Shown here piece by piece: positions 1 to 32,000 of a stretch of 32,000 nucleotides of DNA. Each line of letters starts with the position of its first letter. Positions within the stretch are counted from its first letter, which is position 1. Below the pieces are notes generated by a model. That model had not been told where the DNA came from and ran no database searches. It saw nothing but the letters and a program-made list of their open reading frames with translations. This stretch comes from Candidatus Saccharimonadota bacterium (GTDB taxonomy: Bacteria > Patescibacteriota > Saccharimonadia > Saccharimonadales > Saccharimonadaceae): the NCBI RefSeq assembly GCF_025273655.1, contig NZ_CP045921.1, positions 660,001 through 692,000 on the forward strand, in the 5' to 3' direction. Both the position numbers and the translations under genes were made by a program.

Positions 1-1213
1 GATACATTTTGAGCGGATCATCGGTGTTTTCGCCAATTTTAAACGCCGGATTTGGTGCAACCGGACCTATCAGTGCATCGTACGTTTCAAACAACTCGTT
101 AAACTCTCGTATGAGCAGTGTACGTGCCTTTTGCGCCTTTTGGTAATACGCATCGAAGAACCCGCTCGAAAGTACATAGCTCCCGATGATAATACGACGC
201 TTGTTTTCTGGCATAAAACCAGCCTGACGGCTCAGCTCATACACGTCATTCAAGTTTCCCTCTTTGCCCGCACGGGTACCGTAGCGTACACCATCATAAC
301 GTGCCAGATTACTACTAATCTCAGCTGGCACCACAATATAATAGATCGCTAGTGCGTATTTGAGCATGGGCAGGCTCACTTTTTCGATCTCGTAACCTTG
401 CTGCTTGTAACGCTCAATTGCCGCCTCTACACATGCGCGCACCGCGGCGTCCACGCCTTCAGCCATAAACTCTTTGATAACACCAAGCTTTTTGCCGCTT
501 GGGGCTACCTGTGGCGCGAAATAGTCGGGCAATGTCGTCATATCTCGAGCATCACGACCAGCCAATATACTCATCAGCGTCTCCGTGTCCTCGACCGACT
601 TTGTCAGTACGCCGACCGTGTCTGTGCCGCTCGCCATCGCCACGACACCGTAGCGACTTACCGCACCGTAGGTCGGCTTAATACCGACAACACCATTGAA
701 ACTTGCAGGTTGACGAATCGAGCCACCCGTATCAGTGCCAAGTGCAAACGGCACAATATCAAGCGCCACAGCTACTGCCGATCCGCCGCTTGAGCCACCA
801 GCGACGCGCGCATCGTCAACAGCATTTTTTGTCATACCAAACGCAGAGTTCTCCGTACTACCGCCGTGGGCAAATGCGTCAAGATTCACTTTACCGATAC
901 AGATTGCACCTTCTGCTTCAAGCTTCTCAATCGCTGTAGCCTGGAGCGGTGCTTCGAAATGCTCTAGGAATTTACTCGCTGCTGTAGTAGGCGCGCCGTA
1001 GCTCAAAAAGTTGTCTTTAGCGACAAACGGCACTCCGGCCAAGCGACCAGTGATATCACCTGCGTCTACTGCTCGAGCGCGTTCGAGAGCACGTTCGCCC
1101 GCAAGATTGATGAAAACGTTATGCGTGTCTGCCTCGGCGCGCGCAAGCGCTGCTTCGACAGCCATGACAGCAGAAGTATCCGCAATCTGAGTGAGAGTAT
1201 CTGAAATCTTCAT
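1..1213 (-). CDS. gatA: Glutamyl-tRNA(Gln) amidotransferase subunit A; 3' end cut by the window edge
   Basis: Not in the ORF track because it runs off the window. My reverse-strand translation from ATG 1213 reads MKISDTLTQIADTSAVMAVEAALARAE... It contains the amidase signature DARVAGGSSGGSAVAVALDIVPFALGTDTGGSIRQPASFNGVVGIKPTYGAVSRYG (about 630-815). It starts 2 nt after the gatC stop. The + strand ORFs at 131-1001 are antisense shadows. Confidence 0.9.
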   Translation of the reverse strand, partial: MKISDTLTQIADTSAVMAVEAALARAEADTHNVFINLAGERALERARAVDAGDITGRLAGVPFVAKDNFLSYGAPTTAASKFLEHFEAPLQATAIEKLEAEGAICIGKVNLDAFAHGGSTENSAFGMTKNAVDDARVAGGSSGGSAVAVALDIVPFALGTDTGGSIRQPASFNGVVGIKPTYGAVSRYGVVAMASGTDTVGVLTKSVEDTETLMSILAGRDARDMTTLPDYFAPQVAPSGKKLGVIKEFMAEGVDAAVRACVEAAIERYKQQGYEIEKVSLPMLKYALAIYYIVVPAEISSNLARYDGVRYGTRAGKEGNLNDVYELSRQAGFMPENKRRIIIGSYVLSSGFFDAYYQKAQKARTLLIREFNELFETYDALIGPVAPNPAFKIGENTDDPLKMY

Positions 1214-1215
1214 AG

Positions 1216-1509
1216 CTACAATACCTTTGGTACCTTAAACTGCTGCGCCAGCTGACCGCCCTCGGACAATCCAATCAGTTTCTCGCGCGTCACTTCGCCC
1301 TGCACGATCATATCGTCCCGCGATACGTTTTCGAGGTCCATGCCATAATATGTAGGTTCCACGCCATCGGTATCAAGCTCACCAAGGAGCGTGAAATACT
1401 CGAGTATACGCTCGAGATCAGTTGTAAGTTTATCGGCTTCCTCGTCATTAAGACGCAAGCTACTAAGCTGTGCGAGAGCCCGCACATCGTCTGTGGAGAT
1501 ACTTGTCAT
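1216..1509 (-). CDS. gatC: Glutamyl-tRNA(Gln) amidotransferase subunit C
   Basis: 97 aa. Length, position directly upstream of gatA and the sequence (DVRALAQLSSLRL..EE...L..DLERILEYF..L.ELDTDGVEP) are typical of GatC. A -10 TACAAT lies 7 nt upstream of the ATG. Confidence 0.85.
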   Translation of the reverse strand: MTSISTDDVRALAQLSSLRLNDEEADKLTTDLERILEYFTLLGELDTDGVEPTYYGMDLENVSRDDMIVQGEVTREKLIGLSEGGQLAQQFKVPKVL

Positions 1510-1516
1510 ACAGTCT

Positions 1517-1527
1517 ATTGTAGCGCA
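1517..1527 (-). promoter_or_regulatory. -10 element TGCGC-TACAAT, 7 nt before the gatC ATG (leaderless-type promoter)
   Basis: The minus strand reads gtGCGCTACAATagactgtATG. There is no Shine-Dalgarno between the box and the ATG. Confidence 0.5.
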
Positions 1528-1551
1528 CTGCCGAGTGAGATGAAACAGTCT

Positions 1552-4089
1552 CTATTGCTGAGTTGGAGGCTGGAGTGGCCATGTCTGTCCAGGAGCATTC
1601 TCAGTAGGCGGCTGCGTCTGGGGCTGAGCGTAAGGCTGAGCGCCGTTTACCGGACTTGAAACTGGATTTTGCACAGATGGCTGTTGCCCATACGGCTGCG
1701 GTTGTGCCGGAGGCTGCCAATTGGTCGGCTGCGGCATAGTAGACTGCGGAGCAATTGTTTGTGGCTGCACAGGCACCTGCTGTCGCCATTGGTTCGGATC
1801 GATATACTGCCCACCCGCCATCTGACCATACTGTGTCTCGGTATGCGGACGAATGATGAATTTGAGCGCTATATAGACTAGCCCGAGCAGCACCAATATG
1901 CCAGCCGCGATCACACTCATCATCTGCAAGACTCCAACCACCGTGTTCATGGTGGATGTGTCTGTCGCCGTGCCATACTGAGACTTACTGTAATCGGCGT
2001 ATTTGGCTGCCAAGTAGTTCTGCGGATAGAGCGAATTTGCCTGAGCAAACAGCTTGGTTGCCGCCTGGTAATTGCCACGCGTCAGCTGCGACAAGCCTTC
2101 TCTCCATGCTGTCATGGAAGCACTTTTTGTCTGAAGCGTGATATTTCGCTGTTTCACGAGTGACGTGATACCGGTCGTGTCACGCACGACAGTACCCGCA
2201 AAGCATTTACGATCCGGGCAGTTCAGATTACCATATGTCGCCACGCCAACAACGTCTCCATCTATGCCTACAGCTGGTCCACCTACTAAGCCGGCATGCG
2301 ATGATGTAGCTATTGCGCGAGTTTTCTGACCTTCACCGCCGCTAAAGGTCTGCGTCACTGCATTCGCTCGATACATCGGCGTCGCACGGAACTGTGCAGA
2401 AGCCAGTGAACCATAGGCATACATCGGCAATCCGACAAGCCCCACGGTCGCTTTATCGGCAATCCCATCATCTTGCAGGGTAAGCGTTGGATATGTGGCA
2501 CTCTTCTTCATTTTGAGTAGCGCAGTATCCGATTTAACAACTCCCCCATCATAAATTTGTGCCTGAGTGATATCTGTTGAATAATTTTTTGCCTCGAGTG
2601 CCGCCTCAATAACTGTATCGGTATAGGCGAACGAACCCGAGCCGTCGCCATTTTGGTTGACTACTATCGGTTTGTCTGCCAATTGGACAGCATACGAATA
2701 CTGTTCCTTGGTTACAGAGATATCTTCTGGCGCTATGAGTGTACTCAACGCGTTGATCTTAGCAATGATATCTTGGTCACGCTCCTGCACTCCAGCTACA
2801 AGCGCGTCGGCATCGGTTTGCATAATACTACGGGATTCCACTAGGTAATCTAGAATACGCTGCAAGCGATCAAGCGCCTGCTCAGAATCTGGGGCATTAG
2901 TAATATATGCCGAAATTGCCTCTTGCGGCTTCACCTGTACAGAGCTACCAGATGTCGCCAGATATCCATCGCGAGAGATGAAAAATCCAGAGCCGGCTTT
3001 GTCGACGCATGCACCTGTGAGTGTAGGCCCATCACCACCTTCTGGCAGCGACAGTTTGATATCGGCACAATATAGTGTACCTACGCGTACCGTAGCTGGT
3101 GAAGCGCCAGCAAGCATAGTGAAGCCAGATGTACTAGCCAAATACGCCGGAATCTCGTAGCTAGATTTCGAAGACTTATTGGAACCCTCGTTCATCTGAC
3201 TCGATGAATTGTCTGCGGCTTGCTCAGCGGCTTTTGCATCCAGCATCGAAGCATCAGTAGCGCCGGTAGCATCAGATACCAGCGCCTTACTATCAAGGCC
3301 ATCGTACGTCACTCCTTCTAGAACTGTCTCAAGCTGTGGCGTCACTGCAAAGTTAGACGAGCGAATACCGCTGATGCAAGCTACATATGGACGATCGTGC
3401 TGAACTGTCATATAGCAATCTTCGCGCGAAACAGTTTTCACGCCATAGCGTTCATTTGTCGTCGTAAACGTGACTTTTCGGTAGTCAATATCGTTAATGT
3501 TCTTCACTTCTGTGTCCGATGCTTCGACCATCTTGTCCTGCGTGTGAGCGCTGACCGTTTCTTTCACCAGCATGTCGATCTTCGACAAGTCTTTGTATTC
3601 TTTTTTGGTGGCCAGCAATTCCCAGTAGCCTTTGGCCGGACTCGATGTGATGCGCAGCTCCGGCGATGCAAGTGTTACTTCGCTCCGTGTCGCTTCACTT
3701 GTCTCAACAGGACGCACTCGCATGACAGTATATGGACGCGCCTCCGAAAGATCAGTATCGGAGTATGTCACGTCTTCAGCAAATCCAAACCCTTCAAGCT
3801 CTCGTGCGTTATACGGAATTTTGACACCAAGTGTTGAAGTAATTGTGCGAGTATATGGAACGCTCGACTCAGGTTCCAGCACAGCTGCGACACCTTTTTG
3901 GGTTTTGCCCGTATCCGAACTCGTCTTACCCATTAATTCAATTGTAATCCACGCACCGAGACACAGTACCAAAAGCACACCACAGGCTACCATGCCCCAG
4001 ATCAAATAATCACGAAGTTCGCGTGGTTTTTTGGGGGCAGCCGGCTGCATAGGCGACTGTGGTGCGGGGTATGGTTGTTGCGGTTGCAT
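1552..4089 (-). CDS. Two-TM envelope protein with P/Q-rich termini and a large external domain containing a degenerate trypsin-like (S1C/HtrA-like) fold
   Basis: 845-aa ORF. Hydrophobic helices occur near the N-terminus (YLIWGMVACGVLLVLCLGAWITI) and near the C-terminus (VVGVLQMMSVIAAGILVLLGLVYIAL). Both tails are Pro/Gln rich. Internal motifs GSGFFISRDGYLAT, DTALLKM and GLVGGPAVGIDGDVVGV resemble HtrA-family blocks. Confidence 0.8.
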   Translation of the reverse strand: MQPQQPYPAPQSPMQPAAPKKPRELRDYLIWGMVACGVLLVLCLGAWITIELMGKTSSDTGKTQKGVAAVLEPESSVPYTRTITSTLGVKIPYNARELEGFGFAEDVTYSDTDLSEARPYTVMRVRPVETSEATRSEVTLASPELRITSSPAKGYWELLATKKEYKDLSKIDMLVKETVSAHTQDKMVEASDTEVKNINDIDYRKVTFTTTNERYGVKTVSREDCYMTVQHDRPYVACISGIRSSNFAVTPQLETVLEGVTYDGLDSKALVSDATGATDASMLDAKAAEQAADNSSSQMNEGSNKSSKSSYEIPAYLASTSGFTMLAGASPATVRVGTLYCADIKLSLPEGGDGPTLTGACVDKAGSGFFISRDGYLATSGSSVQVKPQEAISAYITNAPDSEQALDRLQRILDYLVESRSIMQTDADALVAGVQERDQDIIAKINALSTLIAPEDISVTKEQYSYAVQLADKPIVVNQNGDGSGSFAYTDTVIEAALEAKNYSTDITQAQIYDGGVVKSDTALLKMKKSATYPTLTLQDDGIADKATVGLVGLPMYAYGSLASAQFRATPMYRANAVTQTFSGGEGQKTRAIATSSHAGLVGGPAVGIDGDVVGVATYGNLNCPDRKCFAGTVVRDTTGITSLVKQRNITLQTKSASMTAWREGLSQLTRGNYQAATKLFAQANSLYPQNYLAAKYADYSKSQYGTATDTSTMNTVVGVLQMMSVIAAGILVLLGLVYIALKFIIRPHTETQYGQMAGGQYIDPNQWRQQVPVQPQTIAPQSTMPQPTNWQPPAQPQPYGQQPSVQNPVSSPVNGAQPYAQPQTQPPTENAPGQTWPLQPPTQQ

Positions 4090-4117
4090 AATCTATGCAC
4101 CAGTGTAGCACAAAACG

Positions 4118-6088
4118 CTACTGCTTAGCGCGAATTTCGGCTATGATATCACGCAGCTCGGCGGCTTTTTCGAACTCAAGATTTGCGCTGGCAAGATTCA
4201 TTTGTGCCGATAGCTCTTTCTCCAGATTTGCATACTCATCTTTTGGTATTTTCTTCAGATCGAGTTTCGGCGACTTATCTTCTTTTTGCGGGATGATGGC
4301 GCGCAGTCCTTCGTCAATAGCTTTGTCGACGCCACGCGGTGTAATACCGTGCTCGCGGTTGTACGCCTCCTGAATTTCACGACGACGATCCGTCTCGTCG
4401 ATTGCTGCCTGCATAGAGCGCGTTACTTTGTCACCATACATCACTACGCTGCCGTCGACATGGCGCGCCGCACGACCAATCGTTTGGATGAGTGCGCTTT
4501 CACTGCGCAAGAAGCCCTCTTTGTCTGCATCCATAATTGCCACCAGGCTTACTTCTGGCAAGTCCAGACCCTCTCTGAGGAGATTAATACCTACTAATAC
4601 ATCGTAGACGCCCATACGCAGATCACGCAAAATATCACCGCGCTCTAGTGTATCGACTTCACTATGAATATAGGCCGTCTTAATATTCAGTTCGAGAAGG
4701 TACGCACTCAGATCTTCTGCCATGCGCTTTGTCAGTGTCGTTACAAGTACACGCTGTCCCTTCTCGATACGATCGCGAATTTCGGCGATGAGATCATCTA
4801 CCTGACCTTTCGTCGGTTTGATAGTAATTGGCGGATCGAGCAGCCCGGTTGGGCGGATCACTTGCTGAGCAGGCTCAGGGCTATGTGCGAGCTCGTAGTC
4901 ACCCGGCGTTGCCGACACATAGATCGCTTGATTGATATGTTTGTCAAATTCTTCGAATCGCAGCGGTCGATTGTCGAGCGCGCTTGGCAAGCGAAAGCCA
5001 TGCTCCACTAGCACCTCTTTACGCGCACGATCTCCGTTATACATACCTCGCACCTGCGGTAAGCTCTGGTGGCTTTCGTCGACAAGTAGCAGCCAATCAT
5101 CTGGGAAATAATCGATCAGCGTGGCTGGCTGCTCACCTGGCTCGCGGTCGCTCAGGTATCGGCTGTAATTCTCGATTCCTTTGACAAACCCGGTTTCTTC
5201 AAGCATCTCAATATCATACTTAGTACGCTGCGCGAGACGCTGCGCCTCAAGCAGTTTGTCGTGCGATTCGAACCATTCCATGCGCTCATTGAATTCATGT
5301 TTAATACCTTCAATAGCATGCGCCAGTCTATCTTTTGGCGTTACATAGTGACTACTTGGGAAGATATCGACCTTACTCGGCTCACTCAGTATCTCACCTG
5401 TCAGCGGATCGAGCTGCGTCAGACGGTCTACCTCGTCACCGAAAAACTCGATGCGATATGCTGTCTCGCCATTTGCCGGGAAAACATCAACCACATCTCC
5501 TTTTACTCGAAATGTTCCACGATGAAAATCAACATCGTTGCGTTTGTATTGGATATCTGTCAGGAGGCGAATAAACTTATCCTGCTGTCGTCGCTCACCA
5601 CGCGCCACATGGATCGACATCTCGGCATATGCATCCGGACTTCCAATACCATATATGCAGCTCACGCTGGCTACGATGATCACATCGCGACGCGTGAGAA
5701 GTGCAGAAGTAGCAGCGTGACGCAACCGGTCGATCTCTTCATTGATCGCCGAATCTTTCTCGATATAAGTGTCACTACTGGCGATGTAGGCCTCTGGCTG
5801 ATAGTAGTCGAAGTAGCTGACAAAATAATGTACTTCATTGTCCGGAAAGAAAGTTTTAAATTCACTAAACAGCTGCGCAGCAAGTGTCTTGTTGTGCGCC
5901 AACACGAGCGTCGGCACCTGGCGATCTTGAATGATGTTTGCCATCGTGAACGTCTTACCAGAACCAGTAACGCCCAGTAGTGTCTGCTCGCGCTCACCCT
6001 GATCAAGCCCCGCTACCAGCTGCGCAATAGCTGTCGGCTGATCGCCGGTTGGCTGATACTTAGTTTCCAAGCGAAATTTTTGACTCAT
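4118..6088 (-). CDS. uvrB: Excinuclease ABC subunit B
   Basis: 656 aa. Carries Walker A GVTGSGKT, helicase motifs, and the C-terminal UVR motif ([11 protein letters not shown]). The N-terminus F.L...Y.P.GDQP.AI is classic UvrB. Confidence 0.96.
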
Positions 6089-6094
6089 ATATCC

Positions 6095-6104
6095 AGTATA
6101 GCAC
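6095..6104 (-). promoter_or_regulatory. Extended -10 (gTGcTATACT), 6 nt before the uvrB ATG (leaderless)
   Basis: The minus strand reads GTGCTATACTggatatATG. It is part of a 17-nt string identical to 24287-24303. Confidence 0.55.
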
Positions 6105-6121
6105 TAGAGAAAAAGTAGCGG

Positions 6122-6730
6122 CTAGCCCTGGCCAGCACGCTTGGCGCTGACATGGCTATCATTGGCGTCGTGTTCGAAATCGGCATACTTCTCGTCGAGT
6201 CGTGTGATGATCGTGTCGACAAGTCGCTGCGGATCGGTATCATAAATGATGTCTTTGGCACCTGGTGCTTCGATATTTTCGAGCAGCGTCTTCGTATAGT
6301 CGGCTAGACCGCCGCTGCCCAACAGTACGCCGCAGACTTTGCGGCTTTCGAGCGCGGTCGCCAGCTCATGTAGACTCCCCATGCGACCACCAACCGTGAT
6401 AATCGCGTCGCTACTGCGCACCAGATGAACATCGCGTCCTACATATTCCATGCCTGTGAAATTGATATAGTCGAACTCTTTCGTCGGCAGGCGATATGTC
6501 GCCACATGCTCCCTGAAAGAGCTGGCCGGCGAGAAGCCAATCGAGATGCCACGCTTGCCCGTTACGCTCACGGCGCCCATGGCTGCGTAGTGCGGCAGGC
6601 CTACAGTCGCACCCGTAGTAAGTGTTTTGCCGCTTTTTGAAATAGCCTTACCAAGCTCAAACGCCAACTGATGCGATGCGTGCACCGTCTCGCCGCTTGC
6701 TGCGCCCGACACGCATATCTGATATCTCAT
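6122..6730 (-). CDS. LOG/SLOG-like Rossmann-fold protein (TIGR00725-type, DprA/LOG-related)
   Basis: Matches the TIGR00725/LOG pattern as I remember it: ICVSGAASG...LG.AI...G..L.TGA..G.....A.GA, then SDAIITVGGRMGSLHELATAL. I place the start at ATG 6730 (MRYQICV). It is preceded by AAGGAG and forms an ATGA overlap with the upstream stop, rather than using the track start at 6799. Confidence 0.7.
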   Translation of the reverse strand: MRYQICVSGAASGETVHASHQLAFELGKAISKSGKTLTTGATVGLPHYAAMGAVSVTGKRGISIGFSPASSFREHVATYRLPTKEFDYINFTGMEYVGRDVHLVRSSDAIITVGGRMGSLHELATALESRKVCGVLLGSGGLADYTKTLLENIEAPGAKDIIYDTDPQRLVDTIITRLDEKYADFEHDANDSHVSAKRAGQG

Positions 6731-7185
6731 TGTTTTGTCTCCTTTTCCATTTGTATATATTTGGTTATTGGTGCGAGTAGCTCCGGATGCGCCGCCCATT
6801 CTCTGTATCTGATCACTATTTGCTCCGCTAGGCTCCGACGAAATCCATCGAGGCTGCGCGCTTCGAACCGTCTAGACTCTGCCGTGTCCAGGGCAAGATC
6901 ATCTGGGTGAAATGATACTACTTCCCCGCCAATTACCAGCCCGACGTACGCCGTATCCTTGCTCAAAATATCTTCATGTACGCGTAGCGCTTGATACAGC
7001 TCTCGCGCCGTGACGTCGCCATCGAGCCCCATCTCACGAATCACCGTGTGAGCAATATGCAAGATGTCGCCGATTAGTTTAGCATCGAGCGCTTGTTTGC
7101 CTGTCGCCTTCTCTAAATCATCAAACGCGATCTCAAGTAACTTCTCACGTGGACGACCCAATAATGTCATAAGCGCGCGCGACAC
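6727..7185 (-). CDS. Hypothetical protein (152 aa), translationally coupled to the LOG-like gene
   Basis: The ORF fills the gap between the PfkB kinase and the LOG-like gene, with an ATGA stop/start overlap downstream. Start is GTG 7185 or ATG 7170. No family recognised. Confidence 0.6.
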   Translation of the reverse strand: MSRALMTLLGRPREKLLEIAFDDLEKATGKQALDAKLIGDILHIAHTVIREMGLDGDVTARELYQALRVHEDILSKDTAYVGLVIGGEVVSFHPDDLALDTAESRRFEARSLDGFRRSLAEQIVIRYREWAAHPELLAPITKYIQMEKETKQ

Positions 7186-7188
7186 GTA

Positions 7189-8157
7189 CTAAAAATCCTT
7201 TTCCTCGACAGGCATATCATGCAATACTATACCCTGGCGCAAAATCCCTTCTTTGGCACCGTATTTCGTTACGACAGAGGTAGAGTTCGCGCTGCCAAAT
7301 ACAATTGCCTCTTTGAGGCTCTTACCTTGAGACCACTGGCTCAGGAAGCCACTCGCAAATGCATCGCCCGCACCGGTGCGATCTACCACTGGCACATCCT
7401 CGTACATACCAGCTGACACAATCGTCTTGCCGTCGCTCGCCACTACACCTCGAGGGCCATCACTGACGATTGCCACTGGTACATAGTGCAGGGCATGCCG
7501 CACCAGCTCTTCGCTCGTCTCGCCGTCGACAAGCATTTGCATTTCTTCCTTGTTCACGCACAATACATCAACGCTACTCAGAAGTGCCTTAAGCTTAGCG
7601 GGTTCAGCCAGTTCTGGCCCCGCCGGGTTGAGCATCACCTTTACGCCAGATTCTTCGGCCTTGTCGATTACTACGCGCAGCAGATCGATACCGCCGAGTG
7701 CTAGCGACGTGGGATATATCCAATCGGCTTCTGCGATAGCCTCAAGATCAAGGTCTTTACCGCTCGCATCGGTCGAGATGCCTCGGTTATTGAGAATGGT
7801 GCGCTCGCCGTCGGTTGCAATGAGGATATTTGAGTAGCCGGCACGGTACTTGTCATCTCGAACTACATGCGACGTATCAACACCTTCGCGGTCAAGATCT
7901 TGCAGTACAGTTTCTGATGCCGGATCATGACCAAGTGTCCACATATAGCTACTCTCGAGTCCTTGACGCGCAAATGTCACTGCCACGTTGCTCGCATTGC
8001 CGCCTGTGGCAAACTTGATATCGTCAACTTCCATCTTTGTGCCAAGTGGGAGGTGTGTGTACGCCACCTTACCTTCCATATACGGACTAAACTCGTCGCT
8101 TTTCAGAAACACGTCTTGCGTCGCCTTGCCTATCGCCAATATCTTCGGTGTACTCAT
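7189..8157 (-). CDS. PfkB-family carbohydrate kinase (ribokinase/phosphofructokinase-B superfamily)
   Basis: 322 aa. N-terminal GGNASNVA and C-terminal DRTGAGDAFASGFL signatures of the PfkB family. Substrate not assignable. Confidence 0.85.
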   Translation of the reverse strand: MSTPKILAIGKATQDVFLKSDEFSPYMEGKVAYTHLPLGTKMEVDDIKFATGGNASNVAVTFARQGLESSYMWTLGHDPASETVLQDLDREGVDTSHVVRDDKYRAGYSNILIATDGERTILNNRGISTDASGKDLDLEAIAEADWIYPTSLALGGIDLLRVVIDKAEESGVKVMLNPAGPELAEPAKLKALLSSVDVLCVNKEEMQMLVDGETSEELVRHALHYVPVAIVSDGPRGVVASDGKTIVSAGMYEDVPVVDRTGAGDAFASGFLSQWSQGKSLKEAIVFGSANSTSVVTKYGAKEGILRQGIVLHDMPVEEKDF

Positions 8158-8216
8158 ACCAGTATTCCTTTTTGATTTTTACCACCCATATTCTGGTGTC
8201 ATTATATCACTTATGG

Positions 8217-8244
8217 TTGCGATTTCGTCAACTTATCCTACACT
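8217..8244 (+). promoter_or_regulatory. Candidate promoter TTGCGA-16-TACACT, 6 nt before ATG 8251
   Basis: Read directly: TTGCGA (8217-8222), TACACT (8239-8244), tgctat, ATG. Same leaderless layout as other genes in the window. Confidence 0.4.
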
Positions 8245-8250
8245 TGCTAT

Positions 8251-8667
8251 ATGAGTATGCTTGAACTGGTGCGCACGGGTGAGAAAATCGAAGAAGATAC
8301 CGGTATCTCTGGCATGTCACAAGTTCTTGAAAGATTTATAACTATGCATGAACTTGAAACCATGGCCAAGCTCGCATTGGCAGTTTGTATCAATATTCCA
8401 CTCACGCTTACAGACAAAGAAATTGATCATCTAACCTCAACAAACTTCTTATATCCCGGTAGCTGCCCAGATAGCATCAAGCCAACAGACCAGGGCCTGG
8501 TAGCGGCCAATATGATTGTACAAGAAGACGCCTCTCATACTGCATCGACCGAGCTGCATCTAGTAGAGCCGTTTCGCGATATTGAGCTGCTTAAACTACT
8601 GTACGAGGATCGCGCGCCGCACGTTTCACCACCTGAATACTTCTTTCATTTTTATCGCGCTAGCTAG
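8251..8667 (+). CDS. Hypothetical protein (138 aa)
   Basis: The only ORF filling the 500-nt gap between pfkB and fba. It has a leaderless-style promoter in front and no recognisable domain. Its stop overlaps the fba stop (CTAG 8664-8667). Confidence 0.5.
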   Translation: MSMLELVRTGEKIEEDTGISGMSQVLERFITMHELETMAKLALAVCINIPLTLTDKEIDHLTSTNFLYPGSCPDSIKPTDQGLVAANMIVQEDASHTASTELHLVEPFRDIELLKLLYEDRAPHVSPPEYFFHFYRAS

Positions 8668-9575
8668 ATAATCGCCTTATCGGCGCTCCCAAATGCTTGG
8701 ATTTTCTCTTCTACCACAGCTTGCACGGCACCATACACTTCTGGCATAAGCTTCACGACGGCATATTCGTCTGGATGATCGGCAAGTACTTTCTCAAGTG
8801 TCTTGCGGAACACATAGCGCATATCGCTGTTGATGTTGATCTTGCTCACGCCGATACGAGCCGCGTCTTCAAAATAGTGGAGCGGCGTACCAGAGCCACC
8901 ATGCAGACTGATACCGCAGTCGATAGCACCACGAATACGCTCAAGAAGCTCCAAGTCAAGTTCCTTCGGCACAGGGTATTTGCCGTGCAGATTGCCGATG
9001 GCCGCTGCGAAGGTGTCGATACCTGTGGCATCCACAAACTCCTTGGCACCTTCTGGCGTGCTAAACGTCTTCTTGATCTCTTCGTAGTCAATATTTTCTG
9101 TATGCACATTGCTGCTCCCACCAAAATAGTGTGGCTCACTCTCAATCAGCGCACCGGTAAACTTGGCATATTCTACCACTTCTTTGGTCTGCGCGATGAT
9201 ATCGTGCTCGGTCGCCTCATGATTCGCCTGCGAGATGTCAATATGGATAAACTCGTAGCCGGCATCTATAGCGCGCTTACAGGCGTCAACCGTAGGGCTG
9301 TGATCGAGATTCAGGTATGCTTCGATACCATATTCCTTTTTGTAATTATCTACCATATCACGGATATTTTGCAGGCCAATCGCCTTGACCTCGCCGTCGC
9401 TTACTTCGATCAACACCGGTGAATTGAGCTTTTGTGCAGCCTGTGCGATAGCGATGAGCGTCTCTTGGTTGTCGATGTTAAACGCACCGACAGCGAAATG
9501 CTGCTGCTTGGTGCGCTGATACAAGTGCCTCGCCCTAGTAGTATTGTCCCGTATTTCACTAATAGTGAGTCCCAT
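8664..9575 (-). CDS. fba: Class II fructose-bisphosphate aldolase
   Basis: 303 aa. Shows class II FBA/tagatose-bisphosphate aldolase family blocks: FN..N.E......AA......PV...S, LDHS, HID.S, GNLHG.Y and LHGGSG. Confidence 0.9.
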   Translation of the reverse strand: MGLTISEIRDNTTRARHLYQRTKQQHFAVGAFNIDNQETLIAIAQAAQKLNSPVLIEVSDGEVKAIGLQNIRDMVDNYKKEYGIEAYLNLDHSPTVDACKRAIDAGYEFIHIDISQANHEATEHDIIAQTKEVVEYAKFTGALIESEPHYFGGSSNVHTENIDYEEIKKTFSTPEGAKEFVDATGIDTFAAAIGNLHGKYPVPKELDLELLERIRGAIDCGISLHGGSGTPLHYFEDAARIGVSKININSDMRYVFRKTLEKVLADHPDEYAVVKLMPEVYGAVQAVVEEKIQAFGSADKAII

Positions 9576-9577
9576 GT

Positions 9578-10576
9578 CTATCCCTCCCGATGGTACTGTG
9601 GTGTCGTGTTGATGAATGCCTGGATCACTGTCTGCATCTTCTCTCCGGTCATGCCGAAGTAGTCGAGCAGTTCGTTTGGTGCGCCGCTCTCACCGAAGCG
9701 ATCATACATACCGATACGCTTCAGTGGTGTTGGCATCTTCTCGCTCAGTAGCTCAGCTACTGCGCCACCAAATCCCGCAGCCACCTGCGCTTCTTCGGCG
9801 GTGACGACGCGGCCTGTTTTACGTGCGCTAGCGAGAATCGTGTCTTCGTCGAGTGGTTTGACGGTAGGCACGTGCACAACTTCAGCCGAGACACCGTGCT
9901 GTTCTAGCAGGTGTGCGGCTTTGAGTAGCTGATAGGTCATGGTACCCGTGCCAAGCAGCGATACGTCGTGGCCTTCGCGTAGCACGTAAGCCTTGCCGAG
10001 TTCAAATGGCGATTCGTCAGTACTGAAAATTGGCGTCTTCTCGCGCGCGAGGCGGATATAGCTCGGCTTACCGTTTTCGGCGACTACTTGCGTCGCTTTC
10101 TCGGCTTCCACGCTATCGCCCGGCACCACCACCACCATATGTGGCAGTACACGCATGAGTGCAATATCTTCGAGCATCTGGTGTGTCGCGCCGTCCGGAC
10201 CGACACTCACACCAGCGTGTGAGCCGACGATCTTGACAGGCTGCTCGTTGAGCGCCGCTGTAGTGCGTATCTGCTCCCAGTTGCGACCTGGACTAAACGC
10301 CGCATAGCTACTGGTAAACGGAATCTTGCCCGCACGAGCCAAGCCACTCGCGACCGTCACGAGGTTTTGCTCAGCCACACCGATCTCCACGAAGCGGTCT
10401 GGAAACGCCTCACGAAAATGATGCATCTGCGTACTCTCCGTCAGATCTGCGCACAGCGCCACTACACGCTCATTGGCTTCGCCCGCCTTCTTGAGTCCGC
10501 GACCAAATCCCGCACGTGTCGGCTCCTGCGCCACATCGTCGGCAAACAAATTATCTCGTAGTGGATAGTGTGACAT
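9578..10576 (-). CDS. tkt: Transketolase, C-terminal (pyrimidine-binding plus C-terminal domain) subunit
   Basis: 332 aa. Carries FPDRF.E.GVAEQN and GPDGATHQ..EDIA motifs. It directly follows the N-terminal subunit gene, so the transketolase is split. Confidence 0.9.
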   Translation of the reverse strand: MSHYPLRDNLFADDVAQEPTRAGFGRGLKKAGEANERVVALCADLTESTQMHHFREAFPDRFVEIGVAEQNLVTVASGLARAGKIPFTSSYAAFSPGRNWEQIRTTAALNEQPVKIVGSHAGVSVGPDGATHQMLEDIALMRVLPHMVVVVPGDSVEAEKATQVVAENGKPSYIRLAREKTPIFSTDESPFELGKAYVLREGHDVSLLGTGTMTYQLLKAAHLLEQHGVSAEVVHVPTVKPLDEDTILASARKTGRVVTAEEAQVAAGFGGAVAELLSEKMPTPLKRIGMYDRFGESGAPNELLDYFGMTGEKMQTVIQAFINTTPQYHREG

Positions 10577-10577
10577 G

Positions 10578-11435
10578 TTATTCTCCTGCCTTTATCTTGC
10601 CGTCGAGCGTACGGAGTTTTTTGAGCGCTTCTTTGGCTTGTTCATGATTTGGTGGTGCACCGTGCCAGTGGTAATCATACTCCATGAAGTCAACGCCCTT
10701 ACCCGGAATAGTATGGGCGATAATTACACTTGGTTTGTTAGTGATAGCGCGCGCCATACTTGCCGCGTCGATGATGCTTTCAATGTTGTGCCCGTCGATT
10801 TCCTGCACGTGCCAGCCGAAACTTTCCCATTTGCCACGGAGATCCTCAAGCGGCATCACATCCTCGGTACTGCCATCGATCTGGATGTTGTTACGATCCA
10901 CGAAGCCGATCAGCTGACTAAGCTTATACTTGCCAGCAAACATCGCCGCCTCCCAGATATTACCCTCGTTGAGCTCGCCGTCGCCCATGATAGTGTACAC
11001 GAAACGATGCGGCTGCTTGTCCATATACTGCAATGCATACGCCACGCCAGACGCCTGCGACAAACCACTACCGAGTGGACCGGACGTATTCTCGAGACCC
11101 GGCAGCTTAGTCCGCTCTGGGTGCCCTTGCAAGCGAGAACCAAGTTTGCGCAGTGTCTTCAGCTCCGCTTTGTTGAAATACCCGGCCTCAGCCATAGCCG
11201 CATATTGCACCGGCACCGTATGACCATTACTGAGGAAGAAATAGTCACGCTCCTCCCAATCGGGGTGCTTCGGGTCTATATTCATGATATCGAAATACAG
11301 TGCTGTCACGATATCGGCCATGCCAAGCGGACCCGCGCTATGCCCACTACCCGCTGCCTCGAGCATAGAGATAATATCTTTACGAATTGTATTTGCTTTG
11401 GCATCGAGTTGCGCCAATGTGTAATGTTGCGTCAC
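10578..11435 (-). CDS. tkt: Transketolase, N-terminal (TPP-binding) subunit
   Basis: 285 aa. Carries SGH.G..L...D....LY, GHP, and GDGE..EG..WEA TPP-binding motifs. Confidence 0.9.
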   Translation of the reverse strand: MTQHYTLAQLDAKANTIRKDIISMLEAAGSGHSAGPLGMADIVTALYFDIMNIDPKHPDWEERDYFFLSNGHTVPVQYAAMAEAGYFNKAELKTLRKLGSRLQGHPERTKLPGLENTSGPLGSGLSQASGVAYALQYMDKQPHRFVYTIMGDGELNEGNIWEAAMFAGKYKLSQLIGFVDRNNIQIDGSTEDVMPLEDLRGKWESFGWHVQEIDGHNIESIIDAASMARAITNKPSVIIAHTIPGKGVDFMEYDYHWHGAPPNHEQAKEALKKLRTLDGKIKAGE

Positions 11436-12083
11436 TTAGAGCACTCCTTGTTTGTTGATTTCATCGACAAGCTGCTGATACATGGTCGCAGGATCAGTGG
11501 CCATCTGGATAGCACTCCCGACATTTAGCACGTTCACACCGCCCTGTGTCAAAGTATAGGCATTATCGACATTCACACCCCCGTCCCAGCCAATCTCCGC
11601 CTCGGGATTAATCTGTTTAATCAGACGAACTTTCTCCAGCTGCATGAGGTTTGCCGTGCCGCCATATTTACCTAGATCGCCAGTAAAAACCATAACATGC
11701 TCTGCCTGCTGAATAATCTGCTCTACTGAAGCGGGAACTGTTGATCTCAACACAGCGACACCAGCCTTTATATTGTACTGTTTAAGAGTAGCGAGTACCG
11801 AAGGTAGCTGTTCTGGATCGGCCTCGGCATGAAAGATGACCATACTGGGCTTAAGCTGCACGAGCGTTTGTAGATGTTCAGCAGGCCGCGCGACCATAGC
11901 ATGCACATCCACTTCCCAGCCTTCTGGCCACCAAATCTCATTTGATGCAATCGTAAATGAAGGTGCAAACTCACCGTCACTTATGTCGACATGAATACGC
12001 TGCGCAAATGGCTGTATTTTGTCAATGATCTGCTTATACTGTTCGGCATTTTCTGCTAGTACTGCCGGCGCAATCACACTCAT
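11436..12083 (-). CDS. rpe: Ribulose-phosphate 3-epimerase family protein
   Basis: IAPAVL.....Y, then HVDISDGEFAP.F, then the later HAE, GWDGG and GSAI blocks fit the Rpe TIM barrel. Start placed at ATG 12083, with GAGGTG 7 nt upstream, rather than the track start 12098. Confidence 0.8.
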   Translation of the reverse strand: MSVIAPAVLAENAEQYKQIIDKIQPFAQRIHVDISDGEFAPSFTIASNEIWWPEGWEVDVHAMVARPAEHLQTLVQLKPSMVIFHAEADPEQLPSVLATLKQYNIKAGVAVLRSTVPASVEQIIQQAEHVMVFTGDLGKYGGTANLMQLEKVRLIKQINPEAEIGWDGGVNVDNAYTLTQGGVNVLNVGSAIQMATDPATMYQQLVDEINKQGVL

Positions 12084-12087
12084 ATCT

Positions 12088-12540
12088 CTACACCTCATCT
12101 ATCTGCGCATTGCGCCGTTTATATCTAGGGGCTGCTGCAAACGGTGTATCCAGCCATGTATCAATAATCGCCTTCCACTCTGGTTCTTCCTTCTCAAGTA
12201 CACGTGACGGCAAACATAGCACGTTGCTGTCGTTGTCGTTGCGGGTCATTTTGGCCTCGTAGTCATCCCAGATCACACTTGCACGAATACCTCGAAAACG
12301 ATTCGCTGCCATAGCCATACCTTGGCCGCCGCCACAGAGCAAGATAGCGCGCGGATCGTTGGCGTCGTCTTCTCCCAGCACCTTTAGTGCTGCTAACTGG
12401 GCAAACTGTGGAAAATCGTCTTCCGGATCGAGCTCTTTGTCTCCGACATCTTCGACATCGTAGCCACGCTTGGCAAGATACGCAAATACTTTTTCTTTCA
12501 TGGCGAAGCCATTATGATCAGAGCCCAGGAAAATCTTCAT
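12088..12540 (-). CDS. rpiB: Ribose-5-phosphate isomerase B (RpiB/LacAB family)
   Basis: MKIFLGSDHNGF..K......L...GY.V.D.G ... LLCGGGQGMAMAANR..GIRA is the RpiB signature. Start placed at ATG 12540, 6 nt after a TATACT box, not the track start 12579. Confidence 0.87.
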   Translation of the reverse strand: MKIFLGSDHNGFAMKEKVFAYLAKRGYDVEDVGDKELDPEDDFPQFAQLAALKVLGEDDANDPRAILLCGGGQGMAMAANRFRGIRASVIWDDYEAKMTRNDNDSNVLCLPSRVLEKEEPEWKAIIDTWLDTPFAAAPRYKRRNAQIDEV

Positions 12541-12546
12541 GTCATA

Positions 12547-12575
12547 AGTATAAGCATAATCACTTCTCAAGGCAA
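12547..12575 (-). promoter_or_regulatory. Promoter TTGCCT-17-TATACT of the rpiB-rpe-tkt-fba block (leaderless rpiB)
   Basis: The minus strand reads TTGCCTtgagaagtgattatgctTATACTtatgacATG. Confidence 0.5.
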
Positions 12576-12666
12576 GCAACCCGAAATCCGTGAGATGCTA
12601 TACCAGTAGGCTCTCAAACTATACTTCCGCGTTTTTGTTTGATAAACATACCATTGACGCTCCTCG

Positions 12667-12695
12667 TTGACGACCTGGGCTCACCATCTTATACT
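12667..12695 (+). promoter_or_regulatory. Orphan near-consensus sigma-70 promoter TTGACG-17-TATACT
   Basis: TTGACG at 12667-12672, a 17-nt spacer, then TATACT at 12690-12695. It points into a 400-nt region with no annotated long gene. A second TTGACG lies at 12654-12659. Confidence 0.5.
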
Positions 12696-12725
12696 ACTGA
12701 TACGCCCACTCGAAAGGACAGTAAC

Positions 12726-12848
12726 GTGCAAAAACTAGTCGCCAGACTGATCAAGTGGCTTGAAAAGTCGACCGATCACACGCGCACACCCCCGCGTAGG
12801 CGGATTCGGAACTGCGATTACCATCGAACCCCTACTTGCGACTGCTGA
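12726..12848 (+). CDS. Candidate small protein (40 aa), amphipathic N-terminus plus C-terminal CxxH-x4-CxC
   Basis: GTG 12726 is preceded by GAAAGGA 7 nt upstream and about 24 nt downstream of the predicted TSS. It encodes VQKLVARLIKWLEKSTDHTRTPPRRRIRNCDYHRTPTCDC. This is the in-frame 3' part of track ORF 12639-12848, whose 5' part lies upstream of the promoter. Confidence 0.3.
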   Translation: MQKLVARLIKWLEKSTDHTRTPPRRRIRNCDYHRTPTCDC

Positions 12849-12864
12849 AACTCCCCGGCGAACC

Positions 12865-12900
12865 CCACCTGCGCAGGCTCATTCGAACTTGCGTAGGTGG
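12865..12900 (+). other. Strong hairpin: 11-bp stem with one G-U that pairs only on the + strand, 14-nt loop
   Basis: CCACCTGCGCA (12865-12875) pairs with TGCGTAGGTGG (12890-12900). The loop-plus-stem core gcgcaggctcattcgaacttgcg resembles gcgtaggcggattcggaactgcg at 12794-12816 (17 of 23 by my count). Confidence 0.45.
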
Positions 12901-12912
12901 ATCACCCTAGCT

Positions 12913-12948
12913 AAATCTTATAAAATACACCCGCGAAGTTGCGGGTGT
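12913..12948 (-). terminator. Rho-independent terminator of gap (possibly bidirectional)
   Basis: ACACCCGC-gaagtt-GCGGGTGT (12927-12948) is followed on the minus strand by ATTTTATAAGATTT. On the + strand the 3' flank is T-poor. Confidence 0.65.
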
Positions 12949-12980
12949 ATTGATAGGATAATGTGCGTATAATATGCGTC

Positions 12981-13997
12981 CTATTTTTCGATAGCTTTCG
13001 CCACATCAGCAACTAGCTCTACCAAGCGGTTGCTATAACCCCATTCGTTATCGTACCAGACAGCGATTTTGATCAGATTGCCACCGACTACCTTGGTAAG
13101 AAGTAGGTCGACAGTACCAGAGTGGCTGTTACCGATATAATCGCGGCTTACCAGTGGCTCTTCGCTCACCGCCAAGATACCCTGGTAGTATGGCTCAGCA
13201 GCAGCTTTTTTGAACACGGCATTGATCTCGTCTACAGTCACATCGCGGCTCAGTAGTGCCGTAACATCACTGATCGATACAACTGGTGTTGGTACACGGA
13301 TAGACAGACCATCGAACTTGCCTTCTAGTTGCGGCAGTGTTTTCGTCACGGCGATTGCAGCACCAGTTGTCGTTGGTACGATATTTTCGGCGCCGTTGCG
13401 ACCTTCACGCAAGTCTTTCTTTGGTGCATCCTGAATCGCTTGACTAGCCGTATAACTATGCACGGTCGTGAGAAGTGATTTCTCTACACCAAACTCCGCG
13501 TCCAGTACCGCCATCACCGCCGCCAGGCTGTTTGTAGTACAGCTCGCGTTGCTAATCACCTCGGTCGAGTGAGGAATCTTGTCATCATTTGCACCGAGTA
13601 CGATCGTATCGACGCCGTCGGATTTGGTAGGACCACTAATCACGACGCGCTTGGCACCAGCTTGCACGTGCTTGCTTGCGCCTTCTTTGTCGGTGAAGAA
13701 ACCAGTTGATTCGATGACGAGTTCTACACCAAGTGTACCCCATGGCAAAGCCGCTGGATCGCGTTCTGCTAGCACTTTGACATGCGTACCGTCCACGATA
13801 ATACCACTGTCGTCGTACCCTACTTCGTGATGATACGTGCCATAATTGCTATCATTTTTGAGCAAATACGCCAATGTTTTCGTATCCGTCAGATCGTTGA
13901 TTGCGACGATTTCAAGATCTTTGCGCTCAAACGCAATCTTAAACGCGTTACGTCCAATACGTCCGAAGCCATTGATGGCTATTTTGGTTTGACTCAT
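12981..13997 (-). CDS. gap: Glyceraldehyde-3-phosphate dehydrogenase
   Basis: 338 aa. INGFGRIGR N-terminus, active-site SNASCTTN and WYDNEWGYS near the C-terminus. Confidence 0.96.
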   Translation of the reverse strand: MSQTKIAINGFGRIGRNAFKIAFERKDLEIVAINDLTDTKTLAYLLKNDSNYGTYHHEVGYDDSGIIVDGTHVKVLAERDPAALPWGTLGVELVIESTGFFTDKEGASKHVQAGAKRVVISGPTKSDGVDTIVLGANDDKIPHSTEVISNASCTTNSLAAVMAVLDAEFGVEKSLLTTVHSYTASQAIQDAPKKDLREGRNGAENIVPTTTGAAIAVTKTLPQLEGKFDGLSIRVPTPVVSISDVTALLSRDVTVDEINAVFKKAAAEPYYQGILAVSEEPLVSRDYIGNSHSGTVDLLLTKVVGGNLIKIAVWYDNEWGYSNRLVELVADVAKAIEK

Positions 13998-14089
13998 GTC
14001 TGTATATGCCCCCTCTTATATAAGCATTAGTACTTCTGGCTGTATTATATGTCACTCTCTAGTGTCTATGCAACCATTTCCTCCACTAG

Positions 14090-14098
14090 TGTTATACT
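14090..14098 (+). promoter_or_regulatory. Extended -10 TGtTATACT, 9 nt before the rel ATG
   Basis: Read directly: agTGtTATACTagaagtatcATG. No SD. Confidence 0.5.
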
Positions 14099-14107
14099 AG
14101 AAGTATC

Positions 14108-15649
14108 ATGAAGAAGCGTGAAGTTCTCGAATATGCCGCTCATTTCTACGACGATGAGCAGATGCTTGAGCTGGAACACGCTATCGACTATGCAACCACT
14201 TGCCATGCCGGACAAAAACGTAAAAGTGGCGAACCCTATATCACTCACCCTCTCGCCGTCGCTTATAATCTCATCGACTGGGGCATGGACATCGACACGG
14301 TACTCGCCGGCGTACTGCACGACACTGTCGAAGATACAGACGCAACGCTCGAAGTAGTCGAAACTATGTTTGGGCGCGACGTGGCATTTCTAGTTGACGG
14401 CGTCACCAAGGTATCCCAGGCACGTGCAGGCATGCGCGATCTTGGCAGCTATTTACCGCAGACGCGCGACAATCTTTCCAAACTCCTCATCGCAGTCGGC
14501 CAAGACGTGCGCGTCATCATCATCAAACTCGCCGATCGCCTGCACAATATGTCGACACTGCAGCATATGCCCGTAGACAAGCAGCAGAAGATCGGCCGCG
14601 AAACTATAGAGGTCTTCGCCCCCATGGCAGACCGCCTGGGTATGGGCCGCGTGCGTATGGAGATGGAAGAGTTGGCATTTAGCTACCTCGATCCACACGA
14701 GTTCAAGCATCTTCAGGGACTCATGCGCAAGCGCCTCGGACGCAGTACGCGCAAACTCGGTCTCGTCCGCACCGAGGTAGAGCACCGTTTGGCTCAGGAT
14801 AAATTCGAGTTCGAGATCAACGGACGTGTCAAAAGCATCTATAGCCTGCACAAAAAGCTCAAGAAAGTTGACGGCAATATCGACGATATCTACGATCTCA
14901 TGGCGCTGCGTGTCATCGTCCAATCGAAAGAAGACTGCTACCGCGTCCTCGGTATCTTGCACGGTATGTACCAGCCCATGATCGCCCGCATCAAAGATTA
15001 CATCGCGGTGCCAAAACCAAACGGCTACCAAAGCCTCCACACTACCGTGATCACACCGAGCAAACAAATCGTCGAGTTTCAGATTCGCACACACGAAATG
15101 CACGAATACGCCGAACGCGGACTTGCCGCCAGTTTCCACTACCACGAGCAGAAATCAACCAAAGACTATACCAAGAAAAAGCGTGGCAATGGCGGCCTCC
15201 CAGCCGAACTGCAATGGATTACGCAGATGCAAGAAGTAGCTGCGCGCCTGCGCGACGGCGAAGACATTAGCGAAGACCAGCTAGCGATCGACCTATTCGG
15301 TAACCGCATCTTCGTCTACTCGCCAAAAGGAGACATTTACAATCTACCCGAAGGCGCCTACCCGCTCGATTTTGCCTACCTAGTGCATAGTGACATTGGT
15401 AAACATGCCTATAGCTTCAAGGTCAACGGCAATATCCACGCGTTCGACAAGCCGCTAGGCAACGGCGACGTCGTAGAGGTCGTCACACGCAAACTGCCAC
15501 AGGCAAAAAAAGCTTGGCTCGATCTCGTCATGACCACCCATGCCAAAAGCAAACTCCGCATGCAGCTCAAACAGCTCGGCTTGATCGAAGGTATCTCGCA
15601 CGCCGCCGCTATCATCCGCGACAAAGCCTCCCGCAAAAGCACGAAGTAA
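14108..15649 (+). CDS. rel: Bifunctional (p)ppGpp synthetase/hydrolase, short form (HD + synthetase + TGS only)
   Basis: 513 aa. HD hydrolase motifs (ITHPLAVA, HDTVEDT). Synthetase motifs (GRVKSIYSLHKKL, YDLMALRVIV, NGYQSLHTTV, EFQIRTHEMH). A TGS-like segment (IFVYSPKGDIYNLPEGAYPLDFAY..H..IG). The protein ends about 40 aa later. Confidence 0.9.
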   Translation: MKKREVLEYAAHFYDDEQMLELEHAIDYATTCHAGQKRKSGEPYITHPLAVAYNLIDWGMDIDTVLAGVLHDTVEDTDATLEVVETMFGRDVAFLVDGVTKVSQARAGMRDLGSYLPQTRDNLSKLLIAVGQDVRVIIIKLADRLHNMSTLQHMPVDKQQKIGRETIEVFAPMADRLGMGRVRMEMEELAFSYLDPHEFKHLQGLMRKRLGRSTRKLGLVRTEVEHRLAQDKFEFEINGRVKSIYSLHKKLKKVDGNIDDIYDLMALRVIVQSKEDCYRVLGILHGMYQPMIARIKDYIAVPKPNGYQSLHTTVITPSKQIVEFQIRTHEMHEYAERGLAASFHYHEQKSTKDYTKKKRGNGGLPAELQWITQMQEVAARLRDGEDISEDQLAIDLFGNRIFVYSPKGDIYNLPEGAYPLDFAYLVHSDIGKHAYSFKVNGNIHAFDKPLGNGDVVEVVTRKLPQAKKAWLDLVMTTHAKSKLRMQLKQLGLIEGISHAAAIIRDKASRKSTK

Positions 15650-15693
15650 CAATGTGACTTGTGTCATTGAATAGCATACATGGTGTTGCATAG

Positions 15694-15722
15694 TTGATTA
15701 TATAACAATTATGTGATATAAT
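15694..15722 (+). promoter_or_regulatory. Promoter TTGATT-17-TATAAT (with TGa extension), 6 nt before ATG 15729 (leaderless)
   Basis: TTGATT at 15694-15699 and TGaTATAAT at 15714-15722, then ataatt, then ATG. Confidence 0.55.
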
Positions 15723-15728
15723 ATAATT

Positions 15729-16121
15729 ATGACGAACCTCGAATCGCGGGTCTCTATCTCACTTCCAAATCGCCTGGCCGACACAGAGCTCTATGATATC
15801 ACTAGCGCTCATGGCAGTATTGCTGCAATTTACAGATCAACTGGTGGATTTTATCAGATTGCAGATTTTGAAGTCCATGCGGATTCACGAGGCCTAGGGC
15901 ACGGCAAAGAATTGCTCCATAGTGCAGCACTTCATGCCAGAGAGCTGGGCGCGCGTACTGTATATGCCGCCATCATCTCACGAGAATGCTATGAGGTGAT
16001 GAAGCGCGAATTTGGCGAAGAATCGCTAGAAGTATTGGAGATGGGCGACCCTACCCCTGACGGTCAAGACCAAAACAAAGACTCGCCAACTGCAGCGTTT
16101 TTGTTTCATCATACGAAGTAG
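15729..16121 (+). CDS. Small GNAT-family N-acetyltransferase (130 aa)
   Basis: ADFEVHADSRGLGHGKELLHSAALHARELGARTVY fits the GNAT motif A (R/Q-x-x-G-x-G/A followed by a helix). The target is unknown. Confidence 0.65.
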   Translation: MTNLESRVSISLPNRLADTELYDITSAHGSIAAIYRSTGGFYQIADFEVHADSRGLGHGKELLHSAALHARELGARTVYAAIISRECYEVMKREFGEESLEVLEMGDPTPDGQDQNKDSPTAAFLFHHTK

Positions 16122-16124
16122 GTG

Positions 16125-16211
16125 GCCCGTAAACGCAGCCAGACTATTGGTTACGTGACAATTATGAACCTATCTCTTTCTTTATTTTTGTGGTATAAAT
16201 AGTTTACGGGC
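16125..16211. repeat. 10-bp perfect inverted repeat GCCCGTAAAC / GTTTACGGGC bracketing promoter copy 1
   Basis: 16125-16134 and 16202-16211 are exact reverse complements. The right arm overlaps the start of the conserved leader. Confidence 0.7.
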
Positions 16212-16224
16212 AGCAATCGCTGTC
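16191..16224 (+). promoter_or_regulatory. Promoter/leader copy 1: TGgTATAAA, 8 nt, then GGGCAGCAATCGCTGTC
   Basis: Same architecture and an identical 15-mer as at 17132-17165. The inverted repeat is GGCAGC-aatc-GCTGTC. Confidence 0.6.
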
Positions 16225-16256
16225 TCGTTCCATTTTGCACACGGAAGAGGTGTCGT

Positions 16257-16637
16257 ATGACATCGCCCCGCAAACAACGGCCGAGCAAATACTACTTGGT
16301 GTCGTATCCAGATCCCGCCGCACGCACGCTTCGTATGAAAATTCGGAACGATGTGATGACGGCCGCAGAAGCTGGCAACACTACCGAGCAGGGCAAGATC
16401 TGCGCACGCTACAAGCATCGGCTAGGGTTACGGATCTACATCGGCTGGACTCGGCTCCATGCCAATATGCGCATCGACCCGAATCAGTCGCCACCGCCTA
16501 AAAAGGCCGCAAGTACAAAGCCCGAGCACTACGGCTGCACGTGCGAACGTGACCCCGAGTGTGCCTCTTGCGATCAGGGTTGGCACAAGAGCTGTCACTA
16601 CGGCTGCAAGTACGGCCGGGTTGTACCTCGGTCTTAG
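16257..16637 (+). CDS. Cys-rich protein A (126 aa), unknown family
   Basis: SD GGAAGAGGTG lies 5 nt upstream of the ATG. The C-terminal array YGCTCERDPECASCDQGWHKSCHYGCKYG (16530-16616) is shared with the next ORF, with synonymous DNA differences. Confidence 0.65.
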   Translation: MTSPRKQRPSKYYLVSYPDPAARTLRMKIRNDVMTAAEAGNTTEQGKICARYKHRLGLRIYIGWTRLHANMRIDPNQSPPPKKAASTKPEHYGCTCERDPECASCDQGWHKSCHYGCKYGRVVPRS

Positions 16638-16694
16638 ACGCACCCTTCACCCGGTTGAAGTTTCTACTCGGGAACACCCAGAAGAAGGGCGCCC

Positions 16695-17066
16695 ATGAGA
16701 CCACTGCGCCGCAAGCGATGGCAGATGTTCAACATCTACTACCCTGGATGGATATGGTGTCGCGTTCGCCTCGACCCAGATGAGTTCGAAGCTGCCGACA
16801 CGAACGATGGCGACGACGAAGATGTCGCCAGAGCACGACGCCACATCGGACACATCTACAAAGGTGCGACCGGTATCGATCGAGGCGTTTCGCTCGTGTG
16901 GACGGACTTCGTCTTTCGCCAAGCGGGATCGATCGAGCCATCGTGGCCAGAGCTATATGGTTGCACTTGTACGAGCTTCTGCACACCTTGCGACGTCGGC
17001 TGGCATCTAGAATGCGAGTTCTGTCGCAAATACTACGGCACACCAATCAACTGGATCGAGCCGTAG
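16695..17066 (+). CDS. Cys-rich protein B (123 aa), paralogue of A
   Basis: The upstream sequence GAAGAAGGG is a plausible SD. The C-terminal array is YGCTCTSFCTPCDVGWHLECEFCRKYYG (16956-17039). Confidence 0.65.
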   Translation: MRPLRRKRWQMFNIYYPGWIWCRVRLDPDEFEAADTNDGDDEDVARARRHIGHIYKGATGIDRGVSLVWTDFVFRQAGSIEPSWPELYGCTCTSFCTPCDVGWHLECEFCRKYYGTPINWIEP

Positions 17067-17069
17067 CCC

Positions 17070-17120
17070 CGCCCCTACCCCGCCGTTTACCGAAAACGCC
17101 GAGGAGGGGCGTTTTCATTT
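17070..17120 (+). terminator. GC-rich hairpin plus T-tract after protein B
   Basis: CGCCCCT (17070-17076) or CGCC (17097-17100) can pair with AGGGGCG/GGCG (17105-17111). This is followed by TTTTCATTT. Confidence 0.5.
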
Positions 17121-17131
17121 ATATAATTTTA

Positions 17132-17165
17132 TGTTATAATATAGATATGGGCAGCAATCGCTGCC
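17132..17165 (+). promoter_or_regulatory. Promoter/leader copy 2: TGtTATAAT, 8 nt, then GGGCAGCAATCGCTGCC
   Basis: Consensus extended -10. The perfect inverted repeat GGCAGC-aatc-GCTGCC sits at the predicted transcript start. Confidence 0.6.
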
Positions 17166-17192
17166 TTGATTCGTCCATCGAAAGGTACAGCT

Positions 17193-17588
17193 ATGCAGGA
17201 CAAGATAAGGGTGCTCGTGAGCGATATCGAGGATCTGCTGAGGGTCCTACCACGAGATAGCCATCTCTATGGCAAACTGGATGTGATTCGCGTCAGGCTC
17301 GATGATCTCAGGTTTGAGTTTCCTGATATGCAAGACTGCAAGCTCACGTTGACCAGCGTGGATCTGCCAGATGATCTGCTCGAGTTTCGGACCGTACTAC
17401 CGCAGTGGTTCGTGGACCTTGTCGTTTCTGGCCGACAACTCCCCGTCAGTGAACGCACCGGGCATCAGAATGCCGCCATCTCGCTGCTACCCGTCTGTGC
17501 GAACGAGGTACTCGAGCCCATCGTGGCTGAGTTGCCTCGTATCGGGGGCAACCATGTGTCGCTGCGAGTCGTAGTCGCCGGCGAGTAA
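17193..17588 (+). CDS. Acidic hypothetical protein C (131 aa)
   Basis: ATG 17193 has GAAAGG 7 nt upstream, which I prefer over the TTG at 17166 in the track. It has its own promoter and terminator. No family recognised. Confidence 0.55.
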   Translation: MQDKIRVLVSDIEDLLRVLPRDSHLYGKLDVIRVRLDDLRFEFPDMQDCKLTLTSVDLPDDLLEFRTVLPQWFVDLVVSGRQLPVSERTGHQNAAISLLPVCANEVLEPIVAELPRIGGNHVSLRVVVAGE

Positions 17589-17604
17589 CGCCGCTGGACG
17601 ATAA

Positions 17605-17643
17605 GGGTCGCGCCATTCACTTGGCGCGGCCCTGTTCAATTTT
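17605..17643 (+). terminator. 11-bp hairpin (one G-U) plus T-rich tail after protein C
   Basis: GGGTCGCGCCA-ttcact-TGGCGCGGCCC (17605-17632), followed by tgttcaatttt. Confidence 0.55.
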
Positions 17644-17657
17644 GACCATCAAATGCA

Positions 17658-17672
17658 TTTTGCTTTTTGCAG
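17658..17672. repeat. 15-mer TTTTGCTTTTTGCAG, copy 1
   Basis: Identical to 20226-20240. Both copies lie between a + strand terminator hairpin and the stop of a minus-strand island gene. Confidence 0.8.
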
Positions 17673-17727
17673 ATTACAGAAACTAAAACTCTCTAGAATT
17701 GAACCCTGAGTCCTTGCCTGTTATTTA

Positions 17728-19251
17728 CTATACTTCAGATTCCAGAATTGAGCGTGGGATATAAAGTCGGTCATTTGAGAATTGGATTGCTCCAAATTCT
17801 TGTTTCGATGCGGCGAGTAACGTCATGACTCGGTCAGACATTGTGTCAATCAGCACATTCCCTTCGCCAGTTTTTGTATGCTTGAGGCTTCGTGCGCCAA
17901 GATCCCTGGCATACTTCTTAGGAAGCGCCATGACCTCTCGCCAGTCGAGACCTTCGGATACATCTTGCCGAAATACATACAGAGCATTTGGTCCTGCGAT
18001 AGGGCTTTCTGCGATAGCATGCTCCGCAACTACGTTGTTTTCAGTATCTTTTTCTTGCAGAATCAATAACAAGTACTGGTCAGCTTCTTGTCTGCCGTCC
18101 TCACTGATTATCTTGCGTCCAGAAAGTGAACCCTTGGCGTAGTAGCAATTCTCGCTTCCCCACATCTCACGCACGTTATCCAGTATCTTCAGTCGTTCAA
18201 GTTCGATAGTGGGCCGCATATTCTTTGTTGCCGCGTTTCCTACGATTTCGCGTGCGTATCGCTCCAACTCTCCCGCGGGCAGCACTTCCCAGTTCAGTTC
18301 AGCGGCCGGTTCAAATGAGTCATGTCCTGGAATTAGCATCACTCTGTCCGGAGTAATAGTAAGTTCTTCTAGTACACGATTTTGCACTATCATATCTTCG
18401 ATATCTACATTCGCTAGACTTTTTATCAATTCAAAATATTTTTCACGAGTTTTAGATATGTCAATATCCTGCTGGAGTCTCCCTGAGGAATTTCTCACAA
18501 GAAGTCTTGCTGCAGCTGTATTTATATAGTCATCCAAGCGGCCGCCCGCAACCCGATTCATGCTAGATAGCTTCTTGCCGCTGGGGGCAGTGTAAGATAT
18601 TTGCTTTTCATATTTCCCGAGTAGTTCTTCGGATAGCTCGCCGTCACGGTTGCGGACATACTCCAGCAGAGAGTCGTGCACGGTCTTGAGAGAATCTTTA
18701 TTCTCTCCATGCTCGCCTAGGAGCATAAAGATTGCAAACATTCGCATATCAAGAGAAGCAGAATCATACGTGCGTCCATCTAGACCCTCGTACAATGGCA
18801 GGTTGTTGCATGTACCTATGAAGTTTTGTGCAGCCACATCGGCCAAATAGTCATAATCCCAGTCTTCCGGATGGGCAAAAAACTCATCACGCGATTCAAT
18901 ACCCATTCGGTCTGCAGCCTCCGCCAGGTAGCCAGCAAATTCGTGTGTTGCGTTAATAGTAGATCCAACCCTTTTTTGCTGCAAATACTGCCAGGCAAGT
19001 TTGTCCTGGGGCGTGTTCAAAGGATCAATCCGTGCGTTATGAAGCTTCATGCCCATAACTACTTGATCATCTGCATGACCAACGATATTATACGCGTCTC
19101 CGTCGTCTTCTCTGCCAATCTCAAACATGCGACTATAGATAGGGTTATCTAAAACGTGCTGAAGCTTTAGTGAAAGATCAGCCGGACTTAGTTTCTCTAG
19201 ACCCGGCTCGGTCTCTGATAGTTTTTGCATTCTCTCGTCGAATGTCGTCAT
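17728..19251 (-). CDS. Large ORFan protein (507 aa), AT-richer than its neighbours
   Basis: Long uninterrupted ORF. A consensus extended -10 TGCTATAAT lies 7 nt upstream of the ATG. No TM segments and no family motifs that I can assign. Confidence 0.8.
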   Translation of the reverse strand: MTTFDERMQKLSETEPGLEKLSPADLSLKLQHVLDNPIYSRMFEIGREDDGDAYNIVGHADDQVVMGMKLHNARIDPLNTPQDKLAWQYLQQKRVGSTINATHEFAGYLAEAADRMGIESRDEFFAHPEDWDYDYLADVAAQNFIGTCNNLPLYEGLDGRTYDSASLDMRMFAIFMLLGEHGENKDSLKTVHDSLLEYVRNRDGELSEELLGKYEKQISYTAPSGKKLSSMNRVAGGRLDDYINTAAARLLVRNSSGRLQQDIDISKTREKYFELIKSLANVDIEDMIVQNRVLEELTITPDRVMLIPGHDSFEPAAELNWEVLPAGELERYAREIVGNAATKNMRPTIELERLKILDNVREMWGSENCYYAKGSLSGRKIISEDGRQEADQYLLLILQEKDTENNVVAEHAIAESPIAGPNALYVFRQDVSEGLDWREVMALPKKYARDLGARSLKHTKTGEGNVLIDTMSDRVMTLLAASKQEFGAIQFSNDRLYIPRSILESEV

Positions 19252-19258
19252 ATTTATT

Positions 19259-19267
19259 ATTATAGCA
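19259..19267 (-). promoter_or_regulatory. Extended -10 TGCTATAAT, 7 nt before the ATG of the 507-aa gene (leaderless)
   Basis: The minus strand reads atTGCTATAATaataaatATG. Confidence 0.6.
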
Positions 19268-19350
19268 TAAATTTATAATAAATACAAATATCCGATTTTA
19301 TACTACTCATTCCAAATTTCACACATATCTTTTCTGTGTATAACAATTAT

Positions 19351-19379
19351 TTGTAATAATTACAAAGTAATGTTAAAAT
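19351..19379 (+). promoter_or_regulatory. Promoter TTGTAA-17-TAAAAT (TGt-extended); the -35 lies inside the perfect palindrome TTGTAATAATTACAA
   Basis: Palindrome at 19351-19365. Its other half provides TTGTAA-17-TATACA on the minus strand (box at 19337-19342). Confidence 0.5.
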
Positions 19380-19407
19380 ATACATGTTCTTTTCCGAAAG
19401 GATCAAG

Positions 19408-20112
19408 ATGTTCATTGTAAGTGTACGTAGTTTTGTGATGGATGCAGTGTCACTTTTGGCCTGTGTTCTACTGGGTGTTTTCGCGTTCATGAGTCTGCGC
19501 GACGGAGTGTCTGGCTACGACATCATCCTCATCACTATCACCGTTCTCGTGACGGGACTACTAGTCATGGTGGCTTCGGGTCACCTGGTGAGCCTGGTGC
19601 AGCATCACCGGAGTATGAGGGGTCGTAGCCTGGAACTGCAGGAGTTCTTGCGAACCAAGCATCGACTCGTCAATCTCCTACATAGGGTGCCTGCCACACC
19701 GACGGTTGGTGGAGATATGTACACCATTGGCCTGTCCAAAGACCTGGGTGAGCGGCTCTTGATCGTGCGCAAGTCCTACGGCTTGGAGTGCGTGATAGTG
19801 GATCGTATCGGTACGAAATATGTGAATGACCAAGAAGTAGAGGTCACCCTTTTGAAGGGCATCACTATCCCCTACTCGGACCGCCTGCCGGTACTGGTAC
19901 ATGCATTCGGCAGTGAGCGCATCTGCGGAGAAGTGACCGGTGGAGATGAGGTGCAGTACGCGCAGCACATTGGTGATCAGCTGCGGGAAATAATCGACCG
20001 GCACTTTGGCGCCGGTCGACCGACGCCGATACTGGCAAACAATTTCAACACTGCCAACGTCGACGACTTGCAAGAACTGCTCGATTTCATGCCCGAATCA
20101 ATGCGAGACTGA
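19408..20112 (+). CDS. Membrane-anchored ORFan D (234 aa; two N-terminal TM helices plus a soluble C-terminal domain)
   Basis: Start placed at ATG 19408, with AAAGGA upstream. The track ATG 19384 is only 4 nt after the -10. TM helices are AVSLLACVLLGVFAFMSL and IILITITVLVTGLLVMVASG. Confidence 0.6.
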   Translation: MFIVSVRSFVMDAVSLLACVLLGVFAFMSLRDGVSGYDIILITITVLVTGLLVMVASGHLVSLVQHHRSMRGRSLELQEFLRTKHRLVNLLHRVPATPTVGGDMYTIGLSKDLGERLLIVRKSYGLECVIVDRIGTKYVNDQEVEVTLLKGITIPYSDRLPVLVHAFGSERICGEVTGGDEVQYAQHIGDQLREIIDRHFGAGRPTPILANNFNTANVDDLQELLDFMPESMRD

Positions 20113-20189
20113 CTCAACTCTCGCTCAACTCATAGAAAAGAACTCGCTGACCGAGAACGGTCCGTCTATTGGTACGACGCAAAACTACT

Positions 20190-20240
20190 CGCCCGCGCTG
20201 GACACTTCGGTGTTTGGCGTGGGCGTTTTGCTTTTTGCAG
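20190..20240 (+). terminator. Compound hairpin plus TTTTGCTTTTT after ORF D; contains 15-mer copy 2
   Basis: CGCCCGCG (20190-20197) pairs with CGTGGGCG (20218-20225), with an inner ACAC-ttcg-GTGT hairpin. The T-tract starts at 20226. Confidence 0.6.
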
Positions 20241-20292
20241 GGCTGTTCTATCTACTGAAGGACGTACTTTCTATTCCGTTACGCTTGTTGAC

Positions 20293-20757
20293 CTAAGATC
20301 CGGAAACCATGTAAACAAAAGAAATAATTGCGAGGACCAAGGATAGTGTGGCACAGTGATTCAAAAAACTTATCGAAATATTAGGGAGTTTCACTCTGCA
20401 AAATCCATGCACAGCAATTGCCACCCTTCTGCCACGATCACTTGAGTGGTCTCGAATAATGCGCTGCCACCAATTTAAATCACCTTTCGCCATAAACTTT
20501 TCAAACCATTTCATGGTAAGCTCACTTACTAAGTAGCCTAGAATAATCAGCAACATGGATATTAAAACCAAAATAACCGTAACCTTGTACGATGAATAGC
20601 CCCATAGAACTGGTGAACTTTCACTCCAAGTGTCATTTAGCCCCAGGGCAACAAGTAAACCCGCTGTAGCCACTGTCAACTTAGCCGTATCAAACTGCTT
20701 TTGTAAGTCCGCGCGACTATTCTGTATATCTTCAAGAAGGTTATCATCTGACTTCAC
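20293..20757 (-). CDS. Small multi-TM membrane protein (154 aa)
   Basis: GTG start with GGGAG 8 nt upstream and a GTGA overlap with the upstream stop. Hydrophobic segments are LTVATAGLLVALGL, VTVILVLISMLLIILGYLV and ATLSLVLAIISFVYMV. Confidence 0.6.
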   Translation of the reverse strand: MKSDDNLLEDIQNSRADLQKQFDTAKLTVATAGLLVALGLNDTWSESSPVLWGYSSYKVTVILVLISMLLIILGYLVSELTMKWFEKFMAKGDLNWWQRIIRDHSSDRGRRVAIAVHGFCRVKLPNISISFLNHCATLSLVLAIISFVYMVSGS

Positions 20758-20972
20758 TTCAAACTCTCCCTTTTATCTCTCCATTTACTCACCGGCGCTG
20801 CAAGCATTGATGCCTGAATATCATGAACCGCTGCACGTGTCATATAACCCATGAGTCCCCAAGCAGCTGCATATTCGCAGCTATTATTGTCGGCTTCGTA
20901 CGTCTCGCCCTGCAATTTGCTTGCAAACTCGGTCGCGCGGCCTTGGATTTCGTTCCAACTTAAATTCGTCAT
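20754..20972 (-). CDS. 72-aa protein whose N-terminus resembles the start of MmeI-family type IIL R-M enzymes
   Basis: It starts MTNLSWNEIQGRATEFASK. MmeI, as I recall it, starts MALSWNEIRRKAIEFSKRW. A host-style -10 (TGCGC-TACACT) lies 10 nt upstream of the ATG. It is coupled to the downstream membrane-protein gene. Confidence 0.45.
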   Translation of the reverse strand: MTNLSWNEIQGRATEFASKLQGETYEADNNSCEYAAAWGLMGYMTRAAVHDIQASMLAAPVSKWRDKRESLK

Positions 20973-20982
20973 GTGTGTCCGT

Positions 20983-20993
20983 AGTGTAGCGCA
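20983..20993 (-). promoter_or_regulatory. -10 element TGCGC-TACACT, 10 nt before ATG 20972
   Basis: The minus strand reads gtTGCGCTACACTacggacacacATG. This is the same TGCGCTACA core as the gatC promoter. Confidence 0.45.
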
Positions 20994-21013
20994 ACGAGAG
21001 GTGTTTTGCCAGG

Positions 21014-21424
21014 CTACAGATAGAAATCTATAGCCGTCCGCACGAGCACTTGAAACGGCGGCTCGAAGCCTCGTAGAGTATCGATCTGCACCCAGTCGTA
21101 GCCTTCGTGCTCGCCACTGAGCTGTATATACGGCCTGGGTGTCTCGAGCTTGAGCATATAGAGCACACGCGTCATCATGCCTTCGCCGGGCTCGTACTCG
21201 GCGTCAAACCCGATATGGATAGCGTCTTCTGTATTGAGTACAAGCCCTGTCTCTTCGGCAAGCTCACGATCGAGTGCTTCGAGATCTTGCTCGCCAGACT
21301 CTACCAGGCCGCCGGGCAGATCAAGCGCTCGCGGCTGGGTAGGATGTGAGCCGCTTCGGCGCAGCACCAAAAACTCTCCTTGGCCATTGCGAATTAGTAG
21401 CTTGACGGAGCGGCGATCTTGCAT
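21014..21424 (-). CDS. NUDIX hydrolase
   Basis: Nudix box GGLVESGEQDLEALDRELAEETGL (G-x5-E-x7-REUxEExGU). Confidence 0.85.
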   Translation of the reverse strand: MQDRRSVKLLIRNGQGEFLVLRRSGSHPTQPRALDLPGGLVESGEQDLEALDRELAEETGLVLNTEDAIHIGFDAEYEPGEGMMTRVLYMLKLETPRPYIQLSGEHEGYDWVQIDTLRGFEPPFQVLVRTAIDFYL

Positions 21425-21427
21425 CGT

Positions 21428-21958
21428 CTACTTGTTGTTCCAGCGCTCGATTGCTTCGTGTACAACTGCCTTTGCCTCGTCGATGTCACCAAATTTCTCG
21501 ACAACTGTCGTACCAGGTTTTTTGAGATCTTTGTAGTGATTGAAGTGAAATTCGATCTGCTTGATAAGCTGTGCAGGGAGATCTTCGAGAGTTTGAATCG
21601 CATTACCGGTATTGCGATCGTCGGCTGGTACGGCCACGATCTTGTCGTCTACCTCACTGTCGTCGCTAAATTTCATGACACCGATAATACGCGCTTCGAG
21701 GAAGATACCCGTAGGGAGAGGCTCATCTGTCACAAGCAATAAATCGAGTTCGTCGCCATCTTCGTCGAGTGTCTGCGGAATGAAACCGTAGTTGGTAGGT
21801 TTGGCAAAAATAGCTGGCTCGACACGGTCAAGTTGCATCACAGCAAGTTCGCGGTTCCACTCGATCTTGTGGCTGCTACCCTGCGGAATCTCTATGACGA
21901 CATTGACGATACCGTCATCTACTGCGCCTGGGGTAAGTACTTGGTTGAAATCTGCCAT
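21428..21958 (-). CDS. ppa: Inorganic pyrophosphatase, family I
   Basis: 176 aa. Carries VVIEIP.GS..K.E, YGFIP.T..EDGD.LD.L. and DDK..AV motifs. Confidence 0.93.
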   Translation of the reverse strand: MADFNQVLTPGAVDDGIVNVVIEIPQGSSHKIEWNRELAVMQLDRVEPAIFAKPTNYGFIPQTLDEDGDELDLLLVTDEPLPTGIFLEARIIGVMKFSDDSEVDDKIVAVPADDRNTGNAIQTLEDLPAQLIKQIEFHFNHYKDLKKPGTTVVEKFGDIDEAKAVVHEAIERWNNK

Positions 21959-22010
21959 ATCTGCTGCTCCTTTGATTTGTGCATAATTGGTGCTTTGTCT
22001 CTGTTACTAG

Positions 22011-22016
22011 TATACT
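22011..22016 (+). promoter_or_regulatory. -10 TATACT, 6 nt before ATG 22023 (leaderless)
   Basis: TTGGTG (21987-21992), 18 nt, TATACT, then atagat, then ATG. Confidence 0.45.
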
Positions 22017-22022
22017 ATAGAT

Positions 22023-22709
22023 ATGCTAGTAATCGGACACCGTGGCGCCAAAGGCAAAGGACTCGGAAATACTCTCGAAGCCATGCGCTATGCACTCGCC
22101 CAAGGTGCCGACGGCCTGGAGTTCGATGTGCGCCTGACACGGGACGGCGTGCCGGTGATTATCCACGACGACACGCTGCTACTGACGCGCGGCATAAATA
22201 GAAGTGTCCACACACTCACGCTCCGCGAGCTCAACGATCTCAGCAGCGACAAACCGGTGCCAACACTCACCCAGGTGCTCGACGAGTTTTGGGGCAACAC
22301 ATATCTCAATATCGAGCTCAAAGCCCGCGGAAGTGGGCGCGCAGTCGTGTCACTCCTAGTGTCTCGCTATATCACAAGTGACTACGACTGGAGCAACTGC
22401 CTCATCTCTTCGTTCAAAACAGCCGAACTACGAGCTGCGCGTTCACTTGCGCCGCATGCGCGCTTGGCGCTGTTACATGGTCAAAATCCTTTTACTTTTC
22501 TGATGTATCAGCATCGTCTACGGCTTGCCGGACTTGGGTTTCACCGCCTGCACGTCAGTCTGTTGGCACTCGCGATTGCCCGGCGCCTGGGGATCTTCAC
22601 CTATGCATATACCGTCAATCGCCCAGGTGGCGCCCAGCAGCTCCGCGAAAAACAACTCGACGCGGTAGTGACTGACTATCCGCGCCGAATTGTAGATGCG
22701 CTGTCGTAG
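22023..22709 (+). CDS. Glycerophosphodiester phosphodiesterase family protein
   Basis: IGHRGA.G....NTLEA...A...GADGLEFDV.LT.DGVPV..HDDTL is the GDPD N-terminal signature. Confidence 0.8.
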   Translation: MLVIGHRGAKGKGLGNTLEAMRYALAQGADGLEFDVRLTRDGVPVIIHDDTLLLTRGINRSVHTLTLRELNDLSSDKPVPTLTQVLDEFWGNTYLNIELKARGSGRAVVSLLVSRYITSDYDWSNCLISSFKTAELRAARSLAPHARLALLHGQNPFTFLMYQHRLRLAGLGFHRLHVSLLALAIARRLGIFTYAYTVNRPGGAQQLREKQLDAVVTDYPRRIVDALS

Positions 22710-23645
22710 CTAGTTACGCTCGAGCTCTTCGAGATATTCACGAATCGCAAGTGCTGCCGTGGCACCTTCGCCCACTGCGCTAGCAATCTGCATGGTTGCA
22801 CCGCTGCGCACATCGCCAGAGGCAAACACACCCGGTAGCGTCGTAGAGAGTTTGAGATCTGTTTTGATGAGTCCTACTTCGTCCAGCTCTACGCCCGAGT
22901 TTTCGAGAAACTGAGTATTTGGCTTGAGCCCGATGAAGACGAAGACACCGTCTGTATCATAGCTGACTTTCTGGCCATCTTTTGTCGCATCGACGCGGAT
23001 CACCTTAGCGTCCTCGGTCACGATTTCGTCTGGCACCACTCCGTAGTGGACACTAATTTTGCCTTCAGCTACAAACTTCTCTAGTTCGTGTTGCAATACC
23101 TCGCTGGCTTTGAGCGTACTGCGGACAAGCAAATCGATATGTGTCGTAAAACGTGTCAGGAAAATCGCCTCTTGCACAGCAGAATTACCGCCGCCCACCA
23201 CGACCAGGCGCTTTTCGCGGTAGAACGCACCGTCACAGGTAGCGCAGTAATGCACACCGCGACCATAGTATTCTGCTTCGCCCGGTATACCTAGCTTCTT
23301 GTAGTCGCTACCAGTCGCAATCAATACAGCCTTCGCTTGGACAGGCTTGCCATCAACTATGAGTTCGACTACGTCGCCGTCGCGGCGCAGCGCCGAAATA
23401 TCGCCGAAATCTATATGTGCACCGAAGCGCTCGGCCTGTGCCTGCAGCTGACTTGCAAGCTGCATCCCAGAAATACCTTCGGCAAATCCAGGGTAGTTAT
23501 CAACAAGATCTGTGATAGCCGCCAGGCCGCCAATCGTCGCCTTCTCATACAGTGTCGTGTCGATATCTTCGCGCGTAGTATATACCGCTGCAGCCAGTGC
23601 GCTCGGACCGGCGCCAATCATCACGACGTCTTTTACTTCACTCAC
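22710..23645 (-). CDS. trxB: Thioredoxin-disulfide reductase
   Basis: GAGPSAL FAD motif, redox-active CATCDG, GGGNSAVQEA NADPH motif, and GDV near the C-terminus. Confidence 0.94.
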   Translation of the reverse strand: MSEVKDVVMIGAGPSALAAAVYTTREDIDTTLYEKATIGGLAAITDLVDNYPGFAEGISGMQLASQLQAQAERFGAHIDFGDISALRRDGDVVELIVDGKPVQAKAVLIATGSDYKKLGIPGEAEYYGRGVHYCATCDGAFYREKRLVVVGGGNSAVQEAIFLTRFTTHIDLLVRSTLKASEVLQHELEKFVAEGKISVHYGVVPDEIVTEDAKVIRVDATKDGQKVSYDTDGVFVFIGLKPNTQFLENSGVELDEVGLIKTDLKLSTTLPGVFASGDVRSGATMQIASAVGEGATAALAIREYLEELERN

Positions 23646-23647
23646 GG

Positions 23648-24262
23648 CTACGCCTCGCTTGCCGGCGGAATAGCCATAATCACAAACTTCAGTGGTGCGT
23701 TGGCTTTGATATCTGCGCCTTGGTCTGAACTATACGCCATGTTGCCAGGAATAGTAACGACACGTACGCCGCCGATTTTCATACCTTGTACGCCCTTCGT
23801 CCAGCCCTCGATCAAGCCAGGGCCGCCTTCGAGTGGCGCTTTGAGTGCACCGTTTTCGATCGAACCGTCGAAGACTTTGCCCTCGCTGTTCCAGCCGATG
23901 TAGTACGCGCGGTACGCAGTGTCAGATTTGATTTCTGCGCCGTCACCCTGCTTAAGATCTTCCGTACCAAGGCTTTTCACCTTGCTTGCATCGTAGGCCT
24001 CTGGCAATGATTCGTATTGTTTAAACGTATCATAATACTGTGCCGACAACGTCTTGGCTTCTCCTTCAGACTTCTTCTGCTCTTCGGCCATTTGCTTCTG
24101 GTATTCTGCCAGTTGCTTGTTATATTCGTCTTGCTGTTTTTGCTGATCAGCCACGCTGTTTTGATTTGCCAAGATCATGATAAAAAACGAGCCAACCGTA
24201 CCTACAGTCATCACCACTGCAATGATAATAATACCGATACGCTGCGCCTTCGATGTCGCCAT
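23648..24262 (-). CDS. Membrane-anchored FKBP-type peptidyl-prolyl isomerase
   Basis: N-terminal TM helix, a coiled Q/K/E-rich linker, then Y.G....G.VFD.S and LIEGWTKGVQGMKIGGVRVVTIPGNMAYS. Confidence 0.8.
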   Translation of the reverse strand: MATSKAQRIGIIIIAVVMTVGTVGSFFIMILANQNSVADQQKQQDEYNKQLAEYQKQMAEEQKKSEGEAKTLSAQYYDTFKQYESLPEAYDASKVKSLGTEDLKQGDGAEIKSDTAYRAYYIGWNSEGKVFDGSIENGALKAPLEGGPGLIEGWTKGVQGMKIGGVRVVTIPGNMAYSSDQGADIKANAPLKFVIMAIPPASEA

Positions 24263-24286
24263 AGTCTCCCTCTCTGAATTTTTTGC

Positions 24287-24303
24287 TATATCCAGTATAG
24301 CAC
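24287..24303 (-). promoter_or_regulatory. Promoter core GTGCTATACTGGATATA, 17 nt identical to the uvrB promoter
   Basis: The + strand string tatatccagtatagcac occurs at 6088-6104 and at 24287-24303. Here it is followed by a 24-nt leader with GAGGGAG before ATG 24262. Confidence 0.55.
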
Positions 24304-24310
24304 AACACGC

Positions 24311-26092
24311 TTACGCAGCCATGTCGAACTCGGCCAGTTTTTCCTGAGCTTTGTCGGTTGTAGCAGCCTGCAGCTCCAGTAGTTGCGCATAAATACCACC
24401 TGTTTTAGCTAGCTCACGCGGTGAGCCAATTTCATCAACACGACCTTTGCGTAATGTCACGATAGTATCGACATGCGCGATAGTGCTCAGGCGGTGTGCG
24501 ATGATCAACACTGTGCGACCATGCATCAAACGATCCAGCGCGTCTTGCACTACCGCTTCACTACGGCTGTCCAAGCTACTCGTGGCTTCGTCGAGTACTA
24601 GAATAGGGCCGTCTTTCAATAGAGCACGCGCGATAGCGATACGCTGTTTCTGGCCGCCACTTAGTTTGATACCCCGCTCACCAATCTCGGTATCGAACTG
24701 CTTGTCGAATTCAGCAATAAACTCGTAAGCATTGGCAGCTTTTGCTGCTGACTCGATTTCGTCGTCACTTGCACCAGGCTTGCCATAGGCGATGTTTTCG
24801 CGAATCGTACCACTAAAGAGTGATGCGTCCTGAAACACAGTCGCTATTGCCGCTCGTACACTAGCCTGGGTAGCCGTCTGTATATCTACTCCACCGATAC
24901 GTACATACCCGCTGTCTGGTCGGTATAGCTGCATCAGTAGATTTGATATTGTGGATTTACCGCCGCCGCTCTCACCCACCAGCGCCAGCTTTTTGCCTGC
25001 TTCGATGGTAAACGAAATGTTGTCGAGCACCTGCTTTTTGTCTGCGTACGAGAAACTCACGCCGTTGAACTGCACACTCGCATGCTGAGCGTCGAGTGCC
25101 ACTTTGCCCGTTTCATCTACTACTTCTGGCTGCTCGGCCATCGCCTCAGCGTAATCTTTGCTATTTGCTGCCGCTCGCTGATACCGGTCGATGAAGAAGC
25201 TCATCGATTGCATCGGCCCACTGATCTGCTGCACTAGCGCGATCAGCAGTACCATTTCGCCGATAGTGATAGTACCGCTGGCAGCCTGGAGGAATAGCGT
25301 ACCAAACACCAGTGCATAGATGACACTTAGCGCCACTCCTCGCAGCGCATTCATCTCATGCCAATACGTCGACTGCTGTTTGGTGATGCCGACCATCTTC
25401 GCAAAGCGTGTGTCAAAACCACGCAGCTCACGTTGCTCACTGCCAAAACTTTTGACAAGCCGCATTTGTGATACTACTTCGCCGAAGCGTCCGCTCGCGA
25501 TGTCATAGTGTTTGTTTTTGCGCTTCTCGTACTTTTGCCATTTCACACTTGTCTTGGCAGTGATGTAGACGAAGATCGGGATAAGTAGCAGCATGAAAAC
25601 AGCGATCGGCCAACTGTACCACAGCATGATACCGAGCGAAATCAGTACTGTCAGCAACATACTCAGCAAGTTGTTGGCAAAAAACTGCAAAAATTGCGTC
25701 ACATCGCTAATCGCACGATTAAGACGATTGATGATCTTGCCGGTAATCTCTGTGTCAAAATATTTCTGCGGTAGCGTCAGGAGATGTTCGTAGTAGCGTG
25801 TCGACAGTTGTTTGCGCATACGCTCTGCCAACATATCACCCATTACGCCGCTGATGTTGTCGATCACTGTCCCCACCAGCGAAATTACCAGCAACATGAC
25901 GACAAGTCCGACAATATATGTATAGTTTACCGCGTGGGTACCGAGTCCAGCCACAATCGTGTCCGTCACAATCTTCATCACAAACGGTGGCGCGAGATTT
26001 AGCAGCGCCGTCACCACAGATAACAGTGCAATTACACCAAATGTCCGTTTGAGCCCATGCGTGTAACCAAACAGCCGTACGAGATCCTGCAT
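24311..26092 (-). CDS. ABC transporter, fused permease/ATPase (MsbA/multidrug-exporter type)
   Basis: 593 aa. Six-helix N-terminal half, Walker A GESGGGKST, signature LSGGQKQR and Walker B ILVLDEATS. Confidence 0.9.
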   Translation of the reverse strand: MQDLVRLFGYTHGLKRTFGVIALLSVVTALLNLAPPFVMKIVTDTIVAGLGTHAVNYTYIVGLVVMLLVISLVGTVIDNISGVMGDMLAERMRKQLSTRYYEHLLTLPQKYFDTEITGKIINRLNRAISDVTQFLQFFANNLLSMLLTVLISLGIMLWYSWPIAVFMLLLIPIFVYITAKTSVKWQKYEKRKNKHYDIASGRFGEVVSQMRLVKSFGSEQRELRGFDTRFAKMVGITKQQSTYWHEMNALRGVALSVIYALVFGTLFLQAASGTITIGEMVLLIALVQQISGPMQSMSFFIDRYQRAAANSKDYAEAMAEQPEVVDETGKVALDAQHASVQFNGVSFSYADKKQVLDNISFTIEAGKKLALVGESGGGKSTISNLLMQLYRPDSGYVRIGGVDIQTATQASVRAAIATVFQDASLFSGTIRENIAYGKPGASDDEIESAAKAANAYEFIAEFDKQFDTEIGERGIKLSGGQKQRIAIARALLKDGPILVLDEATSSLDSRSEAVVQDALDRLMHGRTVLIIAHRLSTIAHVDTIVTLRKGRVDEIGSPRELAKTGGIYAQLLELQAATTDKAQEKLAEFDMAA

Positions 26093-26094
26093 CG

Positions 26095-28596
26095 CTAGAC
26101 TACCTGTGCTGCCGTGGCTGCCACGACACGCGACGAGATATCGTCGATCAGCGCAGTTGTGGCATCGTTGGTGAGCGTAGCGGCATATGGTTCGATCGTG
26201 AAACGCAGTGTCACTGTTTTGTCGTCCGAGCCTTCGGGTTGGTAAATCGCCACTGGCTCGAGCGAGATACGCGCATCGACGCTTTCGGCCACAGCAGCAC
26301 GCACAAGCTCATCGTACTGCACACTCTCGGCCACTCGGTAGCTCACGTCGCGCTGCACCGTCTGGTATTTCGCAAGCGGCAAATACTCCGGCATCTGTTC
26401 ACCCACAAACGGCGAGACGAATAACTCAAATCCAGCCACGCGCGCAGGCAGCTTGAAGTTTTTGGCTACCGACTGTCGCAGTTCGCCCACTACACCTGCC
26501 AGCTTGCCATCGATCTCTACCGCCGCGCTGCGTACTGGATCGAACGGCTTCACCAACTGCGCAAACGGTGCGAAGTCTGGCGAGTCGTAGGTATCTAATC
26601 GTACATAGCGCACACCCGAGCGCGGCAGCAGCATCTCTGCTATATAATCAACACTGCGTTTTGCCTGGTAATACGGCGCGTCGCCATCGGCTGACTTGGT
26701 CGCATACACACCCGCTACACGCGCAAACTCTTTAGGTAGCTTATCTTCGCCGAGCACATCCACATGGTGTGCTTTGCCAATTTCGTACAGCATGAACTCA
26801 TCGTGGCCAGCCTTTACGTTCATATGAACTTTGTCGAGCAGGCTCGGCAGCACACTCAGGCGATAATACTGCAAGTCAGGGCTGAGGGCGTTGCTCAGCC
26901 TGAACGCTTCTGTTGGATTCTGGCCAGCTTTTGTGAGCACTTGTTCATGTACGAAGCTATACGTCAGCACTTCGTTGCCGCCAGCCTGGGCAAGAGTGCT
27001 ACGCAGACGAGATTTGGCGACAATGTCGATGTTTTGCGGTGTCGGGCTAGTGCGGCGTAGAGGCAGTTCACGTGGCAGCTTATCAAACCCGTAGAGACGA
27101 CCAACCTCTTCTACAATGTCTTCGGGCTGTTCGATGTCGGTACGCCAAAACGGTACCTTGACGCACAAATAATCTCCGTGACCATCCATGCTATGGCTAT
27201 GAATTTCAACGTTATTCAATAATTGACACATCTCCGCCTCTGATAATTTCAGCCCAAGCCTTGCATTAATAAAATGATCGTCGAGATTAAGACTTGCCGG
27301 AAAGTACTTATCGTTAAAATAGTCATCGTTTTCATCCTCGAATACCTTCTCATCTGACACGTCACTCGCCTGCTCGCCACCAGCCACGTCTTTCACGCTC
27401 ATCATCAGCAAGTTCAATATATGATCATTTTGCAGTGGCGATTGACCTTTGTTGAACCGCGTCAGCGCATCGGTGAAGAGCCCGTGGCGCATGCTCGTCT
27501 TACGTACGGCATACATATCAAATGTCGCTACTTCGAGCACGATATTTTTGGTTTCGCTCGACACTTCACTGTTGCCGCCGCCCATGATACCACCTACGCC
27601 CACGACGCCTTCGTCGTCGGCGATCACTATGTCGTTGCCCGTCAGTTCATACGTCTTGCCGTTGAGTAGTTCGGCCTTTTCTCCGTCTTGCGCCATACGC
27701 GCCACCAGCTTGCCGCCGCGGAGTTTGTCGTAGTCGTAGGCATGCGTCGGCTGCGCCGTCAGGAGCATCACGTAGTTCGTCACGTCGACAATGTTGTTGA
27801 TTGGCTTGGCGCCCATGGCTACGAGTGCGCATTGCAGCCACACCGGACTCGGCTTCACCTCTACGTCTCGCAAGGCCACCGCCATGAAGCGAGGTACTTT
27901 GTCGAGTGCTTCGTTTGTTACCTCAAGTTCTAGACCCTCAGCACTCGCAAACTCTGGCGCATCGCCGTACCAGCTCGGACTCGTGAACTTGTGTCCATAT
28001 ATACCAGCTACTTCGCGCGCCACACCCAGCTGCCCAAACAAGTCGGGGCGGTGCGTAAACATCTTGTTTTCGATATCGATAATCGTGTCGTTTAGTCCGT
28101 ACACTTCAGCGAAACTAGCGCCCGGTTCAATCGCCACGTCACCCGGCTTCCATTCATCGGGATTAATCTCTAATATGCCTTCGTGATCAATGCCGATCGC
28201 CAGTTCATCTGCGGCCGCCAGCATACCGTGACTCATCACTCCGCGCAGTTCACGCGCACCAAGCACAAACGGCTCCGCATCGTCATACGTCGCTGGCACC
28301 GTACTTTCTGCTGGTAACCATACGGCCCACATGTCAGCATGTACATTGGGTGCACCGCAAACCACCTGAATCAGCTCACCTGTTCCGGCGTCGATTTTCG
28401 TTACATTTAGGCGATCGGCATTTGGGTGCTTTTCGCATTCTACTACTTTCACAATCCGAGCATCTTTGTATTTATCCGCCAGATCGACCACTTCTTCTAC
28501 TACACCCAGCTGCGCGTTGAACTTCTGCACCAGCTCATCGACAGGTGGCAGTTCAAAATCTACGAATTGTTTGAGTTGATTGAGGCTAACTTTCAT
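26095..28596 (-). CDS. pheT: Phenylalanine--tRNA ligase beta subunit
   Basis: tRNA-binding domain (KHPNADRL.V..ID.G...QVVCGAPNV), followed by B3/4, B5 and C-terminal domains. Start placed at ATG 28596 (MKVSLNQLKQF), with AAAGGGTG upstream. Confidence 0.92.
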   Translation of the reverse strand: MKVSLNQLKQFVDFELPPVDELVQKFNAQLGVVEEVVDLADKYKDARIVKVVECEKHPNADRLNVTKIDAGTGELIQVVCGAPNVHADMWAVWLPAESTVPATYDDAEPFVLGARELRGVMSHGMLAAADELAIGIDHEGILEINPDEWKPGDVAIEPGASFAEVYGLNDTIIDIENKMFTHRPDLFGQLGVAREVAGIYGHKFTSPSWYGDAPEFASAEGLELEVTNEALDKVPRFMAVALRDVEVKPSPVWLQCALVAMGAKPINNIVDVTNYVMLLTAQPTHAYDYDKLRGGKLVARMAQDGEKAELLNGKTYELTGNDIVIADDEGVVGVGGIMGGGNSEVSSETKNIVLEVATFDMYAVRKTSMRHGLFTDALTRFNKGQSPLQNDHILNLLMMSVKDVAGGEQASDVSDEKVFEDENDDYFNDKYFPASLNLDDHFINARLGLKLSEAEMCQLLNNVEIHSHSMDGHGDYLCVKVPFWRTDIEQPEDIVEEVGRLYGFDKLPRELPLRRTSPTPQNIDIVAKSRLRSTLAQAGGNEVLTYSFVHEQVLTKAGQNPTEAFRLSNALSPDLQYYRLSVLPSLLDKVHMNVKAGHDEFMLYEIGKAHHVDVLGEDKLPKEFARVAGVYATKSADGDAPYYQAKRSVDYIAEMLLPRSGVRYVRLDTYDSPDFAPFAQLVKPFDPVRSAAVEIDGKLAGVVGELRQSVAKNFKLPARVAGFELFVSPFVGEQMPEYLPLAKYQTVQRDVSYRVAESVQYDELVRAAVAESVDARISLEPVAIYQPEGSDDKTVTLRFTIEPYAATLTNDATTALIDDISSRVVAATAAQVV

Positions 28597-29017
28597 TGAA
28601 ATACACCCTTTGCTCGTCAGACTTTGTTTCGTCAATCTTCCCTAGCTTCGCTCGGTAATACTGCCACTCACTTACGCGGCGATTATCTTCATCGCCAAAC
28701 TTATCCGCAAACACCTCGCGCGCTGCCAGCTCGTCGTCACCGCTCACCTGCTCTCCACGAGTTTGGATATACACACAGCGACGCTGTGCGAGTTCGCTCA
28801 CACTCTGTCCGGCATCAAACACGGTCACGAACAATTTATCGTTGGCGGCCAAATTCTGCGAGTGCTGTGCGGTAAGTTCACTCATCCAATACACATACTG
28901 TTCGTCGTGCGCAAAATGCACTGGCGTACCCCATGGTTGTCCGTCAGTATTTACCGTTGCTAAAGTCATATATGTATTTGCGCTCAGTACTTCGCGTGCG
29001 ATTTGTTCGTGTGTCAT
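28586..29017 (-). CDS. Pyridoxamine 5'-phosphate oxidase-like FMN-binding split-barrel protein
   Basis: 143 aa. L....Y..LATV..DG.PW..PV.F.......Y....S...H..N......V.V is the PNPOx-like pattern. AAGGAG lies 6 nt upstream of the ATG. It overlaps pheT by 11 nt. Confidence 0.65.
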   Translation of the reverse strand: MTHEQIAREVLSANTYMTLATVNTDGQPWGTPVHFAHDEQYVYWMSELTAQHSQNLAANDKLFVTVFDAGQSVSELAQRRCVYIQTRGEQVSGDDELAAREVFADKFGDEDNRRVSEWQYYRAKLGKIDETKSDEQRVYFNES

Positions 29018-29028
29018 GTCGTGTCTCC

Positions 29029-30072
29029 TTAGAATTGTTTCAAAAAGTCGAGTTTGGCACTCTCGAAATGCCGCACATCCTCGATACCGTATTTCATCAT
29101 CACTAGGCGGTCAATACCACAGCCAAACGCAAAGCCGGTGTATTCGTTTGGATCGATGTCGGCCGCTTTCAGCACATTTGGGTGAATCATACCGCAACCG
29201 AGAAGCTCAATCCAGCCTTCGCCACTACAAACCTTGCAGTCTGGATTTTTACCCTCGCAAAACGGACAGCTCAGCGACATCTCAAAACTTGGTTCGGTGA
29301 ACGGGAAATAAAACGGATTCACCCGCACATCAATATCTTTGCCGTAATACTCGCTCAAAAACTTCTGCAGTGTGGCGATAAGCATACCGGCATGCACGCC
29401 CTTGGCGACGTACACGCCCTCGACTTGGTAAAACGTATGTTCATGGCGTGCGTCGAGGTCTTCGTTGCGAAATGTTCGATCCGGCACAATCGCTGCAATT
29501 GGCTCATCTGCCACGAGATTGTCGCGGTATTGCCGCAGTATGCGGTTTTGCATAGTACTAGTGTGCGCCGGTGCAATGAAAGCCTCGCCGTTCTCGTCCT
29601 TCTGGGTCGTCATAAACGTATCGTATTCGTCGCGCGCTGGGTGCCCAGCTGGGAAATTGAGTGACTCAAACATATGGTATTGATCGTCGATCTCTCGCGA
29701 TTCTTCGGCGACAAATCCCATGCGCTCGAAAATACCGATCAGTGTCGCGATTTCTTGGCGGAGGGGGTGCACACTGCCGCCGTCAACAGGTAAAAGTTTT
29801 GGCATACTACTGTTGGTATCAAACGGCGCCGTCACATCGAGCGGCACACTGTCGGCAGCCTCACGCTGTGATTCCTTGTCGGCCACAGCCGCTTCGAGGG
29901 TCTGTTTTAGCTCATTGATTTGCTTGCCATAGGCACCGCGCTCACTCGGCTCAAGTGTCGGAATCGTCGCGTACAATTGCTTGATTTCTAACGCCTTGAG
30001 CACATCACGCGGCTCCTCGAGCGTGTCGAGACGCGCCAGCAGTACAGACTCTAGTTGTTGTATCTCGTTCAT
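29029..30072 (-). CDS. pheS: Phenylalanine--tRNA ligase alpha subunit
   Basis: Class II core motifs (HP......I...F...GF, FRNE..D..H...F.Q.EG, GFAFG.G.DRL.M). Start placed at ATG 30072, 9 nt after a TATACT box, rather than the track TTG at 30093. Confidence 0.92.
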   Translation of the reverse strand: MNEIQQLESVLLARLDTLEEPRDVLKALEIKQLYATIPTLEPSERGAYGKQINELKQTLEAAVADKESQREAADSVPLDVTAPFDTNSSMPKLLPVDGGSVHPLRQEIATLIGIFERMGFVAEESREIDDQYHMFESLNFPAGHPARDEYDTFMTTQKDENGEAFIAPAHTSTMQNRILRQYRDNLVADEPIAAIVPDRTFRNEDLDARHEHTFYQVEGVYVAKGVHAGMLIATLQKFLSEYYGKDIDVRVNPFYFPFTEPSFEMSLSCPFCEGKNPDCKVCSGEGWIELLGCGMIHPNVLKAADIDPNEYTGFAFGCGIDRLVMMKYGIEDVRHFESAKLDFLKQF

Positions 30073-30109
30073 CTGTTTCTCAGTATACCGCAAAACCAGT
30101 CGAACCGCA

Positions 30110-30352
30110 TCAGCTGGAGCGGATAATCAGGTAGATCACGACTGCAACCGTCGCCGCACCGAGCGCCAGCCATACAGCCAGTAGTGGCGATGATTTATGT
30201 GTATCATTCACAATATCGGCATCACGCTCACCATCGTACTGTGGCCCCTCGATATCCGACTTTGACTTTTCGGCAGCTTTGGCGCGCAGATCAGCCGCAA
30301 TTTTCTCTTGCAGTTCGGTCCGTTTCTCGTCTTGACGTACATATAGTCCCAT
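30110..30352 (-). CDS. Small tail-anchored membrane protein (80 aa)
   Basis: ATG 30352 lies 6 nt after the extended -10 TGgTACTAT (30359-30367). It has a charged N-terminal half and a C-terminal TM LLAVWLALGAATVAVVIYLII. No family recognised. Confidence 0.45.
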   Translation of the reverse strand: MGLYVRQDEKRTELQEKIAADLRAKAAEKSKSDIEGPQYDGERDADIVNDTHKSSPLLAVWLALGAATVAVVIYLIIRSS

Positions 30353-30440
30353 AGCTTCATAGTACCACGATAAAGCTTTTGCTACTACTTTGCGTATGGT
30401 GTATACTAGACCCATATTTCACTATAAAGGAGGGAAATAC

Positions 30441-31319
30441 ATGGCAACTAAAAAAGCCGCTTCCGCGAAAAAGTCCACACCGACCGCAGCGAAGCAAACC
30501 AAAACCAAAGTAACGACTGTCAAAGCGGTTGCTGCCGATGCTACACCTAAAGCGCCAGCCGCCCTCAAGTCAAAACGCAACGTTCTCCAGGGTCGTTCGG
30601 TCATCCTCGGCGCTTTTATCGCAGAGTTTATCGGCACTTTCATCTTGGCGTCTGTCGCTGTACATAGCCAAGGTCAACCACTGTACGTCGGTTTTGCGCT
30701 CATCGCAATCGTACTGACTATTGGCACGCTTTCGGGCTCACACGTCAACCCACTGGTCACTGTAGGTGCATGGGCAACACGTAAGATTACCGGTCTGCGC
30801 GCTATTGGCTACATCGTCGCTCAGGTGCTCGGTGCCCTGCTTGCGTTTGTCGTCGCATCTGCCTACACCAATGCCGCTCCAGAAGTAAGCCAACAAGCGC
30901 AAATGCTTGGACAGTCTTCTGTGAAACTGTTTGAAGCCAACCCAATTCCAGCCGGCAAAGAATTCTACATCTTCTTCGCTGAAATGCTTGGTGCTGCAAT
31001 CTTTGCGCTGGCCGTTTCGAGCGCTATCCGCGAAAAACGAAACCGTGCAGCTCAAGCACTCACTGTTGGTCTTGGCCTCTTTGTAGCCCTGGTGATTGCT
31101 GGCGTATCAGCAAGCTACATCGGCGGTACTGCAGTGGTCAACCCGGCTATCGCATTCACAGTGCAAGCTGTATCGTTTAGCTCAAGCAACTGGCTCTGGC
31201 CTGTGCTAATCTATATCGTGTCTCCGTTGATCGGTGGTACGATTGGATTCTTCCTGTATGATATCCTGCGTGGCGAAAGCGATGGCGGCGACGACAACCT
31301 CGTCGATGACGTACTCTAG
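30441..31319 (+). CDS. MIP-family channel (aquaporin/glycerol-facilitator-like) with atypical filter motifs
   Basis: ATG 30441 is preceded by AAGGAGGG. The first motif is SGSHVNPLVT (NPL at 30747-30755) and the second is VNPAIAF (NPA-I at 31140-31151). It has a Lys/Ala/Thr-rich ~50-aa N-terminal tail. Confidence 0.85.
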   Translation: MATKKAASAKKSTPTAAKQTKTKVTTVKAVAADATPKAPAALKSKRNVLQGRSVILGAFIAEFIGTFILASVAVHSQGQPLYVGFALIAIVLTIGTLSGSHVNPLVTVGAWATRKITGLRAIGYIVAQVLGALLAFVVASAYTNAAPEVSQQAQMLGQSSVKLFEANPIPAGKEFYIFFAEMLGAAIFALAVSSAIREKRNRAAQALTVGLGLFVALVIAGVSASYIGGTAVVNPAIAFTVQAVSFSSSNWLWPVLIYIVSPLIGGTIGFFLYDILRGESDGGDDNLVDDVL

Positions 31320-31336
31320 GAAATCCTATAGTAGCA

Positions 31337-31367
31337 AAACACCCGGGAAAGTCCGGGTGTTTTCTGT
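31337..31367. terminator. Bidirectional terminator between the MIP gene and rmuC
   Basis: AAACACCCGG-gaaagt-CCGGGTGTTT, with an A-run on one side and TTTTCTGTT on the other. Confidence 0.7.
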
Positions 31368-31373
31368 TGGTGA

Positions 31374-32000
31374 CTACTCGTCTCGCTGCGGTTTATCTAT
31401 CAGTATGGGCTCAACACTCGGCTCGGTCTCGGCAATCTTGACGACATCTTTGTCGATCTTTTTTAGCTCTTTATGTGCGTTGTTGTAATGGTTCACTGTC
31501 GTACCCAGACTAGCTCCCAGCTTCTGCATAAGCTGCTCATACACTGCGATATGACGACCTAGCTGGCCGACCCTTACTTGAATCTCTTTGGCTTGCTGTT
31601 CGATCTGCAGACTTCTCAGCCCCTGCAGTACTGTCTGCAGATACGCCATGAAACTTGTCGGGCTCACGATAATCACCTTTTTATCACGCACTGCGTATTC
31701 CACCAGATCACGCGCACTCGCACCAGTGCCTACATCACCGATCAGCAGGTCGTAATAGAGCGACTCACTCGGGATAAACATGAAAGCAAATTCCATCGTG
31801 TGCTCGTCTGGTCGAATATATTTACTCGTCTCGTCGATACGACCCTTCAGATCGCTGCGTACTTTTGCCAGCAGCGCTTCCCGCTCGGCTTTAGTCTTGC
31901 TGGCCACCATACGGTTATAATTCTCGAGGCTAAACTTACTATCTACCGGTAGTATCTTGTCACCTTCGAGCCGCACCACTGCGTCGGCTATCTCGCCGTC
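31374..32000 (-). CDS. rmuC: DNA recombination protein RmuC; 5' end beyond the window
   Basis: The C-terminal RmuC-family block (FAFMFIPSESLYYDLL ... VIIVSPTSFMAYLQTV) is present. The frame stays open to position 32000. Confidence 0.85.
   Translation of the reverse strand, partial: DGEIADAVVRLEGDKILPVDSKFSLENYNRMVASKTKAEREALLAKVRSDLKGRIDETSKYIRPDEHTMEFAFMFIPSESLYYDLLIGDVGTGASARDLVEYAVRDKKVIIVSPTSFMAYLQTVLQGLRSLQIEQQAKEIQVRVGQLGRHIAVYEQLMQKLGASLGTTVNHYNNAHKELKKIDKDVVKIAETEPSVEPILIDKPQRDE

Follow-up and report, generated by a model that had tools for sequence, protein, structure and literature searches.

Position of the locus and comparison between strains

A 32,000-nt stretch of the genome of Candidatus Mycosynbacter amalyticus, a cultivated parasitic bacterium of the Saccharibacteria, was analysed and is referred to here as the window. 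Between rel with an adjoining GNAT acetyltransferase gene and the nudix-ppa genes, it holds seven ORFs that the initial annotation could assign to no family and regarded as an inserted ORFan island. The question is what this segment is and how it came to lie there. All seven ORFs (A to G) are present with the sizes first given (126, 123, 131, 507, 234, 154 and 72 aa), and 0 of 7 reach E < 0.01 in Pfam, PADLOC, PHROGs or NCBIfam. The term ORFan holds as far as a family match in these four databases is concerned, but not for D, A/B, C and E, all of which have relatives.

15729..16121, + strand: GNAT acetyltransferase (Pfam Acetyltransf_1, 25.9 bits against a cutoff of 20.7)
16113..20898, no strand: strain-variable segment, from blastn of the window against L086/L087

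In other Saccharibacteria, rel is followed by nudix/ppa within 845 bp or less in 44 of 46 loci, and the GNAT gene and ORFs A to G are absent from all 46; the synteny comparison suggested earlier thus shows rel directly adjoining nudix-ppa elsewhere, without any GNAT. Synteny with other genera, including the closest genus-level relatives, breaks at 15633|21013. A strain of the same species (L086/L087, the sister strain), about 97% identical in nucleotide sequence in the flanks, aligns with the window at 97-99% as far as 16112 and then from 20899 onwards, and has 1090 bp where the window has 4786 bp. The left flank is 99.7-100% identical to that of the sister strain and breaks off abruptly at the islet; the right flank shows 89.7% identity next to the islet, climbing to 96-99%. 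The analysis recovered a single alternative allele of the locus, giving two in all. The segment is confirmed as an inserted accessory islet, as had been claimed, and it is strain-variable.

The GNAT gene, preceded by a strong promoter-like site at 15694-15722, is itself accessory and, in comparison with other genera, belongs to the insertion; the label of housekeeping flank does not apply to it, given its absence from the 46 loci. It is common to the sister strain at 99% identity, with an alignment that begins at residue 8, the sister copy being frameshifted so that its reading frame is broken near codon 7.

Composition and borders

The composition of the islet is mosaic, as GC variance, tetranucleotide usage and GC3 agree in showing. 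The GC values first reported hold, individual 60-nt lines reaching 0.60-0.62 at 16.5 kb and ranging from 0.28 to 0.58 within D, and GC varies more from line to line within the island than across the remaining window (Levene p = 2.6e-6). Tetranucleotide usage deviates most at 17501-19500 (z = 4.07), and GC3 is 0.41-0.45 in D and F vs 0.63-0.67 in A, B, C and E. The borders were described as unmarked, and a search for tRNA genes, integrase or transposase domains and flanking direct repeats found none.

Transcription units and cassette ends

Five transcription units, A-B, C, D, E and G-F, are separated by spacers of 126-180 nt; most spacers in the remainder of the window measure 0-48 nt. GNAT, C, D and E are each preceded by a promoter-like site, and hairpin-plus-T sites lie 3' of B, C and E.

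16177..16225, + strand: promoter with 5' leader hairpin preceding A, recurring as a 49-nt direct repeat at 17118-17166
17092..17116, + strand: terminator hairpin 3' of B, conserved in L086, L088 and L090
17112..17166, + strand: promoter (TG-extended TATAAT) and leader hairpin GGGCAGC-AATC-GCTGCCT, upstream of C
17604..17633, + strand: hairpin terminator with a 12-bp stem, between convergent C and D
19252..19407, no strand: AT-rich divergent promoter region for D and E, with promoter-like sites on both strands
20143..20236, + strand: conserved 94-nt 3' module of E, ending in a 16-bp terminator hairpin

Raw site counts do not exceed those of shuffled sequence (14 vs 10.1 ± 3.4; 11 vs 7.9 ± 2.7). 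The five self-contained units originally proposed are confirmed independently by homology blocks common to other genomes, which lie at 17086-17642 (C), 16709-17642 (B plus C) and 19345-20237 (E). Each block begins at a promoter or at the terminator before it and stops at the unit's own terminator, which bears out the cassette picture. The terminator at 17604..17633, for example, marks the end of the block common to L088 and L090.

The promoter-leader is common to A, C and their relatives, and the motif GGCAGCAATCGCTGYC has 2 copies in the window vs 0.02 expected by chance. Across five copies of the leader hairpin all 35 of 35 positions are paired, G-U wobbles and a single compensatory change included, a pattern that is not statistically significant. 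The 3' module of E, which has a folding z-score of -2.95, recurs behind unrelated genes: it is 91% identical to L088 11599-11692, where it follows an unrelated 152-aa gene, and a second match, confined to its hairpin part (20192-20235), lies at L091 11938-11981 with 91% identity.

Genes A, B and C

16257..16637, + strand: A, 126 aa, basic Cys/His-knuckle protein, paralogue of B
16695..17066, + strand: B, 123 aa, Cys/His-knuckle protein with the family motif
17193..17588, + strand: C, 131 aa, acidic protein, conserved partner downstream of A/B-type genes

The Cys/His knuckles noticed earlier hold up and characterise a small family of paralogues (A against B, BLASTP E = 6e-9) with the motif C-x(3-5)-C-x2-C-D-x-G-x-H-x2-C. 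Gene A, which is missing from the GenBank annotation and has no NCBI accession, Logan being its sole source, encodes a protein of pI 9.7 with 7 Cys and has relatives at 65-69% identity. B is probably co-transcribed with A. Its sister-strain allele has just 74-76% amino-acid identity, and dS between the two strains is 0.70 for B vs 0.09-0.27 in flanking genes; together with the asymmetric flank identity, this suggests that B may be an allele replacement.

Genes resembling C (74-77% identity) lie 3' of an A-like gene in L088/L089 and of a B-like gene in L090, and the pair of an A/B-type gene followed by C recurs in at least 3 other loci, within variable regions. Purifying selection acts on A, B, C and E, with dN/dS of 0.14-0.30 overall (A 0.22, C 0.14-0.30, E 0.21).

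Gene D

17728..19251, - strand: D, 507 aa, variable all-helical N-terminal half and conserved C-terminal alpha/beta domain

The conserved domain of D spans residues ~319-507 and includes W321, R353, Y393, E415-S416-P417, Y425, R428, K445, R454 and H458 among its conserved residues; GC3 of the gene is 0.449. D has 32 relatives at 32-53% identity, 0 of which carry a Pfam domain, and is one member of an unnamed family that counts at least 306 clusters (E ≤ 1e-3). AF2 gives a pLDDT of 81 for the full protein and 85 for the C-terminal domain (pTM 0.83), and Foldseek with these predictions returned no match at E < 0.1. In Saccharibacteria-like contigs the relatives lie mostly amid ordinary genes, with no constant partner.

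Genes E, F and G and the probable restriction remnants

19408..20112, + strand: E, 234 aa, two N-terminal membrane helices (hydrophobic segments) and a soluble domain
20293..20757, - strand: F, 154 aa, membrane protein, with a 4-nt overlap with the stop codon of G
20754..20972, - strand: G, 72 aa, first 43-46 residues resembling the extreme N-terminus of an MmeI-family restriction-modification (R-M) enzyme

E has one relative cluster, P0048, at 70% identity. F, with the lowest GC3 in the window (0.413), has no relatives among the compared loci or plasmids.

The MmeI-like N-terminal remnant proposed at the outset is plausible. All 4 weak plasmid matches of G are N-termini of DNA methyltransferase genes, one of them a 937-aa protein carrying all five MmeI Pfam domains, with residues 3-45 of which G residues 4-46 share 35% identity over 43 aa (pairwise E = 2e-6); the match covers 43 residues only and, at a database-level E of about 6, is not significant. 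Pfam MmeI_N does not detect G and, unlike the type IIL enzymes, the 72-aa protein is without a nuclease, helicase-spacer, methyltransferase or TRD region. G has only its first 24 codons (from 20899) in common with the sister strain and looks like a truncated remnant joined to unrelated sequence; it is probably a gene remnant. At the same site, the sister strain carries a truncated Mrr (Mrr_cat E = 5.6e-20, profile positions 33-115) that has no start codon. The site probably once held restriction genes, as the MmeI-type first codons of G and this truncated Mrr suggest.

Origin of the islet

On balance we lean slightly towards reading the locus as a flexible-genome islet of promoter-ORF-terminator cassettes, exchanged through its flanks and serving in biological conflict. 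It lies between the convergent rel and nudix genes, where nearly all other Saccharibacteria have a tight junction, and would be built from the independent cassettes A-B, C, D, E and G-F together with GNAT. These appear to be drawn from an accessory gene pool, found mostly in Saccharibacteria-like contigs, and the same cassettes with their regulatory ends recur at other variable loci of related genomes. Since mobility genes are absent, the content may be swapped by homologous recombination on the conserved flanks after DNA uptake by transformation, and not by a site-specific integrase. Natural competence has been reported for Saccharibacteria (PMC10633639), and genomic islands are common in Patescibacteria (PMC12455944).

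Three other histories were weighed against this account. The block might be ancestral to the lineage and deleted in the sister strain and the other genera, not gained or exchanged. Part of its content does predate the strain split, since GNAT, genes resembling A and B and the start of G are all still present in the sister strain; moreover, the Mrr fragment and the frameshifted GNAT there show that decay and deletion happen at the site. Such differential loss is nevertheless unlikely, as every island gene is absent from the 46 loci of other genera, no part of the window is more atypical in composition than D and F, cassettes C and E are found in other genomes at loci unrelated to this one, and the synonymous divergence of B, about 3-8 times that of flanking genes, is not explained by simple deletion. 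The same remnants, the resemblance of G to a truncated fusion and the lack of detected relatives of F could also point to mostly non-functional DNA, in which genes in decay and fortuitous ORFs have accumulated and serve no role at present. This is very improbable in view of the dN/dS of A, B, C and E, the strong conservation and confident fold prediction of the D domain, and the conserved promoter-leader and terminator modules. A decayed prophage, satellite or integrative element that has lost its integrase and ends would account for the insertion, the atypical composition, the alternating strand blocks and the many small genes of unknown function. It is nonetheless quite improbable: PHROGs returned no match, IMG/VR yielded no relative of D, C or A/B, GenBank phages yielded none of the D domain, the search for an integrase, tRNA or repeats was negative, and the cassettes are found separately in other genomes and not as one co-linear element.

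Under the preferred account of exchanged cassettes, the genes may act in phage defence, anti-defence or host interaction; D might act on nucleic acids, and the zinc-knuckle proteins A/B might work together with C. The initial claim of a defence or conflict island is not demonstrated, PADLOC matching no defence model to any islet protein. The case for defence draws on the restriction-gene remnants and on relatives elsewhere that adjoin type I/III R-M, PIN, GmrSD and NYN genes, an association seen in a handful of loci picked by availability and without statistics. The A-C pair lies elsewhere 3-9 kb from GIY-YIG, T5orf172, YgjP and type I R-M genes; P0048 adjoins PIN, DUF4268 and type III R-M genes; and the C-terminal domain of D occurs in one locus as a fusion with dsRBD-RNase III, alongside GmrSD, NYN, PglZ-kinase and a Cas3-like helicase, and adjoins type I R-M and NYN genes on plasmids of Mycobacteriales. 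Alternatively, the cassettes could encode cargo that the epibiont uses on or against its Gordonia host, be it membrane proteins, regulators or effectors that are secreted or injected, and would then vary among strains as a consequence of differing host ranges. The organism parasitises Gordonia obligately (PMC11880426), both E and F encode membrane proteins, selection is relaxed yet purifying, and the Mycobacteriales whose plasmids carry the D domain are the host's order. This reading is rather unlikely, because A, B, C and D have no N-terminal hydrophobic segment resembling a signal peptide and the R-M remnants and the R-M, PIN and GmrSD neighbourhoods favour conflict over nucleic acids.

Comparison with known systems

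Two-gene toxin-antitoxin modules resemble A/B plus C in that a small-protein gene is followed by a small acidic-protein gene as a conserved pair; unlike them, C has its own promoter and sits 3' of a terminator, and A/B plus C match no known toxin or antitoxin family in Pfam or PADLOC. Defence islands, with their R-M, toxin-antitoxin, abortive-infection and novel defence genes, are comparable in the restriction-gene remnants at the site and in the R-M, PIN, GmrSD and NYN neighbours of cassette relatives, but the islet is without an intact recognised defence gene. Integron arrays are likewise short series of compact, individually mobile coding units; here, however, there is neither an IntI integrase nor attC, and each unit has its own promoter and terminator, on both strands.

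The islet belongs to the known class of integrase-free flexible genomic islets or replacement islands. It shares with them a fixed place between core genes, strain-variable content, the absence of integrase, tRNA and repeats, an atypical composition and one more diverged flank. It differs in being very small (4.8 kb, with two alleles seen so far) and in that the unit of exchange would be a single promoter-ORF-terminator cassette with recurring regulatory ends.

Gene content and annotation of the islet

The DNA of the window belongs to Candidatus Mycosynbacter amalyticus, a cultivated Saccharibacterium which kills foam-forming Gordonia in wastewater and has a complete genome of 1,081,308 bp; few other members of the candidate phyla radiation have been cultivated. 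The islet between rel-GNAT and nudix-ppa encodes seven ORFs (window positions throughout):

A, 16257-16637, + strand, 126 aa
B, 16695-17066, + strand, 123 aa
C, 17193-17588, + strand, 131 aa
D, 17728-19251, - strand, 507 aa
E, 19408-20112, + strand, 234 aa
F, 20293-20757, - strand, 154 aa
G, 20754-20972, - strand, 72 aa

Searches of Pfam, PADLOC, PHROGs and NCBIfam gave no family below E = 0.01 for any of the seven, and the segment contains no Rfam family and no meaningful tandem repeat. The proteins QHN42942-QHN42948 are identical to GNAT and ORFs B-G, and two Logan assemblies contain this DNA as well. ORF A is absent from the GenBank/RefSeq annotation, where QHN42942 (GNAT) is directly followed by QHN42943 (B); with a dN/dS of 0.22 and relatives that are 65-69% identical, it looks like a missed gene. 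The dN/dS values of A, B, C and E are 0.14-0.30 as compared to 0.01-0.08 for the flanking genes, and the islet genes are real though poorly known.

Insertion at the rel-ppa junction

Eighty loci around rel homologues were fetched from other genomes (denoted by L-numbers), and 46 of these, all from other Saccharibacteria, have rel and ppa arranged as in the window. In 44 of the 46, ppa ends 9-845 bp past the end of rel, leaving space for nudix at most, as compared to 5,779 bp in the window. L002 and L003, the closest relatives, have rel genes 86-90% identical to that of the window, and their alignment to the window stops at 15633-15634 and restarts at 21013, the two breakpoints being separated in L002 by only ~30 bp. 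These breaks indicate that the insertion relative to other genera takes in the GNAT gene, which the initial annotation had counted among the housekeeping flanks; neither GNAT nor any of A-G is encoded in the 46 loci, and that placement is therefore withdrawn. The gene at 15729-16121 does encode a GNAT, as evident from an Acetyltransf_1 profile score of 25.9 bits (gathering cutoff 20.7). Its start codon lies 6 nt past a perfect TG-extended TATAAT box (15694-15731), a gap which suggests a leaderless mRNA.

At the same junction L030 and L048 carry their own insertions of 3-4 kb with gene content unrelated to the islet, and the rel-ppa junction may be a recurrent insertion site in Saccharibacteria. 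When translations were read by eye, L030 (11482-15765) displayed a YihY-like membrane protein, a DEAD helicase, a DNA glycosylase and an EEP nuclease; L048 (10220-13291) holds a methyltransferase and a PKD-like protein. Both were considered as versions of the islet and rejected, since their genes are unrelated and mostly ordinary.

Variation of the islet in a sister strain

The metagenome contigs L086 and L087, from a strain of the same species, are 96-99% identical to the window across ~19 kb of flanks, with housekeeping proteins 97-100% identical. The homology is lost at 16112, three codons short of the stop of GNAT, and restarts within G at 20899; the interval measures 4,786 bp in the window and 1,090 bp in the sister strain. 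The 1,090 bp encode a 92-aa A-like ORF with the same Cys/His motif as A and B, an allele of B with an amino-acid identity of only 74-76%, and a truncated Mrr-type restriction endonuclease without a start codon (Pfam Mrr_cat, E = 5.6e-20, profile positions 33-115 of 115). The sister GNAT gene (L086 9207-9598, L087 494-856) carries a frameshift close to codon 7 despite 99% identity; as this frameshift occurs in two independent assemblies, the gene is probably a pseudogene in that strain.

The dS of B between the strains is 0.70, as compared to 0.09-0.27 for flanking genes. On the left, the flank keeps 99.7-100% identity until it breaks off sharply, and the right flank is 89.7% identical at the islet, climbing to 96-99%. 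The dS of B and this flank pattern fit a recombinational replacement from a more distant donor better than a simple deletion. A search for further alleles of the locus with the exact ppa protein returned the same strain only.

Cassettes as units of homology

The initial annotation described the segment as self-contained expression cassettes, and this description is borne out by three blocks of inter-genome homology, each bounded by a promoter or the preceding terminator and by its own terminator:

17086-17642, B terminator through promoter and C to C terminator, 82% identical to L088/L089
16709-17642, B plus C, 82% identical to L090
19345-20237, E promoter through E to E terminator, 77% identical to L091/L092

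In these other loci, the blocks sit in genomic contexts that differ from that of the window. Spacers within the islet are 126-180 nt long, as compared to mostly 0-48 nt elsewhere in the window. Consensus scans placed promoter- and terminator-like sites where expected, in a total not above that of shuffled sequence. The minus strand, as read, has a TGCTATAAT box ~10 nt from the start of D.

A promoter with a leader hairpin (motif GRRCAGCARTCGCTGY after TATAAT) is common to A and C and to their relatives in L088 and L090. The 7-bp stem-loop directly after the -10 box is located at:

window, 16209-16224 and 17150-17165
L088, 9950-9970 and 10483-10500
L090, 3015-3030

All five copies retain it, with G-C, G-U and A-U variation; 35 of 35 positions are pairable, with one compensatory change and several G-U wobbles. 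The pairing hints at an RNA stem but falls short of significance across five sequences, and the stem-loop may be a 5' mRNA stem or an operator. The motif had no match in viral contigs, and its matches in metagenome contigs (at least 15) were dismissed as chance, being without related proteins or flanks. Upstream of the A-like gene of L086 the sequence is different, and a similar hairpin (6 bp, 4-nt loop) was read by eye.

The E terminator region contains a second shared element:

20143-20236, 94-nt 3' module of small hairpins and a 16-bp terminator stem

It recurs at 91% identity in L088 (11599-11692) after an unrelated gene; L091 has it at 10727-10830, and its hairpin part again at a second site (11938-11981). 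The module follows unrelated genes in several variable loci of Saccharibacteria and, at 91%, is better conserved than the surrounding coding sequences.

The GC figures given for single sequence lines in the initial annotation were correct, and the line-to-line GC variance is greater inside the islet. With the 32-kb window rather than the whole genome as reference, the islet is atypical in composition: the tetranucleotide deviation reaches z = 4.07 over D and is unremarkable (z = 0.34) over the A-B-C part. The GC3 of D and F (0.41-0.45) is the lowest in the window, and that of A, B, C and E is 0.63-0.67. Such a mosaic fits separate origins of the cassettes.

The A/B family and ORF C

A and B are paralogues (E = 6e-9) of a family of nine members, whose invariant motif is C-x(3-5)-C-x2-C-D-x-G-x-H-x2-C. 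In L088, L089 and L090 a C-like gene comes directly after an A-like or B-like one, and this order indicates a conserved module. A conserved adjacent pair is what a toxin-antitoxin module would present; however, A/B and C match no known toxin or antitoxin family in Pfam or PADLOC, and the B-C interval holds a terminator and a separate promoter, as opposed to the co-transcription of such modules. PDB sequence searches gave no match to the A/B profile or C, and C and B have no relatives among plasmids.

The D family

One database yielded 32 relatives of D at 32-53% identity, and another at least 306 clusters at E<=1e-3, none of them carrying a Pfam domain. Conservation is concentrated in the last 190 residues. 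AlphaFold modelled the whole protein with a pLDDT of 81 and the C-terminal domain with a pLDDT of 85 and a pTM of 0.83. Foldseek searches of PDB and BFVD with either model gave nothing below E = 0.1, and PDB sequence searches with D and its C-terminal profile gave no match. GNAT-fold matches recurred in Foldseek at TM <= 0.25 only, and a GNAT fold is therefore not claimed. The RefSeq name 'DUF3131 domain-containing protein' was not reproduced: hmmscan against Pfam-A at E<=1 gave only a chance MBD match, and NCBIfam at E<=10 gave none.

In a distant member (972 aa, nine contigs) the D domain is joined to a dsRNA-binding domain and RNase III; the neighbouring genes encode GmrSD, NYN, a PglZ-kinase and a Cas3-like helicase. 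Plasmids of Mycolicibacterium, Rhodococcus and Mycobacterium encode the D domain as well (E = 4e-14 to 4e-7), where it adjoins a type I R-M system, an NYN gene, or IS1380 and MobF. On Saccharibacteria-like contigs the relatives of D are stand-alone, with no constant neighbour.

In two unrelated contexts (L109 8001-13283, L110, and L112 4670-7549 of the Rhodococcus plasmid pDF02) a D-domain protein is encoded near an NYN-domain protein, the NYN proteins being homologous (32% identity, E = 1e-21). In both, NYN is followed by an unrelated protein of ~270 aa, and the arrangement may be a conserved multi-gene system.

ORFs E, F and G

E has two N-terminal membrane helices, a single relative cluster, which adjoins PIN and type III R-M genes, and no relatives among plasmids. 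F is a membrane protein with no relatives in the compared loci or among plasmids. Residues 4-46 of G align at 35% identity to residues 3-45 of a 937-aa enzyme with all five MmeI domains. Pfam finds no MmeI_N, helicase-spacer, methyltransferase, TRD or C-terminal domain in G, whose likeness to the MmeI family is limited to these 43 N-terminal residues, and no related locus holds an intact MmeI-like gene. The similarity is short and weak at database level, so that the MmeI-like N-terminal remnant of the initial annotation is plausible, not proven.

Nature of the islet

Neither the ORFs of 15729-20972 nor the flanking genes encode an integrase or transposase domain, the 32-kb window has no tRNA or tmRNA, and no direct repeats bracket the segment. 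The islet hence differs from a classical integrase-mediated genomic island, which would carry an integrase or recombinase gene at one end and sit at a tRNA/tmRNA gene with flanking direct repeats, and from an integron cassette array, as it lacks IntI integrase and attC sites; no imperfect inverted-repeat site is repeated at the cassette ends. IMG/VR contains no relatives of D (single protein and profile), C or the A/B profile, and GenBank phages none of the D domain. Prophage, integron and classical tRNA-island readings were rejected, their defining parts being missing. The segment agrees with a flexible genomic islet in its strain-differing content at the same core-gene junction, in its absence from the syntenic position in related genera (46 loci) and in its atypical composition relative to the 32-kb window.

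The initial annotation had also pointed to motif-level hints of a conflict/defence island. Recognised defence systems are absent, PADLOC giving no match for A-G at E<=1, and restriction genes are represented only by remnants, the MmeI-like start in G and the Mrr_cat fragment of the sister strain. Relatives of the cassettes lie near R-M, PIN, GmrSD or NYN genes in 6 of ~13 contexts inspected, as a raw count. The restriction remnants, together with the positions of the relatives in other genomes, suggest a function in conflict.

Proposed origin and significance

The best reading of these observations would be an integrase-free flexible islet at a former restriction-gene site, the content of which would be exchanged as single expression cassettes by homologous recombination. 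Natural competence in Saccharibacteria (PMC10633639) and the frequent occurrence of genomic islands in Patescibacteria (PMC12455944) have been described. Given a genome of only 1.08 Mb, strain-specific genes that look expressed and fill 5 kb are probably not neutral.

A wider joint reading, unlikely to hold in all its parts together, would make the C-terminal domain of D a new nucleic-acid-directed effector or sensor domain, the A/B zinc-knuckle proteins with C a new two-component module, and the promoter-leader and 94-nt terminator modules homology anchors. As anchors, these modules could allow competent Saccharibacteria to swap single cassettes between variable loci without an integrase, and under the joint reading the islet would hold previously unrecognised conflict systems. 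If its genes are defence or host-range factors, they would bear on phage survival and host choice of ultrasmall epibionts; if not, the segment is an ordinary variable islet.

The islet offers a locus for following gene flux in a streamlined parasite, and ties three uncharacterised protein families (D C-terminal domain, A/B zinc knuckle and C) to a cultivable organism. The D C-terminal domain, common to Saccharibacteria and plasmids of Mycobacteriales, their hosts' order, links a Saccharibacteria protein domain to plasmids of that order.

Other differences in the window

Identity to the sister strain dips to ~87% at 7112-7411 and 27499-27798, with surroundings at 95-100%; these dips may be further recombination tracts or fast-evolving genes. 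The gap upstream of gapdh (12579-12981, 401 nt) has a counterpart of ~1.7 kb in L002 (7128-8870), and is a second synteny difference between the window and that relative.

Follow-up and report, generated by a model that had tools for sequence, protein, structure and literature searches.

A hairpin predicted at the mRNA 5' end of two accessory gene cassettes in a Saccharibacteria-like bacterium and conserved among its relatives

Results

Two transcription units and their parts

The window, i.e. the whole stretch of 32,000 nucleotides which was analysed, comes from a genome (G000) made of a single contig of 1,081,308 bases and 99.9% complete. Two short transcription units lie there on the plus strand, preceded by gap, a RelA/SpoT homologue and a small GNAT gene and followed by nudix, ppa and further housekeeping genes. 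No tRNA, integrase or phage signal was found at the locus. The parts of the two units are listed below in window coordinates.

16191..16199, plus strand: extended -10 promoter of unit 1 (TGgTATAAA), read from the sequence, among 181 extended -10 matches
16206, plus strand: predicted transcript start of unit 1 (A, 7th nt past the -10), placed by an invariant column and the leaderless-gene calibration
16208..16225, plus strand: predicted hairpin copy 1, GGGCAGC-AATC-GCTGTCT, extendable by pairing to 16206-16228 (fold; covariance model, 48.2 bits)
16243..16250, plus strand: Shine-Dalgarno of ORF A (GGAAGAGG), 6 nt before the ATG at 16257 and outside the 5' hairpin
16257..16637, plus strand: ORF A, 126 aa, N-terminal domain and Cys-rich tail (ORF list)
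16695..17066, plus strand: ORF B, 123 aa, paralogue of A (ORF list and comparison with A)
17092..17116, plus strand: intrinsic terminator closing unit 1 (terminator scan), conserved in L140 and L142
17132..17140, plus strand: extended -10 promoter of unit 2 (TGtTATAAT; TTTTCA-17-TATAAT with TG)
17147, plus strand: predicted transcript start of unit 2 (A of a 5'-terminal AUG), placed in the same way as in unit 1
17149..17166, plus strand: predicted hairpin copy 2, GGGCAGC-AATC-GCTGCCT (fold; covariance model, 58.6 bits)
17180..17185, plus strand: Shine-Dalgarno of ORF C (GAAAGG), partly within a weak second hairpin
17193..17588, plus strand: ORF C, 131 aa, acidic (ORF list)
17604..17633, plus strand: intrinsic terminator closing unit 2 (terminator scan)

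As reported in the preliminary description of this DNA, the extended -10 TGGTATAAA (16191-16199) is followed by 8 nt (16200-16207) and then by GGGCAGCAATCGCTG (16208-16222), and the extended -10 TGTTATAAT (17132-17140) is likewise followed by 8 nt (17141-17148) and GGGCAGCAATCGCTG (17149-17163). The inverted repeat GGCAGC-aatc-GCTG(T/C)C was recovered as well, the sole difference between its arms being a G-T in copy 1. The promoter of unit 1 is absent from a simple sigma-70 scan because no -35 satisfies the rule of the scan. Upon folding, copy 1 gave a 9-pair stem with one bulge and copy 2 a 7-pair stem, with -11.6 and -12.3 kcal/mol, respectively, for the surrounding 26-nt segments. Reading of the 57 nt which separate A from B revealed neither a -10 nor a hairpin; ORF B is probably co-transcribed with ORF A. 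The leader of C also carries a weak second hairpin (17168-17185, UUCG-UCCAU-CGAA) overlapping the Shine-Dalgarno GAAAGG; in L140 and L142 it is found as a 5-bp UUUCG/CGAAA version, and its conservation is restricted to close relatives.

The Cys-rich tail of A follows the pattern GCTC..C..CD.GWH..C...C, and the N-termini of A and B are basic and without family match. No family was matched by A, B or C in Pfam, PHROGs and PADLOC, and comparison of their AlphaFold models with the PDB by Foldseek did not retrieve any solved fold, the model of A being confident for residues 10-80. Among the genomes of the GTDB family, the Cys-rich family of A homologues was present in 19 of 401 (G000 counted) and C homologues in 2 of 201 (G000 and G183). 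In other members of the Cys-rich family (loci L156-L163), a PGRPP(R/K)H linker is conserved between the N-domain and the CxC...CxxCD.G.H..C...C module; this linker resembles the core of an AT-hook and is mostly lost from ORFs A and B of the window.

The element is confined to two promoters of the genome

Two exact matches to GGGCAGCAATCGCTG are present in the 32-kb window, which bears out the earlier remark that no further copy was seen there, and the whole-genome search proposed in the preliminary description returned the same two in 1,081,308 bases, the next-best match having 2 mismatches. The looser core CAGCAnnYGCTG did not yield any additional copy at a promoter across the genome. With a covariance model built on 12 copies (see below), copy 2 and copy 1 scored 58.6 and 48.2 bits, and the best remaining match of the genome 22.7 bits (E about 0.9). 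As the exact, loose-core and covariance-model searches of the genome gave no other promoter-linked copy, the idea of a generic repeat was rejected. At genome position 1,033,954, a look-alike hairpin lies between or within minus-strand genes and was discarded, since it is not at a promoter. Searching the window against Rfam gave no match at gathering thresholds and nothing overlapping the element at E values up to 10.

An exact 15-mer repeat is not rare by itself in 32 kb, about 0.5 such pairs per 32 kb being expected by chance according to our own arithmetic. The significance of the element comes from its identical offset from two -10 boxes, its palindromic form and its conservation in other genomes. 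When all 181 matches to the extended -10 across the genome were ranked for a hairpin starting 4-9 nt past the -10, the two sites came 2nd and 4th.

Distribution in relatives

At least six other lineages have the same element at the same distance from a -10, where it precedes homologues of A and C and related genes. It lies 8-9 nt past an extended -10 in G000, G183, L140, L142-L144, L146, G122, G322 and L177. In G183, which belongs to another genus, TGcTATAAT-8nt-GGACAGCAATTGCTGTCT precedes a C homologue of 38% identity, and in the metagenomic relatives L140, L142-L144 and L146 the element stands before C homologues of 72-76% identity. In L142-L144, it precedes both the A orthologue and C, matching the arrangement of the window, and in L177 it is present before the A orthologue and again before the next gene. 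The proposal that the element is shared by both units thus holds, and the sharing is itself conserved in L142 and L177.

The proposal that it is dedicated to A, B and C was too narrow, as the element or its GC-AAYC-GC top also occurs elsewhere: before C alone (G183), before a 54-aa protein consisting of the Cys domain alone (G122, same genus), before an 86-aa protein consisting of the N-domain alone (G322) and before an unrelated 131-aa ORF (G061). The hairpin of G322 retains the core sequence with only 4 pairs (-4.6 kcal/mol). In G061 and in L178, where an A homologue of 43% identity follows, the hairpin keeps the same offset from an extended -10, the loop and the top are the same and the lower stem is exchanged; the L178 hairpin, GTTTCGC-aacc-GCGAAAT, has a 7-bp stem and a 4-nt loop and retains the closing G-U, with four pairs exchanged. 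Distant leaders have nothing in common beyond the -10 and the hairpin. Comparison of G000, G183, G322 and G061 did not reveal any protein common to all element-bearing genomes.

In G122 (locus L164, 1513-1677 and 1679-1840), the element heads a miniature operon of which the 54-aa Cys-module gene is the first; the second gene, a 53-codon ORF, resembles by eye the N-terminal helices of C and was not found by profile search.

Pattern scans added little to these results. A scan of 400 family genomes gave, beyond G000 and G183, chance intragenic matches, about as frequent as with the reversed-pattern control. The scan of all contigs of the collection with GGRCAGCAATYGCTGYC returned only chance matches in unrelated phyla, the pattern being too short for a search of 596 Gb. 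When metagenomes were scanned with a pattern that included the -10, only the G183 organism was retrieved again (L133), the remaining matches being coding or terminator sequences. Neither the element nor a homologue of A or C was found in viral contigs and phage records.

A probable stem-loop in the sense-strand RNA

The preliminary description had considered both an RNA hairpin at the 5' end and a dimer-binding operator overlapping +1, and had proposed a covariation analysis. In the alignment of 12 copies, 97.6% of the cells were paired across the 7-bp stem, and 4 of the 7 pairs showed changes on both sides; these copies are few and related, and the statistics rest on perhaps 6-10 independent events. 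None of 500 shuffles equalled the observed percentage of paired cells, number of both-side pairs, further pair types or covariation score, and sliding the 3' partner by 1-3 columns left 30-54% of the cells paired. Taken alone, these pairing statistics fit both a hairpin and a symmetric operator.

Further observations distinguish the two readings. The non-Watson-Crick cells of the 12 copies consist of 15 G-U and 0 A-C, plus the two mismatches of G322, and one stem pair runs through G-C, G-U and A-U. When all hairpin classes are considered, interior G-T amounts to about 9 cases versus 2 of A-C (one-sided binomial about 0.03 by our own arithmetic, the copies being related). The centre, i.e. the loop and the GC-AAYC-GC top, is constant while the arms are exchanged, which is the opposite of the constraint imposed by a dimeric protein contacting the arms. 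The second copy of L177 has a 5-nt instead of a 4-nt loop, with a U-G inside the core.

At the same offset, hairpins of unrelated sequence, their stems 4-10 pairs and their loops 3-6 nt long, are found in more distant members of the Cys-rich family. Folding at -8 kcal/mol or better was obtained for 17 of 30 leaders of the cassette families, versus 8.1% of the leadered promoters of G000 and 2.1% of shuffles; a hairpin is lacking in family members from a low-GC genus. Another 5' hairpin class that recurs, (G)ATAC...GTAT(C) with a variable upper part, heads four other genes of the Cys-rich family in different genomes (L156, L161, L163 and L140 2230-2260).

The sense-strand G-U bias, the constant centre, the variable loop length, the other hairpins found at the same place and the lack of a shared protein point together to a stem-loop in the sense-strand RNA, and base pairing in this strand appears to have been maintained by selection. 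The operator reading is disfavoured by the varying arm sequences and half-site spacing and by the lack of a protein common to the element-bearing genomes.

Predicted transcript start and 5' AUG

In G000, 36 of the 76 long-ORF start codons found behind an extended -10 lie 6-9 nt past it, with a mode of 7. This clustering indicates that leaderless mRNAs are widespread in this organism, as judged from its start codons, and the distance was used to calibrate the predicted transcript start. In 12 of 12 copies, an A occupies the column 2 nt before the stem, at the leaderless-start distance. The RNA should start with A-N-G, where the G, 2 nt from the 5' end, opens the stem; the first two bases of copy 1 and of the L142 copy before A can also pair in the fold and close the RNA end fully. 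The Shine-Dalgarno sequences lie 18-35 nt further downstream and are free of the 5' hairpin in the fold, so that direct occlusion of translation is not the role of the hairpin. A literature search for transcript data on this organism found none.

The codon at the 5' end is ATG in 9 of the 12 copies, ACG in copy 1 and G322, and AAG in L178. Downstream of the 5' AUG, the frame is neither conserved nor coding-like. The 5' ATG is in frame with C in L140 (3012-3059) and L142 (5524-5571), where it would add 16 residues, and out of frame in G000 (window 17147-17260) and G183, where it opens ORFs of 37 and 50 codons, respectively.

Context of the cassettes and a shared 3' trailer

Alignment of L177 (1-800) with window positions 15560-16260 showed that, past the same relA, a different 100-aa gene replaces the GNAT gene and is followed by the A cassette. 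The A-C cassettes of L141 instead lie in a defence-type neighbourhood (type I R-M, T5orf172, GIY-YIG). As these contexts differ, the cassettes occupy variable positions.

A conserved 3' trailer of about 95 nt was observed in the window (20140-20240), in L142 (6640-6740) and in L177 (690-790). Its sequence is CTCGCYGACCGAGAACGGTCCGTCTAYT.GTACGACGCAAAACTACYCGCCCGC.CTGGA..CTTCGGTGTTYGGCG.GGGCG.TTTGCTTTTT, with a terminator hairpin at the end. In the three genomes, it trails three apparently unrelated genes, ORFs of 242, 152 and 100 aa, and in L177 it lies directly 5' of the promoter of the A orthologue. From these arrangements, the cassettes seem to combine common 5' and 3' modules with ORFs that differ.

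The units resemble the 'morons' of phages, i.e. self-contained promoter-gene-terminator cassettes: each consists of its own consensus promoter, a leader, small ORFan genes (one or two) and a terminator hairpin, and the genomic context differs among relatives. Unlike phage 'morons', the units have no phage context, no match being found in phage records or viral contigs.

Discussion

A proposed cis-acting stabiliser at the mRNA 5' end

On balance, we lean towards the element being a cis-acting 5'-terminal stabiliser of mRNA. In the proposed mechanism, an 18-nt stem-loop (7-bp stem, 4-nt loop AAUC) would form in the sense-strand RNA of two transcripts, A-B and C, and would shield the 5' end from 5'-end-dependent decay, in which removal of pyrophosphate is followed by 5'-to-3' digestion by RNase J. 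The expression of accessory cassettes which spread horizontally would thereby be raised. As a secondary effect, the hairpin may hinder leaderless-type initiation at the 5' AUG of most copies. The transcript start, the folding in vivo and the effect on stability are steps which we infer.

In the G000 genome, RNase J was detected at 494 bits (cut-off 400) and RNase Y at 591 bits, and RNase E/G was not found. RNase J and RNase Y without RNase E/G constitute a Bacillus-type decay apparatus, for which access to a single-stranded 5' end matters; in combination with the known 5' stabilisers, this makes a cis-acting 5' stabiliser, accompanying accessory cassettes driven by strong promoters, the best-supported reading. 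That bacterial mRNAs can be stabilised by structures at their 5' end is well established (review PMC3997798, which cites Emory 1992, Bouvet and Belasco 1992 and, for the aprE leader, Hambraeus 2002).

Known examples are the leaders of E. coli ompA and papA, B. subtilis aprE and phage T7 gene 10. As in these leaders, the element would be a short stable hairpin a few nt from the predicted 5' end, acting in cis in the proposed reading, upstream of the Shine-Dalgarno and separate from it; in the hosts of known 5' stabilisers decay depends on the 5' end, and RNase J is encoded here. Unlike in the known stabilisers, a single hairpin sequence with conserved loop and top here precedes several accessory genes which are unrelated to one another and belong to different genera, and it is found in an organism rich in leaderless mRNAs, with most copies beginning with AUG. 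The conservation of the CAGC/GCUG core and of the GC-AAYC-GC top exceeds what a pure stabiliser needs and hints at a sequence-specific partner. Only a minority of the leadered transcripts of G000 carry such a hairpin, which is thus not a general requirement.

Other readings of the element

The RNA hairpin could also be a tag read by a trans-acting protein or a pairing RNA which co-regulates the cassettes, for example through antitermination of the lambda N/boxB type or through control of translation or decay. We regard this reading as possible though rather unlikely. It accounts for the retention of the loop and of the two closing pairs, GC-AAYC-GC, despite exchange of the lower stem (L178, G061, G322, L177), and the basic N-termini of A and B are in its favour. 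In phage lambda, nutL and nutR place near-identical hairpins in the leaders of two units of one element. The present locus is similar in that two nearly identical small hairpins, in the style of boxB, head the leaders of two units of one accessory island. It differs from lambda in that the element lies at the extreme predicted 5' end and in that C, having a promoter of its own, does not need read-through of the preceding terminator; in addition, an N-like antiterminator was not identified and the element also occurs without A or B. A tag reader is further opposed by the absence of a common protein (C only in G183, an N-domain protein only in G322, an unrelated ORF in G061) and by the failure of A, B and C to match any RNA-binding family or fold. 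In its broader form, with a factor of the host or of the element using the hairpin as an address tag which co-ordinates dispersed and exchangeable accessory cassettes across genera of ultra-small bacteria, the idea is likewise possible though rather unlikely; the cassettes would then combine common 5' leader and 3' trailer modules with interchangeable ORFs.

That the element is a palindromic DNA operator over +1, at which a dimeric repressor shuts both promoters, seems to us unlikely. An inverted repeat immediately past the -10 of two promoters at one locus does recall +1 operators of the lacO type, changes on both sides are also expected of a symmetric operator, and the Cys-rich family has an AT-hook-like PGRPP(R/K)H linker and a probable zinc module. 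Unlike operators of the lacO type, however, the element has covarying arms which change by compensation around a constant centre, its asymmetries in the 12 copies are all sense-strand G-T and never A-C, and the spacing varies, one copy having a 1-nt insertion between the arms. Stems and loops of other lengths occupy the same place in homologous genes, and G183 possesses the element without any Cys-rich gene. No cognate DNA-binding protein was found, and A, B and C did not match any family or fold known to bind DNA.

It is very improbable that the element is a promoter-proximal intrinsic terminator, i.e. an attenuator at which most transcripts would stop at about +30. A lenient terminator scan flags copy 1 and several copies are followed by T-rich tails (G122, L142 before C, the second copy of L177), but copy 2 is not flagged by the same scan, the T-tract is wholly absent in G322, L178 and G061, and the existing tails are interrupted by G and C. 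This reading fails because there is no consistent U-tract.

Least probable of all is a repeat devoid of structural role, left by promoter duplication or marking the start of a leaderless mini-ORF (AUG GGC AGC ...), since, although ATG stands at the leaderless-start position in 9 of 12 copies and in frame with C in L140 and L142, it is replaced by ACG or AAG in copy 1, G322 and L178, substitutions are not concentrated at third codon positions, the residue changes are non-conservative (G/D/S, N/S/T, R/C), the frame relative to C varies between genomes, and a neutral remnant is excluded by conservation at 38% protein identity.

Significance

The class of mechanism, a hairpin at the mRNA 5' end, is well known; the particular motif and its distribution appear undescribed. 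To our knowledge, post-transcriptional control has hardly been described in Saccharibacteria-like ultra-small bacteria. In an organism in which many messages are predicted to be leaderless, the element provides a concrete, conserved and testable candidate RNA motif on accessory, lineage-restricted genes. Should it act as a recognition tag, a small regulon of proteins of unknown function would be defined by it. If it is a stabiliser, it would explain how newly acquired small genes are strongly expressed, and it would also lend itself to use in expression constructs for these organisms, which are hard to engineer.

Follow-up and report, generated by a model that had tools for sequence, protein, structure and literature searches.

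Two tandem genes, A and B, were found in a hypervariable island of a Saccharibacteria chromosome, within the window (the whole stretch of 32,000 nucleotides that was analysed; Table 1). A and B are real paralogues that are under purifying selection and transcribed together on the + strand and, judging from their sequences, they belong to a very rare family, not described before, of cytoplasmic proteins ~120 aa long, tied so far to Candidatus Saccharibacteria (TM7). Both proteins end in a compact array of six Cys and one His, which we tentatively interpret, with a probability of roughly 0.45, as a new, probably two-zinc mini-domain carried by a small regulator or adaptor protein, a function that we infer.

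Table 1. Features of the A-B cassette and its surroundings (coordinates are those of the window)
Feature	Coordinates	Strand	Description
Promoter region of the A-B operon	16147..16200	+	Extended -10 box TGgTATAAA at ~16189-16197; homologous to the gene C promoter
5' stem-loop of the A-B transcript	16208..16225	+	GGGCAGC-AATC-GCTGTCT
Rest of the A leader	16226..16256	+	Shine-Dalgarno sequence GGAAGAGGTG within a predicted second hairpin
ORF A	16257..16637	+	126 aa, pI 9.7; C-terminus EHYGCTCERDPECASCDQGWHKSCHYGCKYG...
Cys6-His array of A	16536..16607	+	CTCERDPECASCDQGWHKSCHYGC; regular-expression match, columns invariant in family alignments
A-B spacer	16638..16694	+	57 nt
ORF B	16695..17066	+	123 aa, pI 5.6; C-terminus ELYGCTCTSFCTPCDVGWHLECEFCRKYYG...
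Cys6-His array of B	16962..17024	+	CTCTSFCTPCDVGWHLECEFC; regular-expression match and family alignment
Intrinsic terminator of the A-B operon	17092..17116	+	9-bp stem followed by a T-rich tail; same element after the A orthologue in L001
Second promoter-plus-hairpin module	17118..17192	+	TGTTATAAT; hairpin 17149-17166; drives gene C
Gene C	17193..17588	+	131 aa, acidic; recurrent cassette neighbour in the window, L001 and L102

The initial annotation had described A and B as tandem paralogues, and both ORFs are indeed present with the sequences given there, sharing 27% identity across 118 residues (BLASTP, E 6e-9). Since synonymous sites are saturated between A and B over their full length, evidence for selection was taken from orthologues instead. 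The dN/dS ratio was 0.22 for A against L001, 0.20 for B against L087 and 0.17 for B against L102, and ranged from 0.17 to 0.29 when A, B and a further paralogue, D, were compared with their respective orthologues; these values of about 0.2 bear out the claimed protein-level selection in the + frame. Orthologues of B include P0005 (83% identity) and P0006 (77%). At residues of the motif common to A and B, the codons differ mostly by synonymous third-position changes (tac/tat, ggc/ggt, acg/act, tgc/tgt, gat/gac and cac/cat), as had been noticed. B is the acidic paralogue; its helical domain contains an acidic insert of 6 residues, and its Cys6-His array is complete. The basic N-termini first ascribed to both proteins hold as a family feature (consensus M-x-S-K-P-R-E-x-Y), but B overall is acidic (pI 5.6), whereas A has a pI of 9.7.

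A terminator scan found no terminator in the spacer between A and B, indicating that the two genes are co-transcribed, and in L001 the stretch after the A orthologue runs directly into a terminator. Upstream of A and of gene C, a 49-nt module is duplicated in the window (16177-16225 and 17118-17166, 73% identity), and the TGnTATAAT layout was also found upstream of family genes at the other loci examined. The sequence GGGCAGCAATCGCTG occurs twice in the window versus 0.05 occurrences expected. The 5' stem-loop of the A-B transcript has a folding energy of -11.6 kcal/mol (z -2.9), and an equivalent hairpin of different sequence is present in all 14 of the 14 family leaders. Together, these leader hairpins contain 96 Watson-Crick and 15 G.U pairs, all non-Watson-Crick pairs being G.U on the sense strand; they were not brought into register by MAFFT, and the leader had no match in Rfam. 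Most family leaders, folded whole with RNAfold, were predicted to pair a CCU-rich stretch with the Shine-Dalgarno sequence. The two-hairpin leader probably controls expression post-transcriptionally. Two other interpretations of the palindrome after the -10 box were rejected: that it is a DNA operator, because every mismatch in the stem is a G.T when read in the sense direction, consistent with an RNA hairpin, and that the 5' hairpin is a genome-wide feature of mRNAs, because it is absent from two other leadered genes and three neighbouring genes are leaderless.

Word-indexed homologue searches retrieved only 4 clusters with A, 2 with B and 8 with a profile, and an exhaustive HMMER search was required to reveal the family. 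Among 1.84 billion representative proteins, this search recovered 32 relatives at E<1e-3, all of 68-159 aa, and JGI metagenome contigs contributed three loci with family genes. Most members, including A, are basic (pI 8-10), and the B lineage has a pI of 4.4-5.6. The Cys domain occurs by itself in L092 (53 aa), P0020 and P0034, and the N-terminal domain by itself in P0027, P0029, P0032 and P0036, indicating that the two modules are separable. A/B-type proteins are unnamed in the source databases, and our literature search found no paper on cysteine-rich zinc proteins of Saccharibacteria, bacterial PHD-like domains or DUF6248.

The C-terminal mini-domain spans ~35 residues and follows the pattern C-x-C-x(1-6)-C-x2-C-x4-H-x2-C-x(2-5)-C, the ligands in A being C94, C96, C102, C105, H110, C113 and C117. 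The loss of Cys/His conservation among homologues, which the initial annotation had named as a refutation, did not occur: of the 33 aligned members, all 33 retain the six Cys and at least 90% the His, and when the C-terminal domains were aligned by themselves, all seven ligands were invariant. In L087 as well as in L102, one of the Cys is missing from the D-type paralogue, which carries a second His beside the conserved one, so that seven potential ligands (5 Cys and 2 His) are kept. Between C-x-C and C-D, family members have spacings of 4 to 9. In all six frames of 468 kb of DNA, matches to the regular expression of the array were confined to genes of the Cys6-His family. The "invariant GWH" of the initial annotation had to be given up, as the His alone is conserved; the W position is occupied by S, Y, L, H, Q, E, R, D, N or F, and the G, although frequent, is not present in every member. 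From the ligand pattern, we infer that the array binds metal, and it may hold two ions, most probably of zinc.

The placement of the array outside named zinc-finger and Fe-S families was upheld by searches of Pfam, NCBIfam, PHROGs, PADLOC, PDB and Foldseek, none of which gave a significant match; a clear hit to a characterised domain, the other refutation named in the initial annotation, was thus not obtained. In the profile searches, A, B and their neighbours were compared with Pfam, NCBIfam, PHROGs and PADLOC, and all 33 members with Pfam. The top-scoring profiles, all below the curated cut-offs, were zf-C2H2_jaz (0.16), DUF6248 (0.011), IBR (0.055) and zf-RING_10 (0.014); the DUF6248 score came from one member and was confined to the Cys motif. 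Sequence and profile searches of the PDB, which covered the whole protein and both of its domains, likewise found no significant match for the array.

AlphaFold modelled A with a mean pLDDT of 90.7 over the full length, and the C-terminal domain with 85.9. The predicted layout comprises a beta-hairpin, three helices resembling a Sel1 repeat, a linker (Pro/Lys in A, Pro/Arg/Lys-rich in the family) and the Cys6-His mini-domain, with the linker modelled at fair confidence and not as disordered. Foldseek found no neighbour of the full-length model (best E 0.9 in PDB and 0.24 in BFVD) and nothing below E 8 in PDB for the C-terminal model, a 41-residue query for which sensitivity is low. In the N-terminal domain, a helix pair carries the signature A..G...Q..I..QY...G......W, and the PDB matches to its profile were exclusively Sel1-like repeat (SLR) proteins, namely 4bwr (whole-sequence E 1.5e-5), 6ur7, 8sxq and 6deh, which share with it the pattern A-x2-G-x3-Q-x2-(I/L)-x3-Y-x3-G...W. 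This Sel1-like signal is weak: the whole-sequence E sums up to seven repeats, whereas the best single repeat reached an independent E-value of 3.8, and the N-terminal domain appears to have only one repeat-like unit, placed after a beta-hairpin. Moreover, Sel1 (PF08238) had no Pfam match at E<=1 in any member and no match by Foldseek. SLR proteins are protein-interaction scaffolds.

The surroundings of the family genes vary strongly. In a comparison of the window with L087, DNA identity is 96-97.6% in the flanks versus 83% for B, another paralogue stands in the place of A, and 3.8 kb are confined to the window. For B, dS is 0.70 and dN 0.14, versus dS of 0.04-0.18 and dN of ~0.002 for the flanking genes of the same genome pair. 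The cassette occurs in the variants A-B-C, D-B-C, D-B and A-C, with B directly downstream of a basic paralogue in all three independent contexts, and the stop codon of D abuts the start codon of B. Gene C, with a dN/dS of 0.20-0.30, had no match in Pfam, NCBIfam, PHROGs or PADLOC, and no att-like direct repeats were found flanking the island. Otherwise, family genes are solitary and have no conserved neighbour, as would suit a regulator or adaptor that acts by itself and not the subunit of an enzyme.

This diversity could instead mean that the genes form a fast-evolving repertoire for conflict or host interaction (anti-phage, anti-defence, or effector and immunity functions of an epibiotic lifestyle), in which the metal domain merely stabilises a small binding protein whose target evolves fast. 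Such a role would be compatible with the zinc model, and the divergence of B relative to its flanks, the replacement of A and the shuffled cassettes all speak for it. Furthermore, the copy in L001 has GIY-YIG, T5orf172, DUF6994, YgjP-like and type I HsdR genes at a distance of 3-6 kb, and the L095 copy adjoins a YgjP-like gene. A peptide pattern of close relatives had no match among 185,579 GTDB species representatives, which makes the genes look like strain-level accessories. However, neither A, B nor their neighbours matched a profile of known anti-phage defence systems (PADLOC) or phage families (PHROGs), and no relative was found in 2.9 million viral contigs or, by tblastn, in phage or plasmid records. 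Several copies stand alone among housekeeping genes (e.g., those for L31, L33, MetK and TerC), and the whole-gene dN/dS of ~0.2 is purifying rather than diversifying. We consider a conflict role rather unlikely. Hypervariability of this kind is nonetheless seen more often in conflict genes than in regulators with a housekeeping role.

In the preferred reading of a two-zinc regulator or adaptor, the seven ligands would hold a compact two-metal centre, most probably with two Zn(II), either sharing one bridging thiolate or including a three-ligand site completed by water or a partner, and the metals would be structural. Seven ligands do not make two ordinary four-coordinate sites. We speculate, from the net charge and the basic linker, that the basic members, A included, may bind nucleic acid or a partner protein. 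Because B is encoded immediately after its basic paralogue on the same transcript, it is proposed to pair with and modulate that paralogue, a speculative pairing suggested by gene order and opposite charge. Expression would start from the strong extended -10 promoter and may then be controlled after transcription by the leader, with its 5'-terminal hairpin and a second hairpin sequestering the Shine-Dalgarno sequence.

Alternatively, the array may bind an Fe-S cluster, either [2Fe-2S] on three Cys and one His, similar to CDGSH proteins such as mitoNEET (PF09360), or [4Fe-4S] on four Cys, and the protein would then be a sensor of redox state, O2 or NO, like the small WhiB-like regulators. The CDGSH signature is C-X-C-X2-(S/T)-X3-P-X-C-D-G-(S/A/T)-H, and the family resembles it in being a small domain with a C-x-C pair followed by C-D-(x)-G-x-H; in A, the second Cys and the Cys before Asp are spaced 8 residues apart, as in mitoNEET. 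The size of the proteins and their solitary genes also resemble those of WhiB-like regulators, which belong to Actinobacteria, known hosts of Saccharibacteria. However, the family has one residue more between Cys and His than CDGSH, it lacks the conserved Pro and Ser/Thr, and its spacing varies, leaving the signature unmatched. The seven invariant ligands are three more than one cluster would need, and relative to CDGSH there are three additional invariant Cys. No member matched zf-CDGSH or Whib at E<=1, and the WhiB spacing (PF02467; C-x(14-22)-C-x2-C-x5-C, then a G(V/I)WGG turn) differs from that of the family. An Fe-S centre is unlikely.

A bolder form of the metal-centre idea combines several of these elements. 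The array would be a new metal-cluster fold with seven ligands and two metals, in which one site is completed in trans and clamps the basic member to B or another partner, and the cassette would be a regulatory or conflict module that is specific to Saccharibacteria, diversifies rapidly and is autoregulated by binding of the protein to the 5' hairpin of its own mRNA. Taken as a whole, this combination seems quite improbable to us.

We also weighed a role as metal buffer, store or metallochaperone, similar to metallothioneins and tied to zinc economy. The density of Cys is high, and two family genes lie near genes of ribosomal proteins well known from zinc-sparing responses, namely L33 (in L005) and L31 (in L096). 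This adjacency, however, was noticed post hoc and concerns 2 of ~12 contexts. The bacterial metallothioneins SmtA/BmtA hold a Zn4 cluster with 9 Cys and 2 His in ~55 aa, whereas the family has only seven ligands in a protein of ~120 aa with a large, well-folded and conserved non-metal domain. Its aromatic-rich core and its fixed positions other than the ligands, for instance the Gly preceding the first Cys, are unusual for metallothioneins, and no match to bacterial metallothionein models was found in Pfam or NCBIfam. Such a role is very doubtful. Finally, many overlapping ORFs of 50-140 aa lie on both strands of the region, but the idea that A and B are chance or shadow ORFs with a meaningless motif has a negligible chance of being right, being refuted by 32 homologue clusters with invariant ligands, a dN/dS of about 0.2 together with high dS, a correctly placed promoter, Shine-Dalgarno sequence and terminator, and the confident AlphaFold model of A.

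Saccharibacteria and other Patescibacteria have tiny genomes with many unannotated genes and live attached to host bacteria; to our knowledge, almost nothing is known about their gene regulation and their interactions with hosts and phages. The Cys6-His family offers a well-defined entry point, combining a confident fold without relatives, a conserved seven-ligand site, basic/acidic pairs, a hypervariable island and a conserved leader RNA. Should the metal centre prove new, it would add a class to the zinc or Fe-S mini-domains, and should the cassette prove to be a regulator or conflict module, it would rank among the few lineage-specific systems of the phylum that are directly testable, as the proteins are small and easily expressed. 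Lineage-restricted families without known function are very common in these bacteria, and the present one is a well-described orphan.

Among known metal domains, the PHD finger (PF00628), a Cys4-His-Cys3 cross-brace, resembles the family in its ligands 3 to 6, which are similar to the central 13 residues C-x2-C-D-x-G-(W/Y)-H-x2-C. Indeed, the sole solved structures retrieved with the C-terminal profile were the PHD-containing entries of MTF2 (2yt5), KMT2D (9atn), MLL3 (2ysm) and ATXR5 (5vab), with non-significant E-values of 0.33-1.4 over alignments of 12-14 residues. Different from the eight ligands of PHD fingers (C4HC3), which bind two Zn, the family has seven, its flanking loops are of 1-6 and 2-5 residues rather than at least 9 and at least 12, and it is bacterial and without histone context. 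Membership was rejected, as hmmscan gave no PHD match at E<=1 in 33 members and Foldseek, at its low sensitivity for the 41-residue query, no PHD-like fold. The retroviral CCHC zinc knuckle (PF00098; C-x2-C-x4-H-x4-C) was likewise rejected, the family having C-x2-C-x4-H-x2-C and no Pfam match, and so was fungal Zn2Cys6 (PF00172; C-x2-C-x6-C-x(5-12)-C-x2-C-x(6-8)-C), which differs in spacing and gave no Pfam match. Although spacings differ and neither sequence nor profile similarity was found, the Zn2Cys6 domain of Gal4 and the Cys-rich region of HIV-1 Tat suggest a possible working mode, as distinct from membership, by which seven ligands might bind two metals or link two proteins. In these proteins, six or seven ligands within 16-28 residues bind two Zn ions, by means of bridging thiolates in Gal4 and, in Tat, of a three-ligand site that is completed by a Cys of cyclin T1.

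The window is a fragment of a bacterial chromosome, with housekeeping genes for UvrB, PfkB, class II aldolase, a split transketolase, GAPDH, a RelA/SpoT homologue, PheS/PheT and others; its UvrB is 80-89% identical to UvrB from Candidatus Saccharibacteria (TM7) MAGs. The neighbouring genes A and B were recovered on the + strand exactly where the initial annotation had placed them, and BLASTP bore out their proposed paralogy (27% identity over 118 residues, E 6e-9); the best block lies in the C-terminal Cys6-His array. In line with the initial annotation, codons for array residues common to A and B vary chiefly in the third position (tac/tat, ggc/ggt, acg/act, tgc/tgt, gat/gac, cac/cat). The pair is co-transcribed: since an extended -10 promoter precedes A, the 57-nt spacer carries no terminator and an intrinsic terminator follows B, the two genes form one operon. 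A 19-nt near-repeat (89% identical) within A encodes HYGC twice, as HYGCTC at the array start and HYGCKY at its end, a feature confined to A that may point to a small internal duplication.

Coordinates of the features in the window and in related loci
Feature	Locus	Coordinates	Strand	Remark
ORF A	window	16257-16637	+	126 aa
ORF B	window	16695-17066	+	123 aa
Gene C	window	17193-17588	+	131 aa, acidic
Gene C	L001	6529-6924		131 aa, acidic
Gene C	L102	3060-3455		131 aa, acidic
D-type paralogue	L102	2273-2560	+	95 aa; directly abuts B start
D-type paralogue	L087	5692-5970	+	92 aa; directly abuts B start
ORF opposite D-type gene	L102	2252-2536		called instead of D-type gene
A-B promoter	window		+	extended -10, TGgTATAAA, upstream of A
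Hairpin of A leader	window	16208-16225	+	about at predicted transcription start
Leader hairpin	window	17149-17166
Leader hairpins	L001	5957-5974; 6484-6501
Intrinsic terminator	window	17092-17116	+	after B
Near-repeat in A	window	16527-16545; 16596-16614
Flanks shared with L087	window	10512-16112; 20899-26561		96-97.6% identical in DNA
Hypervariable island	window	16113-20898
Hypervariable island	L087	5590-6679
Segment missing in L087	window	17119-20898		3.8 kb
GNAT gene	window	15729-16121	+	intact
GNAT gene	L087	5207-5598		frameshift, two ORFs
507-aa ORF	window	17728-19251	-
GNAT promoter	window	15714-15731	+	extended -10
507-aa ORF promoter	window	19267-19249	-	extended -10
242-aa ORF promoter	window	19371-19386	+	extended -10
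Family gene; L33 gene	L005	6001-6351; 4479-4688
Family gene; L31 gene	L096	5001-5387; 5528-5848
Region of apparent GTG start	L005	5965-6003

Overlapping ORFs abound on both strands around A-B. Homologues were found for the + frames only, and the pattern C.{1,2}C.{1,7}C..C[DNEQ].{2,4}H.{0,3}C.{2,6}C matched nothing but family genes in all six frames of 468 kb of DNA. By the Nei-Gojobori method, dN/dS was 0.22 (dS 1.29) and 0.17 (dS 2.66) for A in the window against loci L001 and L095, 0.20 (dS 0.70) and 0.17 (dS 0.71) for B against L087 and L102, and 0.20 (dS 0.66) and 0.30 (dS 0.53) for gene C, downstream of B, against L102 and L001; for the divergent D-type paralogue it was 0.29 (dS 0.61) between L087 and L102. 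A, B, C and D are real proteins under purifying selection, and the constraint on them is roughly one tenth of that on the neighbouring housekeeping genes (dN/dS 0.00-0.03). A reading of A and B as spurious ORFs is excluded. The protein-level selection claimed earlier for the + frame is thus upheld by the values for A and B (0.17-0.22) and by the homologues.

Word-indexed searches retrieved four clusters for A and two for B, while 1.84 billion representative proteins, searched exhaustively with an HMMER profile, yielded 32 proteins of 68-159 aa at E<1e-3, 16 of them at E<1e-10, none carrying a name or Pfam domain in its source database. All six Cys are invariant across an alignment of 33 members, where His110 and Trp64 are each conserved in at least 90%; when C-terminal domains were aligned alone, all seven ligands were invariant, with the consensus x-Y-G-C-T-C-x(1-6)-C-x2-C-D-Q-G-x-H-x2-C-x-Y-x-C-x2-G. 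The initial annotation is supported in observation and interpretation, including the conserved Cys/His positions, except that its invariant "GWH" fails: the Trp is not conserved among homologues. D-type paralogues have lost the second Cys of C-x-C but possess a His-His doublet, and so, with 5 Cys and 2 His, still offer seven potential ligands. The Cys domain stands alone in some proteins (L092, 53 aa; P0020; P0034) and the N-terminal domain in others (P0027, P0029, P0032, P0036), so the two parts are separable modules. Together, A, B and their relatives constitute a new, rare, two-module family with seven invariant Cys/His ligands. Most members have a pI of 8-10, and B is acidic (pI 4.4-5.6). 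Several family ORFs (in L005, L087 from 5692, and L090) seem to begin at GTG right after AGGAGG, giving MVW...; the consensus M-T/S-S-K-P-R-E and normal Shine-Dalgarno spacing suggest a true start 9 nt further downstream. The database call for P0004 is too short, beginning at an internal Met.

An AlphaFold2 model from the 33-sequence alignment (mean pLDDT 90.7, pTM 0.62) predicted N-terminal strands at 10-15 and 25-30 and helices at 31-38, 42-56 and 64-69, followed by a linker and a mostly irregular C-terminal domain (pLDDT 85.9 when modelled alone) with a short helix beginning at C-x2-C. From the array sequence, we infer a metal site, most likely one that would hold two structural Zn ions, either by way of a bridging thiolate or with one site of three ligands; precedents for a two-Zn arrangement are the Zn2Cys6 cluster of Gal4 and the zinc site of HIV-1 Tat/cyclin T1. 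More speculatively, basic members might bind to nucleic acid or to a partner protein, and B might pair with the basic paralogue encoded upstream.

All 14 family leaders and three gene-C leaders compared (loci: window, L001, L005, L087, L090, L092, L093, L095-L098, L100-L102) share an extended -10 box, a 5'-terminal hairpin, GGAGG and a start codon. The hairpin begins 5-9 nt after the -10 box (stem 5-9 bp; loop 3-5 nt, except for one of 8 nt) and ends about 25-35 nt before GGAGG; in the window, the Shine-Dalgarno sequence stands between hairpin and A. Stem sequences vary between loci; their pairs, read on the sense strand, number 96 Watson-Crick and 15 G.U. The first 32 nt have a mean z-score of -2.8. 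A second hairpin, in which a CCU-rich stretch would pair with the Shine-Dalgarno sequence, is predicted in most leaders. A 49-nt promoter-plus-hairpin module is duplicated, being common to A and gene C. The element is not general to this genome: two other leadered window genes, PfkB and GAPDH, have no such hairpin, and the mRNAs of the GNAT gene, the 507-aa ORF and the 242-aa ORF look leaderless, as their promoters end 4-7 nt before ATG. No Rfam match was found for the leader, which may serve as an RNA element for cis-regulation or mRNA stabilisation and, speculatively, could act in post-transcriptional control.

The locus is hypervariable. Locus L087 stems from a very close relative, matches the window in synteny and has 100% identical RelA, GAPDH and GDPD proteins. 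Between RelA/GNAT and a NUDIX gene, the two loci diverge throughout: L087 carries a D-type paralogue in place of A, with no DNA similarity between these genes, and its B has just 83% DNA identity (dS 0.70 versus 0.04-0.18 in the flanks). Gene C, the 507-aa ORF, a 242-aa membrane ORF and a further ORF are missing from it. The island borders showed no att-like repeats. Cassettes occur as A-B-C (window), D-B-C (L102), D-B (L087) and A-C (L001), and acidic B lies directly downstream of a basic paralogue in every case seen. Gene C recurs downstream of Cys6-His genes and matches no known family. In L102 the D-type gene was missed by the gene caller. The small GNAT acetyltransferase gene beside RelA/SpoT is intact in the window and frameshifted in L087. 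The 507-aa ORF, found only in the window's island variant, matched nothing in Pfam, NCBIfam, PHROGs, PADLOC or PDB sequences.

Other family members are solitary among unrelated neighbours (L33/YajQ, TerC/L31, MetK, YgjP-like and ABC transporter genes), with no conserved partner gene across family loci. Two lie near ribosomal protein genes, for L33 and L31, a proximity that may be coincidental or tied to zinc economy. The host taxon is established for the window and L087 lineage only; the close-relative peptide pattern occurred in none of 185,579 GTDB species representatives. A role in conflict or host interaction, which is compatible with the zinc model, is a tentative possibility; phage and plasmid records (tblastn) and viral contigs gave no significant match to the family. 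Orphan families are common in Patescibacteria, but this one stands out for its clear definition and the ease with which it can be tested.

The claim that the array falls outside named families held. Nothing significant was found for A and B in Pfam, NCBIfam, PHROGs, PADLOC or PDB sequences, nor for any of the 33 members in Pfam, and Foldseek returned no neighbour for the full model (best E 0.9 in PDB, 0.24 in BFVD; TM-scores at most 0.31) or the C-terminal domain (best E 8). The motif is also reminiscent of the CDGSH [2Fe-2S] signature and the CCHC knuckle, but their spacings differ from it and neither gave a profile match; an Fe-S sensor is unlikely, and metal buffering is highly improbable. 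The closest PDB matches to the C-terminal profile were PHD fingers, none significant (MTF2 2yt5, E 0.33; KMT2D, 0.92; MLL3, 1; ATXR5, 1.4). The likeness is limited to a 12-14-residue core, C..CD.G(W/Y)H..C, whereas PHD fingers have eight ligands rather than seven and loops of at least 9 and at least 12 residues rather than 1-6 and 2-5; the family thus lacks their defining features. The N-terminal profile matched only Sel1-repeat proteins in PDB (4bwr, whole-sequence E 1.5e-5; 6ur7, 6.3e-5) through the pattern A..G...Q..I..QY...G......W, with single repeats individually insignificant (independent E-value at least 3.8), a weak but consistent hint that this domain may contain one Sel1-like helix pair. 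The C-terminal array, judged by its sequence, is probably a new metal-binding mini-domain that belongs to the broad, already known group of small Cys/His metal-binding domains.
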